Shown: positions 1 through 59,466 of the stretch, in pieces | How positions within the stretch are numbered: position 1 is the first letter of the stretch | How the letters are laid out: each line of letters starts with the position of its first letter | Source of the DNA: a virus | Virus record (IMG/VR): IMGVR_UViG_3300017762_000005 | Strand: one strand, 5' to 3' | Length of the DNA stretch: 59,466 nt | Made by a program: the position numbers and the translations under genes | The notes under the pieces: model-generated | What the model was told of the DNA's origin: nothing | What the model saw: only the letters and a program-made list of their open reading frames with translations | Databases searched by the model: none

Positions 1-123
1 AATCAAAACTGCGATTGAAGGTGACTTCGATACTGGTAACGTAAGATTTAAAGCTAGAGAAAGATACTCTTTTGGATTCTCAGATCCTAGAGCAATCTTT
101 GGTAACGGAAACTTACCAACTAG
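1..123. repeat. Terminal duplication, left copy (circular assembly overlap or terminal redundancy)
   Basis: 123 nt identical by eye to 59344-59466. Confidence 0.95.
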
Positions 124-127
124 CTAA
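1..127 (+). CDS. Major capsid protein, C-terminal end (continues the ORF that runs off the window at 59466)
   Basis: Bases 1-123 equal 59344-59466. The frame from ATG 58553 continues as ...GNLPTS and stops at TAA 125-127. Confidence 0.8.
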   Translation, partial: IKTAIEGDFDTGNVRFKARERYSFGFSDPRAIFGNGNLPTS

Positions 128-151
128 TAAATAATACAATTAGTATTACTT

Positions 152-184
152 AAAGGGGCGGTGTTCACATCGCCCCTTTTTTTG
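152..184 (+). terminator. Rho-independent terminator after the capsid gene
   Basis: Stem GGGGCG (155-160) / CGCCCC (171-176), 10-nt loop, then T7 run 177-183. Confidence 0.8.
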
Positions 185-285
185 TGTATAATAAAAAGAC
201 CTAGAAAATAAATTAATTTTGTAGACTGACTAGGCAGACGGTATAGAGACTACAAAGTTTAACCGCTATACAAGGAGAAACTATT

Positions 286-840
286 ATGGCATCAACTACT
301 TTTTCGGGACCAGTACGTTCTGAAGGTGGCTTTCAAATGGCTACAAAAAATGCATCATCAGGTGCAATCACAACAAGAATGAGTTCAGGTATGCCTGACT
401 TAACAGGCTTACTTTTAGCTGACACGGCAACAGCAGCAAACATTACTATCGCAGATGGTATTATAGCAGTTGTTAACTACACAGGTGCAGCAGCATGTGC
501 TGCAGCATTACCAGCAGCAACTAAAGGTGCAATTGCAGTTTATGTTCAATCTAAAGATACAGCTGGTGGAACTGCAACTCTAACTTTTAATGCAGCAGGA
601 ACTGACGTTTGGGCTACTAGTTCATTAATTGAATCAAGAGCAGCAAATGAAGTAACTTTTGATACTTCGGCAGCAGGTGAAACTCAATTAGTATTCACTC
701 CAGCTGACGCGGCAACAAACTGTTTCACAACTGGAAGCAAAATTGCTTTTATGTGTTTTGAAGATGGTACATGGCACATTGCAACTGAAATGACTGGTGC
801 AGCGGCAGCTGTTACTGGTGCGTTTGCATTTGCAGCGTAA
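286..840 (+). CDS. Ala/Thr-rich virion-module protein, function unknown
   Basis: 184-aa ORF with RBS caAGGAGaaactattATG, first gene after the capsid terminator. Confidence 0.7.
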   Translation: MASTTFSGPVRSEGGFQMATKNASSGAITTRMSSGMPDLTGLLLADTATAANITIADGIIAVVNYTGAAACAAALPAATKGAIAVYVQSKDTAGGTATLTFNAAGTDVWATSSLIESRAANEVTFDTSAAGETQLVFTPADAATNCFTTGSKIAFMCFEDGTWHIATEMTGAAAAVTGAFAFAA

Positions 841-850
841 TAAATAATTA

Positions 851-870
851 GTGGCTCCTTCGGGAGCCAC
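851..870 (+). promoter_or_regulatory. Intergenic stem-loop with UUCG tetraloop and no U-tract (RNA processing or stability element?)
   Basis: gtggctcc-ttcg-ggagccac, perfect 8-bp stem. Confidence 0.5.
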
Positions 871-884
871 GAACTAGGAGAATT

Positions 885-1211
885 ATGTTTAAAGGAGATA
901 TACAAGCTACAAGATCTGCTGCTGTTGCAGGACCAACCGCAATCATTGCACAACCAATAAGACTTAAAGGAATTATTGTTGCTAGTGATGGCACTGGAGC
1001 TGGTCTTTTAGAATTAACGACAACTTCAAACGCTGGTGATACTTTATTTATTGCAGATGTACCTTCTGGTGACTTAGTAAATTTTGGTTTCCCAGATGAT
1101 GGAATTTTATTTCCAAAAGGAATTTTTTGTAAAACAAAAACTAAAGTTACTGCTTATACTTTGATTACAGATAAATATTCTGGTCCTAATTTAACAGGGA
1201 GTAATGGATAA
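885..1211 (+). CDS. Small beta-rich virion-module protein (paralogue of 1211..1501)
   Basis: 108-aa ORF with aggag RBS. 'DDGILFPKGIF' resembles 'GNGILFLDGIH' in the next ORF. Confidence 0.65.
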   Translation: MFKGDIQATRSAAVAGPTAIIAQPIRLKGIIVASDGTGAGLLELTTTSNAGDTLFIADVPSGDLVNFGFPDDGILFPKGIFCKTKTKVTAYTLITDKYSGPNLTGSNG

Positions 1212-1501
1212 TGGGTGGCTCAAGTTTTTCATCAGATCAGTCGGTAGCACACGCAACATCTACTGTTCAAATGGTTGCACAAAACCAAAGAGCAAGACTA
1301 ACTTCTATTCAAGGAAAAGGTAATAGTGCAAGTGGCTCAGTTGTATTTAGAAGTGGTGGTGGTGCAGGAGATATTATTGCAACTTATTTATTTGGAGAAG
1401 AAGGTTTAGATATGTACTTACCTGGTAATGGAATTTTATTTTTAGATGGTATTCACGCAACAATAGCAGGAACTGCTGGTGTAACTATAACATTTACTTA
1501 A
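1211..1501 (+). CDS. Small beta-rich virion-module protein (paralogue of 885..1211)
   Basis: 96-aa ORF with TAATG stop/start overlap to the upstream ORF. Confidence 0.65.
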   Translation: MGGSSFSSDQSVAHATSTVQMVAQNQRARLTSIQGKGNSASGSVVFRSGGGAGDIIATYLFGEEGLDMYLPGNGILFLDGIHATIAGTAGVTITFT

Positions 1502-1502
1502 A

Positions 1503-1820
1503 ATGGACTTAGAATATTATTCAGATATTCTGAAATTGAAAAGAGGTGGTGATGTTCAACCACCTAAAACAAAAAAATATTTTAGAGCTACTAAATCTGG
1601 TGCTGGCATGACTAAAGCTGGCGTTGCAAAATATAGAAGAGATAATCCAGGATCAAAATTAAAAACAGCAGTTACTGGTAAAGTAAAAGCTGGATCAAAA
1701 GATGCTAATCGTAGAAAAAGTTTTTGTGCTAGAAGTTTAGGACAAATGAAAAAATTTCCTAAAGCTGCTAAAGACCCAAATTCAAGATTAAGACAAGCAA
1801 GGCGTAGATGGAAATGTTAG
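1503..1820 (+). CDS. Small highly basic Lys/Arg-rich protein
   Basis: 105-aa ORF starting 2 nt after the previous stop. C-terminal 'KSFCARSLGQ...RLRQARRRWKC'. Confidence 0.6.
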   Translation: MDLEYYSDILKLKRGGDVQPPKTKKYFRATKSGAGMTKAGVAKYRRDNPGSKLKTAVTGKVKAGSKDANRRKSFCARSLGQMKKFPKAAKDPNSRLRQARRRWKC

Positions 1821-1823
1821 TTT

Positions 1824-2537
1824 ATGTCTTATTTAAATGCTAATATACAACCTATCTATTGTAAAATAAAAAAGGAGTTTTTATATGACCTTAAAGAACA
1901 TCATGGCGAAAGTGAAGAATGTGTTATCTTCTCAATTACCAGTATATCAGGACGTGCAATCTTATTTAATATCATGTTACCAAACGGTGCGTGTTTTTGG
2001 AGATTGCCTATCTCAGCGTTTTTTCAAAAATCATATGATCGTGCCAATGTGCCAGATATGCAAGTCCACGAGTTGGAATTGTGGAACTGTTTTAGCTATT
2101 GGCCTAGTGTCACTTGTTTTGATTGGTTGGATGGTTTAAAAGGAAAATTTTTAGGATTAGACAAAAAATTTTATCATGGCAAATATTTATTTACCATTGA
2201 CTGGGCTCATCCAGATACTAATATATTGGATGTCGAACATTCTGAAATTCCTCAAGAACATAAGTGTGCACATATATTGGAGCTTGATAACGGTAATTAT
2301 GCAGCTCAGCCTAATAACCGTATTTTGTGGCACTGTAATAGTTATACTACTGATAACAATTGGCCTGACTATTCAGTACAAAGTACGTATTGGGATGCAG
2401 AAGACTCTAGCATGGTTACAGAAGATTCTAATAAAATGTTTTACGATATGGAAGAAGTAAAAGACGAAAAAAGAACATATGAGTCTTATAAAGATTATGC
2501 TCAAGATATGTCTTATGAAAATAATGGTAAAAAATGA
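1824..2537 (+). CDS. Hypothetical protein (Trp/Cys/His-rich)
   Basis: 237-aa ORF, tightly packed with its neighbours. Confidence 0.7.
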   Translation: MSYLNANIQPIYCKIKKEFLYDLKEHHGESEECVIFSITSISGRAILFNIMLPNGACFWRLPISAFFQKSYDRANVPDMQVHELELWNCFSYWPSVTCFDWLDGLKGKFLGLDKKFYHGKYLFTIDWAHPDTNILDVEHSEIPQEHKCAHILELDNGNYAAQPNNRILWHCNSYTTDNNWPDYSVQSTYWDAEDSSMVTEDSNKMFYDMEEVKDEKRTYESYKDYAQDMSYENNGKK

Positions 2538-2635
2538 TTGATAAAATAATTTATAAAATATTAGGCTATCTAGACAATCTGATACAAAGAATAGATAATA
2601 TAGTTATAAATAAACCTAAAAAAAAGAAAAAATGA
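2534..2635 (+). CDS. Micro-ORF (33 aa, MIDKIIYKILGYLDNLIQRIDNIVINKPKKKKK)
   Basis: ATGA overlaps at both ends (2534-2537 and 2632-2635) bridge two larger genes. Confidence 0.35.
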   Translation: MIDKIIYKILGYLDNLIQRIDNIVINKPKKKKK

Positions 2636-2931
2636 ATTTAGCAGATTTATTAAAAAAGAATTTTGTATTAGTACCTGTTGTTGCATCTGTATTGGTTGGA
2701 ACATTTACTGGTGTTAGATACATTGTTAATTTAACAGACACTATCAATACTAATCAACAAGAAATTGTAGATCTTAAAAGAGATTTAAAAGTTGCAGAAG
2801 ATAAAATTGTAGATCAAAATACAAGACTAACTTCTGCGGAGTCTACTTGGCAGATGGCAGAAAATTTATACAGACAACTAGCAGATCAAGTTAGAGAGCA
2901 CGACTATGATATTAAGGATTTAAACAGGTAA
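2632..2931 (+). CDS. N-terminally membrane-anchored coiled-coil protein (i-spanin-like; lysis cassette?)
   Basis: One TM (VLVPVVASVLVGTFTGV) followed by a heptad-like charged helix; lies 1.3 kb upstream of the endolysin. Confidence 0.5.
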   Translation: MNLADLLKKNFVLVPVVASVLVGTFTGVRYIVNLTDTINTNQQEIVDLKRDLKVAEDKIVDQNTRLTSAESTWQMAENLYRQLADQVREHDYDIKDLNR

Positions 2932-2934
2932 TGT

Positions 2935-3501
2935 ATGGAGGTTCTCAGGATGAATTATTATTTTACAGGATTACTTGTTTTAGCTCTTACAATATTAGCT
3001 TTTTTGGTAGAACCTGCATATCCTAAAAACGAATATCTTAATGAGTATGGTGTAAGATGTGGTGAGATGGAAGTAAGCACAGAACAAAGAGATACTGATT
3101 ATAATTATAGTGAGAGTAGTACAAATGAACAACAGTATTTAAGATTCACATACAGAAAATATTTAGGAACAGACTGTAAAACTTCAAAAGAAAATGTACA
3201 AATTAAACAACAGTTAGAGTTAATGAAGATGTGTGGCAGGGTTAATAGTAATCCAAGTCTTGCACAGAACGAAAATTTTAGATTGTTAGTTTCTAAATGT
3301 AGAGGTGTAACTCCTGCAAGAGATAACACTAGACCATCTGATTCACAAAGTTTGTGGGATGACCTGAAAGATGAGTATAAAAAAGAGAACCCAGATGTTA
3401 ATTTAATGGGAGATAAGTTTATAAAATCAAAGGAGAGTACATTGAAAATACCACCAAAAGACTTTATACTACCATTACCAAAACCAAAGATAGATGAATA
3501 A
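2935..3501 (+). CDS. Secreted or membrane protein with N-terminal signal/TM segment
   Basis: 188 aa. Hydrophobic 'FTGLLVLALTILAFLV' then a charged, Cys-containing body. Confidence 0.55.
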   Translation: MEVLRMNYYFTGLLVLALTILAFLVEPAYPKNEYLNEYGVRCGEMEVSTEQRDTDYNYSESSTNEQQYLRFTYRKYLGTDCKTSKENVQIKQQLELMKMCGRVNSNPSLAQNENFRLLVSKCRGVTPARDNTRPSDSQSLWDDLKDEYKKENPDVNLMGDKFIKSKESTLKIPPKDFILPLPKPKIDE

Positions 3502-3871
3502 AAAAACATTAAATATATCTGAAGAAGCAGCTGTGCAGATGCCGATGAAAACCGTAGCTAGTTTGATTGTGCTCGTTGCGATGGGTGTATTCGCTTACAC
3601 CGAGTTGACGGCTAGGTTAGTTTCACTGGAGACATCACGTGAGTTGTTTGAAAATGATTTGCTTAAAAAAAGTGAGCAAGTCCCTACCGATCAAGAGCAA
3701 CATTTTTTAATCGAAGATCTTTATAAGACTGTAGAGAAAATGGAAGAAACCCAAGAGATGAATATGACAAACAAAGTCAACATAGAATTTTTAGGAGAAC
3801 AATTAGATAAAGCATTAAAAGATATTGAAGATTTAAAAGATAAGGTAAGAGCAAATGGAAAGAATTACTAG
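3494..3871 (+). CDS. Membrane-anchored coiled-coil protein (second i-spanin-like)
   Basis: TM 'VASLIVLVAMGVFAY' followed by an acidic coiled coil; overlaps the upstream stop. Confidence 0.5.
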   Translation: MNKKTLNISEEAAVQMPMKTVASLIVLVAMGVFAYTELTARLVSLETSRELFENDLLKKSEQVPTDQEQHFLIEDLYKTVEKMEETQEMNMTNKVNIEFLGEQLDKALKDIEDLKDKVRANGKNY

Positions 3872-4019
3872 ACAAGTTGTGCAATATATTTCTGACATGG
3901 AAAAGAAAGCTAAACAAATGAACTTTGTTAAAAATTTAAAACAGTCTGTTGAACACGGTAAAAATGGTACACAAAAATATGTTGTTAAAAAAGGTGAAAA
4001 CAAAGGTAAAGTATTATGA
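3855..4019 (+). CDS. Small hypothetical protein (54 aa)
   Basis: ATG 3855. Its stop TGA 4017-4019 overlaps the next ATG 4016 (ATGA). Below the ORF-track cutoff. Confidence 0.4.
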   Translation: MERITRQVVQYISDMEKKAKQMNFVKNLKQSVEHGKNGTQKYVVKKGENKGKVL

Positions 4020-4228
4020 CAGAGATGATAGTGGCTCTTCTTATGATAATCAACGGAGAGATCAAGGAACACAGAATTCAAGAATCTATGTCTGAATGTT
4101 TGAAAGGCAAAAGAGTTGCAATGCGTGATACAAAAAAACAAGTACAGTACCAGTGCATAAAGTCTATGGCAGAACTAGAGTCAAATATTGATGGTAGCAA
4201 AAGTATTAAAAAACTAATTTTAGAATAG
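4016..4228 (+). CDS. Small hypothetical protein (70 aa)
   Basis: ORF coupled to the upstream ORF, directly before the endolysin. Confidence 0.5.
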   Translation: MTEMIVALLMIINGEIKEHRIQESMSECLKGKRVAMRDTKKQVQYQCIKSMAELESNIDGSKSIKKLILE

Positions 4229-4236
4229 GAGTTTTT

Positions 4237-4713
4237 ATGAATTTAAGTCGTAATTTTACTTTATCAGAATTAATTAAATCAGACACAGCAATCCGTAAGG
4301 GTATTAATAATAATCCTAACGCAGAACAAATAGAAAAATTAAAAGCATTGTGTGAAAATATTTTACAACCAGTACGTGACCATTTCGGCAGAGTTAAAAT
4401 TACCAGCGGATTTCGTAGCGTGGCATTGTGTGAAGCTATCGGTAGCTCGGCACGATCACAACATGCAAAAGCTGAGGCGGCAGATTTTGAATGTATTGGC
4501 GTAGACAACGCTGAATTATTTGATTGGATTAAAAATAATCTTTCACCAGATCAATTGATTCTCGAGTTCTACACTCCGGGCGAACCTAACTCGGGCTGGA
4601 TCCACTGTAGCTGGATATCAGATCAACCAAGAGCATCATTCTTACACGCTTTCAAATCAGAAGGTAAAACTAAATATAAACCAATACTAGGCTCAGCAAA
4701 GGAGTTAATATAA
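4237..4713 (+). CDS. Endolysin, peptidase M15 family (zinc D-Ala-D-Ala carboxypeptidase / L-Ala-D-Glu peptidase fold)
   Basis: 'FTLSELIKSDTA...N.P', 'ITSGFRS', 'SQHAKAEAADF' and a later 'WIHCSW' match the M15 H-x6-D...H pattern. Confidence 0.85.
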   Translation: MNLSRNFTLSELIKSDTAIRKGINNNPNAEQIEKLKALCENILQPVRDHFGRVKITSGFRSVALCEAIGSSARSQHAKAEAADFECIGVDNAELFDWIKNNLSPDQLILEFYTPGEPNSGWIHCSWISDQPRASFLHAFKSEGKTKYKPILGSAKELI

Positions 4714-4714
4714 T

Positions 4715-4849
4715 ATGGCAATAACGAGATCACAAATACCTAAACAAATAGAGGGTAAGTTAAGAGGTGCTAGAGATGAAAAAGAAAAAAAACGAAGAGT
4801 TATCGCATCTATTAAAAAGAAATCCAGAAGCAAAAAAGTTAAGGTCTAG
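4715..4849 (+). CDS. Micro-ORF, very basic (44 aa)
   Basis: AAGGAG 10 nt upstream; starts 2 nt after the endolysin stop; overlaps 4776..4919 in another frame. Confidence 0.35.
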   Translation: MAITRSQIPKQIEGKLRGARDEKEKKRRVIASIKKKSRSKKVKV

Positions 4850-4919
4850 AAACTACAAGTCAAAAGTGATACAATCTAAAAAGTTGTACAACAGAAAAAG
4901 GCTTAGACACTATGACTAA
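4776..4919 (+). CDS. Micro-ORF, very basic (47 aa, ...KKLRSRNYKSKVIQSKKLYNRKRLRHYD)
   Basis: Its stop overlaps the next ATG (4912). Alternative to 4715..4849. Confidence 0.3.
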   Translation: MKKKKNEELSHLLKRNPEAKKLRSRNYKSKVIQSKKLYNRKRLRHYD

Positions 4920-5307
4920 ATTATGTGCTAGAGGCAAAGCGGCCGCTAAAAGAAAATTTCGAGTATATCCTTCAGCATATGCTAATGCTTATGCTAGTAA
5001 GATATGTGCTGGTAAAATTAAAGACCCAAGTGGTGTAAAAAGAAAAGATTTTAAAGGACCAAAACCAGCTGGTAAGGTTGTTGGTGGTGAGGCTAAAATT
5101 AAAAAAGTTATAGGTGGTTTAAAAAAAGCATCTAAAACACATGCGGCTCAAGCTAAAACTTTACAATCTGTTGTAAAAGCTTCTGATGGACAATTTGCAC
5201 AAAAATTGCAATCTTACGATGGTAGCTATATGAGAGGCGATTTAGCTGGTCATAAGGTATCAAATAAAAGTTTAAATAATTATTACAAAGGAATGATCGA
5301 TGGCTAA
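4912..5307 (+). CDS. Small basic protein ('CARGKAAAKRKFRVYPSAYANAYASKIC' motif), function unknown
   Basis: 131-aa ORF with C-terminal 'YYKGMIDG'. First of a run of small Lys/Gly-rich proteins. Confidence 0.6.
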   Translation: MTKLCARGKAAAKRKFRVYPSAYANAYASKICAGKIKDPSGVKRKDFKGPKPAGKVVGGEAKIKKVIGGLKKASKTHAAQAKTLQSVVKASDGQFAQKLQSYDGSYMRGDLAGHKVSNKSLNNYYKGMIDG

Positions 5308-5512
5308 AAAAGCAAAAGATGTTTTAAAGAAACATAAGAAAAAAGAAAAAACATTTGATAATCCTTTTGATGCAAGAAAATATGGAGATGATATTGATGC
5401 AGCTAATTACAGAGAACAAAAATCTATTGAAGCTAAGGGCATGATGTGTGGTGGAGAAGCTAGAGGAACGGGAGCCGCTATCAGAGGTAAAAAATTTGAA
5501 GGAGTATTTTAA
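5300..5512 (+). CDS. Small basic protein ending in GGEARGTGAAIRGKKFEGVF
   Basis: 70-aa ORF with TAATG overlap to the next gene. Shares its C-terminal 20-mer with 5512..5895. Confidence 0.6.
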   Translation: MAKKAKDVLKKHKKKEKTFDNPFDARKYGDDIDAANYREQKSIEAKGMMCGGEARGTGAAIRGKKFEGVF

Positions 5513-5895
5513 TGGGTAAGAAGAATATACCAGATTATTTAAAAAAAACACTTAAAGGAACTACAATAGGTGGTGGAGTAAATGTTTTTGATGATGAATA
5601 TGTAACTTCTCCAAAAGCTACTGTAAGTATAGGAAAAGGTAAAACATCGATTTCTGGTGGGATAGAAAAACCATTCAGTAAAGTAAGTAAAGAAAATATT
5701 AATAGTGCCATATCACTTGGAATAACTAAAGGGAATATGGAAGAGGGAGACTCTTCTGAATTTTCACTTACAGGAACAAAACAAGGAAAAGCTAAAAATT
5801 TAAGTTTAAGTTTTTCTAAAAATTTTAGTGGTGGTGGAGAAGCCAGAGGTGGTGGAGCAGCTATCAGAGGCAAAGGTTTTAAAGGCGTATTTTAA
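5512..5895 (+). CDS. Small Gly/Lys/Ser-rich protein ending in GGEARGGGAAIRGKGFKGVF
   Basis: 127-aa ORF with the same C-terminal motif and the same 'gtattttaATG' junction as the upstream gene. Confidence 0.6.
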   Translation: MGKKNIPDYLKKTLKGTTIGGGVNVFDDEYVTSPKATVSIGKGKTSISGGIEKPFSKVSKENINSAISLGITKGNMEEGDSSEFSLTGTKQGKAKNLSLSFSKNFSGGGEARGGGAAIRGKGFKGVF

Positions 5896-6167
5896 TGAGT
5901 CTTAAAAAATGGTTTAACGAAAAATGGGTAGATATAGGATCACCCAAAAAAGGAGGAGGGTATAAAGAATGTGGAAGAAAATCTGCAAGTGGATCAAAAA
6001 GAAAGTACCCCAAATGCGTTCCTGCTGCAAAAGCAGCCCAAATGACATCCTCGCAAAAGCGTTCTGCGGTTGTAAGAAAAAGAAATAAATCACAAGGAGT
6101 TGGTGGTAAACCAACAAATGTTAGTACCTTTACCAAGAGATATTATGGTGGTATGATAGAAATTTAA
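5895..6167 (+). CDS. Small basic protein ('KWVDIGSPKKGGGYKECGR...YPKCVP' motif)
   Basis: 90-aa ORF with C-terminal 'YYGGMIEI'. Confidence 0.6.
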   Translation: MSLKKWFNEKWVDIGSPKKGGGYKECGRKSASGSKRKYPKCVPAAKAAQMTSSQKRSAVVRKRNKSQGVGGKPTNVSTFTKRYYGGMIEI

Positions 6168-6178
6168 GGAGAATTATT

Positions 6179-6484
6179 ATGTTAAAAGGCAATCAAAAAA
6201 AATTAGACAAAAATAAAGATGGTAAAATATCTGGTGAAGATTTTAAGATGATGAAAAAAGCTTCTGTAGGACTTGGAGTTTTAATGTCAGACAAAGGTAA
6301 AAAAATAGCTAAAAAATCTATAAAATCTAGAGCTGCGTTAAGTCCATCTTTAAACTATTTAGGTAGAGATGCTGGAGGAGCTGCAGTTAAAGGAATGGGT
6401 GCAGCAAGATCATCAGGTATGGGTTTACAAGACGAACAATTACTACCGGGAAAGACTTTAGACTATTATAAAGATATAATGTAA
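6179..6484 (+). CDS. Small basic protein with an EF-hand-like loop
   Basis: 'DKNKDGKISGED' fits the 12-residue D-x-N-x-D-G-x-I-x-x-x-(D/E) loop. aaggag RBS. C-terminal 'DYYKDIM'. Confidence 0.55.
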   Translation: MLKGNQKKLDKNKDGKISGEDFKMMKKASVGLGVLMSDKGKKIAKKSIKSRAALSPSLNYLGRDAGGAAVKGMGAARSSGMGLQDEQLLPGKTLDYYKDIM

Positions 6485-6490
6485 TGAATT

Positions 6491-7402
6491 ATGGCAACGT
6501 CAGGAACTACAGTATTCGATTTACAAATCGATGATATTATTGAAGAAGCTTACGAGAGATGTGGCTTACGAACTAATAGTGGAAATGACATAAGAAGTGC
6601 TAGAAGAAGTTTAAATCTTTTATTTTCAGAATGGGGAAACAGAGGTGTTCACCTTTGGAAAGTAAATCTAAATCAAATTATATTTACAGCAGGAGTTGCA
6701 ACTTATTCTGTTCCAACTCAAGTAAATGATGTTCTTGAAGCTTATATATCTTCAACTGGTGCAGTAAATGGAACTCTTAGTACTGCTTTAACAAATTCTG
6801 CTACAAGTATTGTTTTAACTGATGGTTCTGCGTTTGCTTCAAGTGGCACAGTTCAAATTGGTTTAGAATTTATTACATACACTGGTAAATCTACGAACAC
6901 ATTGACTGGAGCTACAAGAGGAGCTTTAGGTTCTTCGGCAGTTGCTCATGCCTCTGGTGTAGCAGTACAAAATATAACTGGACAAGGAACATCTTCAACT
7001 CAAGATATTGCATTAACAAAAATAGATAGATCTGCTTACTCTGCATTACCAAATAAATTAGCAACTGGTCAACCTTCACAATATTATGTTAACAGACAAA
7101 CACAACCAACTATAAGTGTTTATCTTGCACCAGATGCTTCTACTTATACAACTTTAAAATATTATTCAATTGATAGAATTGATGATGCTGGAGCTTTTAC
7201 TAATAATGCAGATGTTCCTTTTAGATTTCTACCATGTATGTGTTCTGGTCTTGCATATTATTTATCACAAAAAAGAGCACCAGATAGAATACAATTATTA
7301 AAACAATTATATGAGGATGAGTTATTAAGAGCATTAAATGAAGATGGTTCAAGAACTTCTGTTTATATTTCTCCTCAAACTTATTTTGGAGATGGTGTAT
7401 AA
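6491..7402 (+). CDS. Head-to-tail adaptor-like protein (P22 gp4-like N-terminus) with an inserted domain
   Basis: 'DDIIEEAYERCGL...ARRSLNLLFSEWGNRG' resembles the gp4-type adaptor N-terminus; position at the head/tail boundary. Confidence 0.45.
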   Translation: MATSGTTVFDLQIDDIIEEAYERCGLRTNSGNDIRSARRSLNLLFSEWGNRGVHLWKVNLNQIIFTAGVATYSVPTQVNDVLEAYISSTGAVNGTLSTALTNSATSIVLTDGSAFASSGTVQIGLEFITYTGKSTNTLTGATRGALGSSAVAHASGVAVQNITGQGTSSTQDIALTKIDRSAYSALPNKLATGQPSQYYVNRQTQPTISVYLAPDASTYTTLKYYSIDRIDDAGAFTNNADVPFRFLPCMCSGLAYYLSQKRAPDRIQLLKQLYEDELLRALNEDGSRTSVYISPQTYFGDGV

Positions 7403-7824
7403 TGAGTTTTGCAAGTGGAAAAAGATCAAAAGCAATATCAGATAGATCAGGTCAAGCATTTCCTTATAGAGAAATGGTAAAAGAATGGAATGGTTCTTTA
7501 GTACATATATCTGAGTTTGAACCAAAACATCCACAACTTGATCCACCTTATCACAAAGCAGATCCAGTAGCTTTACAAAATCCAAGAACAATGAAATTTC
7601 AACAACCTACTGATATATCAACTATTAATCCACAAGCTCCAAATGATGCTACTATTGCAGATTCTGGTGGAATATTTGTAGGGGTTGCTAATCTTTCTTT
7701 ACCAGGAGATTTTGCATTTATTACTCAAGGCACAAGTGCTATGATACCTGCGGATCCATCTTTACAAAATAGAAGAAGACAATTGGATTCATTAATTGGA
7801 AACACAACGGTGAGTATTACATAA
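7402..7824 (+). CDS. Virion-module hypothetical protein
   Basis: 140-aa ORF with TAATG overlap to the upstream gene. Confidence 0.6.
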   Translation: MSFASGKRSKAISDRSGQAFPYREMVKEWNGSLVHISEFEPKHPQLDPPYHKADPVALQNPRTMKFQQPTDISTINPQAPNDATIADSGGIFVGVANLSLPGDFAFITQGTSAMIPADPSLQNRRRQLDSLIGNTTVSIT

Positions 7825-8477
7825 TGGCTACAACTTATTCAAATTTTTTAACTCAAGTAAGAAATTATACTGAAGTAGATAGTAATGTTTTAACAGATGC
7901 TATTATACAAGATTTTATTAGATCTGTAGAATTAGATGTTGCTGGCAAAGTTGATTATGATGATCTAAGAAAATATGCTACCTCAGCTTTTACTGCTTCA
8001 AATAGATATTTAAGTTTACCTTCTGATTGTATGATCATAAGATCTATTCAAGTTATTGATAGTAGTAATGATAGAACTTTTTGTGAAAAAAGAGATACTA
8101 GTTTTATATCCGAATATAATAATTCTGGAGCAACAGGTACTCCGAAATATTGGGCAAATTGGGATGATTTCACGGCTTTAGTAGCACCTACACCAGATTC
8201 TGCATATACTGTTCAAATCAATTATATAATTGATCCACCACAGTTTACTTCAACAAACAATACTTTTTTATCTACTTATCAAGAGTCGATGTTATTACAT
8301 GGAGTGTTGTCTGAGGCTTTTAGATTCTTAAAAGGACCAGACAATCTATACAACCTCTATCAAACAAAGTATACTGAAGAAGTACAAAATTTTGCTCTAC
8401 AACAAATGGGCAGAAGAAGACGTGCAGAATTTGATGATGGTGTTCCAAGAATAAAAATTGAATCACCATCTCCATAA
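7824..8477 (+). CDS. Putative neck or head-tail connector protein
   Basis: 217-aa ORF with TAATG overlap, in a connector-like position. Function is inferred from context only. Confidence 0.4.
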   Translation: MATTYSNFLTQVRNYTEVDSNVLTDAIIQDFIRSVELDVAGKVDYDDLRKYATSAFTASNRYLSLPSDCMIIRSIQVIDSSNDRTFCEKRDTSFISEYNNSGATGTPKYWANWDDFTALVAPTPDSAYTVQINYIIDPPQFTSTNNTFLSTYQESMLLHGVLSEAFRFLKGPDNLYNLYQTKYTEEVQNFALQQMGRRRRAEFDDGVPRIKIESPSP

Positions 8478-8497
8478 ATTTATAAAGGAGAACAATT

Positions 8498-8959
8498 ATG
8501 GCTATAACAACAAACGCAATATGTAATACTTTTAAAAAAGAATTACTTCAAGGAAAACACGACTTTGATACATCATCTGACACTTACAAGTTAGCGATGT
8601 ACACAAGTTCAGCGACTTTAGGAAAATCAACAGAAAACTATTCTACTAACCCAGGCGGTGGATCAAACACTGAAGTTACTTCATCAAACTACACAGCAGG
8701 TGGAAAAGCTTTGGTAAACCAAGGTGTAAAAGTTTCATCTTCAGTAGCTATTACTGATTTTGCTGATCTAAGTTTTCAAAACGTAACTCTTACTGCAAGA
8801 GGTGCTTTGATTTACAATACAACTACAGACGGTGGTTCAAATACTACTGACGCTGTTGCTGTATTAGATTTTGGTAGTGATAAAACTGCAACATCTGGAA
8901 CATTTACTATTCAATTCCCAGCATTCACAACATCTGCTGCGATATTAAGAATAGCATAA
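8498..8959 (+). CDS. Conserved phage structural protein (beta-rich, Thr/Ser-rich)
   Basis: 153-aa ORF with aaaggag RBS. The N-terminus 'FKKELLQGKHDF...YKLAMYTSSATL' is typical of small tail or fibre-associated proteins. Confidence 0.55.
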   Translation: MAITTNAICNTFKKELLQGKHDFDTSSDTYKLAMYTSSATLGKSTENYSTNPGGGSNTEVTSSNYTAGGKALVNQGVKVSSSVAITDFADLSFQNVTLTARGALIYNTTTDGGSNTTDAVAVLDFGSDKTATSGTFTIQFPAFTTSAAILRIA

Positions 8960-8980
8960 TAATTATGGGAGCCCGATCTA

Positions 8981-10420
8981 GTGACAACAAAAACATTTAC
9001 TGTTACAGTTTCTAATCCTGGATCGGGCAACAAATATTATTTAGATAGTGTACTAACCCCTACTATCTCATTAGCAAAAGGGGCTACTTATAAATTTGAT
9101 CAATCTGATGCATCTAACAATACTCATCCCTTAGTATTTTCATCAGATTCTGGAAACTCAACTCCATATACAGATGGAGTTACTACAAGTGGGACTCCAG
9201 GACAATCAGGAGCTTTTACACAAATTGTTGTAGCAAATACAGCACCTGCTTCACTATATTATTATTGTTCTAATCACGCTGGTATGGGTGGCCAAGCTAA
9301 TATTACTTCAAATACTTGGGGTGCATTAGATTGGGGACAAGGAAGTTGGGCAGCTCAAGGTGATGTAGGCTTATCTGTTAGTGGAATAGCTGCAACTTTT
9401 AGTATTGGAAACACAACAGTCGATGCTGACATTCAAGTTGGTTGGGGTGGAGATACATGGGGTGAAAATGAATGGGGAGACCTTTCTGGAACTAATCCTA
9501 TATTAGCTGGACAACAATTAACTTCTACAATTGGTTCTGTATCAGAATTAATTGTTGCTGAAGGTTCGGTAGATGTAACTGGAATACAATTAGCTTTTGG
9601 AACGCCAACTGCCGTTGGTGGTTCATCTGTGGATGTAACTTTAACTGGTTTAGAATTAACTTCTGCTATGGGAGAAGAAACAATTGGTATTGGAGCCAAT
9701 GTTACTGGATCACAAGCAACAACTACTTCTGGATCAGTTACTATTGATCCTACTTTTTTAATTGGTGAAGGTTGGGGCAGAGATACTTGGGGTATTTTAG
9801 GTTGGGGTGTAAATTATTCTGCATTAGCACAAATGAGTGCTTTAACTTCTACGATTAATTTCCCAGCTGCAAACGCATTCACTGATGTAGAAGTTTCTGT
9901 TAGTGGAACAGCATTAACAATGACTTTCGCAAATCCATCCTTCTCTATTATAAGTGATGTTGGTATAACTGTACTTGCTTCTGAAGATCAATTAGATGCA
10001 GAAATTGGATCAATCTCTTCTGTTGTTGGAACCACTACAGTAGATTTGACTGGTGTACAAGCAACTATGTCTCAAGGAAACACAGTTGGTGGATTAAAAA
10101 CTCCAGTAGATGTAACTGGAATTCAAGCTACGATGACTCTAGGAACAACGGCTCTTGTACAAACAACAGTTGAGCAACCGACTGGAATTCAAGCTACGAT
10201 GAGTCTTGGACAAACAGAAGATATTCCGGGTCAAAATCAAGGTGTTATTGGACAAGAATTATTATCATTAATAGGTCAAGCAACTGTCACTGGTATTGCA
10301 AATGTGACTGTTAGTGGTATAGAATTGACAAGCTCTGTTGGTAGTACTAATATAACAGCATGGTCTGAAGTAGATCCAGGAGTAAATAATGTTTGGTCAG
10401 AGGTTGATCTAGCAGCATAA
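8981..10420 (+). CDS. Fibre-like protein: N-terminal cupredoxin (type-1 copper) domain plus repetitive beta-rich shaft
   Basis: GTG start. 'THPLVF' and 'YYYCSNHAGMGG' give H...C-x2-H-x2-M. Repeated 'TG(I/V)QATM(S/T)(L/Q)G' units and WG-x3-WG motifs follow. Confidence 0.6.
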   Translation: MTTKTFTVTVSNPGSGNKYYLDSVLTPTISLAKGATYKFDQSDASNNTHPLVFSSDSGNSTPYTDGVTTSGTPGQSGAFTQIVVANTAPASLYYYCSNHAGMGGQANITSNTWGALDWGQGSWAAQGDVGLSVSGIAATFSIGNTTVDADIQVGWGGDTWGENEWGDLSGTNPILAGQQLTSTIGSVSELIVAEGSVDVTGIQLAFGTPTAVGGSSVDVTLTGLELTSAMGEETIGIGANVTGSQATTTSGSVTIDPTFLIGEGWGRDTWGILGWGVNYSALAQMSALTSTINFPAANAFTDVEVSVSGTALTMTFANPSFSIISDVGITVLASEDQLDAEIGSISSVVGTTTVDLTGVQATMSQGNTVGGLKTPVDVTGIQATMTLGTTALVQTTVEQPTGIQATMSLGQTEDIPGQNQGVIGQELLSLIGQATVTGIANVTVSGIELTSSVGSTNITAWSEVDPGVNNVWSEVDLAA

Positions 10421-10457
10421 GTAAGGTAAAATTATAATTATTTAGGAGAACAAAATT

Positions 10458-11711
10458 ATGGCTTCAAGTTATTCAGCAGATTTAAAATTAGAACTTATGG
10501 TAACTGGCGAAAATGCTGGTACATGGGGTGATAATACAAATGAAAATTTAAAATTAGTTCAACAAGCAATAGCTGGTTATGAAGCAGTTGCATTATCAAA
10601 TGGTGGAACTGTGGCTCTTGCAATGTCTGATGGAGCATTATCAAACGCAAGAAATATGGTAATTAAATTTACTGGAACCTTAACAGGTGCATCAGTAGTA
10701 ACAATTCCAAATTCAATTGAAAAATTTTATATTTTTGATTTATCCGCAGTTGGTGGAATAACTAATCTTACAATTAAAACTGTAAGTGGAACAGGGTTTA
10801 CTCCTGCTGAAGCAAAAATAGTTGCAGCTTATTCTGACGGAACAAATTTAAATGAGATAGCATTAGACACATTAGGTGGAACTATTGGAACTGCACAAAT
10901 TGCTGATGATGCAGTGACTAACGCAAAAATAGCTGATGATGCTGTAAGAGCCGCACAGATTTCAAACAACGCAGTTGTAACTGCAGGAATTTTAGATGCG
11001 AATGTAACTACGGCTAAAATTGCCGATGACGCAGTAACGACAGCCAAAATTTTAGATGACAATGTAACTGCTGGTAAATTAGCAGATACTTCAGTGACTG
11101 CAGGATCATATACACTTGCATCAATTACAGTAGATGCACAAGGAAGATTAACTGCTGCCTCAACAGGTGCGGCTGGTGGAGCAAATATGATTTTGACGAG
11201 ATCAGAAAAAGGACCTAATAGTGGAAACCACGTTGCACAACCAAACGCTACAAAAATTTTAGCTTACTGTTTAGGTGGCGGTGGTCCCGGTGGCCGAGGT
11301 GCTTTTAACTCACCAGGAGTTGGTGGACAAGGTGGAACTGGTGGCGGAGGAGCATTCTTAATTCCAATATCACAACCTTCTACATCAGCTTATGTTGTAG
11401 GTGGTGCTGCTGCAACTACTACTTTTGGAAATAATGCAACAGGTGGAGCAGGAAATGGTGGACAAGCAGTAACCCCTCCCGGTGGACCTCCAGGAAACCC
11501 AGGTAACACGGGGACTTCAACTGGAAACCATTTAGTTGTAGATTATGGCCCAGGTAATTTTGGTGGTAACTTTGTAGCCACTTTAGCTGGAAATATACCT
11601 TCCATAAATGGTGGTGGAAATGGTGGTGGTGCACAAACAACAAACCCTAATTTTCCAGGACAACCAGGACAACCGGGTGCACTAATAATCTACGAAGATT
11701 TAGGAGCATAA
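10458..11711 (+). CDS. Tail fibre protein
   Basis: N-terminus 'LKLELMVTGENAGTWGDNTNENL', about 6.5 copies of an 11-aa repeat (KIADDAVTxA), and a Gly/Pro-rich C-terminus with X-P-G runs. Confidence 0.75.
   Translation: MASSYSADLKLELMVTGENAGTWGDNTNENLKLVQQAIAGYEAVALSNGGTVALAMSDGALSNARNMVIKFTGTLTGASVVTIPNSIEKFYIFDLSAVGGITNLTIKTVSGTGFTPAEAKIVAAYSDGTNLNEIALDTLGGTIGTAQIADDAVTNAKIADDAVRAAQISNNAVVTAGILDANVTTAKIADDAVTTAKILDDNVTAGKLADTSVTAGSYTLASITVDAQGRLTAASTGAAGGANMILTRSEKGPNSGNHVAQPNATKILAYCLGGGGPGGRGAFNSPGVGGQGGTGGGGAFLIPISQPSTSAYVVGGAAATTTFGNNATGGAGNGGQAVTPPGGPPGNPGNTGTSTGNHLVVDYGPGNFGGNFVATLAGNIPSINGGGNGGGAQTTNPNFPGQPGQPGALIIYEDLGA
10890..11108 (+). repeat. In-frame 33-bp (11-aa) tandem repeats inside the tail fibre gene
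   Basis: AQIADDAVTNA / KIADDAVRAAQ / ISNNAVVTAG / ILDANVTTA / KIADDAVTTA / KILDDNVTAG / KLADTSVTAG. Confidence 0.75.
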
Positions 11712-11712
11712 C

Positions 11713-12138
11713 ATGGCAAAAATATTATTAGATAACGGAAATTTTTTAGTAATATCAAAATCTGATGCAGACGCTGCAGATGCAAATATTGCTTCACACT
11801 TAAAAACTGAAATTGATATTTCAGATAGTGATTTTAATAGTTATGTTACAAATCAAAAAAATGTAACTATTGATGGGTCGACTGCAACTTTCACAGATTT
11901 TGAATCAGAATCAACAATGCCAGATGAAGCTGGTTTACAAAATAAATTTGATATATTTACTACTAGAGCAAATGATTATTTGAGAGGTAATAGTTCAAAA
12001 CAATTTGGTGTAAGATTAAAAGCATATGTAGATTATCTTTTAACAGTTGATAAAAGTTCTCTTACTTATCCTATAAATTGGGAAAAACATTGTTCAGATA
12101 ATTCTATTGATTTTGTACATATACAAGAAATTGGCTAG
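11713..12138 (+). CDS. Hypothetical protein downstream of the tail fibre (fibre chaperone or accessory?)
   Basis: 141-aa ORF starting 2 nt after the fibre stop. Confidence 0.55.
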   Translation: MAKILLDNGNFLVISKSDADAADANIASHLKTEIDISDSDFNSYVTNQKNVTIDGSTATFTDFESESTMPDEAGLQNKFDIFTTRANDYLRGNSSKQFGVRLKAYVDYLLTVDKSSLTYPINWEKHCSDNSIDFVHIQEIG

Positions 12139-12179
12139 TAAAACTTGATTTTTAAAATAATTAGTAGTAATACTAATTT

Positions 12180-12932
12180 ATGTTAGAGAAACAAATTGAG
12201 TTTATTGCACCTAAATCATATTTTAATTTAAAACAAGATTATCCAAAACCTATTAAATTAAACATACCTGACTGGTATAAAAAACTAGAGCATTCTGTAA
12301 ACAATAGAACAATTAAGGGATGTATTCCTGTATTAGACAGTTTGACTTTTGGTTATTCCTTATCAATACCAGTTGATATTACTATTCATCACAATGTTAC
12401 TAACAAAGACAAAAATGGAAAAGAATTTAAAGATTCTTTTTATGGGTGTCCTATTGAAAAAAATATGCCAAGTGAAGGTATAAATATTAATGATGGAACT
12501 CATTTTTCTAACCATCCTATAGGACAATTAAAAGGTTCTCCACATGTTGAAAAAAATAAAAATTTACCATTTTATAAAATTTCTAATCCTTGGATAATAA
12601 AAACACCACCTGGTTATTCTTGTTTATTTGTTCCTCCATTAAATAATGCAGACGATAGGTTTACTATTATACCTGCTATTGTAGATACGGATACTTTTCA
12701 TAAAGAAATAAATTTTCCTATAGTATTAAATGGTGATAAATATCCTAATCTTGAAACAACACTTAAAAAGGGTACGCCTTATGTACAAGTAATACCTTTT
12801 AAAAGAGATAATTGGAAAATGAAATTATCAACTATGGAGGAAAGAAAAAATAGGCTTAATAATTTTTTGTATCCTTTAAGAATACTTCATACATATAAAC
12901 TAGATTTTTGGAATAAAAAATCATGCAAGTAA
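12180..12932 (+). CDS. Conserved phage protein, function unknown (first gene of the oxygenase island)
   Basis: 250-aa ORF with 'IPDWYKKL...IKGCIPVLDSL' and 'IIPAIVDTDTF..INFP'. A cupin-like fold is only a guess. Confidence 0.55.
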   Translation: MLEKQIEFIAPKSYFNLKQDYPKPIKLNIPDWYKKLEHSVNNRTIKGCIPVLDSLTFGYSLSIPVDITIHHNVTNKDKNGKEFKDSFYGCPIEKNMPSEGININDGTHFSNHPIGQLKGSPHVEKNKNLPFYKISNPWIIKTPPGYSCLFVPPLNNADDRFTIIPAIVDTDTFHKEINFPIVLNGDKYPNLETTLKKGTPYVQVIPFKRDNWKMKLSTMEERKNRLNNFLYPLRILHTYKLDFWNKKSCK

Positions 12933-13501
12933 AGTCTTATGAATTAGGCCAGTATGTAAAATTAGTAGATGGAATCTTTTCTGAAAAAATGTTAGATACA
13001 TTTTATAGAGTATGTAAAGAAGTTAATTTTGAAGATTCACTTGTGGGTGGAGGAGAAGGAATAGTTAATAAAGAAATTAGAAATACTTTAGTACTTCCAT
13101 TAAGTAAATATCAAAAAAATTTAACTTTAGTACATTGGTCAAATTATTTTGCTAACAAATTAAATAATGCAATTGTAAATCATTATTTACCTATTGTACC
13201 CCACCTAGCTATAAATCCAGTTCAAGATATACAGCTTTTAAAATATGAAGAGGGTGGATTTTATAAACCTCACGTTGATCATTTTAATGCTATACCTAGA
13301 ACATTAAGTATTGTAACATTTATAAATGATGATTACCAAGATGGTCATTTTGAAATGTTTTCTCCAGATGAAAAACATTCACAAAAGGTAGAACCTAAAA
13401 AAGGTAGAACAATTATGTTTCCTTCAAATTTTTTATATCCCCATAAGGCTAATGTGGTCAAAGGGGGTACAAGATATGCTATGGTAGCTTGGTGTTTATA
13501 A
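12923..13501 (+). CDS. 2OG-Fe(II) oxygenase, prolyl 4-hydroxylase-like
   Basis: 'KPHVDHF' (HxD), 'DYQDGHFEMF', 'YPHKANVV' (distal His), 'GTRYAMVAW' (2OG-binding Arg). Confidence 0.8.
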   Translation: MQVKSYELGQYVKLVDGIFSEKMLDTFYRVCKEVNFEDSLVGGGEGIVNKEIRNTLVLPLSKYQKNLTLVHWSNYFANKLNNAIVNHYLPIVPHLAINPVQDIQLLKYEEGGFYKPHVDHFNAIPRTLSIVTFINDDYQDGHFEMFSPDEKHSQKVEPKKGRTIMFPSNFLYPHKANVVKGGTRYAMVAWCL

Positions 13502-13502
13502 T

Positions 13503-14063
13503 ATGAAAATAAAACAAGATTTTAAATATAAGATAGTAAAAAATTTTCTGACTAAGGAAGAAATAGGTTTATTAAAAGATTATGCTATATTAAGACATAG
13601 ACATAACACTTCTGAATTTGATGATGCACAAAGTAATAATGTTGCAGATTTTGCTACTTACGCAGATCCTATAATGGAATCTTTACTTCTTCAAAAGAAA
13701 ACATTAATGGAAAAAGAAACTGGTATAAATTTATTACCTACTTATTCTTTTTGGAGAATGTACACAAAATTTTCTGATTTACCTAAACACAAAGATAGAC
13801 CTTCTTGTGAAATAAGCACTACAGTTAATATTGCTTCTGATGGAACTACTTGGCCTATTTTTATGGATGGTAAGCCATTACATTTAGAAAGTGGAGATGC
13901 AGCTATTTACTTGGGAATGGAGTTAACACATTGGAGAGAAGAGTTTAAAGGAGATTGGTGTGCTCAAGTTTTTTTACACTATGTTGATAAAGATGGTCCT
14001 CATGCATCTTTTGTAAAAGATAAAAGAGAACATTGGGGAATGGCTAAAAATAAAGGAGAATAA
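13503..14063 (+). CDS. 2OG-Fe(II) oxygenase superfamily protein
   Basis: 'LPKHKDRPSCE' (HxD) and 'ELTHWREEF' (distal His) with jelly-roll spacing. Confidence 0.6.
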   Translation: MKIKQDFKYKIVKNFLTKEEIGLLKDYAILRHRHNTSEFDDAQSNNVADFATYADPIMESLLLQKKTLMEKETGINLLPTYSFWRMYTKFSDLPKHKDRPSCEISTTVNIASDGTTWPIFMDGKPLHLESGDAAIYLGMELTHWREEFKGDWCAQVFLHYVDKDGPHASFVKDKREHWGMAKNKGE

Positions 14064-14293
14064 TGAAAATAATAATGAACCCAAAAAATGGTTATTCAGA
14101 GTGGACATTTGATAAAAAAGAAATAAAGGCAATTAATAAACATGGTAAATTAATTTGTGAGCCTCAATTTATAAGACATTTTTCAAATGTTTTAATTAAG
14201 TTAGTGACAGATATTACTGTAAATCTAGATGAAGAAACTAGAAAAATTAATACTAAACCAAAAACAGCGAATAGACCTAACTCTGAATATTAA
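14063..14293 (+). CDS. Small hypothetical protein
   Basis: 76-aa ORF with TAATG overlap. Confidence 0.5.
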   Translation: MKIIMNPKNGYSEWTFDKKEIKAINKHGKLICEPQFIRHFSNVLIKLVTDITVNLDEETRKINTKPKTANRPNSEY

Positions 14294-14307
14294 ATAATCT
14301 AGTGATC

Positions 14308-14336
14308 TTCAATTAAAGGTCTAAAAATGTTATAAT
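14308..14336 (+). promoter_or_regulatory. Sigma70-like promoter with extended -10, placed for a leaderless transcript
   Basis: TTCAAT-N17-(TGt)TATAAT. The -10 ends 5 nt before ATG 14342, and no SD is present. Confidence 0.4.
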
Positions 14337-14341
14337 TCCAT

Positions 14342-16492
14342 ATGCCTTTAACAAACGTACAAATAAGACCAGGATTTAATAAACAGGTTACTGAAACAGG
14401 AGCTGAAGGTCAATGGACTGACGGTGATAATGTTAGATTTAGATATGGCCTTCCAGAAAAAATAGGTGGATGGCAAGAGATATTAGCCGATGAATTAATA
14501 GGTGCAGCTAGAGAACAATTGGTTTGGGCAGATTTAGATGGAAGAAGATATGCGGCTATTGGAACTAATAAAGTATTAGTTATATATTATGAAGGTGCTT
14601 TCTATGACATCACACCACTTGATAGTGCAAAAACTGGAGCAACATTTACTACTGTAAATAATGATGCAACAGTTACGGTAAATTTAATTTCACACAATTT
14701 AGTAGCTGGAGATTTATTTACATTTACTTCTGTAACTCCTCCTAGTGGAGCAGGATATGTAGCAGCAGACTTTACCACTAATACTTTTCAAGTAGTCACA
14801 GCCCCTACTAATAATACTTTTACAATTACGATGGCAGCTAATGCTGGAACTTCTGTAATCAACAGTGGTGCAGCTACAGTAAATCCTTATATTACTATTG
14901 GTCCTTTAAATCAAAGTGCTGGGTATGGATGGGGCACAGCCTCATGGGGCGGAGCTTCTGGTGTTATATCAACATTGAATGGAGCCTTACTAGATGATAC
15001 TGCTGGTACGGGAGGATCTGGAACATCAATAACCTTAACTTCGGTAACTGGTTTTCCTACATCTGGAACTATAAAGGTTGGGGCTGAATTTATTTCTTAC
15101 ACTGGAATCTCATCAAATGATTTAACAGGTATTACAAGAGCTGCCGCGGGTACGAGATCTGCACACTCAAACGGATCCTCAGTAGAATACTATACTGGTT
15201 GGGGAGAACAATCATTATCTTCATCAGTTATTCTAGATCCAGCTTCATGGTCACTAGATCATTTTGGAGAAAAATTAATAGCAACAGTTAAAAATGGTAA
15301 TACTTTTGAATGGGATCCTATTCACTCAGATCCAAATGGTTTATCAACAAGAGCAACTGTTGTAAGTAATGCACCTACAAAATCAATAATGTCTATTGTT
15401 TCAGAAAGAGATAGACATTTAATTATTCTTGGAACTGAAACAACTATTGGAACATTAAATACTTATGACCCAATGTTTATAAGATTTTCAGATCAAGAAA
15501 ATATTTCAGAATATGCACCTACTTCTACTAATACAGCTGGTACTTTTAGATTAGACTCTGGTGTAAAAATAATAGGAGCAGCTAAAGCAAAAGATTATAT
15601 TTTAATATTAACGGACACTTCTGCGTATGTAATGCAATTTGTTGGCCCACCTTTTACTTTTTCAATAAGGCAAGTAGGATCTAATTGTGGAGCCATTGGC
15701 CAACACTCTATTAAATATGTAAATGGAGCAGTTTGGTGGATGGGTCAAGCAGGAGGATTTTTTGTATACGATGGTACAGTTAAATCAGTTCCATGTTTAG
15801 TTGAAGATTTTGTATTTACTACAAAAGGAGATAATTTAGGAATTAATTATAATTCTGGTGAACTTGTTTATGCAGGTCTAAACCATTTATACGAAGAAAT
15901 AAATTGGTTTTATGCAAAAGATGGTTCTGAAAATATAGATAGAGTTGTTACCTATAACTATACAGAAAATACTTGGACTACGGGTTCTCTTGCAAGAACT
16001 ACTTGGCATGACTCTACTTTATATGATTTTCCTTATGCAACTGAATTTAACAAAGATTTCAATCCAAGTTTTCCAGTAGTACAAGGTGTTACAAATATTA
16101 ATGGTTCAACTAGATACTATGCCCATGAAATTGGTAATAACCAAGTATCATTTCAAGGTGCTAAGACTGCAATTGAAGCATTTATACAATCAGGAGACTT
16201 TGACTTATCTCAAGGAGGTGATGGTCAAATGTTTATGAGTATGAGAAGATTTGTTCCAGACTTTAAGTTGCTGACTGGTGATTGTCAAATTACAATTAAC
16301 TTAAGAAGATTTCCTAGTGATACTGCAACCTCCTCGCCTCTCGGACCTTTTACAGTTACAAGTTCTACGGAAAAAGTAGATACAAGAGCTAGATCTAGAT
16401 TTGCTAGTGTAAAAATTGCAAATACATCAACAGATCAAAATTGGAGATATGGTACTTTTAGAGTAGATGTTCAACCAGATGGAATGAGATAA
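14342..16492 (+). CDS. Large tail structural protein (nozzle or tail-hub-like)
   Basis: 716-aa ORF. N-terminus 'VQIRPGFNKQVTETGAEGQWTDGDNVRFRYGLPEKIGGW' is typical of podovirus tail proteins. Carries the module shared with 6491..7402. Confidence 0.6.
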   Translation: MPLTNVQIRPGFNKQVTETGAEGQWTDGDNVRFRYGLPEKIGGWQEILADELIGAAREQLVWADLDGRRYAAIGTNKVLVIYYEGAFYDITPLDSAKTGATFTTVNNDATVTVNLISHNLVAGDLFTFTSVTPPSGAGYVAADFTTNTFQVVTAPTNNTFTITMAANAGTSVINSGAATVNPYITIGPLNQSAGYGWGTASWGGASGVISTLNGALLDDTAGTGGSGTSITLTSVTGFPTSGTIKVGAEFISYTGISSNDLTGITRAAAGTRSAHSNGSSVEYYTGWGEQSLSSSVILDPASWSLDHFGEKLIATVKNGNTFEWDPIHSDPNGLSTRATVVSNAPTKSIMSIVSERDRHLIILGTETTIGTLNTYDPMFIRFSDQENISEYAPTSTNTAGTFRLDSGVKIIGAAKAKDYILILTDTSAYVMQFVGPPFTFSIRQVGSNCGAIGQHSIKYVNGAVWWMGQAGGFFVYDGTVKSVPCLVEDFVFTTKGDNLGINYNSGELVYAGLNHLYEEINWFYAKDGSENIDRVVTYNYTENTWTTGSLARTTWHDSTLYDFPYATEFNKDFNPSFPVVQGVTNINGSTRYYAHEIGNNQVSFQGAKTAIEAFIQSGDFDLSQGGDGQMFMSMRRFVPDFKLLTGDCQITINLRRFPSDTATSSPLGPFTVTSSTEKVDTRARSRFASVKIANTSTDQNWRYGTFRVDVQPDGMR

Positions 16493-16656
16493 TGGCAAGA
16501 GTAGATATAGTTATACCTGAACCTACACCAGTTTATACTGAAGATAACCAAAGACAAGTTGCTCAATCTTTACAAACATTAAAAGATAAGCTAAACACTT
16601 CTTATCAACAAGAATTAAAAAATGAACAAGATGCATTTAATTACTTTTTATCATGA
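16492..16656 (+). CDS. Small hypothetical protein (54 aa)
   Basis: TAATG overlap upstream and ATGA overlap downstream. Below the ORF-track cutoff. Confidence 0.5.
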   Translation: MARVDIVIPEPTPVYTEDNQRQVAQSLQTLKDKLNTSYQQELKNEQDAFNYFLS

Positions 16657-17003
16657 CTATAAGATATAAAAATCAAGGATATAAACAATCAGACACAAGC
16701 AAGACAACAGCTCTTACATGTCCTTCTAATGCAACAATAATTATTAAAAGTATTTATTGTTCTAACAATGATGGTTCATCAGCTATTCTAGTTAATATGA
16801 ATTTAGTAGACTCATCTGATTCAAGTGCTGAGTACGAATTTTTTAGAGATGACGTTGCTGCAAAATCTCAAGTAAATGCTGCACCACAAGGAATAAATTT
16901 AGAAGCAGGAGATGCAATCACAATTCAAGCAGCTACTGGAAGTAACAAAATTCAAGGTGCTATAAGTTATGCACAAATAGACAGATCTCAAGAGAATGGC
17001 TAA
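16653..17003 (+). CDS. Hypothetical protein
   Basis: 116-aa ORF, translationally coupled on both sides. Confidence 0.6.
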   Translation: MTIRYKNQGYKQSDTSKTTALTCPSNATIIIKSIYCSNNDGSSAILVNMNLVDSSDSSAEYEFFRDDVAAKSQVNAAPQGINLEAGDAITIQAATGSNKIQGAISYAQIDRSQENG

Positions 17004-17454
17004 AGAGCTATACTACGAAACAAAAATTTATAATAATATAATTAATAAAGTAAATGATGTTATAAACAAATATCCAATCAAAGGTAGAGTTGAAACTAAT
17101 GAACACTCTACTCATAATGGTTTTCAAACACATAATATATTAGATATTTTTCCAGAAGATATTCTGAAAGAAATTGTTCCTATAAATAATCTTTATAAAG
17201 ATATATTTCATCTTCATTATATTTCATATTTCAAAGGGGGTTTTCAAAGAGCCCATAATCATAGAAGAACAGAGAAGTTTTCATTTATTTTATATTTAAA
17301 TGATTCGGATGGAAGTACTGTTTTTAATAGTATTTCAAGAGAAGCAATACCAGCTAAAGGTAAATTAATCCTTTTCTCATCTAGCTTAATGCATTATAGT
17401 AAACCATCATATAAAGATAAAAAAATAATAGTTGGTGCTATTGGCAAAAAATGA
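16996..17454 (+). CDS. Putative 2OG-Fe(II) oxygenase (TIGR02466 / 2OG-FeII_Oxy_5-like)
   Basis: 'AHNHRRTEKFSFILYLND' and 'LILFSSSLMHYSKP'. Confidence 0.55.
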   Translation: MAKELYYETKIYNNIINKVNDVINKYPIKGRVETNEHSTHNGFQTHNILDIFPEDILKEIVPINNLYKDIFHLHYISYFKGGFQRAHNHRRTEKFSFILYLNDSDGSTVFNSISREAIPAKGKLILFSSSLMHYSKPSYKDKKIIVGAIGKK

Positions 17455-17894
17455 CAGAAATAGAAAATTTTTTACACCCAAACATTTGTAAGTATTTAAT
17501 AAATTTTTATAAAGAGAATTCAAGTCTTTCAAAAACTTTTAATAAAAGACATTGTCTTCATTTATTAGATTTAAATTATAATGACGCTACAGTACAAAAT
17601 GTTGTTAATAAATATAAACTAATTAGACCTAATCAATATTTAAAAAATATAGAATTAATTTTTTGGCCAGTAGGAGAATCACATGATTGGCATGATGATA
17701 CTATTTATTATGATTACACAACAATCACTTATCTAAATGATAATTATAAAGGTGGAGAAACAACTGTAGAAAAATATAAAATAAAACCAAAGACTGGTAA
17801 AATATGTTTATTCTCTTCTACTAAAAAGCATAAGGTTGATATACTCGAAGAAGGGTATCGTTATGTTATATTAGCGTGGTATAAAAATGGCTAA
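17451..17894 (+). CDS. 2OG-Fe(II) oxygenase, P4H-like
   Basis: 'WHDD' (HxD), 'NYKGGETTV', 'KKHKV', 'GYRYVILAW'. Confidence 0.7.
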   Translation: MTEIENFLHPNICKYLINFYKENSSLSKTFNKRHCLHLLDLNYNDATVQNVVNKYKLIRPNQYLKNIELIFWPVGESHDWHDDTIYYDYTTITYLNDNYKGGETTVEKYKIKPKTGKICLFSSTKKHKVDILEEGYRYVILAWYKNG

Positions 17895-18450
17895 TATAAT
17901 AAGTAAAATTATTTTTACTAAAAAAGAGGCTTCATTAATATCTAAATTTATTCTTGAAAATGAGAATACAATTAAAAGTTTAGGTCAATCTTCTTACGAT
18001 TTGACTAATAAAAATTCTTTAACAGGTACCTTCAGTTTTTTTAATTTTTTAAATTCTGAAATTGGTGGCTTGTTAAAAGAAAAAGTATTTAAATTTTTAA
18101 AAGAACAAAATATTTTTAAACCATTATATATACAATGTTGGGCAAATACTTTTAGAAAAAATGAAGGTATTGGTCTCCATAAACATGCGGAAGGGCTAGA
18201 AGAATATTTATGTGCTAATATATTTATTGATGGTGATGAAGATATTGGAACAACTTATGTTATAGATAATAATAATTATTATTTTAAAAATACTATAGGG
18301 GAAATAACTTTATTTAGTTCTCAAATTCCACATTTTGTAAGAAAAAACAAAAATGATAAAGTAAGAATTTCTGTAGCTATGGATATACACCAAAACAAAA
18401 ATACTGCAGGAGATGTAGAAAATAAAATAAGATATTATTATTATACCTAA
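17887..18450 (+). CDS. Putative 2OG-Fe(II) oxygenase / cupin
   Basis: 'GLHKHAEG...ANIFIDGD' and 'ITLFSSQIPHFV...RISVAMDI'. Confidence 0.5.
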   Translation: MANIISKIIFTKKEASLISKFILENENTIKSLGQSSYDLTNKNSLTGTFSFFNFLNSEIGGLLKEKVFKFLKEQNIFKPLYIQCWANTFRKNEGIGLHKHAEGLEEYLCANIFIDGDEDIGTTYVIDNNNYYFKNTIGEITLFSSQIPHFVRKNKNDKVRISVAMDIHQNKNTAGDVENKIRYYYYT

Positions 18451-18501
18451 CGATTGATCTTGAAAAAAGTTTACGATATGTTATTTTAATATGATATAAA
18501 A

Positions 18502-18639
18502 ATGGCTCGTCAAAAATTTACACATTTTATTCCAAGAGATAAACCAAAAAAAAGAGGTCCTGGTCAACATAAAAAAAGACTTAACAAGCATGAGAAACGT
18601 CAAAGAAAACAAACACGTTACAAGGGCCAGGGGCGTTAG
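18502..18639 (+). CDS. Arg/Lys-rich micro-protein (45 aa, MARQKFTHFIPRDKPKKRGPGQHKKRLNKHEKRQRKQTRYKGQGR)
   Basis: ATG 18502. Its stop TAG 18637-18639 overlaps the GTG start of the next gene. Confidence 0.4.
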   Translation: MARQKFTHFIPRDKPKKRGPGQHKKRLNKHEKRQRKQTRYKGQGR

Positions 18640-19220
18640 TGAAAAAAATCTTATGGCAAGATTCTATAATTCATGATAATTTTTACGATGAAGACACCTC
18701 TATTCGTATAAAAGATATACTTAACATTTGTAAGGCAAATAATAATTTTGTAAATAAATCTAATGTAAATGGTTTTCAAACTAAAACTTTAGATGATAAA
18801 ATAATAGCAAAACAAATTGTAGAATGGTCTGCAATTTTAATTAAAAATGAATATAAAGTAAAATCAAATATAAAACTTGATCTAGAATTAAATAATTTTT
18901 GGATTAATGAAAATTACAAGTACAGTTATAACAGATCCCATACTCATCCCGGTGCTAATTTATCTGGTGTCTATTATTTAGATGTACCAGAAAATTCTGG
19001 TAATATTTTTTTTGAAGATTTTACTAAGCAATTTACAAATTTACACAGTTGCTTTGAAGGTGAGGAGTTTCAAAACTATATGTCCTTAAAAAATAATACA
19101 AATCAATTAGTAATTTTTCCATCTAACATTACACATGGAGTGGAAGCAAGTAAGACTGACAAACCTAGAGTATCTTTGTCTTTTAATTTAGTATTGCATT
19201 ATCAAACAAAATCTGTATAA
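18639..19220 (+). CDS. 2OG-Fe(II) oxygenase, TIGR02466-like
   Basis: 'SHTHPGANLSGVYYLDVPENSGNIFFED' and 'LVIFPSNITHGVEA...RVSLSFNL' are canonical for this family. Confidence 0.8.
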   Translation: MKKILWQDSIIHDNFYDEDTSIRIKDILNICKANNNFVNKSNVNGFQTKTLDDKIIAKQIVEWSAILIKNEYKVKSNIKLDLELNNFWINENYKYSYNRSHTHPGANLSGVYYLDVPENSGNIFFEDFTKQFTNLHSCFEGEEFQNYMSLKNNTNQLVIFPSNITHGVEASKTDKPRVSLSFNLVLHYQTKSV

Positions 19221-19228
19221 AATAACTT

Positions 19229-19429
19229 ATGAGTGATAATTTAGTAAAAATACCAGCCGAAGCAAAAGAAATAATTAAACATAAAAGATCTGGAAAAATT
19301 TATGCAACAAAAGCAGATTTTGATGCAGATGTAGCAGATCCAAATACTGATACAACTCAAGAAGACTTTAGACAAGATCTTGAAATAAAAGTTACAAGAG
19401 TTTCAATGGGTGCTGCAACAAAAGAATAA
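19229..19429 (+). CDS. Small acidic hypothetical protein
   Basis: 66-aa ORF with TAATG overlap downstream. Confidence 0.5.
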   Translation: MSDNLVKIPAEAKEIIKHKRSGKIYATKADFDADVADPNTDTTQEDFRQDLEIKVTRVSMGAATKE

Positions 19430-20364
19430 TGCTTCCAAGAGGTGCAACCGAATTACAAATGGAAATGCTTTATAAGTATGTTCCAAAAGAAGTATTAGAT
19501 CAAGTACAAATATGTACTTCTATTCCCGGTAAGGTGCCATTAGATCCTAACAAATTAAATATTCTTTGGCAAAAAAATTCTTGGGATCAACCAAATCTAC
19601 AACCTTTTTTTAGCAATAGAGAAAGACATAAAGAATATGATTGGTATGTTTTTAATAGTCATTGGAATTATGAAAAGTTTAGATACTTTCACAACATTCC
19701 ACCAGAAAAATCTGTAGTAATTAAAAATGGTATTGATAAGTTTCCAAAGAGAAAAGTTTATAAAAAAGGAGATCCTATAAAAATTATTCATCATTGCACA
19801 CCATGGAGAGGATTAAATGTTGTTCTTCGTGCTATGCAAGAAATAAAAAATCCTAATATTATATTAGATGTATATAGCTCCTCACAAGTTTATGGAGATG
19901 AATTTGCAAAATCTCACGATGAACAATTTAAACCTTTATATGAACAAGCAGAAAAATTATCTAATGTAAATTACATAGGTTATAAACCTAACGAATATAT
20001 TTTAGAACAAATGCCTAACTATGATATATTTGTTTATCCAAGTATTTTTGAAGAGACATCTTGTGCATCAGCCCTTGAGGCTTTGGCTTCTGGAGTTCAT
20101 ATAATTACAAATAATTTTGGAGCTCTATATGAAACTTGTGCAGAGTGGCCAGTATATGTAAATTATACAACTGATTATGAAAGTATGGCGATAGCTACGG
20201 GAAATGCTATTAACACTGCAGCGGAATACATGCATGAAGATTTTATACAAGATCACCTAGAAGAACAACAAAAGTTTTATAAAAGATTTTATAGTTGGAA
20301 TAAAAAAGGAATAGAATGGACAAACTTTTTAAAAGGAGCTTTGCGTGAAAGAAACAGTAAATAA
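19429..20364 (+). CDS. Glycosyltransferase, GT-B fold (group 1 / GT4-like)
   Basis: 'YPSIFEETSCASALEALASGVHIITNNFGALYE' matches the E-x7-E donor-binding region. Confidence 0.75.
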   Translation: MLPRGATELQMEMLYKYVPKEVLDQVQICTSIPGKVPLDPNKLNILWQKNSWDQPNLQPFFSNRERHKEYDWYVFNSHWNYEKFRYFHNIPPEKSVVIKNGIDKFPKRKVYKKGDPIKIIHHCTPWRGLNVVLRAMQEIKNPNIILDVYSSSQVYGDEFAKSHDEQFKPLYEQAEKLSNVNYIGYKPNEYILEQMPNYDIFVYPSIFEETSCASALEALASGVHIITNNFGALYETCAEWPVYVNYTTDYESMAIATGNAINTAAEYMHEDFIQDHLEEQQKFYKRFYSWNKKGIEWTNFLKGALRERNSK

Positions 20365-21217
20365 AGATACATATCAAACTCTTAAAGAAATCAGAGTAAA
20401 TTCGGAGTTAGGAGAAAAAGCAGTTTTACCAATGTGGAAACCTAAAACTAACCAAGAAGAACAATCTCCAATATCTATATTTCTAGCAACTCCAGTTCAT
20501 AGTGAATGTTCAATTCACTATGCTCAAGCATTACTAGAGTTTCAAAAACTATGTTTTAAGAAAAAAGTTAAGGTTAATTTTTCTTTAGTGAAATCATCTT
20601 TAGTAACTCAAGGTAGAAATCTATGTGTTGCTGGTTTTTTAGAATCAAATTATACACACATGCTTTTTATAGATTCTGATATTTATTTTAGTGCAGAATC
20701 TATCTTTAAAATGATTGAAAAAGATAAAGATGTAATATCTATACCCTATCCATTAAAAACAATTATGTGGGATAAGACTATGGATAGAATAAAAAATGGA
20801 GATATAAAAACTGTAAATGATTTAAAAAGTTCATTTAATACATACCCAATGAGAGTAGATGATGACAACAATATTAAAATTAAAGATGGGGTTATTGAAG
20901 TAACTCATAGCCCTACTGGATGTATGATGATTAAAAGATCTGTATTTGATAAGATGATAAAAGCATATCCAGACAAAAGTATTGTACAAAAAACTGTTAT
21001 AAATGGTCAATATGTAGATAGACCTCATATGTGGAATTTTTTTGACACGATTCACGACCCAGAAACAAAAACTTACTTAGGTGAAGATTTTTCATTTTGT
21101 AAACTTTGGAAAGAAATTGGAGGAATATGTCATGCTTATATTACAGATCGAATTATACATATTGGGGAGCATCAATATGAAGGACGTTTTGTTGATGAGT
21201 TGAAACCTAACAAGTAA
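20345..21217 (+). CDS. Glycosyltransferase, GT-A fold (family 2-like)
   Basis: GTG start. 'MLFIDSDIYF' (DxD), 'DVISIPYPLK', 'GCMMIKRSVFDK', 'GEDFSFCKLW'. Confidence 0.7.
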   Translation: MKETVNKDTYQTLKEIRVNSELGEKAVLPMWKPKTNQEEQSPISIFLATPVHSECSIHYAQALLEFQKLCFKKKVKVNFSLVKSSLVTQGRNLCVAGFLESNYTHMLFIDSDIYFSAESIFKMIEKDKDVISIPYPLKTIMWDKTMDRIKNGDIKTVNDLKSSFNTYPMRVDDDNNIKIKDGVIEVTHSPTGCMMIKRSVFDKMIKAYPDKSIVQKTVINGQYVDRPHMWNFFDTIHDPETKTYLGEDFSFCKLWKEIGGICHAYITDRIIHIGEHQYEGRFVDELKPNK

Positions 21218-21252
21218 AATGATACTATATGCTATTATTAGGAAAATAGACT

Positions 21253-22197
21253 ATGGATCCATTTACAATAGCATTAGCCACATTTGGCGTACAAAAACTT
21301 AGAGGTAAATCTACAAAAAGAGCATTAAGAGATGCAGCTATTGTTGGTGGTGGTTCTTATGCTTTAGGCCAAACTGCGTTTGGTGCTAACATGGGTATAG
21401 GCCAAGGTTCAGCTTTTTCGTCATTAGGTTTTGGACAAACAGCTGCAGCTGCACCTCAAGGTAGTTTAGGAACAAGTTTTTTAAATCAAGCAAACATGCC
21501 AGCGGGAACACCAATAGGTGTAGATAAATTTGGTAATACTATAACATCTAGAGGTGGAGAACTTTCTGGATTAAATGTTATACCAAAAGCAAAAGAACCA
21601 ACAGGTATAAAAGCATTGATGGAAAAAGCTAAAAAAAATAAATTAGCAACTGCATTTACTGCAGCATCTGTATTACCATTATTAGGTGGTGATGATGTAG
21701 AAGATTTTAAACCACCATTTACAGAAGAAGATTATAAAAAAGCATACGAAGAGCAATCAGCAAAATTAAGTGGTGCTTTTGAAACTCCAACAAATATAAG
21801 ACCATCGAGAGCCGAAACGTTTGGTTCAAATATGTTTTACGCAAACGAAGGTGGCTTAGCTACAGCTTTACCAAAATTTAATAAAGGTGGTGTGAACTAC
21901 CTACCATCTAAATCTGATCATGATGAAAATGATGTGAATAATTATGTAAGAGCAGAAGGATATGTAGAAGATGGTGCAGGTAACGGAGATAAAGATGAAG
22001 ACACTATGTTAGCACAATTAGCTGACGGTGAGTTTGTATCTAGAGCTGATGCAGTGCTTGGTGCTGGTATTTTATCTGGTGGTAACCCAAAAGATTATAA
22101 GAGCATGAGAAAAGCTGGAGCAAGTTTTTTTTATGATCAACAAAAAAAATTAAAAAGAGTTTACGATTTAGTTAATGCAGACACAAAAGAAAATTAA
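21253..22197 (+). CDS. Internal virion or ejection-module protein (Gly/Ala-rich)
   Basis: 314-aa ORF, first of the Gly/Ala/Gln-rich block; 'LAQLADGEFVSRADAV' motif. Confidence 0.45.
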   Translation: MDPFTIALATFGVQKLRGKSTKRALRDAAIVGGGSYALGQTAFGANMGIGQGSAFSSLGFGQTAAAAPQGSLGTSFLNQANMPAGTPIGVDKFGNTITSRGGELSGLNVIPKAKEPTGIKALMEKAKKNKLATAFTAASVLPLLGGDDVEDFKPPFTEEDYKKAYEEQSAKLSGAFETPTNIRPSRAETFGSNMFYANEGGLATALPKFNKGGVNYLPSKSDHDENDVNNYVRAEGYVEDGAGNGDKDEDTMLAQLADGEFVSRADAVLGAGILSGGNPKDYKSMRKAGASFFYDQQKKLKRVYDLVNADTKEN

Positions 22198-22633
22198 AAA
22201 AGGAGTAGAGGTAATATCTATACAACCTTCTCAAATAGAAGAGATATGGCCTTTGGTACATTTTATGATTTATGAAGCTTTAAATTACAGTGGTAGATAT
22301 GCAGAGCCAAATGATATTAAAAAATTATTATTATCTGGAGACAATCAATTGTTTTTAATATTTGGATCTGAAGATGGCGTTGAAAACAAAGTATTTGGAT
22401 TAGCTACAACTAGAGTATTTGAAAATCCAAATTTTAAAGAATTACAAGGTTTAATTTGTACTGGAAAGAAAATGGAATTATGGGAAGAAAAATTAATTAA
22501 TATGTTAGAATCTTTTGCTAGAACAAATGGTTGTAAAAAAATTAAGGCTTACATGAGACCTGGATACAAAAAAATTATGCCGAAGTATGGCTATAAAACA
22601 AGACATGTTGAATTTGAAAAGGAGTTAAATTAA
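22175..22633 (+). CDS. GNAT-fold acetyltransferase-like protein
   Basis: 152 aa with alternating beta/alpha pattern and C-terminal 'GCKKIKAYMRPGYKKIMPKYGYK'. Weak motif-level call. Confidence 0.35.
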   Translation: MQTQKKIKKGVEVISIQPSQIEEIWPLVHFMIYEALNYSGRYAEPNDIKKLLLSGDNQLFLIFGSEDGVENKVFGLATTRVFENPNFKELQGLICTGKKMELWEEKLINMLESFARTNGCKKIKAYMRPGYKKIMPKYGYKTRHVEFEKELN

Positions 22634-23479
22634 ATGAGTATATTTGGAGGAGGATCCTCGGGAGGAGGAGGTGGTGGAAGTTCTACAGGAACACAAACTA
22701 CTATTGCTAGAGAAGCACCGGGAGTAGAGGCTAGAAAACTATCACTTTATGATGAAGCTGCTGGTCTTGCTAAAACACCAGTTAACTTACCTGGTATACA
22801 AGTTGCACCAATTACTCCACTAGAACAAGCTGGTATAACTCAAGCTGGTACAACAGGAGCTGGAGCAGGAACTGTTACTCAAGGTATTGCTTCATTACAA
22901 GCTGGACAACAAGCTCCAAACATATCACAATTTTTTAATCCTTATCAATCATATGTTACTGATGAAATTAATAGACAAGCACAAATGGCTACTAACCAAT
23001 TATCTGCACAAGCAGTTGGAGCTGGAGCTTTTGGTGGTGGTAGACAAGGTATTGCTCAAGCAGAATTAGAAAGAGCTAGATTAGCTCAAGTAGGTCAAGC
23101 TCAAGCTCAAGGTTTTCAAACTGCATTAGGAGCTGCTCAACAACAAAGAGCTCAACAGTTAGCAACTGGTCAAGCATTAGGCCAAGCTGGTTTACAACAA
23201 CAAGCTATGTTCCAAGCAGATATAAATCAACAAATGCAGGCAGGTGCTCTGCAAAGAGGAATTGGTCAGCAGGCTTTAGAAGCACAAAGACAAACTGAAT
23301 TACAAAGAGCTTATGAACCTTATCAAAGAATTGAATTCTTAAAAGGTATCATGACTAATTTACCAACAACACAAAGTACTGTAACCGCAACCACGGCTCC
23401 CGGCTCTAATCCATTAGCACAAGCAGCTGGAACTGCTTTGGGTGGTTATGCAGCTTATAATATGATGCAGCCGAGGTAA
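22634..23479 (+). CDS. Internal virion protein (Gln/Ala-rich)
   Basis: 281 aa with a poly-Gly N-terminus and long Q/A-rich helical region. Confidence 0.5.
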   Translation: MSIFGGGSSGGGGGGSSTGTQTTIAREAPGVEARKLSLYDEAAGLAKTPVNLPGIQVAPITPLEQAGITQAGTTGAGAGTVTQGIASLQAGQQAPNISQFFNPYQSYVTDEINRQAQMATNQLSAQAVGAGAFGGGRQGIAQAELERARLAQVGQAQAQGFQTALGAAQQQRAQQLATGQALGQAGLQQQAMFQADINQQMQAGALQRGIGQQALEAQRQTELQRAYEPYQRIEFLKGIMTNLPTTQSTVTATTAPGSNPLAQAAGTALGGYAAYNMMQPR

Positions 23480-23481
23480 CT

Positions 23482-24342
23482 ATGGATAAAGTATTAACAA
23501 GAAAATTATTTAAAGATAGATATTTTAAAAGTTTAAAACCAACTATTAAACATTTTAATACTGGTGGACTTGGATCACTATCTTCAAAAGAGAAAGCAAT
23601 CTATGCAGCAACTTTAGCTGCACCCTTGCTTCAAGCAAAAGGGGAAGGTATTGCTCCCGCATTATCTGCATTAGGTGAAGGTGTTGGAAAATTACCAGCA
23701 ACTATTTTATCAGTAGAAAAAGCAAAAGGCTCTGGAAAAGGTGTAAGAACTTTGGGAGAACAAGAATTAAAAGCTTATAATTTACCAAAAGGCACAGTAG
23801 CTCAAGTTGATGGAACTGGAAAAATTACTGTTGTATCTAAACCCTCTGCTGAATCTATTAAACAAATTCAAGGAAGTAAAAGAGTAAGAACTATTTTATC
23901 TAGAATAGGTGATGACTATTATAAATTAGGTAAGCCTGTAGGGTTTGGTGATATGAGTAGAATTAGAGCATCACTTGGTAAAGTAGGTGGCTCACAATTT
24001 TCAAAAGACTACGGTGCTTTTAAAAGTAGAATACAACAAGCAACATCATTCGTAACACAAGCGATCTCAGGTGCTGCAGTATCAGAACAAGAAGCAGAAA
24101 GAATTACAAAACTAATTCCACAAGTAGGAGATACTGAAGCTACGTTTGAAGCAAAATTACAAGCGTTAGATAGTTACTTTGCAGATGCTATTGCAATTGC
24201 AGAAGATAACAATGCAGACTTTACTACTGCATTAGAAATTATGGAGGCTTCAGGCAAAGGTGCTTCTAACTATGTTGATTTAAGTGAAGGTGTTACTATT
24301 AAACAATATGATGGTAACAAATACGATGTAAGTGCAAATTAA
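23482..24342 (+). CDS. Internal virion protein
   Basis: 286-aa ORF between two other ejection-type proteins. Confidence 0.45.
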   Translation: MDKVLTRKLFKDRYFKSLKPTIKHFNTGGLGSLSSKEKAIYAATLAAPLLQAKGEGIAPALSALGEGVGKLPATILSVEKAKGSGKGVRTLGEQELKAYNLPKGTVAQVDGTGKITVVSKPSAESIKQIQGSKRVRTILSRIGDDYYKLGKPVGFGDMSRIRASLGKVGGSQFSKDYGAFKSRIQQATSFVTQAISGAAVSEQEAERITKLIPQVGDTEATFEAKLQALDSYFADAIAIAEDNNADFTTALEIMEASGKGASNYVDLSEGVTIKQYDGNKYDVSAN

Positions 24343-24350
24343 GGATTTAT

Positions 24351-27080
24351 ATGGCAGAGATAGTTGTACAAAACGAAACATTCAAAATAAAAGGTTCAAC
24401 TCCTACACCTAAAGAGCAACTAGCTATTGACTCTGTATTAGCTGCAAAAGGAAATACTAAGGGAGGTGGTTTAAGTTTTGATGACGAGATGAAACTTATG
24501 ATTACACCTGAAGAAGTTTTATCAGATGCTGCTAAGGGTAAATATAATAAAGATACAGAAAGTTTTTTAGCTAGTCCAGACTTTATGAGAATAGTAACAG
24601 AGGTAGGTTTATCTATTGCTGGTGGTATTGCTGGTGTAGCTGCAGCTCCATTTACTGGGGGTTCATCTTTAGTTGGTACATCTATCGCTGCTGCAAGAAT
24701 AGCTAGAATTGCTAGACCACTTATAAATTTAAGTAAAAATAAACAAAAAATTTTAGCAGGAGTGACTGGAGCTGGAATTGGGGGTGGAGCTGGTGCAGCT
24801 ATCTCTCAAACATTTGATCCTAAAGAAAGTATTGTTAGAGAAGTTGCAAGGGGCACAGCCCAAGGTGCTTTTGGAGAATTACTTGGTTTTGGTATGGCTG
24901 GTGCATTAGCAAAAATTTCAAACAAAGTTACTGGAGCATCTATAAAAACAATTGATGGTGCTAGAGATGTAGTTAAAGGATTAGATGCGGATAAATTGTT
25001 TTATAAAGAAGTAGCAAAAATTAAAGAAACTGGAAAATTACCATCTAAAGAAGTTTTAGATAAATTAGTGGGTAAAGGCTTAACTGAGGAAGCATTAAAA
25101 AGTACAGTCACACTTAGTCCACAACAAAGAGTTATTTTAGAGAGCTTAGAATTAAGCGATGAAGCATACAAAAGTGCTCAACAAGCTAGACCAGATTTTT
25201 TTGATAAAAAGAAAAGATTATTAGGCAAAGGAGAAGAGTTTGTTTTTGAAAGAGGAAATATTGTAGCTGGTAAATTAACAGATCAGTCTGGGGTAGAGTT
25301 AGCTTCTTCTCTTGCCGCTGCTTCTATTGGTGGTGGTGCATTTATAAGAAATGCAGAGGGATTAGGAAGAATAACAACAATTGAATCTATCGATCAATTT
25401 ACAAAAGTATTAACAAAAGATTTACCAAAAATAGATTATGATGCCGCTAAAGATGGGGTCACTCAATTTTTAAACGCACAAATAAAAGGTAATTATACAG
25501 ATATCTATCAAGGAACTAAAAATAAATTATGGAATGATCTTACTGCTGATATAAACGCAACAGTAAGAAGAGCAGACGGATCAATGGACCCAGCTTATGA
25601 TGTTGTAATTAGAGGTCCTGAAGTACCAAAAACAATACGGGTAAGAGAAAGACAACCTAATGGTAAATATGAAAATAAAGATGTTTCAAATTTAGATGAT
25701 TATATTTATGAAGCACAAGCAAAAAATATGGATGTTAGAAATACTGATGTAAGTGATATGTTATCTATGGTTGGAAGACTGGAAGGAAGAGCTGATTATA
25801 ATAGATTTAAAAATGTTTATACTGCTATTGGAGATAAAATAGGTCTTACTGGTACAGCATCTTCAGTAAGAGCAGAACTTTTAAAAAGAATGGAATCCAT
25901 GTTAGCTAATTCTCCACTACCTGCTGCAGTAAATGCAAAAAGAGTAATTGCTTCAGGTTTTACTAATTTAGGTGCAAAACCTTTTCAACAAGAAACAATT
26001 AAAAAATTATTAAATTCACAGATGGGGCAAGAAACCTTATATAAAAATATCATAGGTGCAGGTAAACCAAGTTACTTTAGATCATTTAATCAAAGTTTAA
26101 AGGATGCAAAATTTACAGTTGGTGGAAAACAAGTTGGTGGAAAACAAGTCGGTGGAACACAATTTGATGTTTTTCCAAATAGATTAGCAATTAGAGGTGC
26201 ACTACAAGGACAATTTTTAAAAGATTTTTTAAATAGTAGTGTAGATAAAGCTGGTCAATATTTTAATTTAAATAAAACTAAAGCTGAAAAATTTTTAAAA
26301 GATTATGATTGGTTATTAGGGAAAGATCCAATAACAAAAAAACCAGTTGGTTTTTTAGATGATACACAAATAAAAGGTATCAGAGATTATGTGAGAAGAA
26401 TTCAAATGGTTGAAGGTAAAATTAAACCACCAGGGTCTGCGGGAACAAGTGGTGAGATGTTAGTACAAATGAAACAAGCTGGTGCTATTTCACAAATTGT
26501 AGGTGTAGTCGGTTTTTCTACAGGTACAATTGATCCGGGTGCTGCAACATTTTTTGTATTAGGTCCTACTGCTTTAGCTTATGCTTTATCAAGACCTTCA
26601 ACTACAAAAGCTTTAATAGATGGTTTAGGAGGTGCGAGTAAAGGTATTGGTAAAGTTGGTAAAATTGATAGCTTTCCAAAATTAGAAAGATATATTGGAC
26701 AACTTGGAAGTGCATTAGTTGCTGAAGGAATAATAGGTGCACAAGAAGCTGAAGCAGCAATCAATCAACTTAATGGTAACAAAGAAGCTTTTGAAAAATA
26801 TTTTGAAAATGGAGTTATGCCTAATGCACCAGCAACAAGACAGTTTCAACCAGAAAATGCACCTGCAATAGAAGTAGACCCATATGTAGAATCTGGAATA
26901 CAAAAACAAGGTTCTGGTCAAAGAGTCGGTTCTATAGTAGGCTCAGACACTAGTAACATACCTTTACCAAATGTTACTCCATCTAACCTACCAATGGGTG
27001 GTCAATCTAATACTGAATTAGCACAAGCCCTTAACCTTTTTAATAAGGGAGGAATAGTAAGTGCCAAGAAAAACTTCTAA
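24351..27080 (+). CDS. Large internal virion / DNA-ejection protein
   Basis: Largest ORF (909 aa), with Gly-rich hydrophobic stretches and the internal tandem 'VGGKQVGGKQVGGTQ'. Position is typical for podovirus core proteins. Confidence 0.55.
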   Translation: MAEIVVQNETFKIKGSTPTPKEQLAIDSVLAAKGNTKGGGLSFDDEMKLMITPEEVLSDAAKGKYNKDTESFLASPDFMRIVTEVGLSIAGGIAGVAAAPFTGGSSLVGTSIAAARIARIARPLINLSKNKQKILAGVTGAGIGGGAGAAISQTFDPKESIVREVARGTAQGAFGELLGFGMAGALAKISNKVTGASIKTIDGARDVVKGLDADKLFYKEVAKIKETGKLPSKEVLDKLVGKGLTEEALKSTVTLSPQQRVILESLELSDEAYKSAQQARPDFFDKKKRLLGKGEEFVFERGNIVAGKLTDQSGVELASSLAAASIGGGAFIRNAEGLGRITTIESIDQFTKVLTKDLPKIDYDAAKDGVTQFLNAQIKGNYTDIYQGTKNKLWNDLTADINATVRRADGSMDPAYDVVIRGPEVPKTIRVRERQPNGKYENKDVSNLDDYIYEAQAKNMDVRNTDVSDMLSMVGRLEGRADYNRFKNVYTAIGDKIGLTGTASSVRAELLKRMESMLANSPLPAAVNAKRVIASGFTNLGAKPFQQETIKKLLNSQMGQETLYKNIIGAGKPSYFRSFNQSLKDAKFTVGGKQVGGKQVGGTQFDVFPNRLAIRGALQGQFLKDFLNSSVDKAGQYFNLNKTKAEKFLKDYDWLLGKDPITKKPVGFLDDTQIKGIRDYVRRIQMVEGKIKPPGSAGTSGEMLVQMKQAGAISQIVGVVGFSTGTIDPGAATFFVLGPTALAYALSRPSTTKALIDGLGGASKGIGKVGKIDSFPKLERYIGQLGSALVAEGIIGAQEAEAAINQLNGNKEAFEKYFENGVMPNAPATRQFQPENAPAIEVDPYVESGIQKQGSGQRVGSIVGSDTSNIPLPNVTPSNLPMGGQSNTELAQALNLFNKGGIVSAKKNF

Positions 27081-27273
27081 AGATAATCTAGCCCATCAAA
27101 GAATTGATGACCATGAGAAGTTGTGCAGAATCATGCAAGAGCAAACTAATAAACAAATTAAAGATTTACATACAGACGTACATAGAATTGAAAAAATACT
27201 TATATCTTCTACTGCGTTTTTAATGACTTCAATGATAGGAATAATTGTTGCTCTTCTATTCAAAGTATTCTAG
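27061..27273 (+). CDS. Tail-anchored membrane protein (holin, antiholin or exclusion candidate)
   Basis: GTG start. Single C-terminal TM 'AFLMTSMIGIIVALLFKVF'. Confidence 0.45.
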   Translation: MPRKTSKDNLAHQRIDDHEKLCRIMQEQTNKQIKDLHTDVHRIEKILISSTAFLMTSMIGIIVALLFKVF

Positions 27274-27282
27274 AACATTTAT

Positions 27283-27726
27283 GTGTTTGAAAAAAATAAA
27301 ATAAAATTTGCACAACCCTTTGATTTTAATTCTTGTTCAAGAATATTAAATTCAGGCCATTATGTATCTCAAATAAATAGTCAATGGTTATCAGAATATG
27401 TATTACATTCTACTTTTCAAATAAAAGGTATACAAGAAAATCCAGATTTAAGAGATATGTACAATTACTTACAAAAAAATTTTAATAAAAATAATTCTAA
27501 TTCTGATTTAGATATTTTTTATAGTATGCAATCAGGAATTAAAAGCCCAACACATAGAGACGATTATGATGTATTTATTATTGGAGCATTAGGAAGAACT
27601 TTATATAAAGTAGAAGACAAAGAATTTATTGTAGAACCTGGTGATATGCTTCATATACCAGCAAGAAGTTTACATGTAGCAATTGGTTTAGATCCTAGAA
27701 TTATTTTTTCATATGCAACTTATTAA
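27283..27726 (+). CDS. Cupin / JmjC-like oxygenase
   Basis: 'PTHRDDYDVFIIGALG' (HxD) and 'GDMLHIPARSLHVAIG'. Confidence 0.55.
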   Translation: MFEKNKIKFAQPFDFNSCSRILNSGHYVSQINSQWLSEYVLHSTFQIKGIQENPDLRDMYNYLQKNFNKNNSNSDLDIFYSMQSGIKSPTHRDDYDVFIIGALGRTLYKVEDKEFIVEPGDMLHIPARSLHVAIGLDPRIIFSYATY

Positions 27727-28453
27727 AAAAAACAATAAATTTTTTATTACTGATTTAAAACTCGAAAAGAAATACCAATATAAAAAATATACAAGACAGG
27801 AGGAGGACGGTTCACGGACTTATAATATAGGTAACAAAAAGATACCAAGTGTTACGACTATATTATCTGCTACTCAATCTCCTGAAAAGAAAGCTGGATT
27901 AGATAAGTGGAGAGAAAGAGTTGGATACCAAGAGGCAGCTAGAATTACCTCACAGGCAGCTCTCAGAGGCACGGAGATGCACTATGTCCTTGAAAACTAC
28001 ATAGATGGTCGTGGCTACCTAAACCTATCTCCAGAGGGTGCACAAGCACGACTCATGGCTCACGAGATAGTAAACAATCTTGACCTATTGAAAGAGGTAT
28101 GGGGTAATGAAGTAAGTCTAGCATATGAAGATAGATGGGCAGGTGCAACAGACGTAGTTGGTCTTTATGATGATAAACCTACAATCATTGACTTTAAACA
28201 AAGTAATAAACCAAAGAGAGAAGAGTTTGTAGAAGACTATTACTATCAGATAGCTGCATATTCATTAGCACACAAAGAACAATATGGTCCTATAACACAA
28301 GGCCTTATATGTATTTGTACCAAAGATATATTATACCAAGAATTTAAAATGAATGAATCAAAGTTAAAAGAGTATGAAGATAAATGGTTAGAAAGAGTAG
28401 ATAGATATCACAAATCTAAAGCCACTTCTGAACCTGTTCCCCAAGAGTCTTAG
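27713..28453 (+). CDS. PD-(D/E)XK exonuclease (RecB/Cas4-like)
   Basis: 'IPSVTTIL', 'GTEMHYVLE', 'GATDVVGLY...IIDFKQS', 'YYQIAAYSLA'. Confidence 0.7.
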   Translation: MQLIKKNNKFFITDLKLEKKYQYKKYTRQEEDGSRTYNIGNKKIPSVTTILSATQSPEKKAGLDKWRERVGYQEAARITSQAALRGTEMHYVLENYIDGRGYLNLSPEGAQARLMAHEIVNNLDLLKEVWGNEVSLAYEDRWAGATDVVGLYDDKPTIIDFKQSNKPKREEFVEDYYYQIAAYSLAHKEQYGPITQGLICICTKDILYQEFKMNESKLKEYEDKWLERVDRYHKSKATSEPVPQES

Positions 28454-29822
28454 CAGATAATTCTATTTTGTTTTCAAGATTGTGTAATACCATTTGATCA
28501 ATAGTATCTCTACAGATTATATCAATATAAGTTACTTGCGACTTCTGACCTATTCTGTGAGCCCTATCTTCACTTTGTTGTCTGACTTCTAAATTATAAG
28601 AATTACTAAAATAAATTACATATTTAGCAGCAGTCAAAGTTAAACCATAACCACCTACTGTTGGATTACCAACTAAGAATCTACATTCATCTTTTGTTTG
28701 AAATTTTTCAACTGATTGGTTACGAGATTCAACTGAGTCTTTACCATATATTGAAACTACAGAATCAACCCCATAAGTTTCAGCTAATTTACTTTTAATA
28801 CTTTCAATGTTATGTACATAGTTAGCCCATATAATACACTTATCTTCACTCTCTTCTAAGATACTCATTAGTTCTTTAAGTTTGGCATTCGTTTTAAAAT
28901 CAACAATATTACCATCATTAGTTTTTACAAAACCATTTGCTACTTGTTGTAATTTAAGTAATTCAGTAAGCTTATTATTGTAAGATACTTCTTCATCTTT
29001 CATAATCATAAGTGCAGTAATTTTTAACTTTTCATAAGCTAGTCTTTGTTCTTCTGACATATCCACATATCTTTGTACGTACATCTTTTCTGGTAAATCT
29101 AAACAATCTTTTTTTCTAACACGGTAAGAAAAGTGTTTTAATTTATATTCTAATTCTTCAAGATTTACATAGTATTTAGGTATTTGAATATTGTATCCAC
29201 CTCTTTCAATACTATACATAACTGCATACTTAGATTTAAATACTGTAAAATTGTCATAACCTAATAAGGCTTTATCTAAAAAAGCACATTGAGAGAATAA
29301 ATCTAATGGAGATTTAGTAATAGGAGATCCAGTTAGTATTCTTTTATATCTAGCTAATTGACCTAATTTAATAATAGCTTTAGATCTTGATGCTTTTAAA
29401 TTTTTAATTGAAGTACTTTCATCTAATATAATCATGCTTCTCATACCATGTTTAAGTAGTTTATATTCTAACCATTTCTTACCTGATGCATGAGATAATG
29501 CTTCAACATTCATTAAAATAAATGTAAGTTTTTTAGGATCTAGCTTAAACGTTTTATCTTTAGTTACTTTCCAAATATAGATATTTGTTTCTTCTGGACA
29601 ATGAACATCAATTTCTTTTTTCCAATTTTGATATACAGAATTAGGTGCAATAACAAATACAAAATTAATTCTTTGATCTTGAAATAAATAAGCTGCATTG
29701 TCTATAGCAACTTTAGTTTTACCAGTTCCCATTTCCATAAAGTAAGCAAAGTTGTATGGTTTTGCCCCTTCAATTAATGATTGTCTTTGATGCTTAAAGG
29801 GTTCTGTTTTGTATTTATACAT
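28416..29822 (-). CDS. SNF2-family (SF2) helicase / DNA-dependent ATPase
   Basis: 'MGTGKTK', 'ILDESTSIKN', 'LTGSPITKSPLDLFSQ', 'QSEDRAHRIGQ'. ATG at 29822; the ORF track extends to a TTG at 29852. Confidence 0.85.
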   Translation of the reverse strand: MYKYKTEPFKHQRQSLIEGAKPYNFAYFMEMGTGKTKVAIDNAAYLFQDQRINFVFVIAPNSVYQNWKKEIDVHCPEETNIYIWKVTKDKTFKLDPKKLTFILMNVEALSHASGKKWLEYKLLKHGMRSMIILDESTSIKNLKASRSKAIIKLGQLARYKRILTGSPITKSPLDLFSQCAFLDKALLGYDNFTVFKSKYAVMYSIERGGYNIQIPKYYVNLEELEYKLKHFSYRVRKKDCLDLPEKMYVQRYVDMSEEQRLAYEKLKITALMIMKDEEVSYNNKLTELLKLQQVANGFVKTNDGNIVDFKTNAKLKELMSILEESEDKCIIWANYVHNIESIKSKLAETYGVDSVVSIYGKDSVESRNQSVEKFQTKDECRFLVGNPTVGGYGLTLTAAKYVIYFSNSYNLEVRQQSEDRAHRIGQKSQVTYIDIICRDTIDQMVLHNLENKIELSAKTLGEQVQKWL

Positions 29823-29853
29823 TGTAAAATTATTTAAATTATTTGTTTGCAAT

Positions 29854-29877
29854 AATCAATCAAATAATATATTGATT
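29854..29877. promoter_or_regulatory. Palindrome in the divergent intergenic region (operator candidate)
   Basis: AATCAAT-N10-ATTGATT between the - strand helicase and the + strand replication genes. Confidence 0.35.
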
Positions 29878-29894
29878 CGCACAAGGAGGTTCTT

Positions 29895-30440
29895 ATGGAC
29901 TTAGAAGCAGAATCTATCGTATCGATAGATACTGGCATGTCACAAGACATTGCCGAATCTTGCAATAAGTTATTGGAAACTCAGAAACAAATATCAACGG
30001 CTGAAGAACAACTTAAAAAGTTGAAGGAAGTTGAGTCAACTCTTTCTGAGCAGACAATTCCAAACTTAATGCAACAAGCTGGTGTATCAATGATTAAACT
30101 CTCAGATGGGTCATCTGTTGAAGTAAAACCATTTTACTCAGCTAGAATACCAGCTTCAAAGAGTGAAGAAGCTTTTCATTGGTTAAGAGAAAACGGACAC
30201 GGTGACTTGATTAAAAATCAAGTATCATTAGAGTTCGGAATGAAACAAGACAATGAAGCCAAATCACTTGTAGAAGAGTTGAAACAAAAGGGCTTAGCAG
30301 TACAGCAAAAAACATCCGTACATCCAAGCAGTCTAAGAGGATTTGTTAGAGAACAAATTCAGGACCTAGGAAAAGATGTACCCGCTGAATTGTTTGGAAC
30401 CTATGTTGCAAATAAAACTAAAATAACCACGAAGGAGTAA
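29895..30440 (+). CDS. Replication/recombination-module protein, function unknown
   Basis: 181 aa with aaggagg RBS and an N-terminal coiled coil. Confidence 0.55.
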   Translation: MDLEAESIVSIDTGMSQDIAESCNKLLETQKQISTAEEQLKKLKEVESTLSEQTIPNLMQQAGVSMIKLSDGSSVEVKPFYSARIPASKSEEAFHWLRENGHGDLIKNQVSLEFGMKQDNEAKSLVEELKQKGLAVQQKTSVHPSSLRGFVREQIQDLGKDVPAELFGTYVANKTKITTKE

Positions 30441-30443
30441 ACA

Positions 30444-31271
30444 ATGCCACAAGAGCAAACGAAACCTCAAGCTAAAGAGGTAATAAAAAAAGCAAGTAAC
30501 CTACCAACTCAAATAAATTTAGAAGAGATGGCAGGACAAGGTCAAGAGTATGTTACAGCTCGTGATCAAAAACTACCAATCCTAAAAATACTTTATGCTA
30601 ACTCACCAGTCTTAGACGAGACGGATGGTAAGTATGTCGAGACTGCTAAGCAAGGAGACATATGGAGTGAAACATCTGGTAAGGTATGGAAAGGTAGACA
30701 AGGCCTAATCGTAGTACCTTGTCTTTACATAAATACTTTTAATGAATGGAAAGACAAAGGAGACAGTCCAGGAAGACCAGTAGCAATTCATACTGATCCA
30801 TCTATTATGTCACAAACAAATAGAGGTGCTGATAATAAAGATAGATTACCAAACGGTAATTATATTGAAGACACTGGTAATCACTTTGTTTATATTTTGG
30901 ATGAAAATTATAATCCATTAGAACAAGCATTGATTACTATGAAGTCTACTCAAAAGAAAAAATCTAAGACATGGAATTCCATGATTATGTCTAGAAGAGC
31001 ACAAGGTAAGAATGGTATGTTCAATCCACCATCATGGTCTACTGCTTATAAATTAAGCACGACTAAAGAGTCTAATTCACAAAACTCTTGGTATGGATGG
31101 GTTGTAGAGTTTGATAAATTCTTAAACGCAACTGAGAATTTAAAAGCTTTAGAAACTACTCAAACTTTTTATCAAAGTGCGATGAAGAGTGATATTTTTG
31201 GTAAGGTAGATTTTGCACAAGAAAATCAATCCCAAGGAAATAATAGCAGCAAAGAAGCTACTCCATTTTAA
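30444..31271 (+). CDS. Replication/recombination-module protein (possible ssDNA-binding or annealing protein)
   Basis: 275-aa ORF. The functional guess comes from position only. Confidence 0.35.
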   Translation: MPQEQTKPQAKEVIKKASNLPTQINLEEMAGQGQEYVTARDQKLPILKILYANSPVLDETDGKYVETAKQGDIWSETSGKVWKGRQGLIVVPCLYINTFNEWKDKGDSPGRPVAIHTDPSIMSQTNRGADNKDRLPNGNYIEDTGNHFVYILDENYNPLEQALITMKSTQKKKSKTWNSMIMSRRAQGKNGMFNPPSWSTAYKLSTTKESNSQNSWYGWVVEFDKFLNATENLKALETTQTFYQSAMKSDIFGKVDFAQENQSQGNNSSKEATPF

Positions 31272-31274
31272 ATT

Positions 31275-32825
31275 ATGGAACAGGAGCTCTTAAAAATATT
31301 TGAGGGTAATTCTGAACTGTTCATTACTACCTCTCTAACTGGAGAGGTAGATGAACGGGGTAAGAAACAAGTAAAGGTACTCACGGTTCACGAACCTATT
31401 ACTCTTGAGTTATGGAAAAAACATTTAGAAGGTAAAACACGAATTGGTATTAAACCAGAGAATGGTGATGTATGTAAATGGGGATGCATAGATATTGATC
31501 CTAGAAACTACACAACATTTTCTGAAAAAAAAATTGTAGATATAATTAGAGATAATCAACTACCCCTTATTCCAACAAGATCAAAATCTGGTGGTTTACA
31601 CTTATTTTTATTTTTAAACGATTGGTCTCCAGTAAAAGAAGTTCTTAAAGTTTTAAACGATTGGAACAAAACTTTTTTCTATTCTGAAGAAGTTTTCCCA
31701 ATGAACAAATGTTTAAACATGCCTTATTTTAATAAGGATCAAACTACAGAGTTTGCATACAATGATAACAATACACCAGTATTAATAAATAATTTTTTAG
31801 AAATGATAGCTAAAAAAACTGTAACTTTAGAACAATTACAAAATATTAAAATAAAAGAATATGAACCAGAAAGTGATTGGAAACACTATCCCCCTTGTGT
31901 TCAAAAAATGATTTCAGAAAAGTGGGAGGGTAACCATAGAAATGAATTGCTTTTTAATGTTGGTGTTTTAGAAATGAAGAAAGCAGACGGTAATTTAAAT
32001 GCTAATGAATTAATTAATATTCTTCATAAAAGAAACCAAGATATATTTACTTCTCCCTTAGATCATAAGGAAGTAGAAACTTTAGCAAAATCAATTTCTA
32101 AAAAAGATTATACTTATAAGTGTCCACCAAAAACAAATGCAATAGCACCATTATGTAACAAAGATCTTTGTAAACTTAGAAAGCTTGGTATTGGTTCACA
32201 AGTACCAGACATGATAGATGATTTTGCAGATGTACAATTTATAAGATCAACTAAATCAATCGAATATACTTTCACATTTCAAGATGAAAAAATAATAATT
32301 AATCCAGAAGATATGAAAGATGAAAAATCTTTTAGAGTTAAACTTCTTAGATATGGTATCTATTGGATGACATTACCCAAACCTAAGTCGGGACCATCTC
32401 CATTTGAAATGCTTATGGCTACATTAGTTAGAAAAGCAGTGGAGAATGAGAAGATGAAATTTGAAGATACGTTAGGTGAGGAGAAATATAACTTCCTTAA
32501 AAAATTCTTTGAAAGTCATATTGAAGAAGACGATTTTGAAAAGCTGCAAGATAATTATGTTATTTTAGATTCTAAAACAAATACTTGTTATTTTAAAAAA
32601 ATTACTTTTGAAAAATTTTTAGGTAATGATAAAACATTTAAAAGTGCAACTGAAGCACTTAACTTACTCGGTTGTAATAGATTGGATTATCATGAGGGTG
32701 TAAAGAATGTGTGGTCAGTCGAAATGCCTAAGTTTGTAGATTATAAAAAGGCAACTAAAAAAGAAGATACAAAAAAAGTAACAGAGATGGATGATGAATA
32801 CCACACAGGAAAGTTTAGAACTTAA
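31275..32825 (+). CDS. DNA primase, archaeo-eukaryotic (AEP / prim-pol) type
   Basis: 'WGCIDIDP' (DxD) and 'SKSGGLHLFLF' (sGxGxH) motifs. Confidence 0.6.
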   Translation: MEQELLKIFEGNSELFITTSLTGEVDERGKKQVKVLTVHEPITLELWKKHLEGKTRIGIKPENGDVCKWGCIDIDPRNYTTFSEKKIVDIIRDNQLPLIPTRSKSGGLHLFLFLNDWSPVKEVLKVLNDWNKTFFYSEEVFPMNKCLNMPYFNKDQTTEFAYNDNNTPVLINNFLEMIAKKTVTLEQLQNIKIKEYEPESDWKHYPPCVQKMISEKWEGNHRNELLFNVGVLEMKKADGNLNANELINILHKRNQDIFTSPLDHKEVETLAKSISKKDYTYKCPPKTNAIAPLCNKDLCKLRKLGIGSQVPDMIDDFADVQFIRSTKSIEYTFTFQDEKIIINPEDMKDEKSFRVKLLRYGIYWMTLPKPKSGPSPFEMLMATLVRKAVENEKMKFEDTLGEEKYNFLKKFFESHIEEDDFEKLQDNYVILDSKTNTCYFKKITFEKFLGNDKTFKSATEALNLLGCNRLDYHEGVKNVWSVEMPKFVDYKKATKKEDTKKVTEMDDEYHTGKFRT

Positions 32826-34437
32826 ATTTTTAAAAGAACTTTACCATAAAACAGTAAAGATCTTTGGTCCTCCCGGTACAGGTAAGACTTATACTTTAAT
32901 AGAAAAAGTATTAAAAAGTTATTTAAGAAAAGGTATAAGGCCACAAGAAATAGCTTACTTATCTTTTACCAATAAAGCTGTTAACACAGCTGTTAGAAGA
33001 GCAATGGAATCTTTTCCTAACTACACTACTGATGACTTCGCAAGATTTAAAACATTACATACTTACTGTAGAAGATATTTTCCAGAAGAAGTATTTGACC
33101 CAAAAGATTGCACAATAGATTTTGCACTTCAAACTAAAGTAATTAAGAGTAGTGACAAAAGATTAGCCGATGATAATTTTATGTATAAGGATTGGTCATT
33201 AGGTGTTTATAGTAAATCTAGAAATTTATTAATTACACCAGAAGAAGCTTATAGAAGAGAGACATATAAGAGAGATTCTCTTACTGTTTTTTTAAGAAAG
33301 ATAAGCACTTATGAACATTATAAAACTGGTGGAGGAGAAAGATCATTTATAGATTTTGATGATATGATTGAAAGAGCTATAACTGAAATAGATTTTCCCT
33401 CATTAAAAGTTTTAATTTTAGATGAAGCTCAAGATTGTACTCCTTTACAATGGTCGGTTATTTATAAGATGGCACCTAAAGTAAAAAGAATTTACTTAGC
33501 TGGGGATGACGATCAAGCTATATATAAATGGAATGGAGCTGATCCAAAATATTTTACAAAATTCTTTCCAGGTAGAAAAGTAAAGCTTAGGAAGACACAA
33601 AGATTTGGAGAAGCAATTCATAGATTCTCACAAGTTATTAGAAGAGGTATAAGTGATAGTGAAGAAAAAGAATACTTACCAGGAGACACAAAAGGTTTTG
33701 TTAAAGCTTACTTATCTTTTAAGGAAATACCTTTTGAAAATTTTAAAGAAGATTGGTACATCCTTGGCCGTATTAATGAAACTGTTAATGAGTTAAGAAT
33801 GTTAGCTAAGGATGCTGGTCTCTATTATAAAGATAATAAAGGAACAAAATGTTTTGATCAGAAACAATGGGAATCTATTAAAGCTTGGACTGCATTAACA
33901 AATGGAAAAAAAATAGATAAGAAAGCAGCTCGTAATATGTATAAGAATATTAGAGAACTAGAAGACCCTAATTATAGATTAGATAAGTTTTGGAGAAATG
34001 AACCTGATATGAGAGAGTATGATTTTCAAACTTTAAAAGAATGGTGTGGTTTAACACTAGAGGATAGCCAAAAGAATAAGCCTTGGTTTTGGATATTAAG
34101 AAGAAATTTTAAACCAAAACAAGTAAGACATTTTATTAGACTACTTAGGAGATATGGACAAAAAGAATTAGACAAAGATCCATTAATAACTATTGATACA
34201 ATTCATAGTGTTAAAGGTGGGGAAGCAAATCATGTAGTGCTTTACAGTAAGGGTAATTATCCGTCTGATTATAGAAATAAAAATAAAAAAGAAAAAAGTG
34301 ATGAAAAGAAAGTTTGGTATACTGGTGCAACTAGAGCAAGAAAAACTTTACATTTGTTAAGAAGTGATTATAAGTTTAATTATCCAATTGGCTCTGATTA
34401 TTTAATATATGTTCAAGAAAAAAATAATGAAAAATAA
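32791..34437 (+). CDS. SF1 DNA helicase (UvrD/PcrA-like)
   Basis: 'GPPGTGKT', 'ILDEAQD', 'LAGDDDQAIY', 'TIHSVKGGEA', 'YTGATRAR'. Confidence 0.8.
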   Translation: MMNTTQESLELKFLKELYHKTVKIFGPPGTGKTYTLIEKVLKSYLRKGIRPQEIAYLSFTNKAVNTAVRRAMESFPNYTTDDFARFKTLHTYCRRYFPEEVFDPKDCTIDFALQTKVIKSSDKRLADDNFMYKDWSLGVYSKSRNLLITPEEAYRRETYKRDSLTVFLRKISTYEHYKTGGGERSFIDFDDMIERAITEIDFPSLKVLILDEAQDCTPLQWSVIYKMAPKVKRIYLAGDDDQAIYKWNGADPKYFTKFFPGRKVKLRKTQRFGEAIHRFSQVIRRGISDSEEKEYLPGDTKGFVKAYLSFKEIPFENFKEDWYILGRINETVNELRMLAKDAGLYYKDNKGTKCFDQKQWESIKAWTALTNGKKIDKKAARNMYKNIRELEDPNYRLDKFWRNEPDMREYDFQTLKEWCGLTLEDSQKNKPWFWILRRNFKPKQVRHFIRLLRRYGQKELDKDPLITIDTIHSVKGGEANHVVLYSKGNYPSDYRNKNKKEKSDEKKVWYTGATRARKTLHLLRSDYKFNYPIGSDYLIYVQEKNNEK

Positions 34438-34975
34438 ATTAGAAGATTATATACACATTGAAAATAAATTATCAAAAGAAGTTTGTTCTGAATTAATTTC
34501 TAATATCACCAATGAAACTTGGGATAAACATTACTGGCATCACAATGAAAAAAAACAATTAATCGAACCAGATAAAAATGATTTAGATATTCTTTTTTCT
34601 AACCCATATCAAAGAGATTTACTAATAGATCCTATAACTGAAGTGTTAGTTAATTATCAAAAAATACATTCAAACTCTATATTTGTGCACAAACTTTCTA
34701 CAATAAGGTTTAATAAATATACTGAGAATACTGAAATGAAAGAACACTATGATTTAATAAGTAGTATTTTTAGTAACAGTGAGGGTGTACCAATAATATC
34801 TATTATAGGAAACTTAAATGAAAATTATGAAGGTGGAGATTTTTATTTGAATAAAAACAAAATTAGTTTAAGGTGTGGGGATATAATGCTATTTCCTTCT
34901 ACCTTTCTATATCCACATAAAGTAACTAAAGTAAGAAAGGGGACTAGGTATTCTTTTGTTACCTGGGCATATTAA
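34409..34975 (+). CDS. 2OG-Fe(II) oxygenase, P4H-like
   Basis: 'KEHYD' (HxD), 'NYEGGDFYL', 'LYPHKVTKV', 'GTRYSFVTW'. Confidence 0.75.
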   Translation: MFKKKIMKNKLEDYIHIENKLSKEVCSELISNITNETWDKHYWHHNEKKQLIEPDKNDLDILFSNPYQRDLLIDPITEVLVNYQKIHSNSIFVHKLSTIRFNKYTENTEMKEHYDLISSIFSNSEGVPIISIIGNLNENYEGGDFYLNKNKISLRCGDIMLFPSTFLYPHKVTKVRKGTRYSFVTWAY

Positions 34976-34976
34976 T

Positions 34977-35240
34977 ATGACAAATAAAGATCTTTTTGAT
35001 GAAAACTTTCCTAATGATAAACAAATTGGAGGATCTCACTATAAGCAGTTTGTCATTCAACCTTGGACATTTATAAGAAAGAACAATCTTAATCCACTAC
35101 AAGCTAATATTATTAAATATGTATGTAGGTATTTATCTAAGGGTAAACCATTAGAGGATTTAGAAAAGATAAAACATTATTGTGATTTAGAAATTAAGCA
35201 TCTTAAAGATCGTAAAGATGAAGGTAAGAAAAAAAATTAG
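34977..35240 (+). CDS. DUF3310-family protein
   Basis: 'GGSHYKQ..IQPWTFI...NIIKYVCRY'. ATG lies 1 nt after the upstream stop; the ORF track start is 34956. Confidence 0.6.
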   Translation: MTNKDLFDENFPNDKQIGGSHYKQFVIQPWTFIRKNNLNPLQANIIKYVCRYLSKGKPLEDLEKIKHYCDLEIKHLKDRKDEGKKKN

Positions 35241-35834
35241 ATGAGTGAAATATGTAGTTTTAATATTCCTGATGAAATCTATAATGTGCTTAATAAAATT
35301 ATAAAAGACAAATCAAAAAAATATAATTCAAGATTAGCTGGGAATATAAAAGAAGAATATAATTTACAAGAACATATCCCTTATGTAAAAAAATTTATAG
35401 AGACAATTGCTGATAATAACTTTAAATGGATGAAAAATTTTCCTTTATCTTCAAACAAAAACAAGTGTTTAGTTTTAAAAGAATTATGGGTTAACTACCA
35501 AAAGAAATTAGAGTTTAATCCTTTACATTGTCACGATGGAATTTTGAGTTTTATATTATTTATTAAAATTCCTTATAACATTGAAGATGAATTAAAGGCA
35601 GCTCCCGGTATTGATTCAGTAAAAAATTTAGCAGGTCATTTACAATTTGTTTGTCCTAATAAAGGTTTCTTTAGATCACTAGAAACAAAATCTATCCCAG
35701 TAGATAAAAAATTTGAAAAGAAAGGTTTGATGTTTCCTGCTCTATTGTATCACACAGTTTACCCTTTTTATAAAAATGAAGATTTAAGAATAACAATTTC
35801 TGGAAATTTATTTTTAGATGACAAAACAAATTAA
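35241..35834 (+). CDS. Putative 2OG-Fe(II) oxygenase (TIGR02466-like)
   Basis: 'NPLHCHDGILSFILFIKIP' and 'LMFPALLYHTVYP...RITISGNL'. Confidence 0.6.
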   Translation: MSEICSFNIPDEIYNVLNKIIKDKSKKYNSRLAGNIKEEYNLQEHIPYVKKFIETIADNNFKWMKNFPLSSNKNKCLVLKELWVNYQKKLEFNPLHCHDGILSFILFIKIPYNIEDELKAAPGIDSVKNLAGHLQFVCPNKGFFRSLETKSIPVDKKFEKKGLMFPALLYHTVYPFYKNEDLRITISGNLFLDDKTN

Positions 35835-35985
35835 ATGCAGTAAATGTAAAAAAGATGCAGTTGTATATGAAAATAAAATTTATTATTGTGGTCCTTGTGC
35901 TGTCATTAAGTTTGTTAGGTTGTATAAGAGACTTAGATTTAAACCCAGCAACAACAGTAGTCAGAACACTGTTAAAAGGATCTAA
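35818..35985 (+). CDS. Zinc-ribbon micro-protein (55 aa)
   Basis: 'CSKC...CGPC'. Overlaps the upstream gene by 17 nt and ends 3 nt before the polymerase ATG. Confidence 0.45.
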   Translation: MTKQIKCSKCKKDAVVYENKIYYCGPCAVIKFVRLYKRLRFKPSNNSSQNTVKRI

Positions 35986-35988
35986 TCA

Positions 35989-37863
35989 ATGAGTAATGCT
36001 TTACAATTAACTTTGACATTTAAAAAATCTATTTGGAATACTCCATCTGAATATAAGGATTTATCTAATGCAACTGAGATAGCTATTGACTTAGAAACTA
36101 GAGATGATGGTATTAATGAGAAACTTGGAGCTGGTTGGGCTTTAGGTAAAGGAGAAATTGTAGGGTTTGCAGTAGCCGTTGATGGATGGCAAGGATATTT
36201 TCCTTTTGGTCATTTAGGTGGTGGTAACATGATACCAGAACAAGTTAAAGCATACATGAAAAAAATTTGTAGTTTACCTTGTACTAAAGTATTTCATAAT
36301 GCTCAGTACGATGTGGGTTGGCTAGAAGCATCTGGAATCACGGTCAACGGACCAATAGTGGATACGATGATAGCCGCAGCATTGATAGATGAAAATAGAT
36401 TTTCCTATTCTTTAAATGCATTATCAGTTGATTATCTTGGTGAGATTAAAGCTGAAACAGAATTAAGAGAAGCTGCAGCAGCACATGGTATAGATCCTAA
36501 AGCAGAGATGTGGAAGCTACCTGCTGAACATGTTGGTTATTATGCAGAGCAAGATGCAGTTCTTACACTTAAATTATGGCAAAGATTTAAACAAGAAATA
36601 TCTACCCAAAGTTTATCAACAGTGTGGGAACTTGAACAACAATTAATTCCTGTGTTAATAAAGATGAGGCAAAAAGGTGTGAGAGTGCAAGTGGAAAAAG
36701 CTGAATCATTAAAAAAAGAAATGATGATCCAAGAAAAAGAAATATTGGTGGCCATAAAAAAAGAATCAGGAATAGAAGTAGACATCTGGGCATCACGCCA
36801 GATCGCCAAAGCTTTTGACAAACTGAAGTTAGAATATCCAAGAACTGAAAAAACAAAAGAGCCTTCCTTTACACAAAATTGGTTAAGTAATAATAAAAAT
36901 AAAATAGCACAATTAGTTGTACATGCAAGAGAAGTAAATAAATTTCATAGTACTTTTTTATCTTCTATATTAAGATACCAAGTTAAGGGTCGGATCCATG
37001 GAGAGATTCAACAACTTAGATCAGATCTTGGAGGGACTGTATCTGGTAGACTTTCAATGAGTAACCCAAATTTACAACAAGTACCAGCTAGAAACAAAGA
37101 CTTTGGCCCTAAAATTCGTAGTTTATTTATACCAGAGGAAGGGTATCAATGGGGTAGTTTTGATTATTCACAACAAGAACCACGAATGACGGTTCATTAT
37201 GCAGCGTCTATTGGAGATGGTTATGAAGGATCGAATGAATTAGTAGAGGCTTATAAAGAATCTAGTGCAGACTTTCATCAGACAATAGCTGATCTAGTGG
37301 GTATTGAAAGAACACAAGCAAAGACTATTGGACTAGGTATTATGTATGGAATGGGTAAAAATAAATTAGCCTTATCTCTAGGAGTTACAAAGGATGAAGC
37401 AGATGAATTGATTACAAAATATAATAAGAAGGTACCTTTCATCAGAAAACTTTCTGATAGATGTAAATTAGCAGCAGATGAAAAAGGTGTGATTAGAACT
37501 AAAAAAGGAAGAAAGTGTAGATTTGATAAATGGGAAACAAGAGACTTTGGATTACACCAAGCCGAAACATTTGATAATGCGGTAGCAAAATATGGTAAGG
37601 ATAATATTAAGAGAGCCTATACATACAAAGCTTTAAACAGATTAATTCAAGGGTCTTCAGCTGATCAAACAAAACAATCAATGTTAGATTGCTATAATGC
37701 TGGCCACTTACCAATGTTACAGATACATGATGAACTTTGTTTTAATATTAAGGATGATAATCATGCTAAAGAAATAAAATCAATAATGGAAAAATCAATT
37801 GAATTTAAAGTTCCTTCAGTAGTTGATGTTGGACTTGGAAAGAGTTGGGGAGATGCAAAATAG
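35989..37863 (+). CDS. DNA polymerase, family A, with 3'-5' exonuclease domain
   Basis: Exo 'IAIDLETRD' and 'HNAQYDVGWL'. Pol 'SGRLSMSNPNLQQVP', 'DYSQQEPR', 'RTQAKTIGLGIMYGMG', 'QIHDEL'. Confidence 0.92.
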   Translation: MSNALQLTLTFKKSIWNTPSEYKDLSNATEIAIDLETRDDGINEKLGAGWALGKGEIVGFAVAVDGWQGYFPFGHLGGGNMIPEQVKAYMKKICSLPCTKVFHNAQYDVGWLEASGITVNGPIVDTMIAAALIDENRFSYSLNALSVDYLGEIKAETELREAAAAHGIDPKAEMWKLPAEHVGYYAEQDAVLTLKLWQRFKQEISTQSLSTVWELEQQLIPVLIKMRQKGVRVQVEKAESLKKEMMIQEKEILVAIKKESGIEVDIWASRQIAKAFDKLKLEYPRTEKTKEPSFTQNWLSNNKNKIAQLVVHAREVNKFHSTFLSSILRYQVKGRIHGEIQQLRSDLGGTVSGRLSMSNPNLQQVPARNKDFGPKIRSLFIPEEGYQWGSFDYSQQEPRMTVHYAASIGDGYEGSNELVEAYKESSADFHQTIADLVGIERTQAKTIGLGIMYGMGKNKLALSLGVTKDEADELITKYNKKVPFIRKLSDRCKLAADEKGVIRTKKGRKCRFDKWETRDFGLHQAETFDNAVAKYGKDNIKRAYTYKALNRLIQGSSADQTKQSMLDCYNAGHLPMLQIHDELCFNIKDDNHAKEIKSIMEKSIEFKVPSVVDVGLGKSWGDAK

Positions 37864-37867
37864 AAAT

Positions 37868-38278
37868 ATGCCACATAATAATAATGACTTAATTGCTTAT
37901 GCAGCAGGATTGTTTGATGGTGAAGGTAATATTAATTATAAACAATATAAATGTAAAAATCCTTCTGGTAAAATTTATATGAAATGGAATGTAGCAATGG
38001 AAGTTGCTATGACAGATTTAGATTGTATTAAAAATTTTTATGATATTGTAGGAGTAGGCTCTATACATTTTAAAGGAATTGGAAAAGGTTCTTTAGGAAA
38101 AAAAGATCAATGGAGATGGAGATGTTCGCACCAAAAAGCATTGTATTTATCAAAATTGTTTTTACCTTACAGTGTAACTAAGAGACCTAAGTTGTTACAA
38201 ATAATAAATCATTATGAGTTTGTTAAGCCGACAGAAGCCCTAGGGAAAAAGTTTCCTTTTATAAAAAATAAAACTTAA
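37868..38278 (+). CDS. LAGLIDADG homing endonuclease (free-standing)
   Basis: 'IAYAAGLFDGEGNI'. ATG lies 5 nt after the polymerase stop; the ORF track start 37823 overlaps the polymerase. Confidence 0.7.
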   Translation: MPHNNNDLIAYAAGLFDGEGNINYKQYKCKNPSGKIYMKWNVAMEVAMTDLDCIKNFYDIVGVGSIHFKGIGKGSLGKKDQWRWRCSHQKALYLSKLFLPYSVTKRPKLLQIINHYEFVKPTEALGKKFPFIKNKT

Positions 38279-38475
38279 CTAGCTTTAGCTAATAAGTTTT
38301 CTTGTACATCCTGATATTTAAGACTATTTCTTGTAGACTTAATATCAGATTCTATTTTAAGCATATCGGTAGTACAACCACCGTGGTCCATAAGTTTAGC
38401 TGACCAAGTATGCTCAAGGTGTTGAAGTCTTTTCAACAACTTTATTTTCTCTGGACTCATTACTAAGTACCTCAT
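38275..38475 (-). CDS. Small hypothetical protein
   Basis: 66-aa ORF on the - strand. Its stop overlaps the endonuclease stop (TTAA). Confidence 0.45.
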   Translation of the reverse strand: MRYLVMSPEKIKLLKRLQHLEHTWSAKLMDHGGCTTDMLKIESDIKSTRNSLKYQDVQENLLAKAS

Positions 38476-38644
38476 AAGTTATGTAGACTTTGTCTCTGCT
38501 AGTAAAACCATCTTCGGTATAACTAACTTTGCCTTCATCCACAAGTTGAACAAACTTATTCAATGCTTCTTTATCGTTGGCGGCTGTAACTTTATCATCA
38601 AAGTGTTGCCCTCCCATACGAACTTGGACACGATAAGTTGTCAT
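38414..38644 (-). CDS. Small hypothetical protein
   Basis: 76-aa ORF in the - strand mini-operon. Confidence 0.5.
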   Translation of the reverse strand: MTTYRVQVRMGGQHFDDKVTAANDKEALNKFVQLVDEGKVSYTEDGFTSRDKVYITYEVLSNESRENKVVEKTSTP

Positions 38645-38904
38645 AAGATATTATAAGATATTTCGAAGGTTTCGTCAATATCTAAGCCTTGGTTGGTAAT
38701 AGCCAAGCATTGTGCCCTATAATGGGTCATAGAAGCCCCCTTATCAGCTAAACTCGCTTTTATATCTCTGCCATAGGATCTAGCAAAAGATCGGCATTGT
38801 GGGGCATCTGGGACATAATTATGTAGTGTTTGGCCACATTTTTCCATGTCCATTTCAGGTGTTATAAAACAAAAGGTGCTTAACATCATAAATTTTATTA
38901 TCAT
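38641..38904 (-). CDS. Small Cys-containing protein with hydrophobic N-terminus
   Basis: 87-aa ORF, first gene of the - strand mini-operon, with ATGA coupling to the next gene. Confidence 0.5.
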   Translation of the reverse strand: MIIKFMMLSTFCFITPEMDMEKCGQTLHNYVPDAPQCRSFARSYGRDIKASLADKGASMTHYRAQCLAITNQGLDIDETFEISYNIL

Positions 38905-38946
38905 AAATAACCTTAAATATTTATTTAACTTTATACAAGATTTAAT

Positions 38947-38975
38947 TTGACTTTAATTATTATCCCATATATCTA
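38947..38975 (+). promoter_or_regulatory. Sigma70-like promoter, possibly producing a leaderless mRNA
   Basis: TTGACT-N17-TATCTA. The -10 ends 7 nt before ATG 38983, and no SD is present. Confidence 0.35.
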
Positions 38976-38982
38976 AGATTAT

Positions 38983-39270
38983 ATGAAACTAAAAAGTAAA
39001 AGTACAATACTAGAGAATATCATAACTGACCTTGATGAACAATTAGCAGCAATTCCAACATTTGATTGGACTGGTGCACCAATTGAAGATTCACTACAAT
39101 TAGATATGATTATTGATGGTGTTCGCAATATTTATTTTTGTGAGGGTAAATGGGAAAAAAAACATTATCCAATAGATAGAACAATTGCAACTCTTCTAGT
39201 AGAGAACGAACTATATGAACGCAAACAACAACCAACGGAGGAAGATAAACATGGCAACAGAAACAACTAA
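38983..39270 (+). CDS. Small hypothetical protein
   Basis: 95-aa ORF. Confidence 0.55.
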   Translation: MKLKSKSTILENIITDLDEQLAAIPTFDWTGAPIEDSLQLDMIIDGVRNIYFCEGKWEKKHYPIDRTIATLLVENELYERKQQPTEEDKHGNRNN

Positions 39271-39469
39271 TTCTATTTTACCAATTGGACAACAACCAGA
39301 AGGTGATTTAGATTCTTTAAAAAAACTTGAAGACGCAGTTAAAAGTCTTATGAAAAATATAGATGAACTTCAAGCTAACTTAAAAAAATTAACAGAAGAA
39401 AATAAAAGACTAAAAGATTTAGTTGGTATAGTAGAGACTGCATCAGCTGAAGGAAGGGAATTAATATAA
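39251..39469 (+). CDS. Small coiled-coil protein
   Basis: ATG 39251 preceded by GGAGGA. The ORF track start 39215 is less likely. Confidence 0.5.
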   Translation: MATETTNSILPIGQQPEGDLDSLKKLEDAVKSLMKNIDELQANLKKLTEENKRLKDLVGIVETASAEGRELI

Positions 39470-39693
39470 TGAACATAGATAAATGGAAATCTGTAGCAAT
39501 TAAAAAAACAGATTACGATTTGTTAAAGGGGTTATGTAAAGAAAAATTTAGGGCTCCCGGTGCAATGATATCAAAAATATTAAGTGATTACATTGATCAT
39601 CAAGCTAGGAAACATAAAATTCCTAATGCAACGTTTCGTACAAAACTTATAAATGGAGATGCAAATGTCGGATCCAAAAGAAATAAAAGCTAA
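39469..39693 (+). CDS. Possible ribbon-helix-helix DNA-binding protein
   Basis: Beta-strand 'KSVAIKK' then two helices ('TDYDLLKGLCKE', 'GAMISKILSDYI'). Weak call. Confidence 0.35.
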   Translation: MNIDKWKSVAIKKTDYDLLKGLCKEKFRAPGAMISKILSDYIDHQARKHKIPNATFRTKLINGDANVGSKRNKS

Positions 39694-39862
39694 AGAGTTT
39701 TTTACAATCGAACTTGATCATGAAAAAAATAATGTGATTTTGTATGTTAATGGAGTTATGAGAAATAAAATACACACTATTAAGGCAGAATCTTTATTTG
39801 ATCGTATGCTTAAGATAGCAAAACTTAAATTTCTTAAAATGAGAAAACAAGTTGAACAATAA
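39653..39862 (+). CDS. Small hypothetical protein
   Basis: 69-aa ORF overlapping both neighbours. Confidence 0.45.
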   Translation: MEMQMSDPKEIKAKEFFTIELDHEKNNVILYVNGVMRNKIHTIKAESLFDRMLKIAKLKFLKMRKQVEQ

Positions 39863-40910
39863 ACTCAAAGTATTAGATTTATTCAGTGGTATTGGAGGCT
39901 TTAGTTTAGGTCTTCATTCCACTGGTATATTTGATACAGTAAAGTTTGTAGAGTTTGATAAATTTTGTCAAAAGGTTTTACAAAAGAATTTTAAAAATAT
40001 ACCAATAGAAGGAGATATAAGAGATGTCAAAGGACAAGAATTCGAAGCAGATGTCATTACTGGAGGATTCCCATGCCAACCGTTCAGTGTTGCAGGAAAA
40101 CAAAAAGGAACAGATGACAACAGATATCTCTGGCCAGAAATGTTTAGACTCATTAAAGAGATCAAACCAGAATTCGTTATTGGGGAGAATGTGCAAGGCC
40201 TTATTAACCTCCAAGACGGCATGGTACTCAGACAGGTGCAGGACCAATTGGAAGGTGAAGGTTTCGAAGTCCAATGTTTCCTTATTCCAGCTTCAGGCCT
40301 CGGTGCTTGGCACCAAAGGAATAGAGTCTGGATTATTGGCCACTCCAAACACAATGGATTACTTGCCTCCGAGAAGCGTTCAAGGGACAAAAAAATTAAT
40401 GGAGGGACACAGAAAGGGCAGAACCAAACCATCGAATCTGAGAGAACAAATGGATCCACAAACAATGGCAATGTATCCAACACCATCAGCGAGTTGCAAT
40501 ATGGATGTAGTAGCCCCAGCAGAGACAGTAAAAAAGAATTCAACAGGTTGGAGTGTAACGAGGGTTGGGACTGGCAGAGTCTTCGGAGCCAAACTGAACG
40601 ATGTAGTGAACAAGATAGAGAAGGACAAAATGTTTCCAACACCGAAACAAAGGGATTACAAAGACGCAGCATATCAACCGACTTGGAAAGACAGTCTAGA
40701 GAAAAATTTACCGAGAACAGTACTGAAGGACAACAAACCTGGTGGCAAACTCAATCCAACATTTGTGGAGTTCCTAATGGGATTTCCCATGAATTGGACA
40801 AAGATAGATCCAACAGAATAAAAAGTTTAGGTAATGCAATCGTTCCACAATGTGCAAGAATCCTAGGTCTTGCTATAAAACAAGTTTTAATCGAGGAAGA
40901 TAGGTTATGA
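39852..40910 (+). CDS. dcm: DNA (cytosine-5) methyltransferase, frame-0 ORF: motifs I-VIII and X, but a non-canonical low-complexity middle
   Basis: 'DLFSGIGG' (I), 'GGFPCQPFS' (IV), 'GENV' (VI), 'QRNRVWIIG' (VIII), 'RIKSLGNAIVPQ' (X). Roughly 40341-40815 translates to S/N/E/R/Q-rich sequence. Confidence 0.8.
   Translation: MNNKLKVLDLFSGIGGFSLGLHSTGIFDTVKFVEFDKFCQKVLQKNFKNIPIEGDIRDVKGQEFEADVITGGFPCQPFSVAGKQKGTDDNRYLWPEMFRLIKEIKPEFVIGENVQGLINLQDGMVLRQVQDQLEGEGFEVQCFLIPASGLGAWHQRNRVWIIGHSKHNGLLASEKRSRDKKINGGTQKGQNQTIESERTNGSTNNGNVSNTISELQYGCSSPSRDSKKEFNRLECNEGWDWQSLRSQTERCSEQDREGQNVSNTETKGLQRRSISTDLERQSREKFTENSTEGQQTWWQTQSNICGVPNGISHELDKDRSNRIKSLGNAIVPQCARILGLAIKQVLIEEDRL
40024..40821 (+). CDS. 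Nested +1-frame ORF encoding the methyltransferase target-recognition region and motif IX
   Basis: AAGGAG-N9-ATG at 40009-40026. C-terminal 160 aa carry 'LLATPNTMDY', 'MYPTPSAS', 'MFPTPKQRDYKD' and 'KLNPTFVEFLMGFPMNWT'. Confidence 0.55.
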   Translation: MSKDKNSKQMSLLEDSHANRSVLQENKKEQMTTDISGQKCLDSLKRSNQNSLLGRMCKALLTSKTAWYSDRCRTNWKVKVSKSNVSLFQLQASVLGTKGIESGLLATPNTMDYLPPRSVQGTKKLMEGHRKGRTKPSNLREQMDPQTMAMYPTPSASCNMDVVAPAETVKKNSTGWSVTRVGTGRVFGAKLNDVVNKIEKDKMFPTPKQRDYKDAAYQPTWKDSLEKNLPRTVLKDNKPGGKLNPTFVEFLMGFPMNWTKIDPTE

Positions 40911-40996
40911 TTTTTTTATTGAATGTGCTTATTATCGCTTTAATATATGGGTTTATTATATTTTTATTAATGCTTTGGAATAAAGAGGAGTTATGA
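40907..40996 (+). CDS. Hydrophobic micro-ORF (29 aa, single TM)
   Basis: MIFLLNVLIIALIYGFIIFLLMLWNKEEL, with ATGA overlaps at both ends. Confidence 0.45.
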   Translation: MIFLLNVLIIALIYGFIIFLLMLWNKEEL

Positions 40997-41268
40997 AATA
41001 CAACAAGTTAGCCTATAAAATATATAAGTCTTTAGATGAAAAGACTCAGAAATGTTTAGGTGTAGAGTACGATATTGAAAAAGTAGATAACACTGAAAAT
41101 AAAAAATGGAATGATAGATTTCTAATGTCTTTCTGTAATTGGTTATGGATGAAAAAATTTAAAAAAAATAAAACTGTATGGATTTCATTAATGCAGCAGA
41201 TGCAAAAATTAAAAAACGATCAGATTAGATTAATGGCAGAAGGCCCTTTCCCTTTTATAAAAAAATAA
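40993..41268 (+). CDS. Small hypothetical protein
   Basis: 91-aa ORF with gaggag RBS. Confidence 0.55.
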   Translation: MKYNKLAYKIYKSLDEKTQKCLGVEYDIEKVDNTENKKWNDRFLMSFCNWLWMKKFKKNKTVWISLMQQMQKLKNDQIRLMAEGPFPFIKK

Positions 41269-41339
41269 TCTCTAGTCCCTTGTACCCACGACATTGAATA
41301 GTTTATAATTAGTACTTGCATGAAAAGAAAAATTTTTAT

Positions 41340-41552
41340 ATGAGTATTAATAGTTACAACACAACGAGCTGTATAGATTGTAGTGGAAGAGGGTATATTC
41401 GAACAATTCAGTCTAATTCTAAAGTTTCTTGTATCATTTGTAACGGATTAGGAACCACGTTTCACGGACCAAAATCAGAAGCAGAAAAAGTTTTTTTATT
41501 TAAATTAGCGTGGGATTATATTAATGGCAAAGAAAAAGGATGGTATCACTGA
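41340..41552 (+). CDS. DnaJ-type zinc-finger mini-protein
   Basis: Two CxxCxGxG repeats, 'CIDCSGRG' and 'CIICNGLG'. ATG 41340; the ORF track TTG is at 41316. Confidence 0.55.
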   Translation: MSINSYNTTSCIDCSGRGYIRTIQSNSKVSCIICNGLGTTFHGPKSEAEKVFLFKLAWDYINGKEKGWYH

Positions 41553-41829
41553 GTTAACTAAGTTGCTAATAGATGCAGCAGAACACTTTACGCCTAGTAA
41601 ATACAGTAGATTAAAATCAGTTATATTCGCATTACTTCATGGAGTAAATTATGGTTATGATTCAATGGACCAAAAATTTCTCAATGATGCTTCTGATATA
41701 TACAGCTTTCATACAACCACCGACAAGGCTAAGTCTTATAAATTAAAAAAAGTTAAAAAAAATAAAAAAACTAATAATGTAATAGATTTTAAAAGCTACT
41801 CGAAAGTTTCGGTGACCCATGATGCCTGA
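41524..41829 (+). CDS. Small hypothetical protein
   Basis: 101-aa ORF. Confidence 0.5.
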   Translation: MAKKKDGITELTKLLIDAAEHFTPSKYSRLKSVIFALLHGVNYGYDSMDQKFLNDASDIYSFHTTTDKAKSYKLKKVKKNKKTNNVIDFKSYSKVSVTHDA

Positions 41830-42034
41830 TAACTATACCAAAGAAGAAGCTATACAAGATTTCAATTCAATCAAAGAACATATTGCAGATGAAGATTTGC
41901 AAGGCGCTGCTATCACCATTTTGTTGAGTGATATACAAGAACATTACGAGGTCGCTACTCGATTAAATTTTAAAAAATCGAAAGGCCATTATCGTGATCT
42001 ACTCTCTAGACTTATTAAAACTTATGGGCACTAA
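41819..42034 (+). CDS. Small hypothetical protein
   Basis: 71-aa ORF. Confidence 0.5.
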   Translation: MMPDNYTKEEAIQDFNSIKEHIADEDLQGAAITILLSDIQEHYEVATRLNFKKSKGHYRDLLSRLIKTYGH

Positions 42035-42467
42035 GGTGGCTTCCGATATGGTTTCAGAAAATCATGTTTGCAATGAACAGAAGTTATGGAGGCATGTAAT
42101 ATTAAATGCGTTTGAAGATACTAGAACGGATAGTGGAGATAGAAAAGCAAGTTTAAATAAGTGTGATGCACATTATTGGATTGCAGAATCTAAAGACTTT
42201 GAACAGATTTGTTGGTGGGCTGGTTGGGAACCAGATGATGTAAGATATAGATATTATAAGGCATTAAAAAAAGGTGACATAAAATTTAAAAGAAGACATT
42301 TTTTATGGCATGAATATGCTGTGTTATTTCAAAGACTTAAGGTAACAACTAATTTAGATTTAAGACGTGAATTAAGAAGAAATGTAGAAAATAAAAGAAG
42401 ACAAATTATGGATGCGGATAATGTTTATGTTGATAAATTTTTAAGAGATTTTTCAGCTGAATTTTAA
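42024..42467 (+). CDS. Hypothetical protein (Trp-rich)
   Basis: ATG 42024; the ORF track offers a GTG at 41994. Confidence 0.55.
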   Translation: MGTKVASDMVSENHVCNEQKLWRHVILNAFEDTRTDSGDRKASLNKCDAHYWIAESKDFEQICWWAGWEPDDVRYRYYKALKKGDIKFKRRHFLWHEYAVLFQRLKVTTNLDLRRELRRNVENKRRQIMDADNVYVDKFLRDFSAEF

Positions 42468-42532
42468 TCTGCAACCCAGGGAGCAATCTCTAAGTTGCAG
42501 ATAACCTATAAGTAAAGATAGATTTAATATAA

Positions 42533-42793
42533 CTATAATTTTAAATTTTGCAAATTGTTTTTTGGCCTTCTAAAAAATGTTCTCCATAGCCACGATCTAC
42601 ATAAGCTTATAGCTGTAAAAATTACTGCTATATGAAAGCTTTCCCAGACTGTTGGATACATATCGAAAAAAGGGAATATCCATAGTTGTATCATGGTGCT
42701 TAAAATAAGACCACTGCCTACATCACATAATGTTTCAAATAAGTTTCTCATAAAAAAACCTAGGCCTATAAGAAAGGATATAAGCCTAGGCAA
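42533..42793 (-). CDS. Small multi-pass membrane protein
   Basis: 86 aa with three hydrophobic segments, divergent from the large noncoding region. Confidence 0.5.
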   Translation of the reverse strand: MPRLISFLIGLGFFMRNLFETLCDVGSGLILSTMIQLWIFPFFDMYPTVWESFHIAVIFTAISLCRSWLWRTFFRRPKNNLQNLKL

Positions 42794-43004
42794 CTAACAA
42801 GAGAAGTTATGAAAATGATAAAAAACATAACAACCTTGTTTACATTACCTGAGTCGTTAAAAAACTACAAGCGTTTTGTAGAGTTAACCGTGGGTCGAGG
42901 GCATAGAACCATTGACCTAAGTAAATGATAAAAGAATCACGGCTCACGGCACAATGTTGCCACAAATTCCCAATTTCCTAGTACGTTCTCTTAGAAAAAA
43001 AAAA

Positions 43005-43024
43005 TAAAAAAAATATTTGTAAGG
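43005..43024 (+). repeat. Direct repeat TA(7-8)TATTTGTAAGG, copy 1
   Basis: Matches 43059-43077 except for one extra A. Confidence 0.75.
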
Positions 43025-43058
43025 GTTTTTTTCTAGGAAACCAGGAAAAACATTGGTA

Positions 43059-43077
43059 AATAACAATTCTAGAGCAA
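43059..43077 (+). repeat. Direct repeat TA(7-8)TATTTGTAAGG, copy 2
   Basis: See copy 1. Confidence 0.75.
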
Positions 43078-43217
43078 AATAGACCAGGAATTTACTAGGA
43101 AAATTCCCAGAACTTTAGGAAAAAAATACAGAGAGGCCGTTTTCTGCTTAAAAAAAATTAAAAAAATATTTGTAAGGAAGTGTATTAGGAAAAAATTATG
43201 ATATAACTGGTCAAGAA

Positions 43218-43733
43218 ATGACTAAGAGAAAAAACACATTAAAATCTACAACTGAACTTACTTTAAAGCAAAAAGCTTTTGTTGATATATATGTTGGTAA
43301 TTGGGGTGAGATTACTAAGGTTGAAGCTGCTAGAAGAGCTGGTTATCAATCCAATAAACCAGAAGGCCCCACAGAGATTGCAAGTAGATTAACCGATCCT
43401 AATAAAAATCCTCATGTAGTGCGTTATATGGAAATGAAATATAACCAAGAATTAAAAAAACATGAAGGTGATAAATTAAAAAAATATAAACGATTTGAAA
43501 CTTTAAGTAAAAAAGCAGAAGATAAGAAACAGTTTTCTGTAGCTGTAAATGCAGAATACAGATCTGGACAAATGGCAGGTATGTTTGTTGATAAGAAGGA
43601 AGTAACACATGTAGGATTGGAGGGAATGAGTCGTGAACAACTTGAAAAGAGGCTATCCGAACTTGAAGGAAAAATCGGAGAAGCCAAAGACATTATTAAC
43701 GTCACGCCAGAAAAAATTACTCAAGGAGGGTGA
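43218..43733 (+). CDS. terS: Terminase small subunit
   Basis: 'LTLKQKAFVDIYVGNWGEITKVEAARRAGYQS' is an HTH typical of the Terminase_2 family; coiled-coil C-terminus. Confidence 0.6.
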   Translation: MTKRKNTLKSTTELTLKQKAFVDIYVGNWGEITKVEAARRAGYQSNKPEGPTEIASRLTDPNKNPHVVRYMEMKYNQELKKHEGDKLKKYKRFETLSKKAEDKKQFSVAVNAEYRSGQMAGMFVDKKEVTHVGLEGMSREQLEKRLSELEGKIGEAKDIINVTPEKITQGG

Positions 43734-43820
43734 TTTTATGACGGTGTTCAATGAGATTCACAACCAACATTTAAATACATCTGTTGGTATCGTTTCAATT
43801 TTAACTGAGGATAAAAAATG

Positions 43821-43913
43821 AAAACTTTGAAGCTATATGTGAGAAATAATTTCAAAACTTTGAAGCTATATGTGAGAAATAATTTCAAAACTTTGAAGTC
43901 ATATGTGAAAATT
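43821..43913 (+). repeat. 33-bp tandem repeat, 2.8 copies
   Basis: aaaactttgaagctatatgtgagaaataatttc twice exactly, then a degenerate third copy. Confidence 0.9.
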
Positions 43914-43922
43914 TTTTAAGAT

Positions 43923-44255
43923 ATGAAAAAACGAAAAAATAAAAAAAGACAAAATTCAAAAATTCTAAATTTTGATTTTAAAAATTTAAGTAATGATATT
44001 TCAGAGTATCCTTATGTTGAGATTAAATGGGCAGATATAGAGGGTGATAGTGGTTGGTCAGATACTAAAAGCCTCAAAAATTCTAAATTACCTATATGTG
44101 TATCTAAAGGTTATTTATTAAATCAATCTAATGGAATTACTAAAATATTTACTGATTACATAGAGACTAAAGAAAAGCCTACATTTGATAATATTGGCAA
44201 TACTACAATCATTCCAACAAGTGTAATACAATCTATAAAAAAAATAAAATTATAA
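43923..44255 (+). CDS. Early-region hypothetical protein
   Basis: 110-aa ORF. Confidence 0.55.
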   Translation: MKKRKNKKRQNSKILNFDFKNLSNDISEYPYVEIKWADIEGDSGWSDTKSLKNSKLPICVSKGYLLNQSNGITKIFTDYIETKEKPTFDNIGNTTIIPTSVIQSIKKIKL

Positions 44256-44291
44256 TCTTGTAATTAAATCATTTGCGTATATCTATTTTAG

Positions 44292-44390
44292 ATGGATAAA
44301 TTTTTAGCATTTTTAATCAGATTAATAGTTTTTTATCCTATCCCTACCCTTATAATCATTGTTTTAATTGCCTTTTTAGGCATTAACTAA
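44292..44390 (+). CDS. Hydrophobic micro-ORF (32 aa), paralogue of 47806..47895
   Basis: MDKFLAFLIRLIVFYPIPTLIIIVLIAFLGIN versus MDRFLAFIMRLVIFFPGTIGIVLLLILLV. Confidence 0.5.
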   Translation: MDKFLAFLIRLIVFYPIPTLIIIVLIAFLGIN

Positions 44391-44394
44391 TCAT

Positions 44395-44423
44395 TTGACA
44401 AAGTAATCTATATCCTATATTCA
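44395..44423 (+). promoter_or_regulatory. Sigma70-like early promoter
   Basis: TTGACA-N17-TATTCA (or N15-TATATT), about 30 nt upstream of the SD and ATG 44455. Confidence 0.5.
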
Positions 44424-44454
44424 TGGGATATTAACAATTAACAAAGGAGCAAAA

Positions 44455-45051
44455 ATGGGCTTTGATATAACTGGTTTAAATCCAAAAAACCTAGAAATAA
44501 AAGAACCTAAAAGACCAGATAATTTGTTTAAATTATCTCAAGAAAAACAAGATAAGTATTTTGAAGATAGAGAAAATTATACTTCTCAATCTGGTACTTA
44601 TTTTAGAAACAATGTTTGGTGGTGGAGACCACTTGCAGATTATGTTTTAGAATATACTAAAGTTATCCCAGAGGACAGAAAAGAATGTTGGGGTTATAAT
44701 GATTGTTGTATTATAGAACAGAAAGACGCAGAAATGATATCTCAACAATTAGATCATTTAATTAAAACTGGTCATACTAAAAAGTTTGAAAAAGATTATG
44801 AAACAGAGAGAAAAAAGTTAGAAAAACATAATGATAAAGTTGAGAAGCAACTGGAAGCATTTACTAAATCTGTTGAAAAAAAACTACGTACAACAAATTT
44901 AGCACCTAATCAATTTCCAGAGAATGATAAAAAGAAATGGGATAGTATTTATAAAAGAAAAAAATGGGGTGCTAGTTATCCTTTTTCTGTTGATAATGTA
45001 AAAGAGTTTTCAGAGTTTTGTAAAAATTCTGGTGGCTTTAGTATTGGTTAA
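44455..45051 (+). CDS. Early-region hypothetical protein
   Basis: 198-aa ORF with RBS caaaggagcaaaaATG, identical to that of 45197. Confidence 0.6.
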   Translation: MGFDITGLNPKNLEIKEPKRPDNLFKLSQEKQDKYFEDRENYTSQSGTYFRNNVWWWRPLADYVLEYTKVIPEDRKECWGYNDCCIIEQKDAEMISQQLDHLIKTGHTKKFEKDYETERKKLEKHNDKVEKQLEAFTKSVEKKLRTTNLAPNQFPENDKKKWDSIYKRKKWGASYPFSVDNVKEFSEFCKNSGGFSIG

Positions 45052-45104
45052 AAGAATTAGAGTACCCTTTGAAAATCGTTCACTAAGGGTGCTTTACTAG
45101 GTAA

Positions 45105-45119
45105 GTTTGAATTTCAAAC
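45105..45119. promoter_or_regulatory. Palindrome GTTTGAA-T-TTCAAAC (operator candidate)
   Basis: Perfect 7-bp arms in the intergenic region upstream of 45197. Confidence 0.35.
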
Positions 45120-45196
45120 CTTAAGATGAAATTTAGGTTTTTGTATATTTTCCCTCACATAAAATATACATTACTAACAAAAACAAAGGAGCAAAA

Positions 45197-45808
45197 ATGT
45201 CAAAACAAATAAGTAAAGATAATAGAGAATACTGGCAAAAAAAATTGTCTAATAAATTCTCTGATAAAAAAAGTGCCATTCAATCTCTTCATCAAGTTGA
45301 GATTAATGAAACAACTCAAAAAAACTTTCCTATATTCAAAAAGAGATTAGGATTGGAAAAAGATATAGTAAACTACATTAAAGTTGAAAAAGATTTTAAT
45401 GATTTTTCTAAAAACTATATGAAGAACCTAGAAGAAAAAAGAGAAATGGTTAGAAAACATTTCAACAAAGTTAGAGAAAAAATAGTTAATTGGTCAGAGA
45501 CAAGAAAGTCTTGGGATAAATACGATATACCAAGTCTTGAAATGGATAATAAACTGTATGATCTAGCAGATAGCATTGAAAAATATTTAAAAAATCAATG
45601 TAAAGAAGAAACAAAAAATGCTTTTTATAATTCTAAAAAGGGTCAAGAATTAAAAACACTTGATGAATTAGAAGAAAAAGCAACTGATCTATTACATAGT
45701 GATATGATTGGGTCAGAGGTTTTGAACCAAATATCTTTGATTGCTAAACAAACCAATATAAGTATGACAATTCCTCAAAATACTTTGAAAGAGTTGCCAA
45801 GTAAGTAA
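45197..45808 (+). CDS. Early-region hypothetical protein (helical, Lys/Glu-rich)
   Basis: 203-aa ORF with aaaggagcaaaaATG. Confidence 0.6.
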   Translation: MSKQISKDNREYWQKKLSNKFSDKKSAIQSLHQVEINETTQKNFPIFKKRLGLEKDIVNYIKVEKDFNDFSKNYMKNLEEKREMVRKHFNKVREKIVNWSETRKSWDKYDIPSLEMDNKLYDLADSIEKYLKNQCKEETKNAFYNSKKGQELKTLDELEEKATDLLHSDMIGSEVLNQISLIAKQTNISMTIPQNTLKELPSK

Positions 45809-46044
45809 TGACAAAAATAAATTGGAAAAAAGAAATAACTAATCATCTTGTTGGCAGAAAAATTGTCAAGATTGAGTATTGTTCTAAAAAAGAAATGGAA
45901 CATCAAGGTTGGCATAATCAACCAGTACAAATATTATTGGATAATGGTATTTGGCTAACACCAACAAGTGATGACGAGGGAAATAATGGTGGTGCTATTC
46001 ATACGAATATAAAAGAACTTCCAATTATTCCAGTTATATATTAA
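45808..46044 (+). CDS. Small hypothetical protein
   Basis: 78-aa ORF with TAATG overlap. Confidence 0.55.
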   Translation: MTKINWKKEITNHLVGRKIVKIEYCSKKEMEHQGWHNQPVQILLDNGIWLTPTSDDEGNNGGAIHTNIKELPIIPVIY

Positions 46045-46108
46045 AGAATTATTGACTAGCGATAGGAGATGTCCTATGAAAAATGTTAACACTCTCTAGT
46101 CTTTAATG

Positions 46109-46147
46109 ACCCCCAACAAAGCGAGAGTAGAGTTGGGGGTTTTTTTA
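46109..46147 (+). terminator. Rho-independent terminator
   Basis: acccccaac / gttgggggt stem, 14-nt loop, T7 run. Confidence 0.8.
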
Positions 46148-46168
46148 TGTTATTGACTTAATAAGTTA

Positions 46169-46534
46169 ATGGCAAAATCAGAAAAAAATCTTTGGCAACG
46201 AATAAAAAAATTAAATTTAAAAGGTCAATTATTTCGCATAGAAAGTAATACAATCAATGGTATTCCAGACGTTTATTGGTTGATAAACAACAAAAGTATT
46301 TGGATTGAACTCAAGTCAAATGATGTCAAGAATTTAGGACTTTCAAAGTTTCAAATTAATTGGCACTTAACACATTTTCAAAATGGTGGCACTTCGTTTA
46401 TCTTGCGAGAAGACCTCTCGCAGAGAACCTCTCAAAATTTACAAATTTTCGTGGTTCGTGAACCGAGACGCTTGGTTCGTGCCTACTCATCACTCAATTT
46501 CAAAGACGCATTTAAAAAAATCTTGACGCAATAA
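46169..46534 (+). CDS. PD-(D/E)XK nuclease (VRR-NUC / Holliday-junction-resolvase-like)
   Basis: 'GIPDVYWL...SIWIELKS' fits the D...(D/E)xK core. Confidence 0.5.
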   Translation: MAKSEKNLWQRIKKLNLKGQLFRIESNTINGIPDVYWLINNKSIWIELKSNDVKNLGLSKFQINWHLTHFQNGGTSFILREDLSQRTSQNLQIFVVREPRRLVRAYSSLNFKDAFKKILTQ

Positions 46535-46553
46535 CCACGTCTCTCGGATCTTC

Positions 46554-46580
46554 TTTACGCACAACTTCGTTGTGCGTAAA
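46554..46580 (+). promoter_or_regulatory. Perfect 12-bp hairpin (terminator-like, no U-tract) that runs into repeat copy 1
   Basis: tttacgcacaac-ttc-gttgtgcgtaaa, 20 nt after the stop of 46169..46534. Confidence 0.5.
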
Positions 46581-46750
46581 CTTTGAGATTGCATGTGGGA
46601 TTTTTCTAATAATCATTTACCTTTATACATGCGTAAACTTTGAGATTGCATGTGGGATTTTTTCTTTTACCTATATACCTTTACATGTGCGTAAACTTTG
46701 AGATTGTATGTGGGATTTTTTCCTAAAGGTATTTACCTTTATATATAAAA
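46574..46750 (+). repeat. Three ~57-58-bp tandem units: conserved 32-mer plus TTTACCTTTA box (iteron-like)
   Basis: gcgtaaactttgagattg(c/t)atgtgggattttt at 46574, 46631 and 46689, each followed by (t)tttacc(ta)tat. Confidence 0.9.
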
Positions 46751-46766
46751 AAATTTAAATTTTTTT
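46747..46766. repeat. AT-only perfect palindrome A7-TTT-AAA-T7 (possible DNA-unwinding element)
   Basis: aaaaaaatttaaattttttt. Confidence 0.6.
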
Positions 46767-46771
46767 AATTG

Positions 46772-46807
46772 GTCCTGGAGTCGTGTTTAATTAGTCCTGG
46801 AGTCGTG
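46772..46807 (+). repeat. Two 14-bp direct repeats, GTCCTGGAGTCGTG, 22 bp apart
   Basis: Copies at 46772-46785 and 46794-46807, just upstream of the TTGACA promoter. Confidence 0.85.
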
Positions 46808-46824
46808 GCAGCTAAAATAAAAAG

Positions 46825-46854
46825 TTGACAGCTGTGGGCATCCCATGCTAATGA
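46825..46854 (+). promoter_or_regulatory. Sigma70-like promoter
   Basis: TTGACA-N18-TAATGA upstream of 46885. Confidence 0.45.
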
Positions 46855-46884
46855 GATGGAATTAACTAACAACGGAGAATAAAA

Positions 46885-47130
46885 ATGATACACTTTAAAG
46901 ATCTAAAAAAAGGCCAGGAAATAAAAAGCGATCAGCTGCATCCATTTATATTATGCAGCGGAAAGCTTCTAGAGAGTCCTAAGCAAGGCAAGGGCTTAAA
47001 GAAAACTGTGCTAATAGATGCTAAGGGCTCGGAGCTGGGTTTTTTCGATGAAGCTGGCAGCGTTTACAGTACTAATATTAAACTAGCTAAGGTTGACGGC
47101 AATTGGATGGAGGTAACTCATGCTTCTTAA
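46885..47130 (+). CDS. Small hypothetical protein
   Basis: 81-aa ORF, visibly more GC-rich than its surroundings. Confidence 0.55.
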   Translation: MIHFKDLKKGQEIKSDQLHPFILCSGKLLESPKQGKGLKKTVLIDAKGSELGFFDEAGSVYSTNIKLAKVDGNWMEVTHAS

Positions 47131-47806
47131 TTACTACAGTCAAACCAAAATGGCTAAGGGTGAAAAATACGGATATAAAACAGCTATATTACACCTTGCA
47201 CCGTTTACCCTATCAGGTAAAAATGTATGTCCTAAAGCATCCCCTGAGTGTGTTTCAGCTTGTTTAAATACTTCAGGCCGTGGACAGATGGGCTCAGTAC
47301 AAAAAGCTAGATTAAATAAAACCAATTATTTTTGGACGAATAAGAATGCATTCTTATGGGACCTGAGTCGTGAAATTGAGCAGCTCAAAAAACGAGCTGC
47401 AAATCAGGGCTTTAAATTTGCCGTTAGGTTAAACGGTACAAGTGACCTTGCATGGCATCGAATGAAAGTTGATGGAGGTGGCAGCCTGATGGAGATCCAT
47501 CCTGATGTCCAATTTTATGATTACACTAAAGTCTTAAATTATATTGATCATAATCTTAAAAATTATCATGTTACCTTCAGTGACTCAGGGCGTAACGACT
47601 CGGACATTGCTGCAGCTGTAGCTAAGGGCTCAAACGTTGCCGTTGTGTTTCAGGATAAGCTGCCCAAAAAATGGCTTAATAAAAAAGTCATAAACGGTGA
47701 CCGTCATGATCTCAGGTTTAAAGATCCGCGGGGCGTGATAGTTGGATTGGTTGCTAAGGGTCAAGGCCGTAAGGTCAATAATAAGTTTATCAAGGCGGTG
47801 GCCTGA
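47120..47806 (+). CDS. GP88-family phage protein (function unknown)
   Basis: 'LAPFTLSGKNVCPKASPECVSACLNTSGRG', 'VRLNGTSDLAW', 'YDYTK', 'NYHVTFS', 'INGDRHDLRF', 'GLVAKGQGRK'. Confidence 0.55.
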   Translation: MLLNYYSQTKMAKGEKYGYKTAILHLAPFTLSGKNVCPKASPECVSACLNTSGRGQMGSVQKARLNKTNYFWTNKNAFLWDLSREIEQLKKRAANQGFKFAVRLNGTSDLAWHRMKVDGGGSLMEIHPDVQFYDYTKVLNYIDHNLKNYHVTFSDSGRNDSDIAAAVAKGSNVAVVFQDKLPKKWLNKKVINGDRHDLRFKDPRGVIVGLVAKGQGRKVNNKFIKAVA

Positions 47807-47895
47807 TGGATCGTTTTCTAGCCTTTATAATGCGACTCGTAATATTTTTTCCAGGTACTATAGGAATAGTACTCTTATTGATTCTATTAGTTTAG
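47806..47895 (+). CDS. Hydrophobic micro-ORF (29 aa), paralogue of 44292..44390
   Basis: TGATG overlap with the upstream gene, followed by a hairpin. Confidence 0.5.
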   Translation: MDRFLAFIMRLVIFFPGTIGIVLLLILLV

Positions 47896-47908
47896 AACGA
47901 TTCTAATT

Positions 47909-47933
47909 CACAGCCCTACAACCTAGGGCTGTG
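47909..47933 (+). terminator. Hairpin terminator candidate
   Basis: cacagcccta / tagggctgtg 10-bp stem, 5-nt loop, no clear U-tract. Confidence 0.45.
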
Positions 47934-47952
47934 TCAGCTGTAAATAATTAAT

Positions 47953-47980
47953 TTGACATCTTATTAAATATGATTAATAT
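47953..47980 (+). promoter_or_regulatory. Sigma70-like early promoter
   Basis: TTGACA-N16-TAATAT, about 40 nt upstream of aaggag and ATG 48022. Confidence 0.55.
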
Positions 47981-48021
47981 GGGACATGTACTAAAAATAA
48001 AACACTAACAAGGAGTTAAAA

Positions 48022-48342
48022 ATGAAAGTACAAAAACAAAAACAAAAAACACTTTCACCAGTTGAAAACGTGAAATTGTTTAAAGCGTGTGAAGTTAACC
48101 ATAATAGAAAAAGTTATAATAAGTTATGGATTGACGTTAAGGAAGAAGCCCTACCAATAGTTGAAAGCTTAGGGGGGTCTGTAATCAATAAATATAAATC
48201 AAAGTCTTATTATATTGAGATTGCTAAAAAACCCACGACTCGATTTGATGTCAAGTCGTTTAAAGAAAAACACCCACAAATTTACAATTCATTTATTGTA
48301 GAGGGTGAGTCAGTTGAACTTAAAACCAAAATAGTTAAATAA
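48022..48342 (+). CDS. Early-region hypothetical protein
   Basis: 106-aa ORF with aaggag RBS. Confidence 0.6.
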   Translation: MKVQKQKQKTLSPVENVKLFKACEVNHNRKSYNKLWIDVKEEALPIVESLGGSVINKYKSKSYYIEIAKKPTTRFDVKSFKEKHPQIYNSFIVEGESVELKTKIVK

Positions 48343-48491
48343 TGGATATTGCATTGCATATATTCTTAATCTTGATTAGTTTCTCAATCGCATTCTTAGG
48401 CGTGGTAGTACTATTCACGGTTGACGTTTTCACTGGTTGCATTCTTGCAACTGGTGGAATTGTATTAGCTATTAAAGGCATGGAGGTTTAA
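48342..48491 (+). CDS. Small two-TM membrane protein (49 aa)
   Basis: MDIALHIFLILISFSIAFLGVVVLFTVDVFTGCILATGGIVLAIKGMEV, with TAATG overlap upstream. Confidence 0.5.
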   Translation: MDIALHIFLILISFSIAFLGVVVLFTVDVFTGCILATGGIVLAIKGMEV

Positions 48492-48710
48492 ATGATACCA
48501 TTTAAATTCAAGGGCTATAACGTAAAGATTGAAGGCGTAATTACGCCTTCAACGGATCAAGTTAAGTTTAGTTTTAGTAATGGTGTAGATGATAATATCA
48601 ACATATTAAAACTAAATACTGTTAATGATAAAAAATGGGTCAATGTAGTAAATAAAATACAGAGATCTATTAATGATCGCATAAGATACTTACAACAAAC
48701 TAACAATTAA
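48492..48710 (+). CDS. Small hypothetical protein
   Basis: 72-aa ORF. Confidence 0.5.
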   Translation: MIPFKFKGYNVKIEGVITPSTDQVKFSFSNGVDDNINILKLNTVNDKKWVNVVNKIQRSINDRIRYLQQTNN

Positions 48711-48716
48711 CAACCA

Positions 48717-48741
48717 ATGCCCCACGTGATCCGTGGGGCAT
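48717..48741 (+). terminator. Hairpin terminator candidate at the end of the early region
   Basis: atgccccacg / cgtggggcat 10-bp stem, 5-nt loop. Confidence 0.5.
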
Positions 48742-48772
48742 GTCTCACTTATAGAGGTACCAGTCGAAATCT

Positions 48773-48802
48773 AAAAATAGAAATTTTTTTATTTCTATTT
48801 TT
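48773..48802. promoter_or_regulatory. AT-rich perfect 12-bp inverted repeat upstream of terL
   Basis: aaaaatagaaat-tttttt-atttctattttt. Confidence 0.4.
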
Positions 48803-48924
48803 TTAGGATTTTTATACGAAAGTTTACTAACTTTACCTTTACTTGCTATGACAGATAGAAGTAGTAAGGTCTTGTAGAATTAAGGGGTTTCCTTTTTGGG
48901 GACCCAAGGGTATAGTAAATATAT

Positions 48925-50409
48925 ATGACTAATACAGATTTGATGACTACAGATCAGCTTCGAGAGAGGCTCGAAAAAGTGTGGCTTCAACATATAAAAT
49001 TATGTCAAGACAACTTTTTGTATTTTGTAAAGAATGTTTGGCCAGATTTTATTTGTAGAACTGATAGTGATCCAGACAAATGGGGACATCATCAACATAT
49101 TGCACATGAGTTTACGAAGATAGCTAAAAATAAAAAAGGAAGGCTCATAGTAAATATGCCTCCTAGACACACTAAATCAGAATTTGCATCTATATACTTT
49201 CCTGCTTGGATGATAGGAAAACATCCTAAAATGAAATTAATGCAGGTATCACACAACGCAGAACTTTCAGGAAGGTTTGGTGCTAAGGTAAGAAATTTAA
49301 TTGATAGTCCAGAGTATAAACAGATCTTTGGAGATGTTAAACTAAGAGAAGATAGTAAGGCAAAAGGACGTTGGGAGACCAATCAAGGTGGGGAATACTT
49401 TGCAGCGGGTGTTGGCGGTTCTATCACAGGACGAGGGGCGGACTTACTTATTATTGACGATCCACATACAGAACAAGACTCAATGTCTGATAGTGCTATG
49501 GAGAGAACTTACGATTGGTACTTGTCTGGACCCAGACAACGTTTACAACCGGGAGGCTCGATTGTACTTGTAATGACAAGATGGGCTCAAGATGATTTGA
49601 CTGGTAGATTAATTAAAGCACAAGATGAACCTAAAGCAGATAAGTGGGAAACAATTTCTTTTCCTGCAATCATTGGTGAAGACAAAACTGCAAAACCTGT
49701 TTGGCCAGAATATTGGAACCTAGAGGAACTAGAAAAAGTTAAAGCGTCAATATCAGTGAGAAACTGGTCAGCCCAGTACATGCAAAATCCAACTTCAGAA
49801 GAAGGAGCAATATTAAAACGAGAATGGTGGCAGCCATGGGCCGGGGATATTCCGACCTTAAAACATGTCATACAATCTTATGACACTGCATTTAGTAAAA
49901 AACAAACTGCCGATTACTCAGCCATTACTACATGGGGAATCTTCACGCCTCACGAATCAGGGCCAGATGCTATTATGTTAATTGATGCTGTAAAAGGTAA
50001 ATATGATTTTCCAGAATTAAAAATGGTAGCCTTAGATCAATATAAGTATTGGCAACCAGAAACTATTATCATTGAAGCTAAAGCAAGTGGGCAAAGTTTA
50101 TTACAAGAACTTCGTAGAATGGGTATACCAGTTATGGATTACACTCCAGGACGTGGACAAGATAAACATTCTAGAGTAAACGCTTGTGCTCCGATATTTG
50201 AATCAAGCCAAGTATATTATCCAAGAGACGAACATTGGGCTCAAGAAGTAATTGAAGAATGTGCAGCTTTTCCTCATGGAGAGCATGATGATTATGTGGA
50301 CAGCACTACCCAAGCTATGTTAAGATACCGACAAGGTTTTTTTATAACTACTTATTCTGACGAGGATGAGGTTGAAAGTTATAAAGAACGAAAATACGTA
50401 TATTATTAA
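48925..50409 (+). CDS. terL: Terminase large subunit
   Basis: ATPase 'MPPRHTKSE' and 'LLIIDDPH'. Nuclease 'YDTAFS...DYSAITTWG', 'IIIEAKASGQ', 'HDDYVDS'. Confidence 0.88.
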   Translation: MTNTDLMTTDQLRERLEKVWLQHIKLCQDNFLYFVKNVWPDFICRTDSDPDKWGHHQHIAHEFTKIAKNKKGRLIVNMPPRHTKSEFASIYFPAWMIGKHPKMKLMQVSHNAELSGRFGAKVRNLIDSPEYKQIFGDVKLREDSKAKGRWETNQGGEYFAAGVGGSITGRGADLLIIDDPHTEQDSMSDSAMERTYDWYLSGPRQRLQPGGSIVLVMTRWAQDDLTGRLIKAQDEPKADKWETISFPAIIGEDKTAKPVWPEYWNLEELEKVKASISVRNWSAQYMQNPTSEEGAILKREWWQPWAGDIPTLKHVIQSYDTAFSKKQTADYSAITTWGIFTPHESGPDAIMLIDAVKGKYDFPELKMVALDQYKYWQPETIIIEAKASGQSLLQELRRMGIPVMDYTPGRGQDKHSRVNACAPIFESSQVYYPRDEHWAQEVIEECAAFPHGEHDDYVDSTTQAMLRYRQGFFITTYSDEDEVESYKERKYVYY

Positions 50410-50418
50410 GGAGAAGAC

Positions 50419-50889
50419 ATGTCAAAATTTAAGAAAAGACTTAAGAAAGTAGCTTTAGCTGGAGCAGCACTTTATGCTGGTACTAAATTAAAAGGTGCTA
50501 TGGATAGAAAAGCTATGCTGGCTGGTGCAGATGCAAATGAAGGTTTCGGACAAGTTGCAAAAAAATTTGTAACTAAAGGACCAAGAGGCGGCAAAAGTAA
50601 TGTAATTGAAGGTATTACAAAACTAAACAGATCAGACCTACCTACAAAAAGAAATATGAAATCAATCTTTGTTGGTAATGATGGAACAATCACTAAAGGT
50701 TTAGAGAAATTTAAAAATAAAGACATTTACTCTAAAACTATGAAAGCAAGAAGAGGTGAAAAATCAGGTGGAGGATTAAAAAACTTTTTAAATAAAGTTG
50801 TACTTGGACCTAAGACTCAACTTAACATGGGTGGTGAAGCATCAGTTAAAACTAAATTAAATGGTACACTGAAGACAAAAACATACTAA
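50419..50889 (+). CDS. Basic Lys/Gly-rich protein
   Basis: 156-aa ORF between terL and the portal. Confidence 0.55.
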   Translation: MSKFKKRLKKVALAGAALYAGTKLKGAMDRKAMLAGADANEGFGQVAKKFVTKGPRGGKSNVIEGITKLNRSDLPTKRNMKSIFVGNDGTITKGLEKFKNKDIYSKTMKARRGEKSGGGLKNFLNKVVLGPKTQLNMGGEASVKTKLNGTLKTKTY

Positions 50890-50898
50890 GCTTTTATT

Positions 50899-53226
50899 AT
50901 GGCTGAAATTGATAAAGTAATTACTGAGGAGATTGAAACTCCTGAGACAGAAGAAATTGATGTTGAATTAGAATCAGAGGATGGTCAAACAACAGTCGAA
51001 GAAGCTGTAAGCGAAACTGAAAAATTTTTTGGTAACCTTGCCGAAGACATGTCCGATGAGGTTTTACAAAGAATGTCTAATCAGTTATTAGATGATTACA
51101 AAAAAGATAGAGTATCAAGAAAAGATTGGGAAACTTCATATACAAATAATTTAGATTTATTAGGTATCAAGCACACAGAGTTAACTAGACCATTCAAAGG
51201 TTCGGCATCCGTGACTCATCCACTTTTAGCAGAGGCCGTTACACAATTTCAAGCACAAGCCTATAAAGAATTATTACCGAGCCAAGGACCAGTAAGAACT
51301 AGAGTTCTTGGAGTTGAGGATAATGAAAAAACAAATCAAGCACAACGTGTTCAAGATTTCATGAACTACATGATTACTGAAGAGATGGAAGAGTTTACAC
51401 CAGAGTTTGATCAATTGTTATTTTATTTAGCATTAGCAGGATCTGCATTTAAAAAAGTTTATTATGATGAAGTAATGCAACGAGCTGTATCTAAATTTAT
51501 CCCAGCTGAAGATTTAGTAGTTCCATATTATGCAACAGATTTATTAGATTGTGAAAGAATTACTCATGTAATTAAAATGGGTGAGAATGAAATACTTAAA
51601 AAACAACAAGCTGGATTTTATAGAGATGTAGAATTAAAACCATTAGCAAGTGGTCCTACTCAAATAGAAAAAAAATATCAAGAGTTAGAAGGAGTTACAC
51701 CAAGTGGTGATAGACAATATTCTTATTCAGTTCTTGAGATGCATGTTGATTGTAATTTAGAAGAGTTTGAAATGCAGAATCCAGAAAAGCAAGTTAAGGT
51801 TCCTTATATCATAACAATTGATGAAGGCTCTGGCCAAATTTTATCTATCTATCGTAATTACGATATGGGTGATGAGACTAAAAAAAGAAAAGAATATTTT
51901 GTACATTTTAAATTTTTACCAGGATTAGGTTTTTATGGTTTTGGTTTAACACATATGATTGGTGGATTAAGTAGAACTGCTACTCAATCACTAAGACAAT
52001 TACTTGATGCTGGAACATTATCAAACTTACCAGCTGGATTTAAATCAAGAGGTATAAGAATTAGAGATGATGACCAACCGTTTCAACCGGGAGAGTTTAG
52101 AGATGTTGATGCACCGGGAGGTAATATCAAAGATCAGTTTCAAATTTTACCATTTAAAGAACCATCAGCTACATTGTATCAGTTAATGGGTTTTGTAGTT
52201 GACGCTGGACAAAAGTTTGCAGCCATAACTAATATGGATGTTGGTAATGACATGCAAAACAGAGCAGTGGGAACTACAGTTGCATTAATGGAACGAGGTT
52301 CGAGAGTCATGACCGCTATACACAAAAGATGTTACTACTCAATGAGAAGAGAGTTTAGACTTTTATCAAAAGTATTTGCAACTTATCTACCACCTATTTA
52401 TCCTTATTCAGTATACGGTGCAGATCAAGCAGTTAAACAAACTGACTTTGATGATAGAGTGGATGTTATTCCAGTTGCTGATCCTAATATCATGAGTATG
52501 GCTCAAAGAGTAACTTTAGCTAATGAAAATTTAAAGATCGCTATGTCAAATCCATTAATACATAATTTAAGAGAAGCATACAGAAGAGTTTATGAAGCAT
52601 TGGGGACTCAAGACATAGATCAATTATTAATACCACAAGAGAAACCAACACCAAAAGATCCTGCAACAGAAAATATGGAATCCTTAATGCAGAAACCATT
52701 AAGAGCATTTCCAACACAAGATCATGATGCACACATTTCAGCTCACGTAGCATTCATGGCTACAAGAATGGTTCAAATTAATCCACAAGTTTATTCAGCT
52801 TTACAAGCTCATATATCAGAACACGTTTCATTAAAAGCTCAAGGAGAAGTTGGAGCTTTGATTCAAGATGATCCAATGATGCAACAAATGTTACAACAAG
52901 ATCCAGAGGGAGCACAGATAAGAATTGCTTCTATGATTGCAAAAAGAGTTGCAGAGATAACTACTCAACTTGCTCAAAGTGAAGCTATGGGTCAACAGAA
53001 AGATCCGTTAGTTGCATTAAAAGAAAGAGAACTAGATTTAAAAGCAGTTGATCTTCAAAGAAAAGCAGATCAAGATATGAACTCTAATGAGATTAGAGAA
53101 AATGAAATTGATGAAAGATTAGATATTGAGAAAATGAAATTAGAAAACAATGAGGATCAAGCAGCAGAGAGAATTAGAATTGCAGAAGAGAAACTTGATA
53201 TTGCTAGAAAGAAAATTAAAAAGTAA
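50899..53226 (+). CDS. Portal protein
   Basis: 775-aa ORF just downstream of terL, with acidic N-terminus and helical C-terminal barrel-like region. Confidence 0.8.
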   Translation: MAEIDKVITEEIETPETEEIDVELESEDGQTTVEEAVSETEKFFGNLAEDMSDEVLQRMSNQLLDDYKKDRVSRKDWETSYTNNLDLLGIKHTELTRPFKGSASVTHPLLAEAVTQFQAQAYKELLPSQGPVRTRVLGVEDNEKTNQAQRVQDFMNYMITEEMEEFTPEFDQLLFYLALAGSAFKKVYYDEVMQRAVSKFIPAEDLVVPYYATDLLDCERITHVIKMGENEILKKQQAGFYRDVELKPLASGPTQIEKKYQELEGVTPSGDRQYSYSVLEMHVDCNLEEFEMQNPEKQVKVPYIITIDEGSGQILSIYRNYDMGDETKKRKEYFVHFKFLPGLGFYGFGLTHMIGGLSRTATQSLRQLLDAGTLSNLPAGFKSRGIRIRDDDQPFQPGEFRDVDAPGGNIKDQFQILPFKEPSATLYQLMGFVVDAGQKFAAITNMDVGNDMQNRAVGTTVALMERGSRVMTAIHKRCYYSMRREFRLLSKVFATYLPPIYPYSVYGADQAVKQTDFDDRVDVIPVADPNIMSMAQRVTLANENLKIAMSNPLIHNLREAYRRVYEALGTQDIDQLLIPQEKPTPKDPATENMESLMQKPLRAFPTQDHDAHISAHVAFMATRMVQINPQVYSALQAHISEHVSLKAQGEVGALIQDDPMMQQMLQQDPEGAQIRIASMIAKRVAEITTQLAQSEAMGQQKDPLVALKERELDLKAVDLQRKADQDMNSNEIRENEIDERLDIEKMKLENNEDQAAERIRIAEEKLDIARKKIKK

Positions 53227-53864
53227 TGCCTTTTAAATCTGAAAAACAAAGAAGATATTTACATATAAACAAACCTACTATTGCAAAAGCATGGGAGAGA
53301 AAATATCTTTCAGGTGGAGAAGTTTTAAAACTTAAATCAAAAAAATACAAAAGAGGAGATGCGGTTGATACTGGAGACTTTGGTTCTGAAGCAGCTAACG
53401 ATGCTAGTCTAAGTGCTGGAAATAAAAGCGTTGGTTATGGAGGGGGAGATGGAGATCCTAGAACTGGTGGTGGAGTTACTACGGGTGGTAATAAGGGTGT
53501 AAAAGCAGTTACTACAGTTATGGGAAAAGTTTTAGATCTACCTTTAACTGCATTAAGTTATGGTTTTAAATTTGCAAAAAATATTACAACACCACAAAAA
53601 ACAGTTGCTACTAAAACTACTACTCCAAAAACAACTGGAGGTGGAGAGGGACAACAAGTTTCTTTAAAACAACCAATTATTCCTATGCAAACTTATAAAA
53701 CAGTAGATACAAATTTAATTAATCCGAAAAAAAATTTTTTTAATTTCAAAGCATATAATATTGGGGGGTTATCTGGTGGAGTAAGATATGGTCCACCACC
53801 AAAAAGGGGACCTAACTCACAAGTACCTCCAGTTAAAATGAAAAGAGGAGGATATAAAAAATAA
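53226..53864 (+). CDS. Basic Gly/Thr/Lys-rich head-module protein
   Basis: 'MPFKSEKQRRYLHINKP' N-terminus; TAATG overlap with the portal. Confidence 0.55.
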   Translation: MPFKSEKQRRYLHINKPTIAKAWERKYLSGGEVLKLKSKKYKRGDAVDTGDFGSEAANDASLSAGNKSVGYGGGDGDPRTGGGVTTGGNKGVKAVTTVMGKVLDLPLTALSYGFKFAKNITTPQKTVATKTTTPKTTGGGEGQQVSLKQPIIPMQTYKTVDTNLINPKKNFFNFKAYNIGGLSGGVRYGPPPKRGPNSQVPPVKMKRGGYKK

Positions 53865-54253
53865 TGTGGTTATCAGCTATTAAACTTGCAATGTCTGCAG
53901 GATCAAAAATTTACGCTAACAAGCAGAAAACTAAAATGGCTATGTCTGAAGCACAACTTCTACATGCTGATCGTATGGCTCGAGGAGAGGAGCAGTACCA
54001 AGGAAAACTTTTAGAGGCTAGACAATCAGACTGGAAGGACGAGGCAGTTTTAATAATTTTAAGTTTGCCCGTAGTAATTTTAGCCTGGGCAGTCGTATCG
54101 GATGATCCGACAGCGATGGACAAAGTAAAACTGTTTTTCGAAATGTTCTCAGAGCTTCCGAAATGGTTTACAAATTTATGGATCCTTGTCGTGGCGAGTA
54201 TTTACGGTATTAAGGGAACACAAATCTTTAAAAATGGTGGAGGAAAAAAATAA
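53864..54253 (+). CDS. Membrane protein with two TM segments (holin-like?)
   Basis: 129 aa with 'AVLIILSLPVVILAWAVV' and 'WFTNLWILVVASIYGI'. Confidence 0.45.
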   Translation: MWLSAIKLAMSAGSKIYANKQKTKMAMSEAQLLHADRMARGEEQYQGKLLEARQSDWKDEAVLIILSLPVVILAWAVVSDDPTAMDKVKLFFEMFSELPKWFTNLWILVVASIYGIKGTQIFKNGGGKK

Positions 54254-54411
54254 TGTGGAAATGGATAAAAAATTTATTTAAAAGAGAGCCTAACAAAGAT
54301 CCTCATATTGAATTTTATGAAGATCCTGATTATTCCAAAATGAGTAAAGGTGATCTTAAAAAATTAAGAGCTCAAGGTAAAATAAAATCTATCTATCCAC
54401 CTTATATTTAG
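54253..54411 (+). CDS. Small hypothetical protein (52 aa)
   Basis: TAATG overlap upstream. Its 3' end overlaps the convergent - strand gene by 4 nt. Confidence 0.4.
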   Translation: MWKWIKNLFKREPNKDPHIEFYEDPDYSKMSKGDLKKLRAQGKIKSIYPPYI

Positions 54412-54899
54412 TTTTTTCTCCACCAAAAGATAATTGTTTTTCTATCATTATTAAAAACTTTTTTAACACCATGGTGTACGGTTTGGCCATTGAAAAAGGT
54501 AAGCATACCTTTTTTGGGTTTTAAATTTATTCCATTTTTTGTATAGAATTCTCCACCCTTAAATTTTTCATTAAGATAAATTAAACTATTATATTCAATA
54601 TGTTCTCTGCCAGAATGATTATGTATGTGAAGACTAGCAGAAGAACCAGCATGATGGTTTTGTATTTCTGCTTGTTCAATAATTAATTTATTATTAAATC
54701 TTTTATTAATATATTTAGTAACTTTTTGTACTATTGGATCTTTAGTTATATCTATAATTCTGTCCTCCCAAGGTAGTGAGTTTTCTTGATAGCCTATATC
54801 ATTAATCATTTTAAAATATTTTTTACACAATCTAGGCGATAAAAAATTATCTAATACGTACATTTTATCACCATTTGAAATTATTTTTTTCATTTGCAA
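54408..54899 (-). CDS. 2OG-Fe(II) oxygenase, P4H-like (- strand moron in the head module)
   Basis: 'SLHIHNH', 'KFKGGEFY', 'GQTVHHGV', 'RKTIIFWW'. Confidence 0.65.
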   Translation of the reverse strand: MQMKKIISNGDKMYVLDNFLSPRLCKKYFKMINDIGYQENSLPWEDRIIDITKDPIVQKVTKYINKRFNNKLIIEQAEIQNHHAGSSASLHIHNHSGREHIEYNSLIYLNEKFKGGEFYTKNGINLKPKKGMLTFFNGQTVHHGVKKVFNNDRKTIIFWWRKN

Positions 54900-54927
54900 T
54901 TTTTAATTATTAATGTATTAATTATTT

Positions 54928-55134
54928 ATGAGCCTAAAAGATACTTTATTACAAGCTTTAGAAGATGATTACAATGCTAGAATTTCTAAAGCAGATGCTA
55001 CTATAAAAATATACCTGACTAATTCAGTCGGGATTGGAGAGCATCCACAACACTTAGATGAGATAGATAAACAACTAGCAATTATTACTGATTCCGAAGA
55101 AAAAATTTCAGCTCTTCAAGTATTTAAATTATGA
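54928..55134 (+). CDS. Small acidic hypothetical protein
   Basis: 68-aa ORF. Confidence 0.5.
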   Translation: MSLKDTLLQALEDDYNARISKADATIKIYLTNSVGIGEHPQHLDEIDKQLAIITDSEEKISALQVFKL

Positions 55135-55733
55135 TTCAAGGAGACAGCTCAGAGTATGAACTGTTAAAAAAATGGTGTGATACATTACCATTTTTTGAAG
55201 AGCCTCAATCAGTTACAACATGTGAAATAGGAGTAAGACAAGGCCTTGGTTCTCAAATAATTATGATGAGTATTTTAGCTCGAGTAAAAAAAATTAATTA
55301 TCAACATTATGCTATCGATCCTTACGGAGACCTAAAGTATAAACACTTTGATGTAAATACAAAATGGTTAAAAAATGGAGTATGGAGTGAAGAAGCACCA
55401 ACATATTCAAATGAAATGAGAGATCAAATGGTAAAAGATTTTTCAAAAAATCCATATTTTAAATTTTATAATATGACTGATATTGAATATATGAATATAT
55501 TTAATTTAAGTAAAACTATATACGATTTAGTTTTCCTTGATGGTCCACATACAACAAAAGATATTTTAAGAGAAGTAATTTGGTTTGCAGAAAGATCAAG
55601 AAAAGGTTCCAGAATTATTTTAGACGATTATACTTTATGTAACTTTGAAGTAGTAAGAGCAGCTATTTCATATTGGGATTTTAAGGATATAGAAAAAGGA
55701 GATAACAAAGTTTGCTTTGAAAGAATATGTTAG
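55131..55733 (+). CDS. Class I SAM-dependent methyltransferase
   Basis: 'TCEIGVRQGLGS' (motif I-like) and 'YDLVFLDGPH...GSRIILDDY'. Confidence 0.55.
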   Translation: MIQGDSSEYELLKKWCDTLPFFEEPQSVTTCEIGVRQGLGSQIIMMSILARVKKINYQHYAIDPYGDLKYKHFDVNTKWLKNGVWSEEAPTYSNEMRDQMVKDFSKNPYFKFYNMTDIEYMNIFNLSKTIYDLVFLDGPHTTKDILREVIWFAERSRKGSRIILDDYTLCNFEVVRAAISYWDFKDIEKGDNKVCFERIC

Positions 55734-55918
55734 ATTACCACACTAGGGAACAGATTGTTAATGTAATTAATAAATCAATTAAAGATATAAAAGATCATCT
55801 TTGCTATGGGGTTGAAACGGTTGAACAAATAATGTATGCTCGAGGCAGACTCAGCGCCTTAGAAACGCTGCTTCAGGATATTAAAAACCTGCAAAAAAAG
55901 GAGAATGACGATGGTTGA
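55727..55918 (+). CDS. Small hypothetical protein
   Basis: 63-aa ORF. Confidence 0.5.
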   Translation: MLDYHTREQIVNVINKSIKDIKDHLCYGVETVEQIMYARGRLSALETLLQDIKNLQKKENDDG

Positions 55919-56351
55919 ATTGATAAAACCTAAACTTACAAATTTCGGAAACGAAAAAAATAAAGAAGAGGTTAAATCACAAATTCCAACAGATCCTAAA
56001 GGCATCAAAGAATATCTTCAAGTAATACCAAACCCAGTTGGATACCGTATGTTAGTCAGACCTTGGTCTGGACAAGCAAAAACAAAAGGCGGTGTAATTT
56101 TAACAGAGGAAACATCCGAAAAAATACAAATGACAACAGTAGTTGGATTAGTTGTAAAAATGGGTGATCTTTGTTATCAAGACAAAGAAAAATTTCCAAA
56201 AGGTGCTTGGTGTAAAGAAGGAGAATTTGTTATTTATGGCAGATACTCTGGAAGTAGATTTCAAACTAAATTCGGTGAACATCGAATGCTTAATGATGAT
56301 GAAATATTAGGAACTATAGGAAAGCCAGAAGATATTCTCCATTTATTTTAA
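55905..56351 (+). CDS. GroES / Cpn10-like co-chaperonin
   Basis: 'PVGYRMLVRP...KTKGGVILTEETSEK...VVGLVVKMGD...KEGEFVIYGRYSG...LNDDEILGTI' follows the Cpn10 pattern. Confidence 0.55.
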   Translation: MTMVELIKPKLTNFGNEKNKEEVKSQIPTDPKGIKEYLQVIPNPVGYRMLVRPWSGQAKTKGGVILTEETSEKIQMTTVVGLVVKMGDLCYQDKEKFPKGAWCKEGEFVIYGRYSGSRFQTKFGEHRMLNDDEILGTIGKPEDILHLF

Positions 56352-56366
56352 TAAAGGAGAATAAAC

Positions 56367-57431
56367 ATGGCAGAAGTAAAAGACTACAGTGCAGAAGCTC
56401 TACTAGCAAAAGAAAACGAAGTAGAATTAGACACTGATGATGTAAAAGAAGAAAAAGTTGAATTAACAGAAAATGTTTCTAAAGAAGCTGATACCAATTT
56501 AAATGTTGGTGAGGTAGATTTAGGATATACTGGACATTCAAAAACAGAAGAAGATAAATCAGATAAACCAAAAATAGAAGTTACTGAAGAAAAACCAGAA
56601 ACTACTATTACGGAAAAACCTGAATCTGAATCTGAAGAAAAACCAAACCTTAACGAATCAAGAAGAGATTATCAAAAAAGAATTGATAAGCTTGTCTTTC
56701 AAAAGAAAGAAGCTGAAAGAAGAGAAAAAGCAGCTCTTGAATACGCTAAGGGAGTACAAAAGAAATTTGACACTAATCTCCAAAAGTTAAATTCTACTGA
56801 CGACCAGTATCTAAAAGAATTAGATGCTAGAGTAGATGCTCAAAGAGAACAGGTCAAAGTAGCTCTTCAATCGGCAATCGAGAGCCAAGATGCTTCTAAA
56901 ATAATGGAAGCTAATGATAAATTAACTCAATTAGCTGTAGAAAAAGAAAAAGCTAGATTAGAGATGACTAATCGTGAAGAAAAAAAGAAAGCCGAAGAAG
57001 AAAATAATAAACAACAACAAAACGTACAAGCTGAACCTCAAACAGCGGAAATGTCACAAACAACACCACAAATAACTCCTAAAGCTAAGAAGTGGGCTGA
57101 AGAGAATACATGGTTTGGGAATGACGAAGTAATGACTAATGCTGCCATTACTATTCACAATAATATTGCACAAGAAGGTATTGAACTAGACAGTGATGAG
57201 TATTATAATGAAGTAAATTCAAGACTGAAGAAATATTTTCCTGAAAGTTTTGAAAAAGCAAACGATGAGCTTAAAAAAGAAGCACCACAACCCGTCCAAA
57301 CGGTTGCCTCTGCAAGTCGTAGTCAACAAGGACGCAGAACTGTGAAACTCACAAAGTCACAGGTAGCTATTGCTAAAAGATTAAATGTGCCACTAGAGGA
57401 ATATGCTAGATACGTGAAGGAGGATAAATAG
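56367..57431 (+). CDS. Scaffolding protein
   Basis: 354 aa, Glu/Lys-rich coiled coil, aaggag RBS, two genes upstream of the capsid gene. Confidence 0.6.
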   Translation: MAEVKDYSAEALLAKENEVELDTDDVKEEKVELTENVSKEADTNLNVGEVDLGYTGHSKTEEDKSDKPKIEVTEEKPETTITEKPESESEEKPNLNESRRDYQKRIDKLVFQKKEAERREKAALEYAKGVQKKFDTNLQKLNSTDDQYLKELDARVDAQREQVKVALQSAIESQDASKIMEANDKLTQLAVEKEKARLEMTNREEKKKAEEENNKQQQNVQAEPQTAEMSQTTPQITPKAKKWAEENTWFGNDEVMTNAAITIHNNIAQEGIELDSDEYYNEVNSRLKKYFPESFEKANDELKKEAPQPVQTVASASRSQQGRRTVKLTKSQVAIAKRLNVPLEEYARYVKEDK

Positions 57432-57432
57432 T

Positions 57433-57903
57433 ATGAATACAATTAAGAGAACTTCACGGGAGTCAGAATCAAAAGTTTCAAATGAAACTAAAAAGTCCTG
57501 GACTCCACCATCCAGTTTGGATGCACCACCTGCACCGAATGGTTACGCCCATAGATGGATCCGTACTACCGTTCAAGGTTTTGAGGATACAGCTAATGTA
57601 TCTAAAAAATTAAGGGAAGGTTGGGATTTTGTAACAGTCGAACAAGTTCAAAACGAAGTCGGCACAAACAAATATCCTTTCTATACCGAAGGTAAATATC
57701 AGGGTTGTATTGGAATTGGAGGCCTTGTGCTGGCAAGGATACCAGAGGAGATATTGGTTTCACGTGCTGAGTATTTTAAAAAACTTACTCAAGACAGAAT
57801 GAACGCGGTAGACAATGATCTTATGAAGGAACAGCACCCAGACATGCCTATCAATATTGATAGACAGTCTAGAGTGACCTTTGGTGGTAGTCGTAAAAAA
57901 TAA
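57433..57903 (+). CDS. Head-module hypothetical protein
   Basis: 156-aa ORF. Confidence 0.55.
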   Translation: MNTIKRTSRESESKVSNETKKSWTPPSSLDAPPAPNGYAHRWIRTTVQGFEDTANVSKKLREGWDFVTVEQVQNEVGTNKYPFYTEGKYQGCIGIGGLVLARIPEEILVSRAEYFKKLTQDRMNAVDNDLMKEQHPDMPINIDRQSRVTFGGSRKK

Positions 57904-57961
57904 TATTTTTGCAATACCTACCGGGTTATTAAAATAAACTGTTAAAACGGAGAAAACAAAT

Positions 57962-58540
57962 ATGTCAAATCAAGTAGAAAAGTTTGGTCTAAGACCATAC
58001 AGAAAACTAGATGGAACACCTCTTGTTGGAGCCCAAAACAGATATACGATTGCTTCAGGTTATGCAGATGCGATTTTCCAAGGAGAAATGGTTGAACCAT
58101 TAGGAACTGGAAATATCCAAAGACATGGCCCGAACACATCGGATGCTGTTGTGGGTGTTTTTAACGGATGTTTTTATACAGACCCAACTACTCAAAAGCC
58201 AACGTACAGCAACTACTATCCAGGTGGAATTGCTGCTTCTGACATCACAGCATTTATTGTTGATGATCCAGATGCAGTATTCTTAATGGATGCTGATGCA
58301 ACGTTTGCAAGAGCTGATCTGTTCAAGAACTATTCTGTTACTAACACAACAGGTGTTACACAAACAGGAATATCAAAACAGCAACTAGATGTAAGTGTAT
58401 CTGGAACTGCGGCAACTTTCGCTGTACAAGCGATTGATATATGTCAAGATCCAGAAAACTCTGACACAACGTCTGCAAATGCGAACATTCTTGTTAGAAT
58501 CAACAATCACTTCTATAGAAGTGGTACAGGTATAGCGTAA
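57962..58540 (+). CDS. Capsid-associated (decoration-like) protein
   Basis: 192-aa beta-rich ORF directly upstream of the capsid gene. Function is inferred from position. Confidence 0.45.
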   Translation: MSNQVEKFGLRPYRKLDGTPLVGAQNRYTIASGYADAIFQGEMVEPLGTGNIQRHGPNTSDAVVGVFNGCFYTDPTTQKPTYSNYYPGGIAASDITAFIVDDPDAVFLMDADATFARADLFKNYSVTNTTGVTQTGISKQQLDVSVSGTAATFAVQAIDICQDPENSDTTSANANILVRINNHFYRSGTGIA

Positions 58541-58552
58541 AGGAGATAAACT

Positions 58553-59466
58553 ATGGCAATATCACGAGCACAACTAGTTAAAGAACTAGAGCCAGGTTTG
58601 AATGCTTTATTCGGCCTGGAATACAACAGATATGAGAATCAACATGCGGAGATTTTTGTAACTGAAACATCTGACAGAGCTTTTGAAGAAGAAGTAATGT
58701 TAAGCGGTTTCGCTTCTGCACCAACTAAACAAGAAGGTGCTGGAGTAGTGTTTGATACAGCAGGTGAAACTTTCACAGCTAGATACAATCACGAAACAAT
58801 CGCTTTAGCGTTCTCGATCACTGAAGAAGCAATCGAAGACAACCTATATGACAGATTAGCTGCAAGATACACAAGAGCTCTTGCAAGATCTATGTCAAAT
58901 ACGAAGCAAGTTAAAGCTGCTAACGTACTTAACCAAGCACAGTTCACTGCTGTTACTGGTGGAGACGGGGTACCGTTAATTTCTAACGCACACCCATTAG
59001 CAACTGGAGGAGTATTTTCAAATGTTCTTACAGTAGCTGCAGATCTTAACGAAACTTCACTAGAGCAGTCGTTAATCGACATCGCTGGATTCGTAGACGA
59101 AAGAGGTCTAAGAATCGCTACTCAAGGTAGAAAGATGATAATTCCAAAAGAATTACAATTCACTGCTGAGAGATTGATGAAAACTCCTCAAAGAGTTGGA
59201 ACAGCTGATAACGATATCAACGCAATCGCTTCAATGGGTATGGTACCAGAAGGATACTCAGTTAATAATTTCTTAACTGATACTGACTCGTTCTACCTAA
59301 TGACTGATGTACCTAATGGAATGAAACATTTCGTTAGATCACCAATCAAAACTGCGATTGAAGGTGACTTCGATACTGGTAACGTAAGATTTAAAGCTAG
59401 AGAAAGATACTCTTTTGGATTCTCAGATCCTAGAGCAATCTTTGGTAACGGAAACTTACCAACTAG
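58553..59466 (+). CDS. Major capsid protein (HK97-fold type), 3' end wraps to 1..127
   Basis: aaggag RBS and ATG 58553, open to the window end. 'EGAGVVFD', 'GDGVPLISNAHPL', 'LEQSLIDIAGFVDERGL', 'DSFYLMTDVPNGMKHF' resemble phage coat proteins. Confidence 0.8.
   Translation, partial: MAISRAQLVKELEPGLNALFGLEYNRYENQHAEIFVTETSDRAFEEEVMLSGFASAPTKQEGAGVVFDTAGETFTARYNHETIALAFSITEEAIEDNLYDRLAARYTRALARSMSNTKQVKAANVLNQAQFTAVTGGDGVPLISNAHPLATGGVFSNVLTVAADLNETSLEQSLIDIAGFVDERGLRIATQGRKMIIPKELQFTAERLMKTPQRVGTADNDINAIASMGMVPEGYSVNNFLTDTDSFYLMTDVPNGMKHFVRSPIKTAIEGDFDTGNVRFKARERYSFGFSDPRAIFGNGNLPT
59344..59466. repeat. Terminal duplication, right copy
   Basis: Identical to 1-123. Confidence 0.95.

Follow-up and report, generated by a model that had tools for sequence, protein, structure and literature searches.

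A variable complement of putative 2-oxoglutarate/iron oxygenase genes in and around the tail-gene block of an HTVC023P-type pelagiphage

We found that a 59,466-nucleotide stretch of viral DNA (the window), which judged from its sequence is an HTVC023P-type pelagiphage, that is, one infecting the ocean bacterium SAR11, carries ten small iron/2-oxoglutarate (2OG)-type oxygenase genes and two glycosyltransferase genes, mostly amid tail genes (Table 1; genes are named by the first coordinate of their interval). These oxygenases probably represent a known accessory family of marine phages, the 2OG-Fe(II) oxygenases, in a copy-rich phage of this type, and not a single dedicated pathway. The late tail-gene block comprises three units: a fibre-side cassette, a hypervariable slot and a GT-B/GT-A-like pair. 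The original prediction had described one island whose oxygenases and glycosyltransferases jointly modify virion proteins; its genes, positions and enzyme classes were confirmed, and its interpretation as a whole is partly supported. It had also called the number of paralogues unusual. However, multi-copy expansion is already published and is not new: for this clade, eight 2OG-Fe(II) genes that are not orthologous to one another have been described, along with a neighbouring "ferrochelatase" (PMC9599517), the same Pfam oxygenase subfamilies are multi-copy in cyanomyoviruses (PMC3037559), where 2OG-Fe(II) oxygenases reach up to 24 copies (PMC9602691), and one relative compared here has 9 oxygenase copies at the fibre-side position alone.

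Table 1 Features of the tail-gene block and scattered oxygenase genes in the window.
Feature	Coordinates	Strand	Length	Match or basis	Ligand or conserved residues
Tail-fibre-like protein	8981..10420	+	479 aa	Gene order shared with related contigs	
Tail fibre or tail protein	10458..11711	+	417 aa	Glycine-rich C-terminal part	
Cassette gene 1	12180..12932	+	250 aa	PHROG_7084, unknown function, 3e-39	
P4H/PHD-type 2OG-Fe(II) oxygenase	12923..13501	+	192 aa	Pfam 2OG-FeII_Oxy_3 9e-18	H117-x-D119...H174...R184, conserved in 47 homologues
Second oxygenase of conserved pair	13503..14063	+	186 aa	PHROG_2954 "ferrochelatase" 1e-47	H96-x-D98...H143-x-R145, invariant
Large virion/tail protein, core gene	14342..16492	+	716 aa	PHROG_3287 virion structural protein 4e-86	
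Slot oxygenase 1	16996..17454	+	152 aa	Pfam Oxy_3 5e-5, below cut-off	H-N-H...H, read from window sequence; only one close homologue
Slot oxygenase 2, P4H-like	17451..17894	+	147 aa	Pfam Oxy_3 6e-11	H81-x-D83...H127...R137, conserved
49-nt imperfect direct repeat, left copy	17844..17892	+	49 nt	3' end of 17451 and next start codon	
Slot oxygenase 3, TIGR02466-like	17887..18450	+	187 aa	Pfam Oxy_5 1e-7	H98-x-H100...H149...R160
49-nt repeat, right copy	18459..18507	+	49 nt	Junction alignment; then start of small basic ORF	
Conserved, very basic ORF in slot	18502..18639	+	45 aa	tblastn	
Slot oxygenase 4, TIGR02466 member	18639..19220	+	193 aa	Pfam Oxy_5 2e-21	H101-x-H103...H166...R177
GT-B, GT4-like, core gene	19429..20364	+	311 aa	Pfam Glycos_transf_1 8e-13	E-x7-E motif at residue 209
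Probable GT-A, core gene	20345..21217	+	290 aa	Anp1-type relatives, STIV A197 profile match	D110-x-D112 and H272, invariant
Minimal JmjC/cupin oxygenase	27283..27726	+	147 aa	Pfam JmjC_2/Cupin_2 2e-7	H91-x-D93...H131, conserved
P4H-like oxygenase	34409..34975	+	188 aa	Pfam Oxy_3 2e-12	H113-x-D115...H170...R180
TIGR02466-like oxygenase	35241..35834	+	197 aa	Pfam Oxy_5 6e-7	H96-x-H98...H171...R183
P4H-like oxygenase	54408..54899	-	163 aa	Pfam Oxy_3 4e-9	Only H91...H143...R153 conserved among homologues

Iterated profile searches of every window ORF 50 aa or longer recovered exactly ten oxygenase paralogues, where at least ten had been claimed. As predicted, six lie among the tail genes and four elsewhere; their positions and sizes, and those of both glycosyltransferase genes, all agreed, and profile, structural or conserved-residue evidence backs each oxygenase and glycosyltransferase. 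The division into P4H-like and TIGR02466-like subfamilies was correct and families could be assigned, but 27283 (JmjC_2/Cupin_2) falls outside the family of the others. The Pfam score of 16996 was below the cut-off (24.6 versus 27 bits), and this gene was rescued by PHROG_81 (7.5e-11) and by iterated profiles; 18639 exceeded the curated TIGR02466 cut-off (75.4 versus 62.5 bits). An HxD/HxH...H signature had been proposed for these enzymes. Metal/2OG ligands are indeed conserved among the homologues of each paralogue, but 17887, 18639 and 35241 lack a 2-His-1-carboxylate triad and have H-x-H...H...R, conserved among each paralogue's homologues; overall, H-x-H stands in place of H-x-D in three to five paralogues. 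Use of 2OG by this H-x-H group of three is putative, and the nearest solved relatives, 2rg4 and 3bvc (PDB relatives of 18639), are uncharacterised proteins. No two paralogues share more than 34% identity, indicating old divergence and not recent tandem duplication. At 147-197 aa they are bare catalytic domains, and their G+C content is 0.23-0.30 compared to 0.35-0.41 for structural genes. Resemblance to prolyl hydroxylases (13-18% identity) is at the fold or superfamily level only and thus does not fix the substrate class. We infer that the oxygenases are catalytically active and that their substrates would be proteins.

One reassignment concerns 13503, in the fibre-side cassette. A Pfam search with this protein gave nothing at E ≤ 1, and it was recruited by iterated profiles seeded from 17451 and 54408. 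Its AlphaFold2 model (pLDDT 91.2) matched prolyl hydroxylases in the PDB by Foldseek (E 2e-8, TM about 0.65). Between them, 13503 and its neighbor 12923 match PHD2, PPHD and DdPhyA; PHD2 and Pseudomonas PPHD are the best PDB sequence matches of 12923. Prolyl hydroxylases lead the top 50 Foldseek matches, which include no ferrochelatase, and we rejected the database label. The model newly predicts that 13503 is a prolyl-hydroxylase-like double-stranded beta-helix enzyme and that its label is wrong. The remaining cassette gene, 12180, was rejected as an oxygenase since none of the oxygenase profiles iterated over the window ORFs recruited it. Its AF2 model is of moderate quality only (pLDDT 67) and had weak Foldseek matches to dUTPases (PDB E 3.5e-3; also in BFVD), suggesting that the fold may be dUTPase-like. 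Homologues of 12180 occur in haloarchaeal tailed viruses, adjoining thymidylate synthase.

Of 71 genes of the 13503 type, at least 53 have a 12923-type neighbor on the same strand. Near-universally among the relatives, the pair directly follows the tail-fibre genes, and it does so in a different SAR11-associated phage-like contig as well, a position compatible with a fibre-related role. The upstream gene 8981, which has a weak plastocyanin-like match at its N-terminus, is conserved ahead of this region in related contigs. Members of the 13503 family are also found between pgi and queG on ordinary bacterial chromosomes, which speaks against a substrate confined to virions. Of 80 loci from cellular genomes, about 24 also have a P4H-like neighbor, although phage DNA that was binned into MAGs accounts for some "cellular" loci (e.g. 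L089, L130 and L145).

Comparison of 80 related contigs (fibre-side counts, n=50; slot and glycosyltransferase counts, n=36) showed that the supposed single island consists of a conserved cassette, a slot occupied by 0-3 oxygenase genes and a conserved glycosyltransferase pair. In 39 of 50 contigs there are 2 oxygenase genes at the fibre-side position (range 1-9). Of the 36 contigs scored for the slot, 14 have no oxygenase gene there, 9 have one, 7 have two and 6 have three, compared with 4 in this phage. Dividing the two positions is 14342, whose tblastn matches are annotated as stabilization, tail or structural protein. Within the slot, 17887 is a clean single-gene indel of 607 bp: window positions 17886-18492 are missing from two contigs that are 97-98% identical (L004 and L005). 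This cassette is bounded by the largest direct repeat of the island (49 nt, 76% identity, spacing 615 nt), the right copy of which, encoding ...RYVILI and a stop, is the degenerated remnant of an oxygenase 3' end. Across the window, the 13-mer TATAAAAATGGCT is confined to the two repeat sites. With tblastn, the small basic ORF 18502 matched 26 related contigs (60-100% identity). Single oxygenase genes would come and go in the slot as short repeats located where genes adjoin recombine with one another.

The four scattered oxygenase genes were not found at the corresponding positions in HTVC023P and appear to be single-gene insertions among core replication and morphogenesis genes. 34409 separates the helicase gene from the core gene that follows it, 35241 precedes the DNA polymerase gene, and 27283 and 54408 each lie between core genes. 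In the PDB, 27283 matched a cupin-4 protein as well as YcfD, the arginine hydroxylase of L16; it resembles the catalytic core of this ribosomal oxygenase but lacks its accessory domains.

In the glycosyltransferase pair, 19429 is 74% identical to HTVC023P gp77. The Anp1 match of 20345 itself is below cut-off, whereas each of its 26 close relatives has an Anp1 match (best 1e-6), and a profile of distant relatives matched STIV A197, a viral GT-A and the only solved relative that profiles reached, at the invariant D110-x-D112 (E 0.006). 20345 is thus a probable GT-A glycosyltransferase. The pair occurs together in 33 of 36 contigs and is kept regardless of slot contents (0 to 3 oxygenases), and the oxygenases would be independent of it. 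Homologues of the GT-A differ in setting: in cyanophage ACG-2014f the gene lies amid tail-collar fibre genes and is accompanied by genes for a sugar epimerase and a further glycosyltransferase, whereas in Cr30 and phiM12 it lies in the replication module, between gp46 and gp45 homologues.

Expression with late structural genes had been proposed. The island genes share the strand of the tail genes, with reading frames overlapping or nearly abutting, and late expression is published for the relative HTVC027P: RNA-seq classes its counterparts of the oxygenase cassette and of the two glycosyltransferase genes, among them gp80 (the 19429 homologue), as "Late" (PMC12753301 Table S3). In the same data, expression of the oxygenase cassette is about 4-6 times below that of the neighboring structural genes. 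In HTVC027P and several contigs, the cassette lies on the strand opposite the tail genes.

This layout and timing, together with the post-fibre pair, the A197 match and the ACG-2014f locus, would suit a system in which the oxygenases hydroxylate Pro, Lys or Asn of fibre or other virion proteins and the glycosyltransferases add sugars, as for giant-virus collagen. We consider this unlikely. The fibre 10458 (70% identical over 199 aa to HTVC023P gp69, a "putative tail protein") does contain both predicted Pro-Gly-rich peptides (11472-11513 and 11652-11678), but its G-X-Y runs are only 4 and 3 triplets long and the relevant prolines are kept in 3-62% of 40 orthologues. At the sequence level, the collagen analogy fails for the fibre, and collagen-like virion modification is not supported. 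The persistence of the glycosyltransferase pair with 0 or 3 slot oxygenases, the opposite-strand cassettes, the four copies in replication or other modules, the housekeeping context of 13503 relatives on bacterial chromosomes and the Cr30 and phiM12 loci also argue against it. Free-living bacteria with 13503 homologues imply a substrate common to cells, and the enzymes could instead modify EF-Tu, ribosomal or other host proteins, retuning the cell late in infection. PPHD, a top relative of 13503 and 12923, was solved with EF-Tu, 27283 aligns with the YcfD core with its metal ligands conserved, and the P4H-like partner recurs in cellular loci. However, these likenesses are at the superfamily level, the YcfD accessory domains are missing, some of the cellular loci are binned phage DNA and late timing is odd for host takeover, making host-directed hydroxylation quite improbable.

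Base oxidation of the TET/JBP or AlkB kind, followed by glycosylation, is in our view very improbable. A C5-cytosine DNA methyltransferase gene lies in the window (39852-40910; Pfam 7e-55), DNA hypermodification genes are reported for the HTVC023P-type clade (PMC9599517), and the dUTPase-like matches of 12180, its halovirus homologue beside thymidylate synthase and the gp46-gp45 setting in Cr30 and phiM12 point the same way. Yet the 12180 model is of low confidence, the Tet_JBP match of 54408 (E 0.011) is far under the cut-off that no paralogue reached (15.3 versus 34.9 bits), none matched the AlkB family in Pfam, and all Pfam-matching paralogues scored best to P4H-type or TIGR02466-type families. 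The cassette is also present in relatives without the methyltransferase, which was put at least 14 kb from any oxygenase gene, although the coordinates in Table 1 place 35241..35834 nearer. Enzymes of this superfamily are known to turn over 2OG in an uncoupled manner, which would fit enzymes that mainly burn 2OG to succinate, shifting host carbon/nitrogen status. A metabolic role has been proposed for the same Pfam families in cyanophages (PMC3037559), but it is built on the NtcA signalling of cyanobacteria, for which SAR11 has no demonstrated equivalent. A bulk effect needs no ten divergent paralogues with distinct conserved surfaces, and the cassette is expressed at low levels in HTVC027P; we regard such a role as extremely improbable.

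We favor the reading of a known accessory oxygenase family without a single dedicated pathway. Each oxygenase would most likely act alone, late in infection, and oxidise its own substrate; members of the H-x-D group would most likely hydroxylate protein side chains.

A 9.3-kb region of the window shared 75% nucleotide identity with the cultured phage HTVC023P over its glycosyltransferase end, the 716-aa protein shared 56-61% identity with the corresponding proteins of HTVC023P and of a second cultured relative, HTVC027P, and HTVC023P had collinear orthologues of most window ORFs in a circularly permuted order. These similarities identify the window as a contig of genome length from an HTVC023P-type SAR11 podovirus. 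All of the ORFs in the original prediction (named here by their start positions) were present with the coordinates and sizes it gave, and so were the ten dioxygenase paralogues it counted: iterated profiles linked nine ORFs and 27283 made the tenth. The same searches, which covered all window ORFs of 50 aa or longer, detected no further hidden paralogues. Identity between paralogues was at most 34%, so they are old lineages rather than recent tandem duplicates. Oxygenase genes had a G+C content of 0.23-0.30, compared with a window average of 0.327 and 0.35-0.41 in structural genes. Only four family members were found in HTVC023P, all on the fibre side, and 27283, 34409, 35241 and 54408 are missing from the equivalent positions of that genome. 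Among the remaining ORFs, two stretches matched Pfam entries that take their names from cyanophage Pam3, gp33-like (5e-31) and gp34-like (5e-53), and GP88 (3e-42); these matches link non-structural genes of this pelagiphage to cyanophage families.

Features of the window, with family assignments and the ligand residues conserved in homologues from related contigs
Feature	Coordinates	Assignment or content	Basis	Conserved ligands
Fibre479	8981-10420	479-aa fibre-like protein
Fibre417	10458-11711	tail fibre
12180	12180-12932	250 aa, first gene of conserved cassette
12923	12923 (start)	2OG-FeII_Oxy_3 (PF13640), P4H-type	Pfam	H-x-D...H...R (canonical)
13503	13503 (start)			H-x-D...H-x-R
716-aa protein	14342-16492
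16996	16996 (start)	just below Pfam cut-off	PHROG_81 and iterated profiles
17451	17451 (start)	2OG-FeII_Oxy_3 (PF13640), P4H-type	Pfam	H-x-D...H...R (canonical)
Left repeat copy	17844-17892	3' end of 17451 (...RYVILAWYKNG*) and next start codon
Segment absent from L004 and L005	17886-18492	17887 gene and 42 nt
17887	17887 (start)	2OG-FeII_Oxy_5	Pfam	H-x-H...H...R
Right repeat copy	18459-18507	relic (...RYVILI*), then start of small basic ORF
Small basic ORF	18502-18639	45 aa
18639	18639 (start)	2OG-FeII_Oxy_5	Pfam	H-x-H...H...R
GT-B	19429-20364	GT4-type glycosyltransferase	Pfam
GT-A	20345-21217	probable glycosyltransferase
27283	27283-27726	147-aa "mini" JmjC/cupin domain, separate branch	Pfam and YcfD alignment	H-x-D...H
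Pam3-named and GP88 matches	29895-31271; 47120-47806		Pfam
34409	34409 (start)	2OG-FeII_Oxy_3 (PF13640), P4H-type	Pfam	H-x-D...H...R (canonical)
35241	35241 (start)	2OG-FeII_Oxy_5	Pfam	H-x-H...H...R
C5-cytosine DNA methyltransferase	39852-40910		Pfam (7e-55)
54408	54408 (minus strand)	2OG-FeII_Oxy_3 (PF13640), P4H-type	Pfam	H...H...R (H91...H143)
Class I SAM-dependent methyltransferase	55131-55733	Methyltransf_24	Pfam (3e-9)

Seven ORFs exceeded Pfam cut-offs within the double-stranded beta-helix/2OG-Fe(II) oxygenase superfamily, and the enzyme classes proposed from sequence were correct on Pfam, PHROG, profile and structural evidence. The ORF 27283 aligns with the catalytic core of YcfD, the ribosomal protein L16 arginine hydroxylase, conserves its putative ligands and has none of the YcfD accessory domains. 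We judged ligand conservation in homologues of the paralogues from related contigs. The expected 2-His-1-carboxylate triad was conserved in 12923, 13503, 17451, 34409 and 27283 but not in 17887, 18639 and 35241, which have H-x-H...H and, as judged from these alignments, clearly lack a carboxylate ligand. The 16996 product, for which a single close homologue was available, has H-N-H in the window sequence itself and probably also lacks the carboxylate. In seven paralogues a conserved arginine lies 10-12 residues past the distal histidine, as expected of the residue that binds the C5 carboxylate of 2OG; in 13503 the conserved arginine is at +2. At the curated NCBIfam cut-off for TIGR02466 (62.5 bits), 18639 is a member (75.4 bits), and the matches of 17887 and 35241 are weak. 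The solved proteins nearest to this H-x-H subfamily, 2rg4 and 3bvc, with which the H-x-H...H pattern is shared, are uncharacterised structural-genomics proteins, and a literature search found no functional studies of TIGR02466/PF13759. Membership of that family supplies no mechanism. A TET/JBP identity was rejected: 54408 alone matched PF12851 (Tet_JBP; E 0.011, 15.3 bits vs a cut-off of 34.9), and its match to PF13640 was far better. Pfam did not support an AlkB identity for the paralogues.

The paralogue at 13503, 186 aa long, matched no Pfam family at E ≤ 1 and is labeled "ferrochelatase" in PHROGs. Ferrochelatases are proteins of about 310 aa with two domains. An AlphaFold2 model built from 33 sequences was confident (pLDDT 91.2, pTM 0.87), and its best PDB matches in Foldseek were Dictyostelium PhyA, Pseudomonas PPHD (alone or with EF-Tu, on which it acts), human PHD2 and the PBCV-1 collagen prolyl hydroxylase, with E-values of 2e-8 to 2e-6 and TM-scores of 0.6-0.68. 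The PBCV-1 prolyl 4-hydroxylase vCPH (5c5t) ranked 22nd (E 1.7e-6). The best 50 matches contained no ferrochelatase and consisted only of double-stranded beta-helix oxygenases. The family shares the H-x-D...H...R pattern with PHD2, PPHD and PhyA but differs from them in being only 13-18% identical, and PDB sequence searches with the single sequence or a profile returned no match; for 12923, the best PDB sequence matches were PHD-type prolyl hydroxylases. Residues H96-x-D98, H143 and R145 are invariant. Thus, on the model, its structural matches and the invariant ligands, calling 13503 a dioxygenase was right, and the database label is unsupported. The absence of Pfam and PDB sequence matches together with the confident oxygenase model spoke against a ferrochelatase, and the family is very probably a prolyl-hydroxylase-like double-stranded beta-helix oxygenase.

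This family is large, with >7,000 metagenome cluster representatives, and no precomputed Pfam domain was present among the 120 listed. At least 154 phage records match it, mostly from cyanomyoviruses, including S-PM2, and also from a pelagimyophage; most of those listed are annotated "ferrochelatase". Sullivan et al. 2010 (PMC3037559) already used this label, as "Hyp. with ferrochelatase domain", so it is at least that old. Its spread through cyanomyoviruses, pelagimyophages and PHROGs 2954/3531 appears to be an annotation error that has propagated. PHROG_3531 matches 13503 over positions 11-179 and 12923 over 262-361, which hints at fused forms of the two proteins. The family also occurs, with 35-43% identity, on bacterial chromosomes (among loci L090-L168, for example L140, L090 and L153). 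In Lysobacterales the gene lies between pgi and queG, nnr or tsaE, with panC also among its neighbors, a context that shows a chromosomal, non-phage setting and suggests no pathway. Among 80 loci from cellular genomes, a P4H-like partner adjoins the gene in about 24; some of these "cellular" loci come from phage DNA that was placed in MAGs during binning.

We also considered, and rejected, 12180 as an eleventh oxygenase. No oxygenase profile recruited it, and its AlphaFold2 model, of moderate confidence, showed weak similarity to the dUTPase fold. By eye, its IVDTDTF and PYVQVIPF motifs resemble dUTPase motifs 3 and 4. Full-length homologues (~30% identity) are found in the haloarchaeal tailed viruses HF1, HF2 and HRTV, and in HRTV-7 the homologue adjoins thymidylate synthase and DNA polymerase B.

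To follow gene order, we classified the ORFs of 80 IMG/VR contigs (of ~435 related) whose 716-aa homologue is 74-99% identical to that of the window. The order was conserved: fibre479, fibre417, [p141], 12180, 12923, 13503, [p76], the 716-aa protein, p116, a slot that holds four oxygenase genes in the window, p66, GT-B, GT-A and the internal proteins. The island thus consists of three units, namely the cassette 12180-12923-13503, the variable slot and the glycosyltransferase pair, rather than of one. On the fibre side, 39 of 50 contigs have two oxygenase genes (range 1-9). Of 71 genes of the 13503 type, at least 53 have a 12923-type neighbor on the same strand; the pair is the conserved core of the oxygenase family. 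The cassette of HTVC027P (gp72-74) lies on the minus strand and is oriented towards the tail genes. Some relatives (L055, L047 and L012) have 6-9 oxygenase genes packed into the interval from the tail fibre to the 716-aa gene, most of them encoded opposite to the tail genes; of the nine in L055 (5094-9974), eight are on the opposite strand. Of 36 contigs, 14 had no oxygenase gene in the slot, 9 had one, 7 had two and 6 had three, and GT-B and GT-A occurred together in 33 of 36. Upstream of 18639 is the extremely basic 45-aa ORF MARQKFTHFIPRDKPKKRGPGQHKKRLNKHEKRQRKQTRYKGQGR, which 26 related contigs share with 60-100% identity. At its N terminus the fibre479 protein has a segment similar to plastocyanin (weak Copper-bind match, E 0.14), and by eye a motif like VDVTGIQATMxLG recurs many times in it.

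A repeat-bounded indel in the slot offers a mechanism for change in oxygenase copy number. Across the island, contigs L004 and L005 match the window at 97-98% identity but lack 607 bp that correspond precisely to the 17887 gene and 42 nt. The edges of the indel carry a 49-nt direct repeat, the largest in the island, whose copies are 76% identical, lie 615 nt apart and end in an identical 13-mer absent elsewhere in the window; the empty site in L004 has one copy. From its sequence, the right copy is the decayed relic of an oxygenase 3' end. Gain or loss of the 17887 gene, in either direction, through recombination between conserved gene-end and gene-start junctions accounts for this pattern. 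Extra oxygenase copies turn over through recombination at short repeats in gene junctions, and do so even among genomes as close as 97-98% identity.

Of the two glycosyltransferases, 19429 matched Glycos_transf_1 at 8e-13 (48.8 bits vs a cut-off of 26.4), has the E-x7-E motif as ETSCASALE at residue 209 and is a GT4-type GT-B enzyme; a PDB sequence search returned no match. The Anp1 match of 20345 fell below the cut-off (19.8 vs 28.8 bits), Anp1 was matched by all 26 of its 26 close relatives (best 1e-6), and one distant relative matched Glycos_transf_2. PDB searches with the single sequence or a close-relative profile found nothing. A profile of distant relatives drawn from 7,879 clusters matched a single solved structure, weakly: the crenarchaeal viral GT-A enzyme STIV A197 (2c0n; E 0.006), over ~60 residues across the D-x-D. 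The D110-x-D112 motif (in LFIDSDIYF) and H272 are invariant in the family, and 20345 is a probable GT-A glycosyltransferase. To our knowledge, the acceptor of STIV A197 is not established. Homologues of 20345 lie in the replication module of Cr30 and phiM12 and amid tail-fibre and sugar genes in cyanophage ACG-2014f; these contexts are contradictory and do not decide the acceptor.

Late expression, expected from the position of the island among structural genes, is borne out in the relative HTVC027P, rather than in the window phage itself, by published RNA-seq: the oxygenase cassette (gp72-74), the GT-B gene (gp80) and that of the GT-A homologue (gp81) are classed as "Late", and at 15 h the cassette was expressed at about one-fourth to one-sixth the level of neighboring structural genes (PMC12753301 Table S3). 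Consensus scans of the island were uninformative, giving 66 promoter-like sites vs 61 expected and 4 terminator-like sites vs 3.6 expected.

We next weighed what these enzymes might modify. The original prediction had drawn an analogy with collagen modification in giant viruses, of which the mimivirus L230 lysyl hydroxylase-glycosyltransferase is an example. Like those systems, the window encodes P4H-superfamily oxygenases and glycosyltransferases. Unlike them, it has no adjacent collagen-like or proline-rich repeat substrate and no hydroxylase-glycosyltransferase fusion, and the oxygenases and glycosyltransferases vary independently across its relatives, where they do not strictly co-occur and cassettes are sometimes inverted. 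Both of the fibre peptides behind the analogy are present, but their G-X-Y runs are only 4 and 3 triplets long, the run columns vary freely among 40 orthologous fibres and, depending on the position, 3-62% of these fibres retain the proline. A collagen-like fibre was rejected on these grounds, and the analogy fails with it: the fibre has no collagen-like domain for a collagen-type hydroxylase. Nor do the data support a single hydroxylation and glycosylation pathway, in that the relatives keep the glycosyltransferase pair whether their slot has no oxygenase gene or as many as three. The 12923/13503 pair is itself near-universal, so the glycosyltransferase pair may strictly co-occur with it.

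The H-x-D group resembles PHD-type protein prolyl hydroxylases and 27283 resembles a ribosomal oxygenase, resemblances that are suggestive of protein substrates without being decisive. The cellular homologues of 13503 argue for a substrate that is not unique to virions. Counter to this argument, a 13503-like and P4H-like pair directly follows two tail-fibre-like genes in a Pelagibacterales single-cell genome (SAG-MED28; L145 3995-5193), with a peptidase M15 gene downstream, in a phage-like region whose organization is unlike that of HTVC023P. Modification of DNA by the oxygenases is weakly supported by the C5-cytosine DNA methyltransferase gene elsewhere in the window, the sub-threshold Tet_JBP match of 54408 and the dUTPase-like fold of 12180. 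That methyltransferase gene has no counterpart at the same position in HTVC023P, and a second methyltransferase gene, of class I, adjoins 54408 and is likewise absent there in HTVC023P. We regard it as improbable that 12923/13503 and GT-B/GT-A modify tail-fibre or other virion-surface proteins, with the rapidly shuffled extra paralogues diversifying the chemistry of the virion surface in an arms race against SAR11 receptors or defenses.

That marine phages carry 2OG-Fe(II) oxygenase genes in several copies has been recognized from the first cyanophage genomes onward. HTVC023P-type pelagiphages were reported to have eight non-orthologous 2OG-Fe(II) genes, often near each other, and any "ferrochelatase" in them always has an oxygenase gene beside it (Wittmers et al. 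2022, PMC9599517). The window fits these "partner AMGs" in clade, superfamily and the clustering of several non-orthologous copies, and the adjacency rule was confirmed here in related contigs. It differs from that set in carrying ten copies vs four in HTVC023P, and the prediction that the "ferrochelatase" is a beta-helix oxygenase, the slot structure and the repeat-flanked indel go beyond it. Cyanomyoviruses were listed with up to five copies and a "ferrochelatase-domain" protein (Sullivan et al. 2010, PMC3037559), and S-SCSM1 has 24 copies of the same Pfam subfamilies (PMC9602691), a study that describes the functions of viral 2OG-Fe(II) genes as not specifically investigated. With T4-like cyanophages the window shares the PF13640/PF13759 subfamilies, low mutual identity and the co-occurring "hypothetical with ferrochelatase domain". 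Those phages are myoviruses of 170-230 kb, whereas the window phage is a 59-kb podovirus, giving a higher density here (one copy per 6 kb, as against 24 copies in S-SCSM1), and its copies lie mostly inside the tail gene block. The copy number, previously called unusual, is not so for the clade, in which multi-copy 2OG-Fe(II) genes are published.

The window is a copy-rich addition to an already described marine-phage oxygenase family. The main by-products of the analysis are the re-annotation of the "ferrochelatase", the conserved 12923/13503 core and the repeat-bounded turnover of cassettes. Because the pair is the conserved core and also occurs in bacteria, it is a sensible first target for biochemistry. 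With the 13503 family re-annotated, iron or haem interpretations of the "ferrochelatase"/oxygenase pairing lose their basis.

What the first reader, a model, noticed from the sequence alone, without database searches (positions are those of the whole stretch)
39852..40910. C5-cytosine methyltransferase with its target-recognition domain in a second, fully nested reading frame
The 352-aa frame-0 ORF has textbook motifs I (DLFSGIGG), IV (GFPCQPFS), VI (ENV) and VIII (QRNRVWIIG), plus motif X at its end (RIKSLGNAIVPQ). Between about 40341 and 40815 it translates to S/N/E/R/Q-rich sequence with nothing that resembles a TRD.

The expected TRD and motif IX signatures of phage Dcm enzymes all sit in frame +1. 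These are the repeated 'xPTPxA' boxes (LLATPNTMDY, MYPTPSAS, MFPTPKQRDYKD) and 'KLNPTFVEFLMGFPMNWT'. They belong to ORF 40024..40821.

That ORF has its own AAGGAG-N9-ATG (40009-40026) and is nested inside the frame-0 gene for 798 nt. About twenty stop triplets in this interval all fall in the third frame. By hand count, about 30 frame +1 codons end in T and none is followed by AA/AG/GA, although roughly a third of the codons start that way. This suggests selection keeps frame 0 open.

I see no slippery heptamer at either junction (about 40340 and 40815). The options are therefore (a) a two-subunit methyltransferase from overprinted genes (M.AquI is a precedent for a split C5 methyltransferase, but it is not nested), (b) unconventional +1/-1 recoding, or (c) two compensating indels.
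Basis: partly seen in the sequence, partly recalled or inferred. Interest (0 to 1): 0.85.

Follow-up and report, generated by a model that had tools for sequence, protein, structure and literature searches.

The report
Nested two-frame cytosine methyltransferase gene pair
One stretch of this marine phage's DNA is read in two overlapping frames, most likely making a catalytic and a DNA-recognition subunit of one cytosine methyltransferase; this layout was known from one E. coli enzyme but is conserved here across hundreds of phages and bacteria.

Summary
ORF-A (39852-40910, 352 aa) carries C5-methyltransferase motifs I-VIII and X. ORF-B (40024-40821, +1 frame, 265 aa) carries the PTP-box modules and motif IX and lies wholly inside ORF-A.

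It is not an assembly error or a pseudogene. All 60 non-identical marine relatives, Paenibacillus and Lacticaseibacillus phages, and 71 of 72 bacterial or archaeal loci have the same two-frame layout. In the middle segment, frame 0 has no stops in 60/60 sequences, against about 7 expected.

ORF-B has a conserved Shine-Dalgarno site and ATG. Its N-terminal part suppresses synonymous change in ORF-A. In a quarter of relatives it continues in its own frame past the ORF-A stop into further conserved protein. The frame-0 middle is a polar linker that is not sequence-constrained but is kept open.

Best explanation: two polypeptides, a catalytic alpha (I-VIII, linker, X) and a specificity beta (N-domain, TRD, IX), that assemble into one enzyme. 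I found no support for programmed frameshifting. Expression and activity are untested.

I class it as a new variant of a known kind, because the TRD-like part is on beta. Its apparent breadth is the interesting part.

The parts
39852..40910 (+). ORF-A (alpha): 352-aa C5-cytosine methyltransferase frame with motifs I-VIII, a polar linker, a pre-X element and motif X. The TTG start overlaps the stop of the upstream ORF (39653-39862).
   Evidence: PF00145, 187 bits, E = 6.8e-55; TIGR00675, 169 bits; start position shared with relatives, TTG or ATG; at least 7998 homologues at E <= 1e-20; all 120 listed carry PF00145.
39876..40340 (+). Alpha catalytic core: motif I 39876-39899, IV 40065-40088, VI 40185-40193, VIII 40314-40340.
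   Evidence: Aligns to M.HhaI residues 12-175 (E = 1e-24) and to Mycobacterium phage Moonbeam gp69 residues 1-154 (E = 1e-27).
40341..40736 (+). Alpha linker (aa 164-295, frame 0). Polar and low in hydrophobic residues, with no sequence constraint, but kept free of stops. Its length varies among relatives.
   Evidence: 0 stops against about 7 expected in 60/60 sequences. (ORF-B synonymous sites vary freely here: 1.10 and 0.68 bits). (82% polar). (ORF-A is 312-473 codons stop-to-stop across related loci).
40737..40886 (+). Alpha C-terminal part: pre-X element TWWQTQS..CGVPNGISHELDK (40737-40802) and motif X RIKSLGNAIVPQ (40815-40850).
   Evidence: (aligns to Moonbeam gp69 residues 328-353). (codons in this overlap are doubly constrained: 0.71 and 0.43 bits).
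40009..40026 (+). Internal ribosome-binding site AAGGAG (40009-40014), a 9-nt spacer and the ATG (40024-40026) of ORF-B. A +1-frame TAA (40018-40020) lies just upstream.
   Evidence: Conserved in 60 relatives as GAAGGAG or GAGGAGG plus ATG, with a different SD and ATG register in 3 of them. The Gly codon in the SD is always GGA, unlike other Gly codons. In bacterial relatives the first ATG sits a median 44 nt before [FY]PCQ, and 43 of 73 have an SD-like site. The region is weakly structured.
40024..40821 (+). ORF-B (beta): 265 aa in the +1 frame, fully nested in ORF-A.
   Evidence: 324 homologues; of the 120 listed, all but two lack a Pfam domain; 14,654 clusters at 50% identity with E <= 1e-3; phrog_1008, E = 1.4e-24; 464 IMG/VR contigs.
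40024..40338 (+). Beta N-domain (aa 1-105), overprinted on alpha motifs IV-VIII. The most constrained part is about aa 38-105 (KCLDSLKRS...WYSDRCRTNWKVKV...LFQLQASVLGTKGIESG).
   Evidence: ORF-A synonymous codon entropy falls from 1.29 bits upstream of the ORF-B ATG to 0.47 here (Mann-Whitney P = 7e-7); 0 stops in 60/60 sequences against 1.9 expected; alt-frame identity between distant lineages exceeds the synonymous-shuffle null (median z = 3.3).
40339..40746 (+). Beta variable region with 'xPTPxA' modules (LLATPNTMDY 40333-40362, MYPTPSAS 40471-40494, MFPTPKQRDYKD 40630-40665). Presumed target-recognition part; the number of modules varies among relatives.
   Evidence: ORF-B residues 150-263 align to residues 212-333 of the one-frame enzyme Moonbeam gp69 (E = 1e-6).
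40747..40800 (+). Motif IX (KLNPTFVEFLMGFPMNWT) in the beta frame.
   Evidence: aligns to M.HhaI 272-291 when spliced to motif X; the alignment itself is not significant; invariant L243, F247, E249-M252.

Best explanation
The locus is a nested, same-strand pair of genes that most likely encodes a two-polypeptide C5-cytosine DNA methyltransferase.

Alpha. Ribosomes starting at TTG 39852 make alpha (352 aa). It has the AdoMet-binding and catalytic large domain (motifs I-VIII). A polar linker of about 135 aa follows; its sequence is free to drift but must stay stop-free. The chain ends with a pre-X element and motif X. In solved C5 methyltransferases motif X belongs to the large domain.

Beta. 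Ribosomes starting at the internal AAGGAG-N9-ATG (40009-40026) read the +1 frame and make beta (265 aa). It has a conserved N-domain overprinted on motifs IV-VIII, a variable set of 'PTP' modules, and motif IX. That corresponds to the small, DNA-recognition domain.

Assembly. Alpha and beta then associate non-covalently into the active enzyme, as shown for M.EcoHK31I.

Shown here: both frames are open well beyond chance; selection acts on both frames; the internal start site is conserved; the pieces align in the order A-B-A on a one-frame relative.

Inferred: both proteins are made, they bind each other, beta sets specificity, and the enzyme protects phage DNA from host restriction.
For: Stop avoidance:
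- Frame 0 has 0 stops in the middle against 7.4-10.3 expected in the window (0 of 20000 shuffles). The deep-sea relative KT997847 gives P = 1e-4.
- All 60 non-identical relatives have 0 stops against about 7.2 expected, although ORF-A length varies from 312 to 473 codons.

Breadth of the layout:
- It is present in 80 IMG/VR loci.
- It is present in the cultured Paenibacillus phage Jacopo, where gp56 and gp57 are annotated as nested CDS, and in Lacticaseibacillus phage R9.1.
- In 71 of 72 loci from diverse bacterial and archaeal genomes, motif IV is in the -1 frame relative to motif IX. Motif X is in that same frame in 65 of 65.

Translation of ORF-B:
- The SD and ATG are conserved, including an alternative register and an invariant GGA codon within the SD.
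- ORF-A synonymous entropy drops from 1.29 to 0.47 bits under the beta N-domain (P = 7e-7).
- Between distant lineages, alt-frame identity exceeds the null (for example 56% against 27%, z = 8.6).
- In about a quarter of marine relatives ORF-B reads through the motif-X region in its own frame. It then continues past the alpha stop into another PTP module and a conserved domain of about 130 aa. Beta is therefore a free-standing frame, not an insert between two frameshifts.

Alpha linker: ORF-B synonymous sites are unconstrained there (1.10 and 0.68 bits), and the linker is 82% polar.

Colinearity with the one-frame enzyme Moonbeam gp69: ORF-A 5-161 to gp69 1-154, ORF-B 150-263 to gp69 212-333, ORF-A 298-335 to gp69 328-353.

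[quoted passage not shown] Alpha has I-VIII and X, beta has IX, both chains are needed for activity, and the beta N-terminus mediates association (PMC2836561, PMC3404938).
Against: - There is no expression or activity data for this gene or any close relative.
- AlphaFold2 models of alpha and beta alone were of low confidence (pLDDT 30.7 and 46.0). No complex could be modelled, so the alpha-beta interface is pure inference.
- Stop-freeness of the beta N-terminal region in the window alone is not significant (P about 0.08-0.10). It rests on family-wide data from related, not independent, sequences.
- The first third of the beta N-domain is only weakly constrained (0.97 against 1.29 bits), so the true start could be a downstream Met (40114 or 40189).
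- The deep-divergence signal for the window's own lineage is modest (z = 0.7-3.8).
- Junction 2 contains ACA AAG (40798-40803), a possible -1 slip site that cannot be judged because both frames are coding there.
- I could not test sequence homology to M.EcoHK31I itself.
Confidence: 0.72

Rival explanations
1. Programmed recoding. Ribosomes shift +1 just after motif VIII (about 40340) and -1 after motif IX (about 40803-40815) to make one canonical single-chain methyltransferase. This could occur alone or alongside the unshifted product.
For: Splicing the frames gives a canonical order I-VIII, TRD, IX, X that matches one-frame enzymes such as Moonbeam gp69. ACA AAG at junction 2 could allow a -1 slip of tRNA-Lys, and it is conserved.
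Against: - There is no slippery heptamer, rare-codon context or stop codon at junction 1, in the window or in 60 relatives.
- There is no RNA structure beyond chance downstream of either junction (z = 0.43 and -0.22).
- Recoding would not require frame 0 to stay open for about 135 codons, nor frame +1 to stay open and constrained for 105 codons upstream of junction 1.
- In a quarter of relatives the +1 frame continues past junction 2 into conserved protein.
- Two shifts in series would give low yield.
- The Pfam score gains only 2 bits on splicing (189.2 against 187.2).
Confidence: 0.07
2. Beta is translated and conserved but is not a methyltransferase subunit. It might be a regulator or an unrelated phage function. 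Alpha would then act alone or with another partner. Alternatively, only alpha is functional and beta is an evolutionary passenger.
For: No solved structure or curated family covers beta. The AlphaFold2 model of beta alone is poor. In some relatives beta carries an extra C-terminal domain of unknown function. In Mycobacterium phage Moonbeam the +1 ORF shows no selection and the enzyme appears to be single-chain.
Against: Beta holds motif IX and the region that aligns with the in-frame TRD and IX of one-frame relatives. Alpha has no constrained sequence between VIII and pre-X, so alone it would lack a small domain. The passenger idea conflicts with the conserved SD and ATG and with the synonymous-site suppression. 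In the EcoHK31I precedent the nested beta is required for activity (PMC2836561).
Confidence: 0.12
3. Artefact or decay: two compensating indels from assembly error, or a pseudogene.
For: Some database entries are frame-hopping chimeras (P0092, P0101, P0108, P0211). KT997847 has an extra break in an A8 run.
Against: The same junctions occur in hundreds of independent assemblies and in cultured phage genomes down to about 30% protein identity. Both frames are stop-free against strong expectation. All length changes preserve both frames.
Confidence: 0.01

Closest known systems
M.EcoHK31I (E. coli HK31; Lee, Kam and Shaw 1995, as described in PMC2836561 and PMC3404938)
   Same: It is a C5 methyltransferase made of two polypeptides. 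The beta gene lies entirely inside the alpha gene in another reading frame. [quoted passage not shown] The beta N-terminal segment serves association with alpha, and internal Met codons can also start beta.
   Different: In EcoHK31I the literature places the predicted TRD in alpha and only motif IX in beta. Here the alpha middle is an unconstrained polar linker, and the TRD-like PTP modules sit in beta. Beta also starts far upstream, with about 105 aa overprinted on catalytic motifs IV-VIII. EcoHK31I belongs to a restriction-modification system, whereas this gene is a phage cassette with no nuclease seen beside it. Sequence homology could not be tested, because the sequence and the 1995 paper were not available.
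M.AquI (Karreman and de Waard 1990, as described in PMC3404938)
   Same: It is a natural two-subunit C5 methyltransferase split within the variable region.
   Different: [quoted passage not shown] Here motif X stays with alpha, and beta is fully nested rather than being a downstream gene.
Paenibacillus larvae phage methyltransferases, such as Jacopo gp56 and gp57 (NC_048718)
   Same: They have the same nested alpha and beta layout. Beta is 30% identical to ORF-B over its full length (E = 1e-27). Both CDS are deposited as 'DNA methyltransferase'.
   Different: They come from Firmicutes phages and have a different module content. The genome paper I could read lists the methyltransferase genes only in a gene table (PMC6070908). 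Other records of the same phage group annotate only alpha.
One-frame phage Dcm-type enzymes, such as Mycobacterium phage Moonbeam gp69
   Same: They are homologous in the catalytic core, PTP-type modules, motif IX (RLHPAFPEWMMGWPAGWVT) and motif X.
   Different: The PTP modules that align with ORF-B, together with motifs IX and X, lie in the same frame as I-VIII. A +1-frame ORF exists there but shows no excess conservation.

Membership tests
C5-cytosine DNA methyltransferase (Pfam PF00145 / TIGR00675) | Profile score above the curated cut-off | tested here: met
   ORF-A scores 187.2 bits against PF00145 (cut-off 22) and 169.2 bits against TIGR00675 (cut-off 100.65).
C5-cytosine DNA methyltransferase (Pfam PF00145 / TIGR00675) | Motifs I (FxGxG), IV (PCQ), VI (ENV), VIII (QxRxR) and X (GNxVP) in one chain | tested here: met
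   All are in ORF-A at the coordinates given.
C5-cytosine DNA methyltransferase (Pfam PF00145 / TIGR00675) | TRD and motif IX in the same chain, between VIII and X | tested here: not met
   Motif IX and the TRD-like modules are in the +1 frame (ORF-B). The frame-0 segment between VIII and pre-X is unconstrained.
C5-cytosine DNA methyltransferase (Pfam PF00145 / TIGR00675) | Transfers methyl to C5 of cytosine in DNA | not testable with these tools
   Needs an expression and methylation assay.
EcoHK31I-type nested heterodimeric C5 methyltransferase | The beta ORF lies entirely inside the alpha ORF in another frame | tested here: met
   ORF-B 40024-40821 lies inside ORF-A 39852-40910, in the +1 frame.
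EcoHK31I-type nested heterodimeric C5 methyltransferase | Alpha has I-VIII and X; beta has IX | tested here: met
EcoHK31I-type nested heterodimeric C5 methyltransferase | TRD located in alpha (as described for EcoHK31I) | tested here: not met
   The alpha linker shows no sequence constraint and is 82% polar. The region homologous to the in-frame TRD of Moonbeam gp69 is in beta.
EcoHK31I-type nested heterodimeric C5 methyltransferase | Both polypeptides are made, associate and are required for activity | not testable with these tools
   Only indirect support: the conserved SD and ATG and selection on both frames.
EcoHK31I-type nested heterodimeric C5 methyltransferase | Sequence homology to EcoHK31I alpha and beta | not tested
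M.AquI-type split methyltransferase | The small subunit carries motifs IX and X | tested here: not met
   Motif X is in the alpha frame. ORF-B stops at 40821, 7 nt into the motif X coding stretch (40815-40850).
Programmed ribosomal frameshift site | Slippery sequence at the shift point | tested here: not met
   Junction 1 (GTCTGGATTATTGGCCACTCC) has none, in the window or in 60 relatives. Junction 2 has ACA AAG, which is inconclusive because both frames are coding there.
Programmed ribosomal frameshift site | Stimulatory downstream RNA structure, or a 0-frame stop or hungry codon | tested here: not met
   Fold z-scores are 0.43 and -0.22. Frame 0 is kept open rather than terminated.
Functional overprinted (same-strand nested) gene pair | Both frames open beyond chance across relatives | tested here: met
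Functional overprinted (same-strand nested) gene pair | Purifying selection attributable to the second frame | tested here: met
   Synonymous-site suppression in ORF-A under the beta N-domain (P = 7e-7). Excess alt-frame identity between distant lineages (median z = 3.3).
Functional overprinted (same-strand nested) gene pair | Own translation start for the nested frame | tested here: met
   The SD and ATG are conserved. Actual initiation is not shown.

The most novel reading that the evidence does not exclude
The nested alpha/beta design may not be a curiosity of one E. coli enzyme. It may be the normal state of a very large, phylum-spanning clade of phage and mobile-element C5 methyltransferases.

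In that clade a separate specificity subunit would carry the whole target-recognition part. Its roughly 100-aa N-domain would be overprinted on catalytic motifs IV-VIII. That would make it one of the longest and most widely conserved same-strand gene overlaps in prokaryotic viruses.

Most genome annotations miss beta, so many 'orphan phage Dcm' enzymes would in fact be obligate heterodimers. Their specificity could then evolve by adding or swapping modules in beta while alpha's linker passively follows.
Probability: 0.5. Interest if true: 0.72.

Novelty: new variant of a known kind. Interest (0 to 1): 0.6.

Why it matters
- Annotation. If both products are made, the standard annotation of this methyltransferase clade as a single CDS is incomplete for thousands of genes. 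Predictions of phage methylation specificity from the 'variable region' of the annotated protein would be reading a meaningless linker.
- Overlapping genes. It would supply a large natural data set for how two proteins share one DNA sequence. The overlap is about 800 nt, has three different constraint regimes, and spans phages of SAR11, Firmicutes and Proteobacteria as well as bacterial and archaeal genomes.
- Engineering. Natural heterodimeric C5 methyltransferases are sought as scaffolds for targeted methylation (PMC2836561). A family with a detachable, modular specificity subunit would widen that toolbox.

Tried and rejected
- AlphaFold2 of ORF-B with 41 sequences gave pLDDT 46. ORF-A with 38 sequences gave pLDDT 30.7, even in the Rossmann core. 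The alignments were too shallow or too narrow, so I ran no fold search.
- A profile of beta against PDB sequences found nothing. Pfam and NCBIfam have no model for beta. Only PHROG phrog_1008 covers it.
- The Pfam score did not discriminate the frame-0 from the spliced protein (187.2 against 189.2 bits).
- RNA folding downstream of both junctions showed nothing beyond chance.
- Literature searches for frameshifted or nested cytosine methyltransferases found only the EcoHK31I and AquI descriptions. The original EcoHK31I paper is not held, and no supplement is held. I could not test homology to EcoHK31I.
- The 234-aa minus-strand ORF 39968-40672 is rejected as a third gene, because it is not conserved.
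- The A AAA AAG heptamer at 40530-40536 is rejected as a shift site. It is not at a junction, and such heptamers are common in this A-rich genome (73 found against 61 expected).
- I first took Gordonia phage CheeseTouch gp88 for a one-frame relative. Its PTP modules are in fact in the +1 frame, while IX and X are in frame A. So the downstream junction differs between lineages.
Full report
**What is there**

The window carries a 352-aa ORF (ORF-A, 39852-40910, TTG start) and a 265-aa ORF in the +1 frame (ORF-B, 40024-40821) that lies wholly inside it.
It matches Pfam PF00145 (187 bits) and TIGR00675.
- ORF-B has the three 'PTP' boxes and KLNPTFVEFLMGFPMNWT (motif IX). It is preceded by AAGGAG, a 9-nt spacer and ATG.
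- All 21 stop triplets within the overlap are in the third frame.
- With frame +1 taken as coding, shuffles expect 7-10 frame-0 stops in 40342-40818. The observed number is 0, and none of 20000 shuffles reached it.

The window itself is an HTVC023P-like pelagiphage. The methyltransferase cassette sits in a variable slot that has synteny on both sides.

**Not an artefact**

- A deep-sea podovirus fosmid (KT997847), about 72% identical in DNA, has the same two frames and the same stop avoidance.
- A search with ORF-B found 464 IMG/VR contigs. In the 80 loci fetched, essentially all show frame A open from motif I to motif X (312-473 codons) and frame B open from the same ATG through motif IX. The third frame is open for only 2-22 codons at the same spot.
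- Among 60 non-identical sequences, frame A has 0 stops in the middle against 7.2 expected per sequence. Frame B has 0 stops upstream of junction 1 against 1.9 expected.
- The layout recurs at about 30% protein identity in cultured Paenibacillus larvae phages. In Jacopo, gp56 and gp57 are deposited as nested CDS. It also recurs in Lacticaseibacillus phage R9.1, where ORF-B is unannotated.
- Full-length beta-type matches in tblastn also occur under the annotated methyltransferase genes of Acinetobacter, Pseudomonas and Salmonella phages.
- In 71 of 72 loci from Clostridia, Bacteroidota, Proteobacteria, Planctomycetes, Saccharibacteria, Actinomycetes and methanogen genomes, motif IV is in the -1 frame relative to motif IX. 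Motif X is in that same frame in 65 of 65.
- An exhaustive profile search with ORF-B found 14,654 clusters at 50% identity. ORF-A has at least 7998 close homologues.

Two compensating assembly indels, or a pseudogene, are therefore excluded.

**Which frame is constrained where**

Taking columns where the amino acid is conserved, I measured codon entropy in the 60 sequences, for 3/4/6-fold and for 2-fold degenerate amino acids.

| Region | Frame measured | 3/4/6-fold (bits) | 2-fold (bits) |
|---|---|---|---|
| Upstream of the ORF-B ATG | ORF-A | 1.29 | 0.68 |
| First part of the overlap (columns 55-91) | ORF-A | 0.97 | 0.43 |
| ORF-B aa about 38-105 (columns 92-162) | ORF-A | 0.47 | 0.31 |
| Middle (ORF-B aa 108-237) | ORF-B | 1.10 | 0.68 |
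| Motif IX / pre-X overlap | ORF-B | 0.71 | 0.43 |

- In ORF-A, synonymous variation falls sharply under the ORF-B N-terminal part. In that most constrained stretch, 25-41% of codons are invariant (Mann-Whitney P = 7e-7).
- In the middle, ORF-B synonymous sites vary as freely as in single-coding sequence. The frame-0 translation there is not under amino-acid selection; it is only kept open. It is 82% polar or charged.
- Around motif IX and pre-X, both frames are constrained.
- Between distant lineages (alpha 46-62% identical), identity of the +1-frame translation over motifs IV-VIII exceeds the synonymous-shuffle null. The median z is 3.3. Jacopo against R9.1 gives 56% against 27%, z = 8.6.
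- The window's own pairs give z = 0.7-3.8. Pairs with Mycobacterium phage Moonbeam give z of about 0-2.5. In that one-frame enzyme the +1 ORF is probably not functional.

**Evidence that ORF-B is a free-standing reading frame**

- The SD and ATG are conserved. Relatives have GAAGGAG or GAGGAGG nine nt before ATG. Three relatives have a different register, AAAGGAG-N6-ATG.
- The Gly codon inside the SD is always GGA, while other Gly codons vary.
- In bacterial relatives the first ATG sits a median 44 nt before [FY]PCQ, often behind AAGGAG.
- In about a quarter of the marine relatives ORF-B does not stop after motif IX. It reads through the motif-X region in its own frame and passes the ORF-A stop. 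It then continues into another YRTPTAMD module and a conserved domain of about 130 aa. A shift back to frame 0 is therefore not part of the ORF-B product.
- No slippery heptamer exists at junction 1.
- Downstream RNA folds are no better than shuffles.
- ACA AAG at junction 2 is conserved but doubly coding, so it cannot be judged.

**Relation to one-frame enzymes**

On Moonbeam gp69, which has the modules that align with ORF-B and all ten motifs in one frame, the window's pieces align colinearly:

| Window piece | gp69 residues | E-value |
|---|---|---|
| ORF-A 5-161 | 1-154 | 1e-27 |
| ORF-B 150-263 | 212-333 | 1e-6 |
| ORF-A 298-335 | 328-353 | 0.014 |

- Spliced to motif X, motif IX also lines up with M.HhaI 272-310. 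That alignment alone is not significant.
- The frame boundaries coincide with the structural domains of C5 methyltransferases. [quoted passage not shown] This is established knowledge of M.HhaI-type structures, and PMC3404938 describes the roles of the two domains.
- The downstream junction differs between lineages. In Gordonia phage CheeseTouch the PTP modules are in the +1 frame, but IX and X are in frame A.

**Mechanism proposed**

I propose two polypeptides made from one DNA stretch.
- Alpha is the catalytic domain, a passive linker and motif X.
- Beta is the N-domain, the modular recognition region and motif IX.
- The two assemble non-covalently into one enzyme.

The anatomy, the selection on both frames and the start-site conservation are shown. 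Translation, assembly, the role of the N-domain in docking, specificity residing in beta, and anti-restriction use are inferred. I put confidence in this model at about 0.7.

**Comparison with what is known**

The design is not unprecedented. [quoted passage not shown] Alpha has I-VIII and X, beta has IX, both are needed for activity, and the beta N-terminus mediates association (PMC2836561; PMC3404938). M.AquI is split differently, with IX and X both in beta.

Compared with the published description of EcoHK31I, this gene differs in two ways:
- It carries the TRD-like part on beta.
- It has a long beta N-domain overprinted on catalytic motifs IV-VIII.

Whether EcoHK31I belongs to the same clade could not be tested. 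The literature calls such enzymes exceptions. I found no paper noting how widespread the nested layout is. Some GenBank records do annotate both CDS.

**Verdict**

- Interpretation (a) is supported, (c) is refuted and (b) is unlikely.
- This is a new variant of a known kind.
- Interest is 0.6. The single gene is explained by a 1995 precedent. The apparent ubiquity and depth of conservation of the dual coding, and the relocation of the recognition part to the nested frame, would interest both methyltransferase and overlapping-gene specialists.

**Limits**

- There are no expression data.
- Both structure predictions failed.
- The entropy tests do not model phylogeny.

Noticed in passing
window 39968-40672 (minus strand): A 234-aa ORF runs antisense through the methyltransferase gene. 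Its phase has a median of 6 stops (range 2-11) in 60 relatives, so it is not conserved. It is most likely a by-product of T-poor, doubly coding sequence.
   Followed up: yes
window 40530-40536: A dnaX-like heptamer A AAA AAG lies in the ORF-B frame in the middle of the overlap. It is not at a junction, and the codons there vary in relatives. Such heptamers are common in this A-rich genome (73 found against 61 expected).
   Followed up: partly
L011, L013, L019, L025, L038, L039, L047, L055, L057-L059, L061, L069, L080 (the ORF-B frame beyond the ORF-A stop): In about a quarter of marine relatives ORF-B runs 130-200 codons past the ORF-A stop. The extension holds an extra YRTPTAMDKGD module and a conserved C-terminal domain (..KKTTIDHWLRSDHCFAYPT..ESDWE) of unknown function. 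The window has the short form.
   Followed up: partly
L001 (KT997847), about 2630-2770: The deep-sea relative has an extra frame break in an A8 run that splits the alpha N-terminus into two annotated CDS. This is either a sequencing error or decay of that copy.
   Followed up: no
database proteins P0092, P0101, P0108, P0211: Some predicted 'proteins' hop between the two frames at various points. Because both frames are open, indels or errors produce plausible-looking chimeric ORFs that gene callers accept.
   Followed up: partly
window 39470-43800 against HTVC023P 8538-12448 (L002): The methyltransferase cassette occupies a variable slot of an HTVC023P-like pelagiphage, with synteny on both sides. 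HTVC023P has no methyltransferase there. The ORF just downstream (40993-41268) is unrelated to HTVC023P gp15.
   Followed up: partly
L087 (Gordonia phage CheeseTouch gp88) and L085 (Mycobacterium phage Moonbeam gp69): Actinophage relatives place the downstream frame junction elsewhere. CheeseTouch has its PTP modules in the +1 frame but IX and X in frame A. Moonbeam has the modules that align with ORF-B, and IX and X, in frame A. Moonbeam's +1-frame ORF resembles the beta N-domain but shows no excess conservation.
   Followed up: partly
window 39852-39862: The ORF-A TTG start overlaps the last codons and the TAA stop of the upstream ORF (39653-39862). This suggests translational coupling. Relatives use TTG or ATG at the same position.
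   Followed up: no
whole window: ARAGORN found no tRNA or tmRNA genes in the 59.5-kb window.
   Followed up: yes
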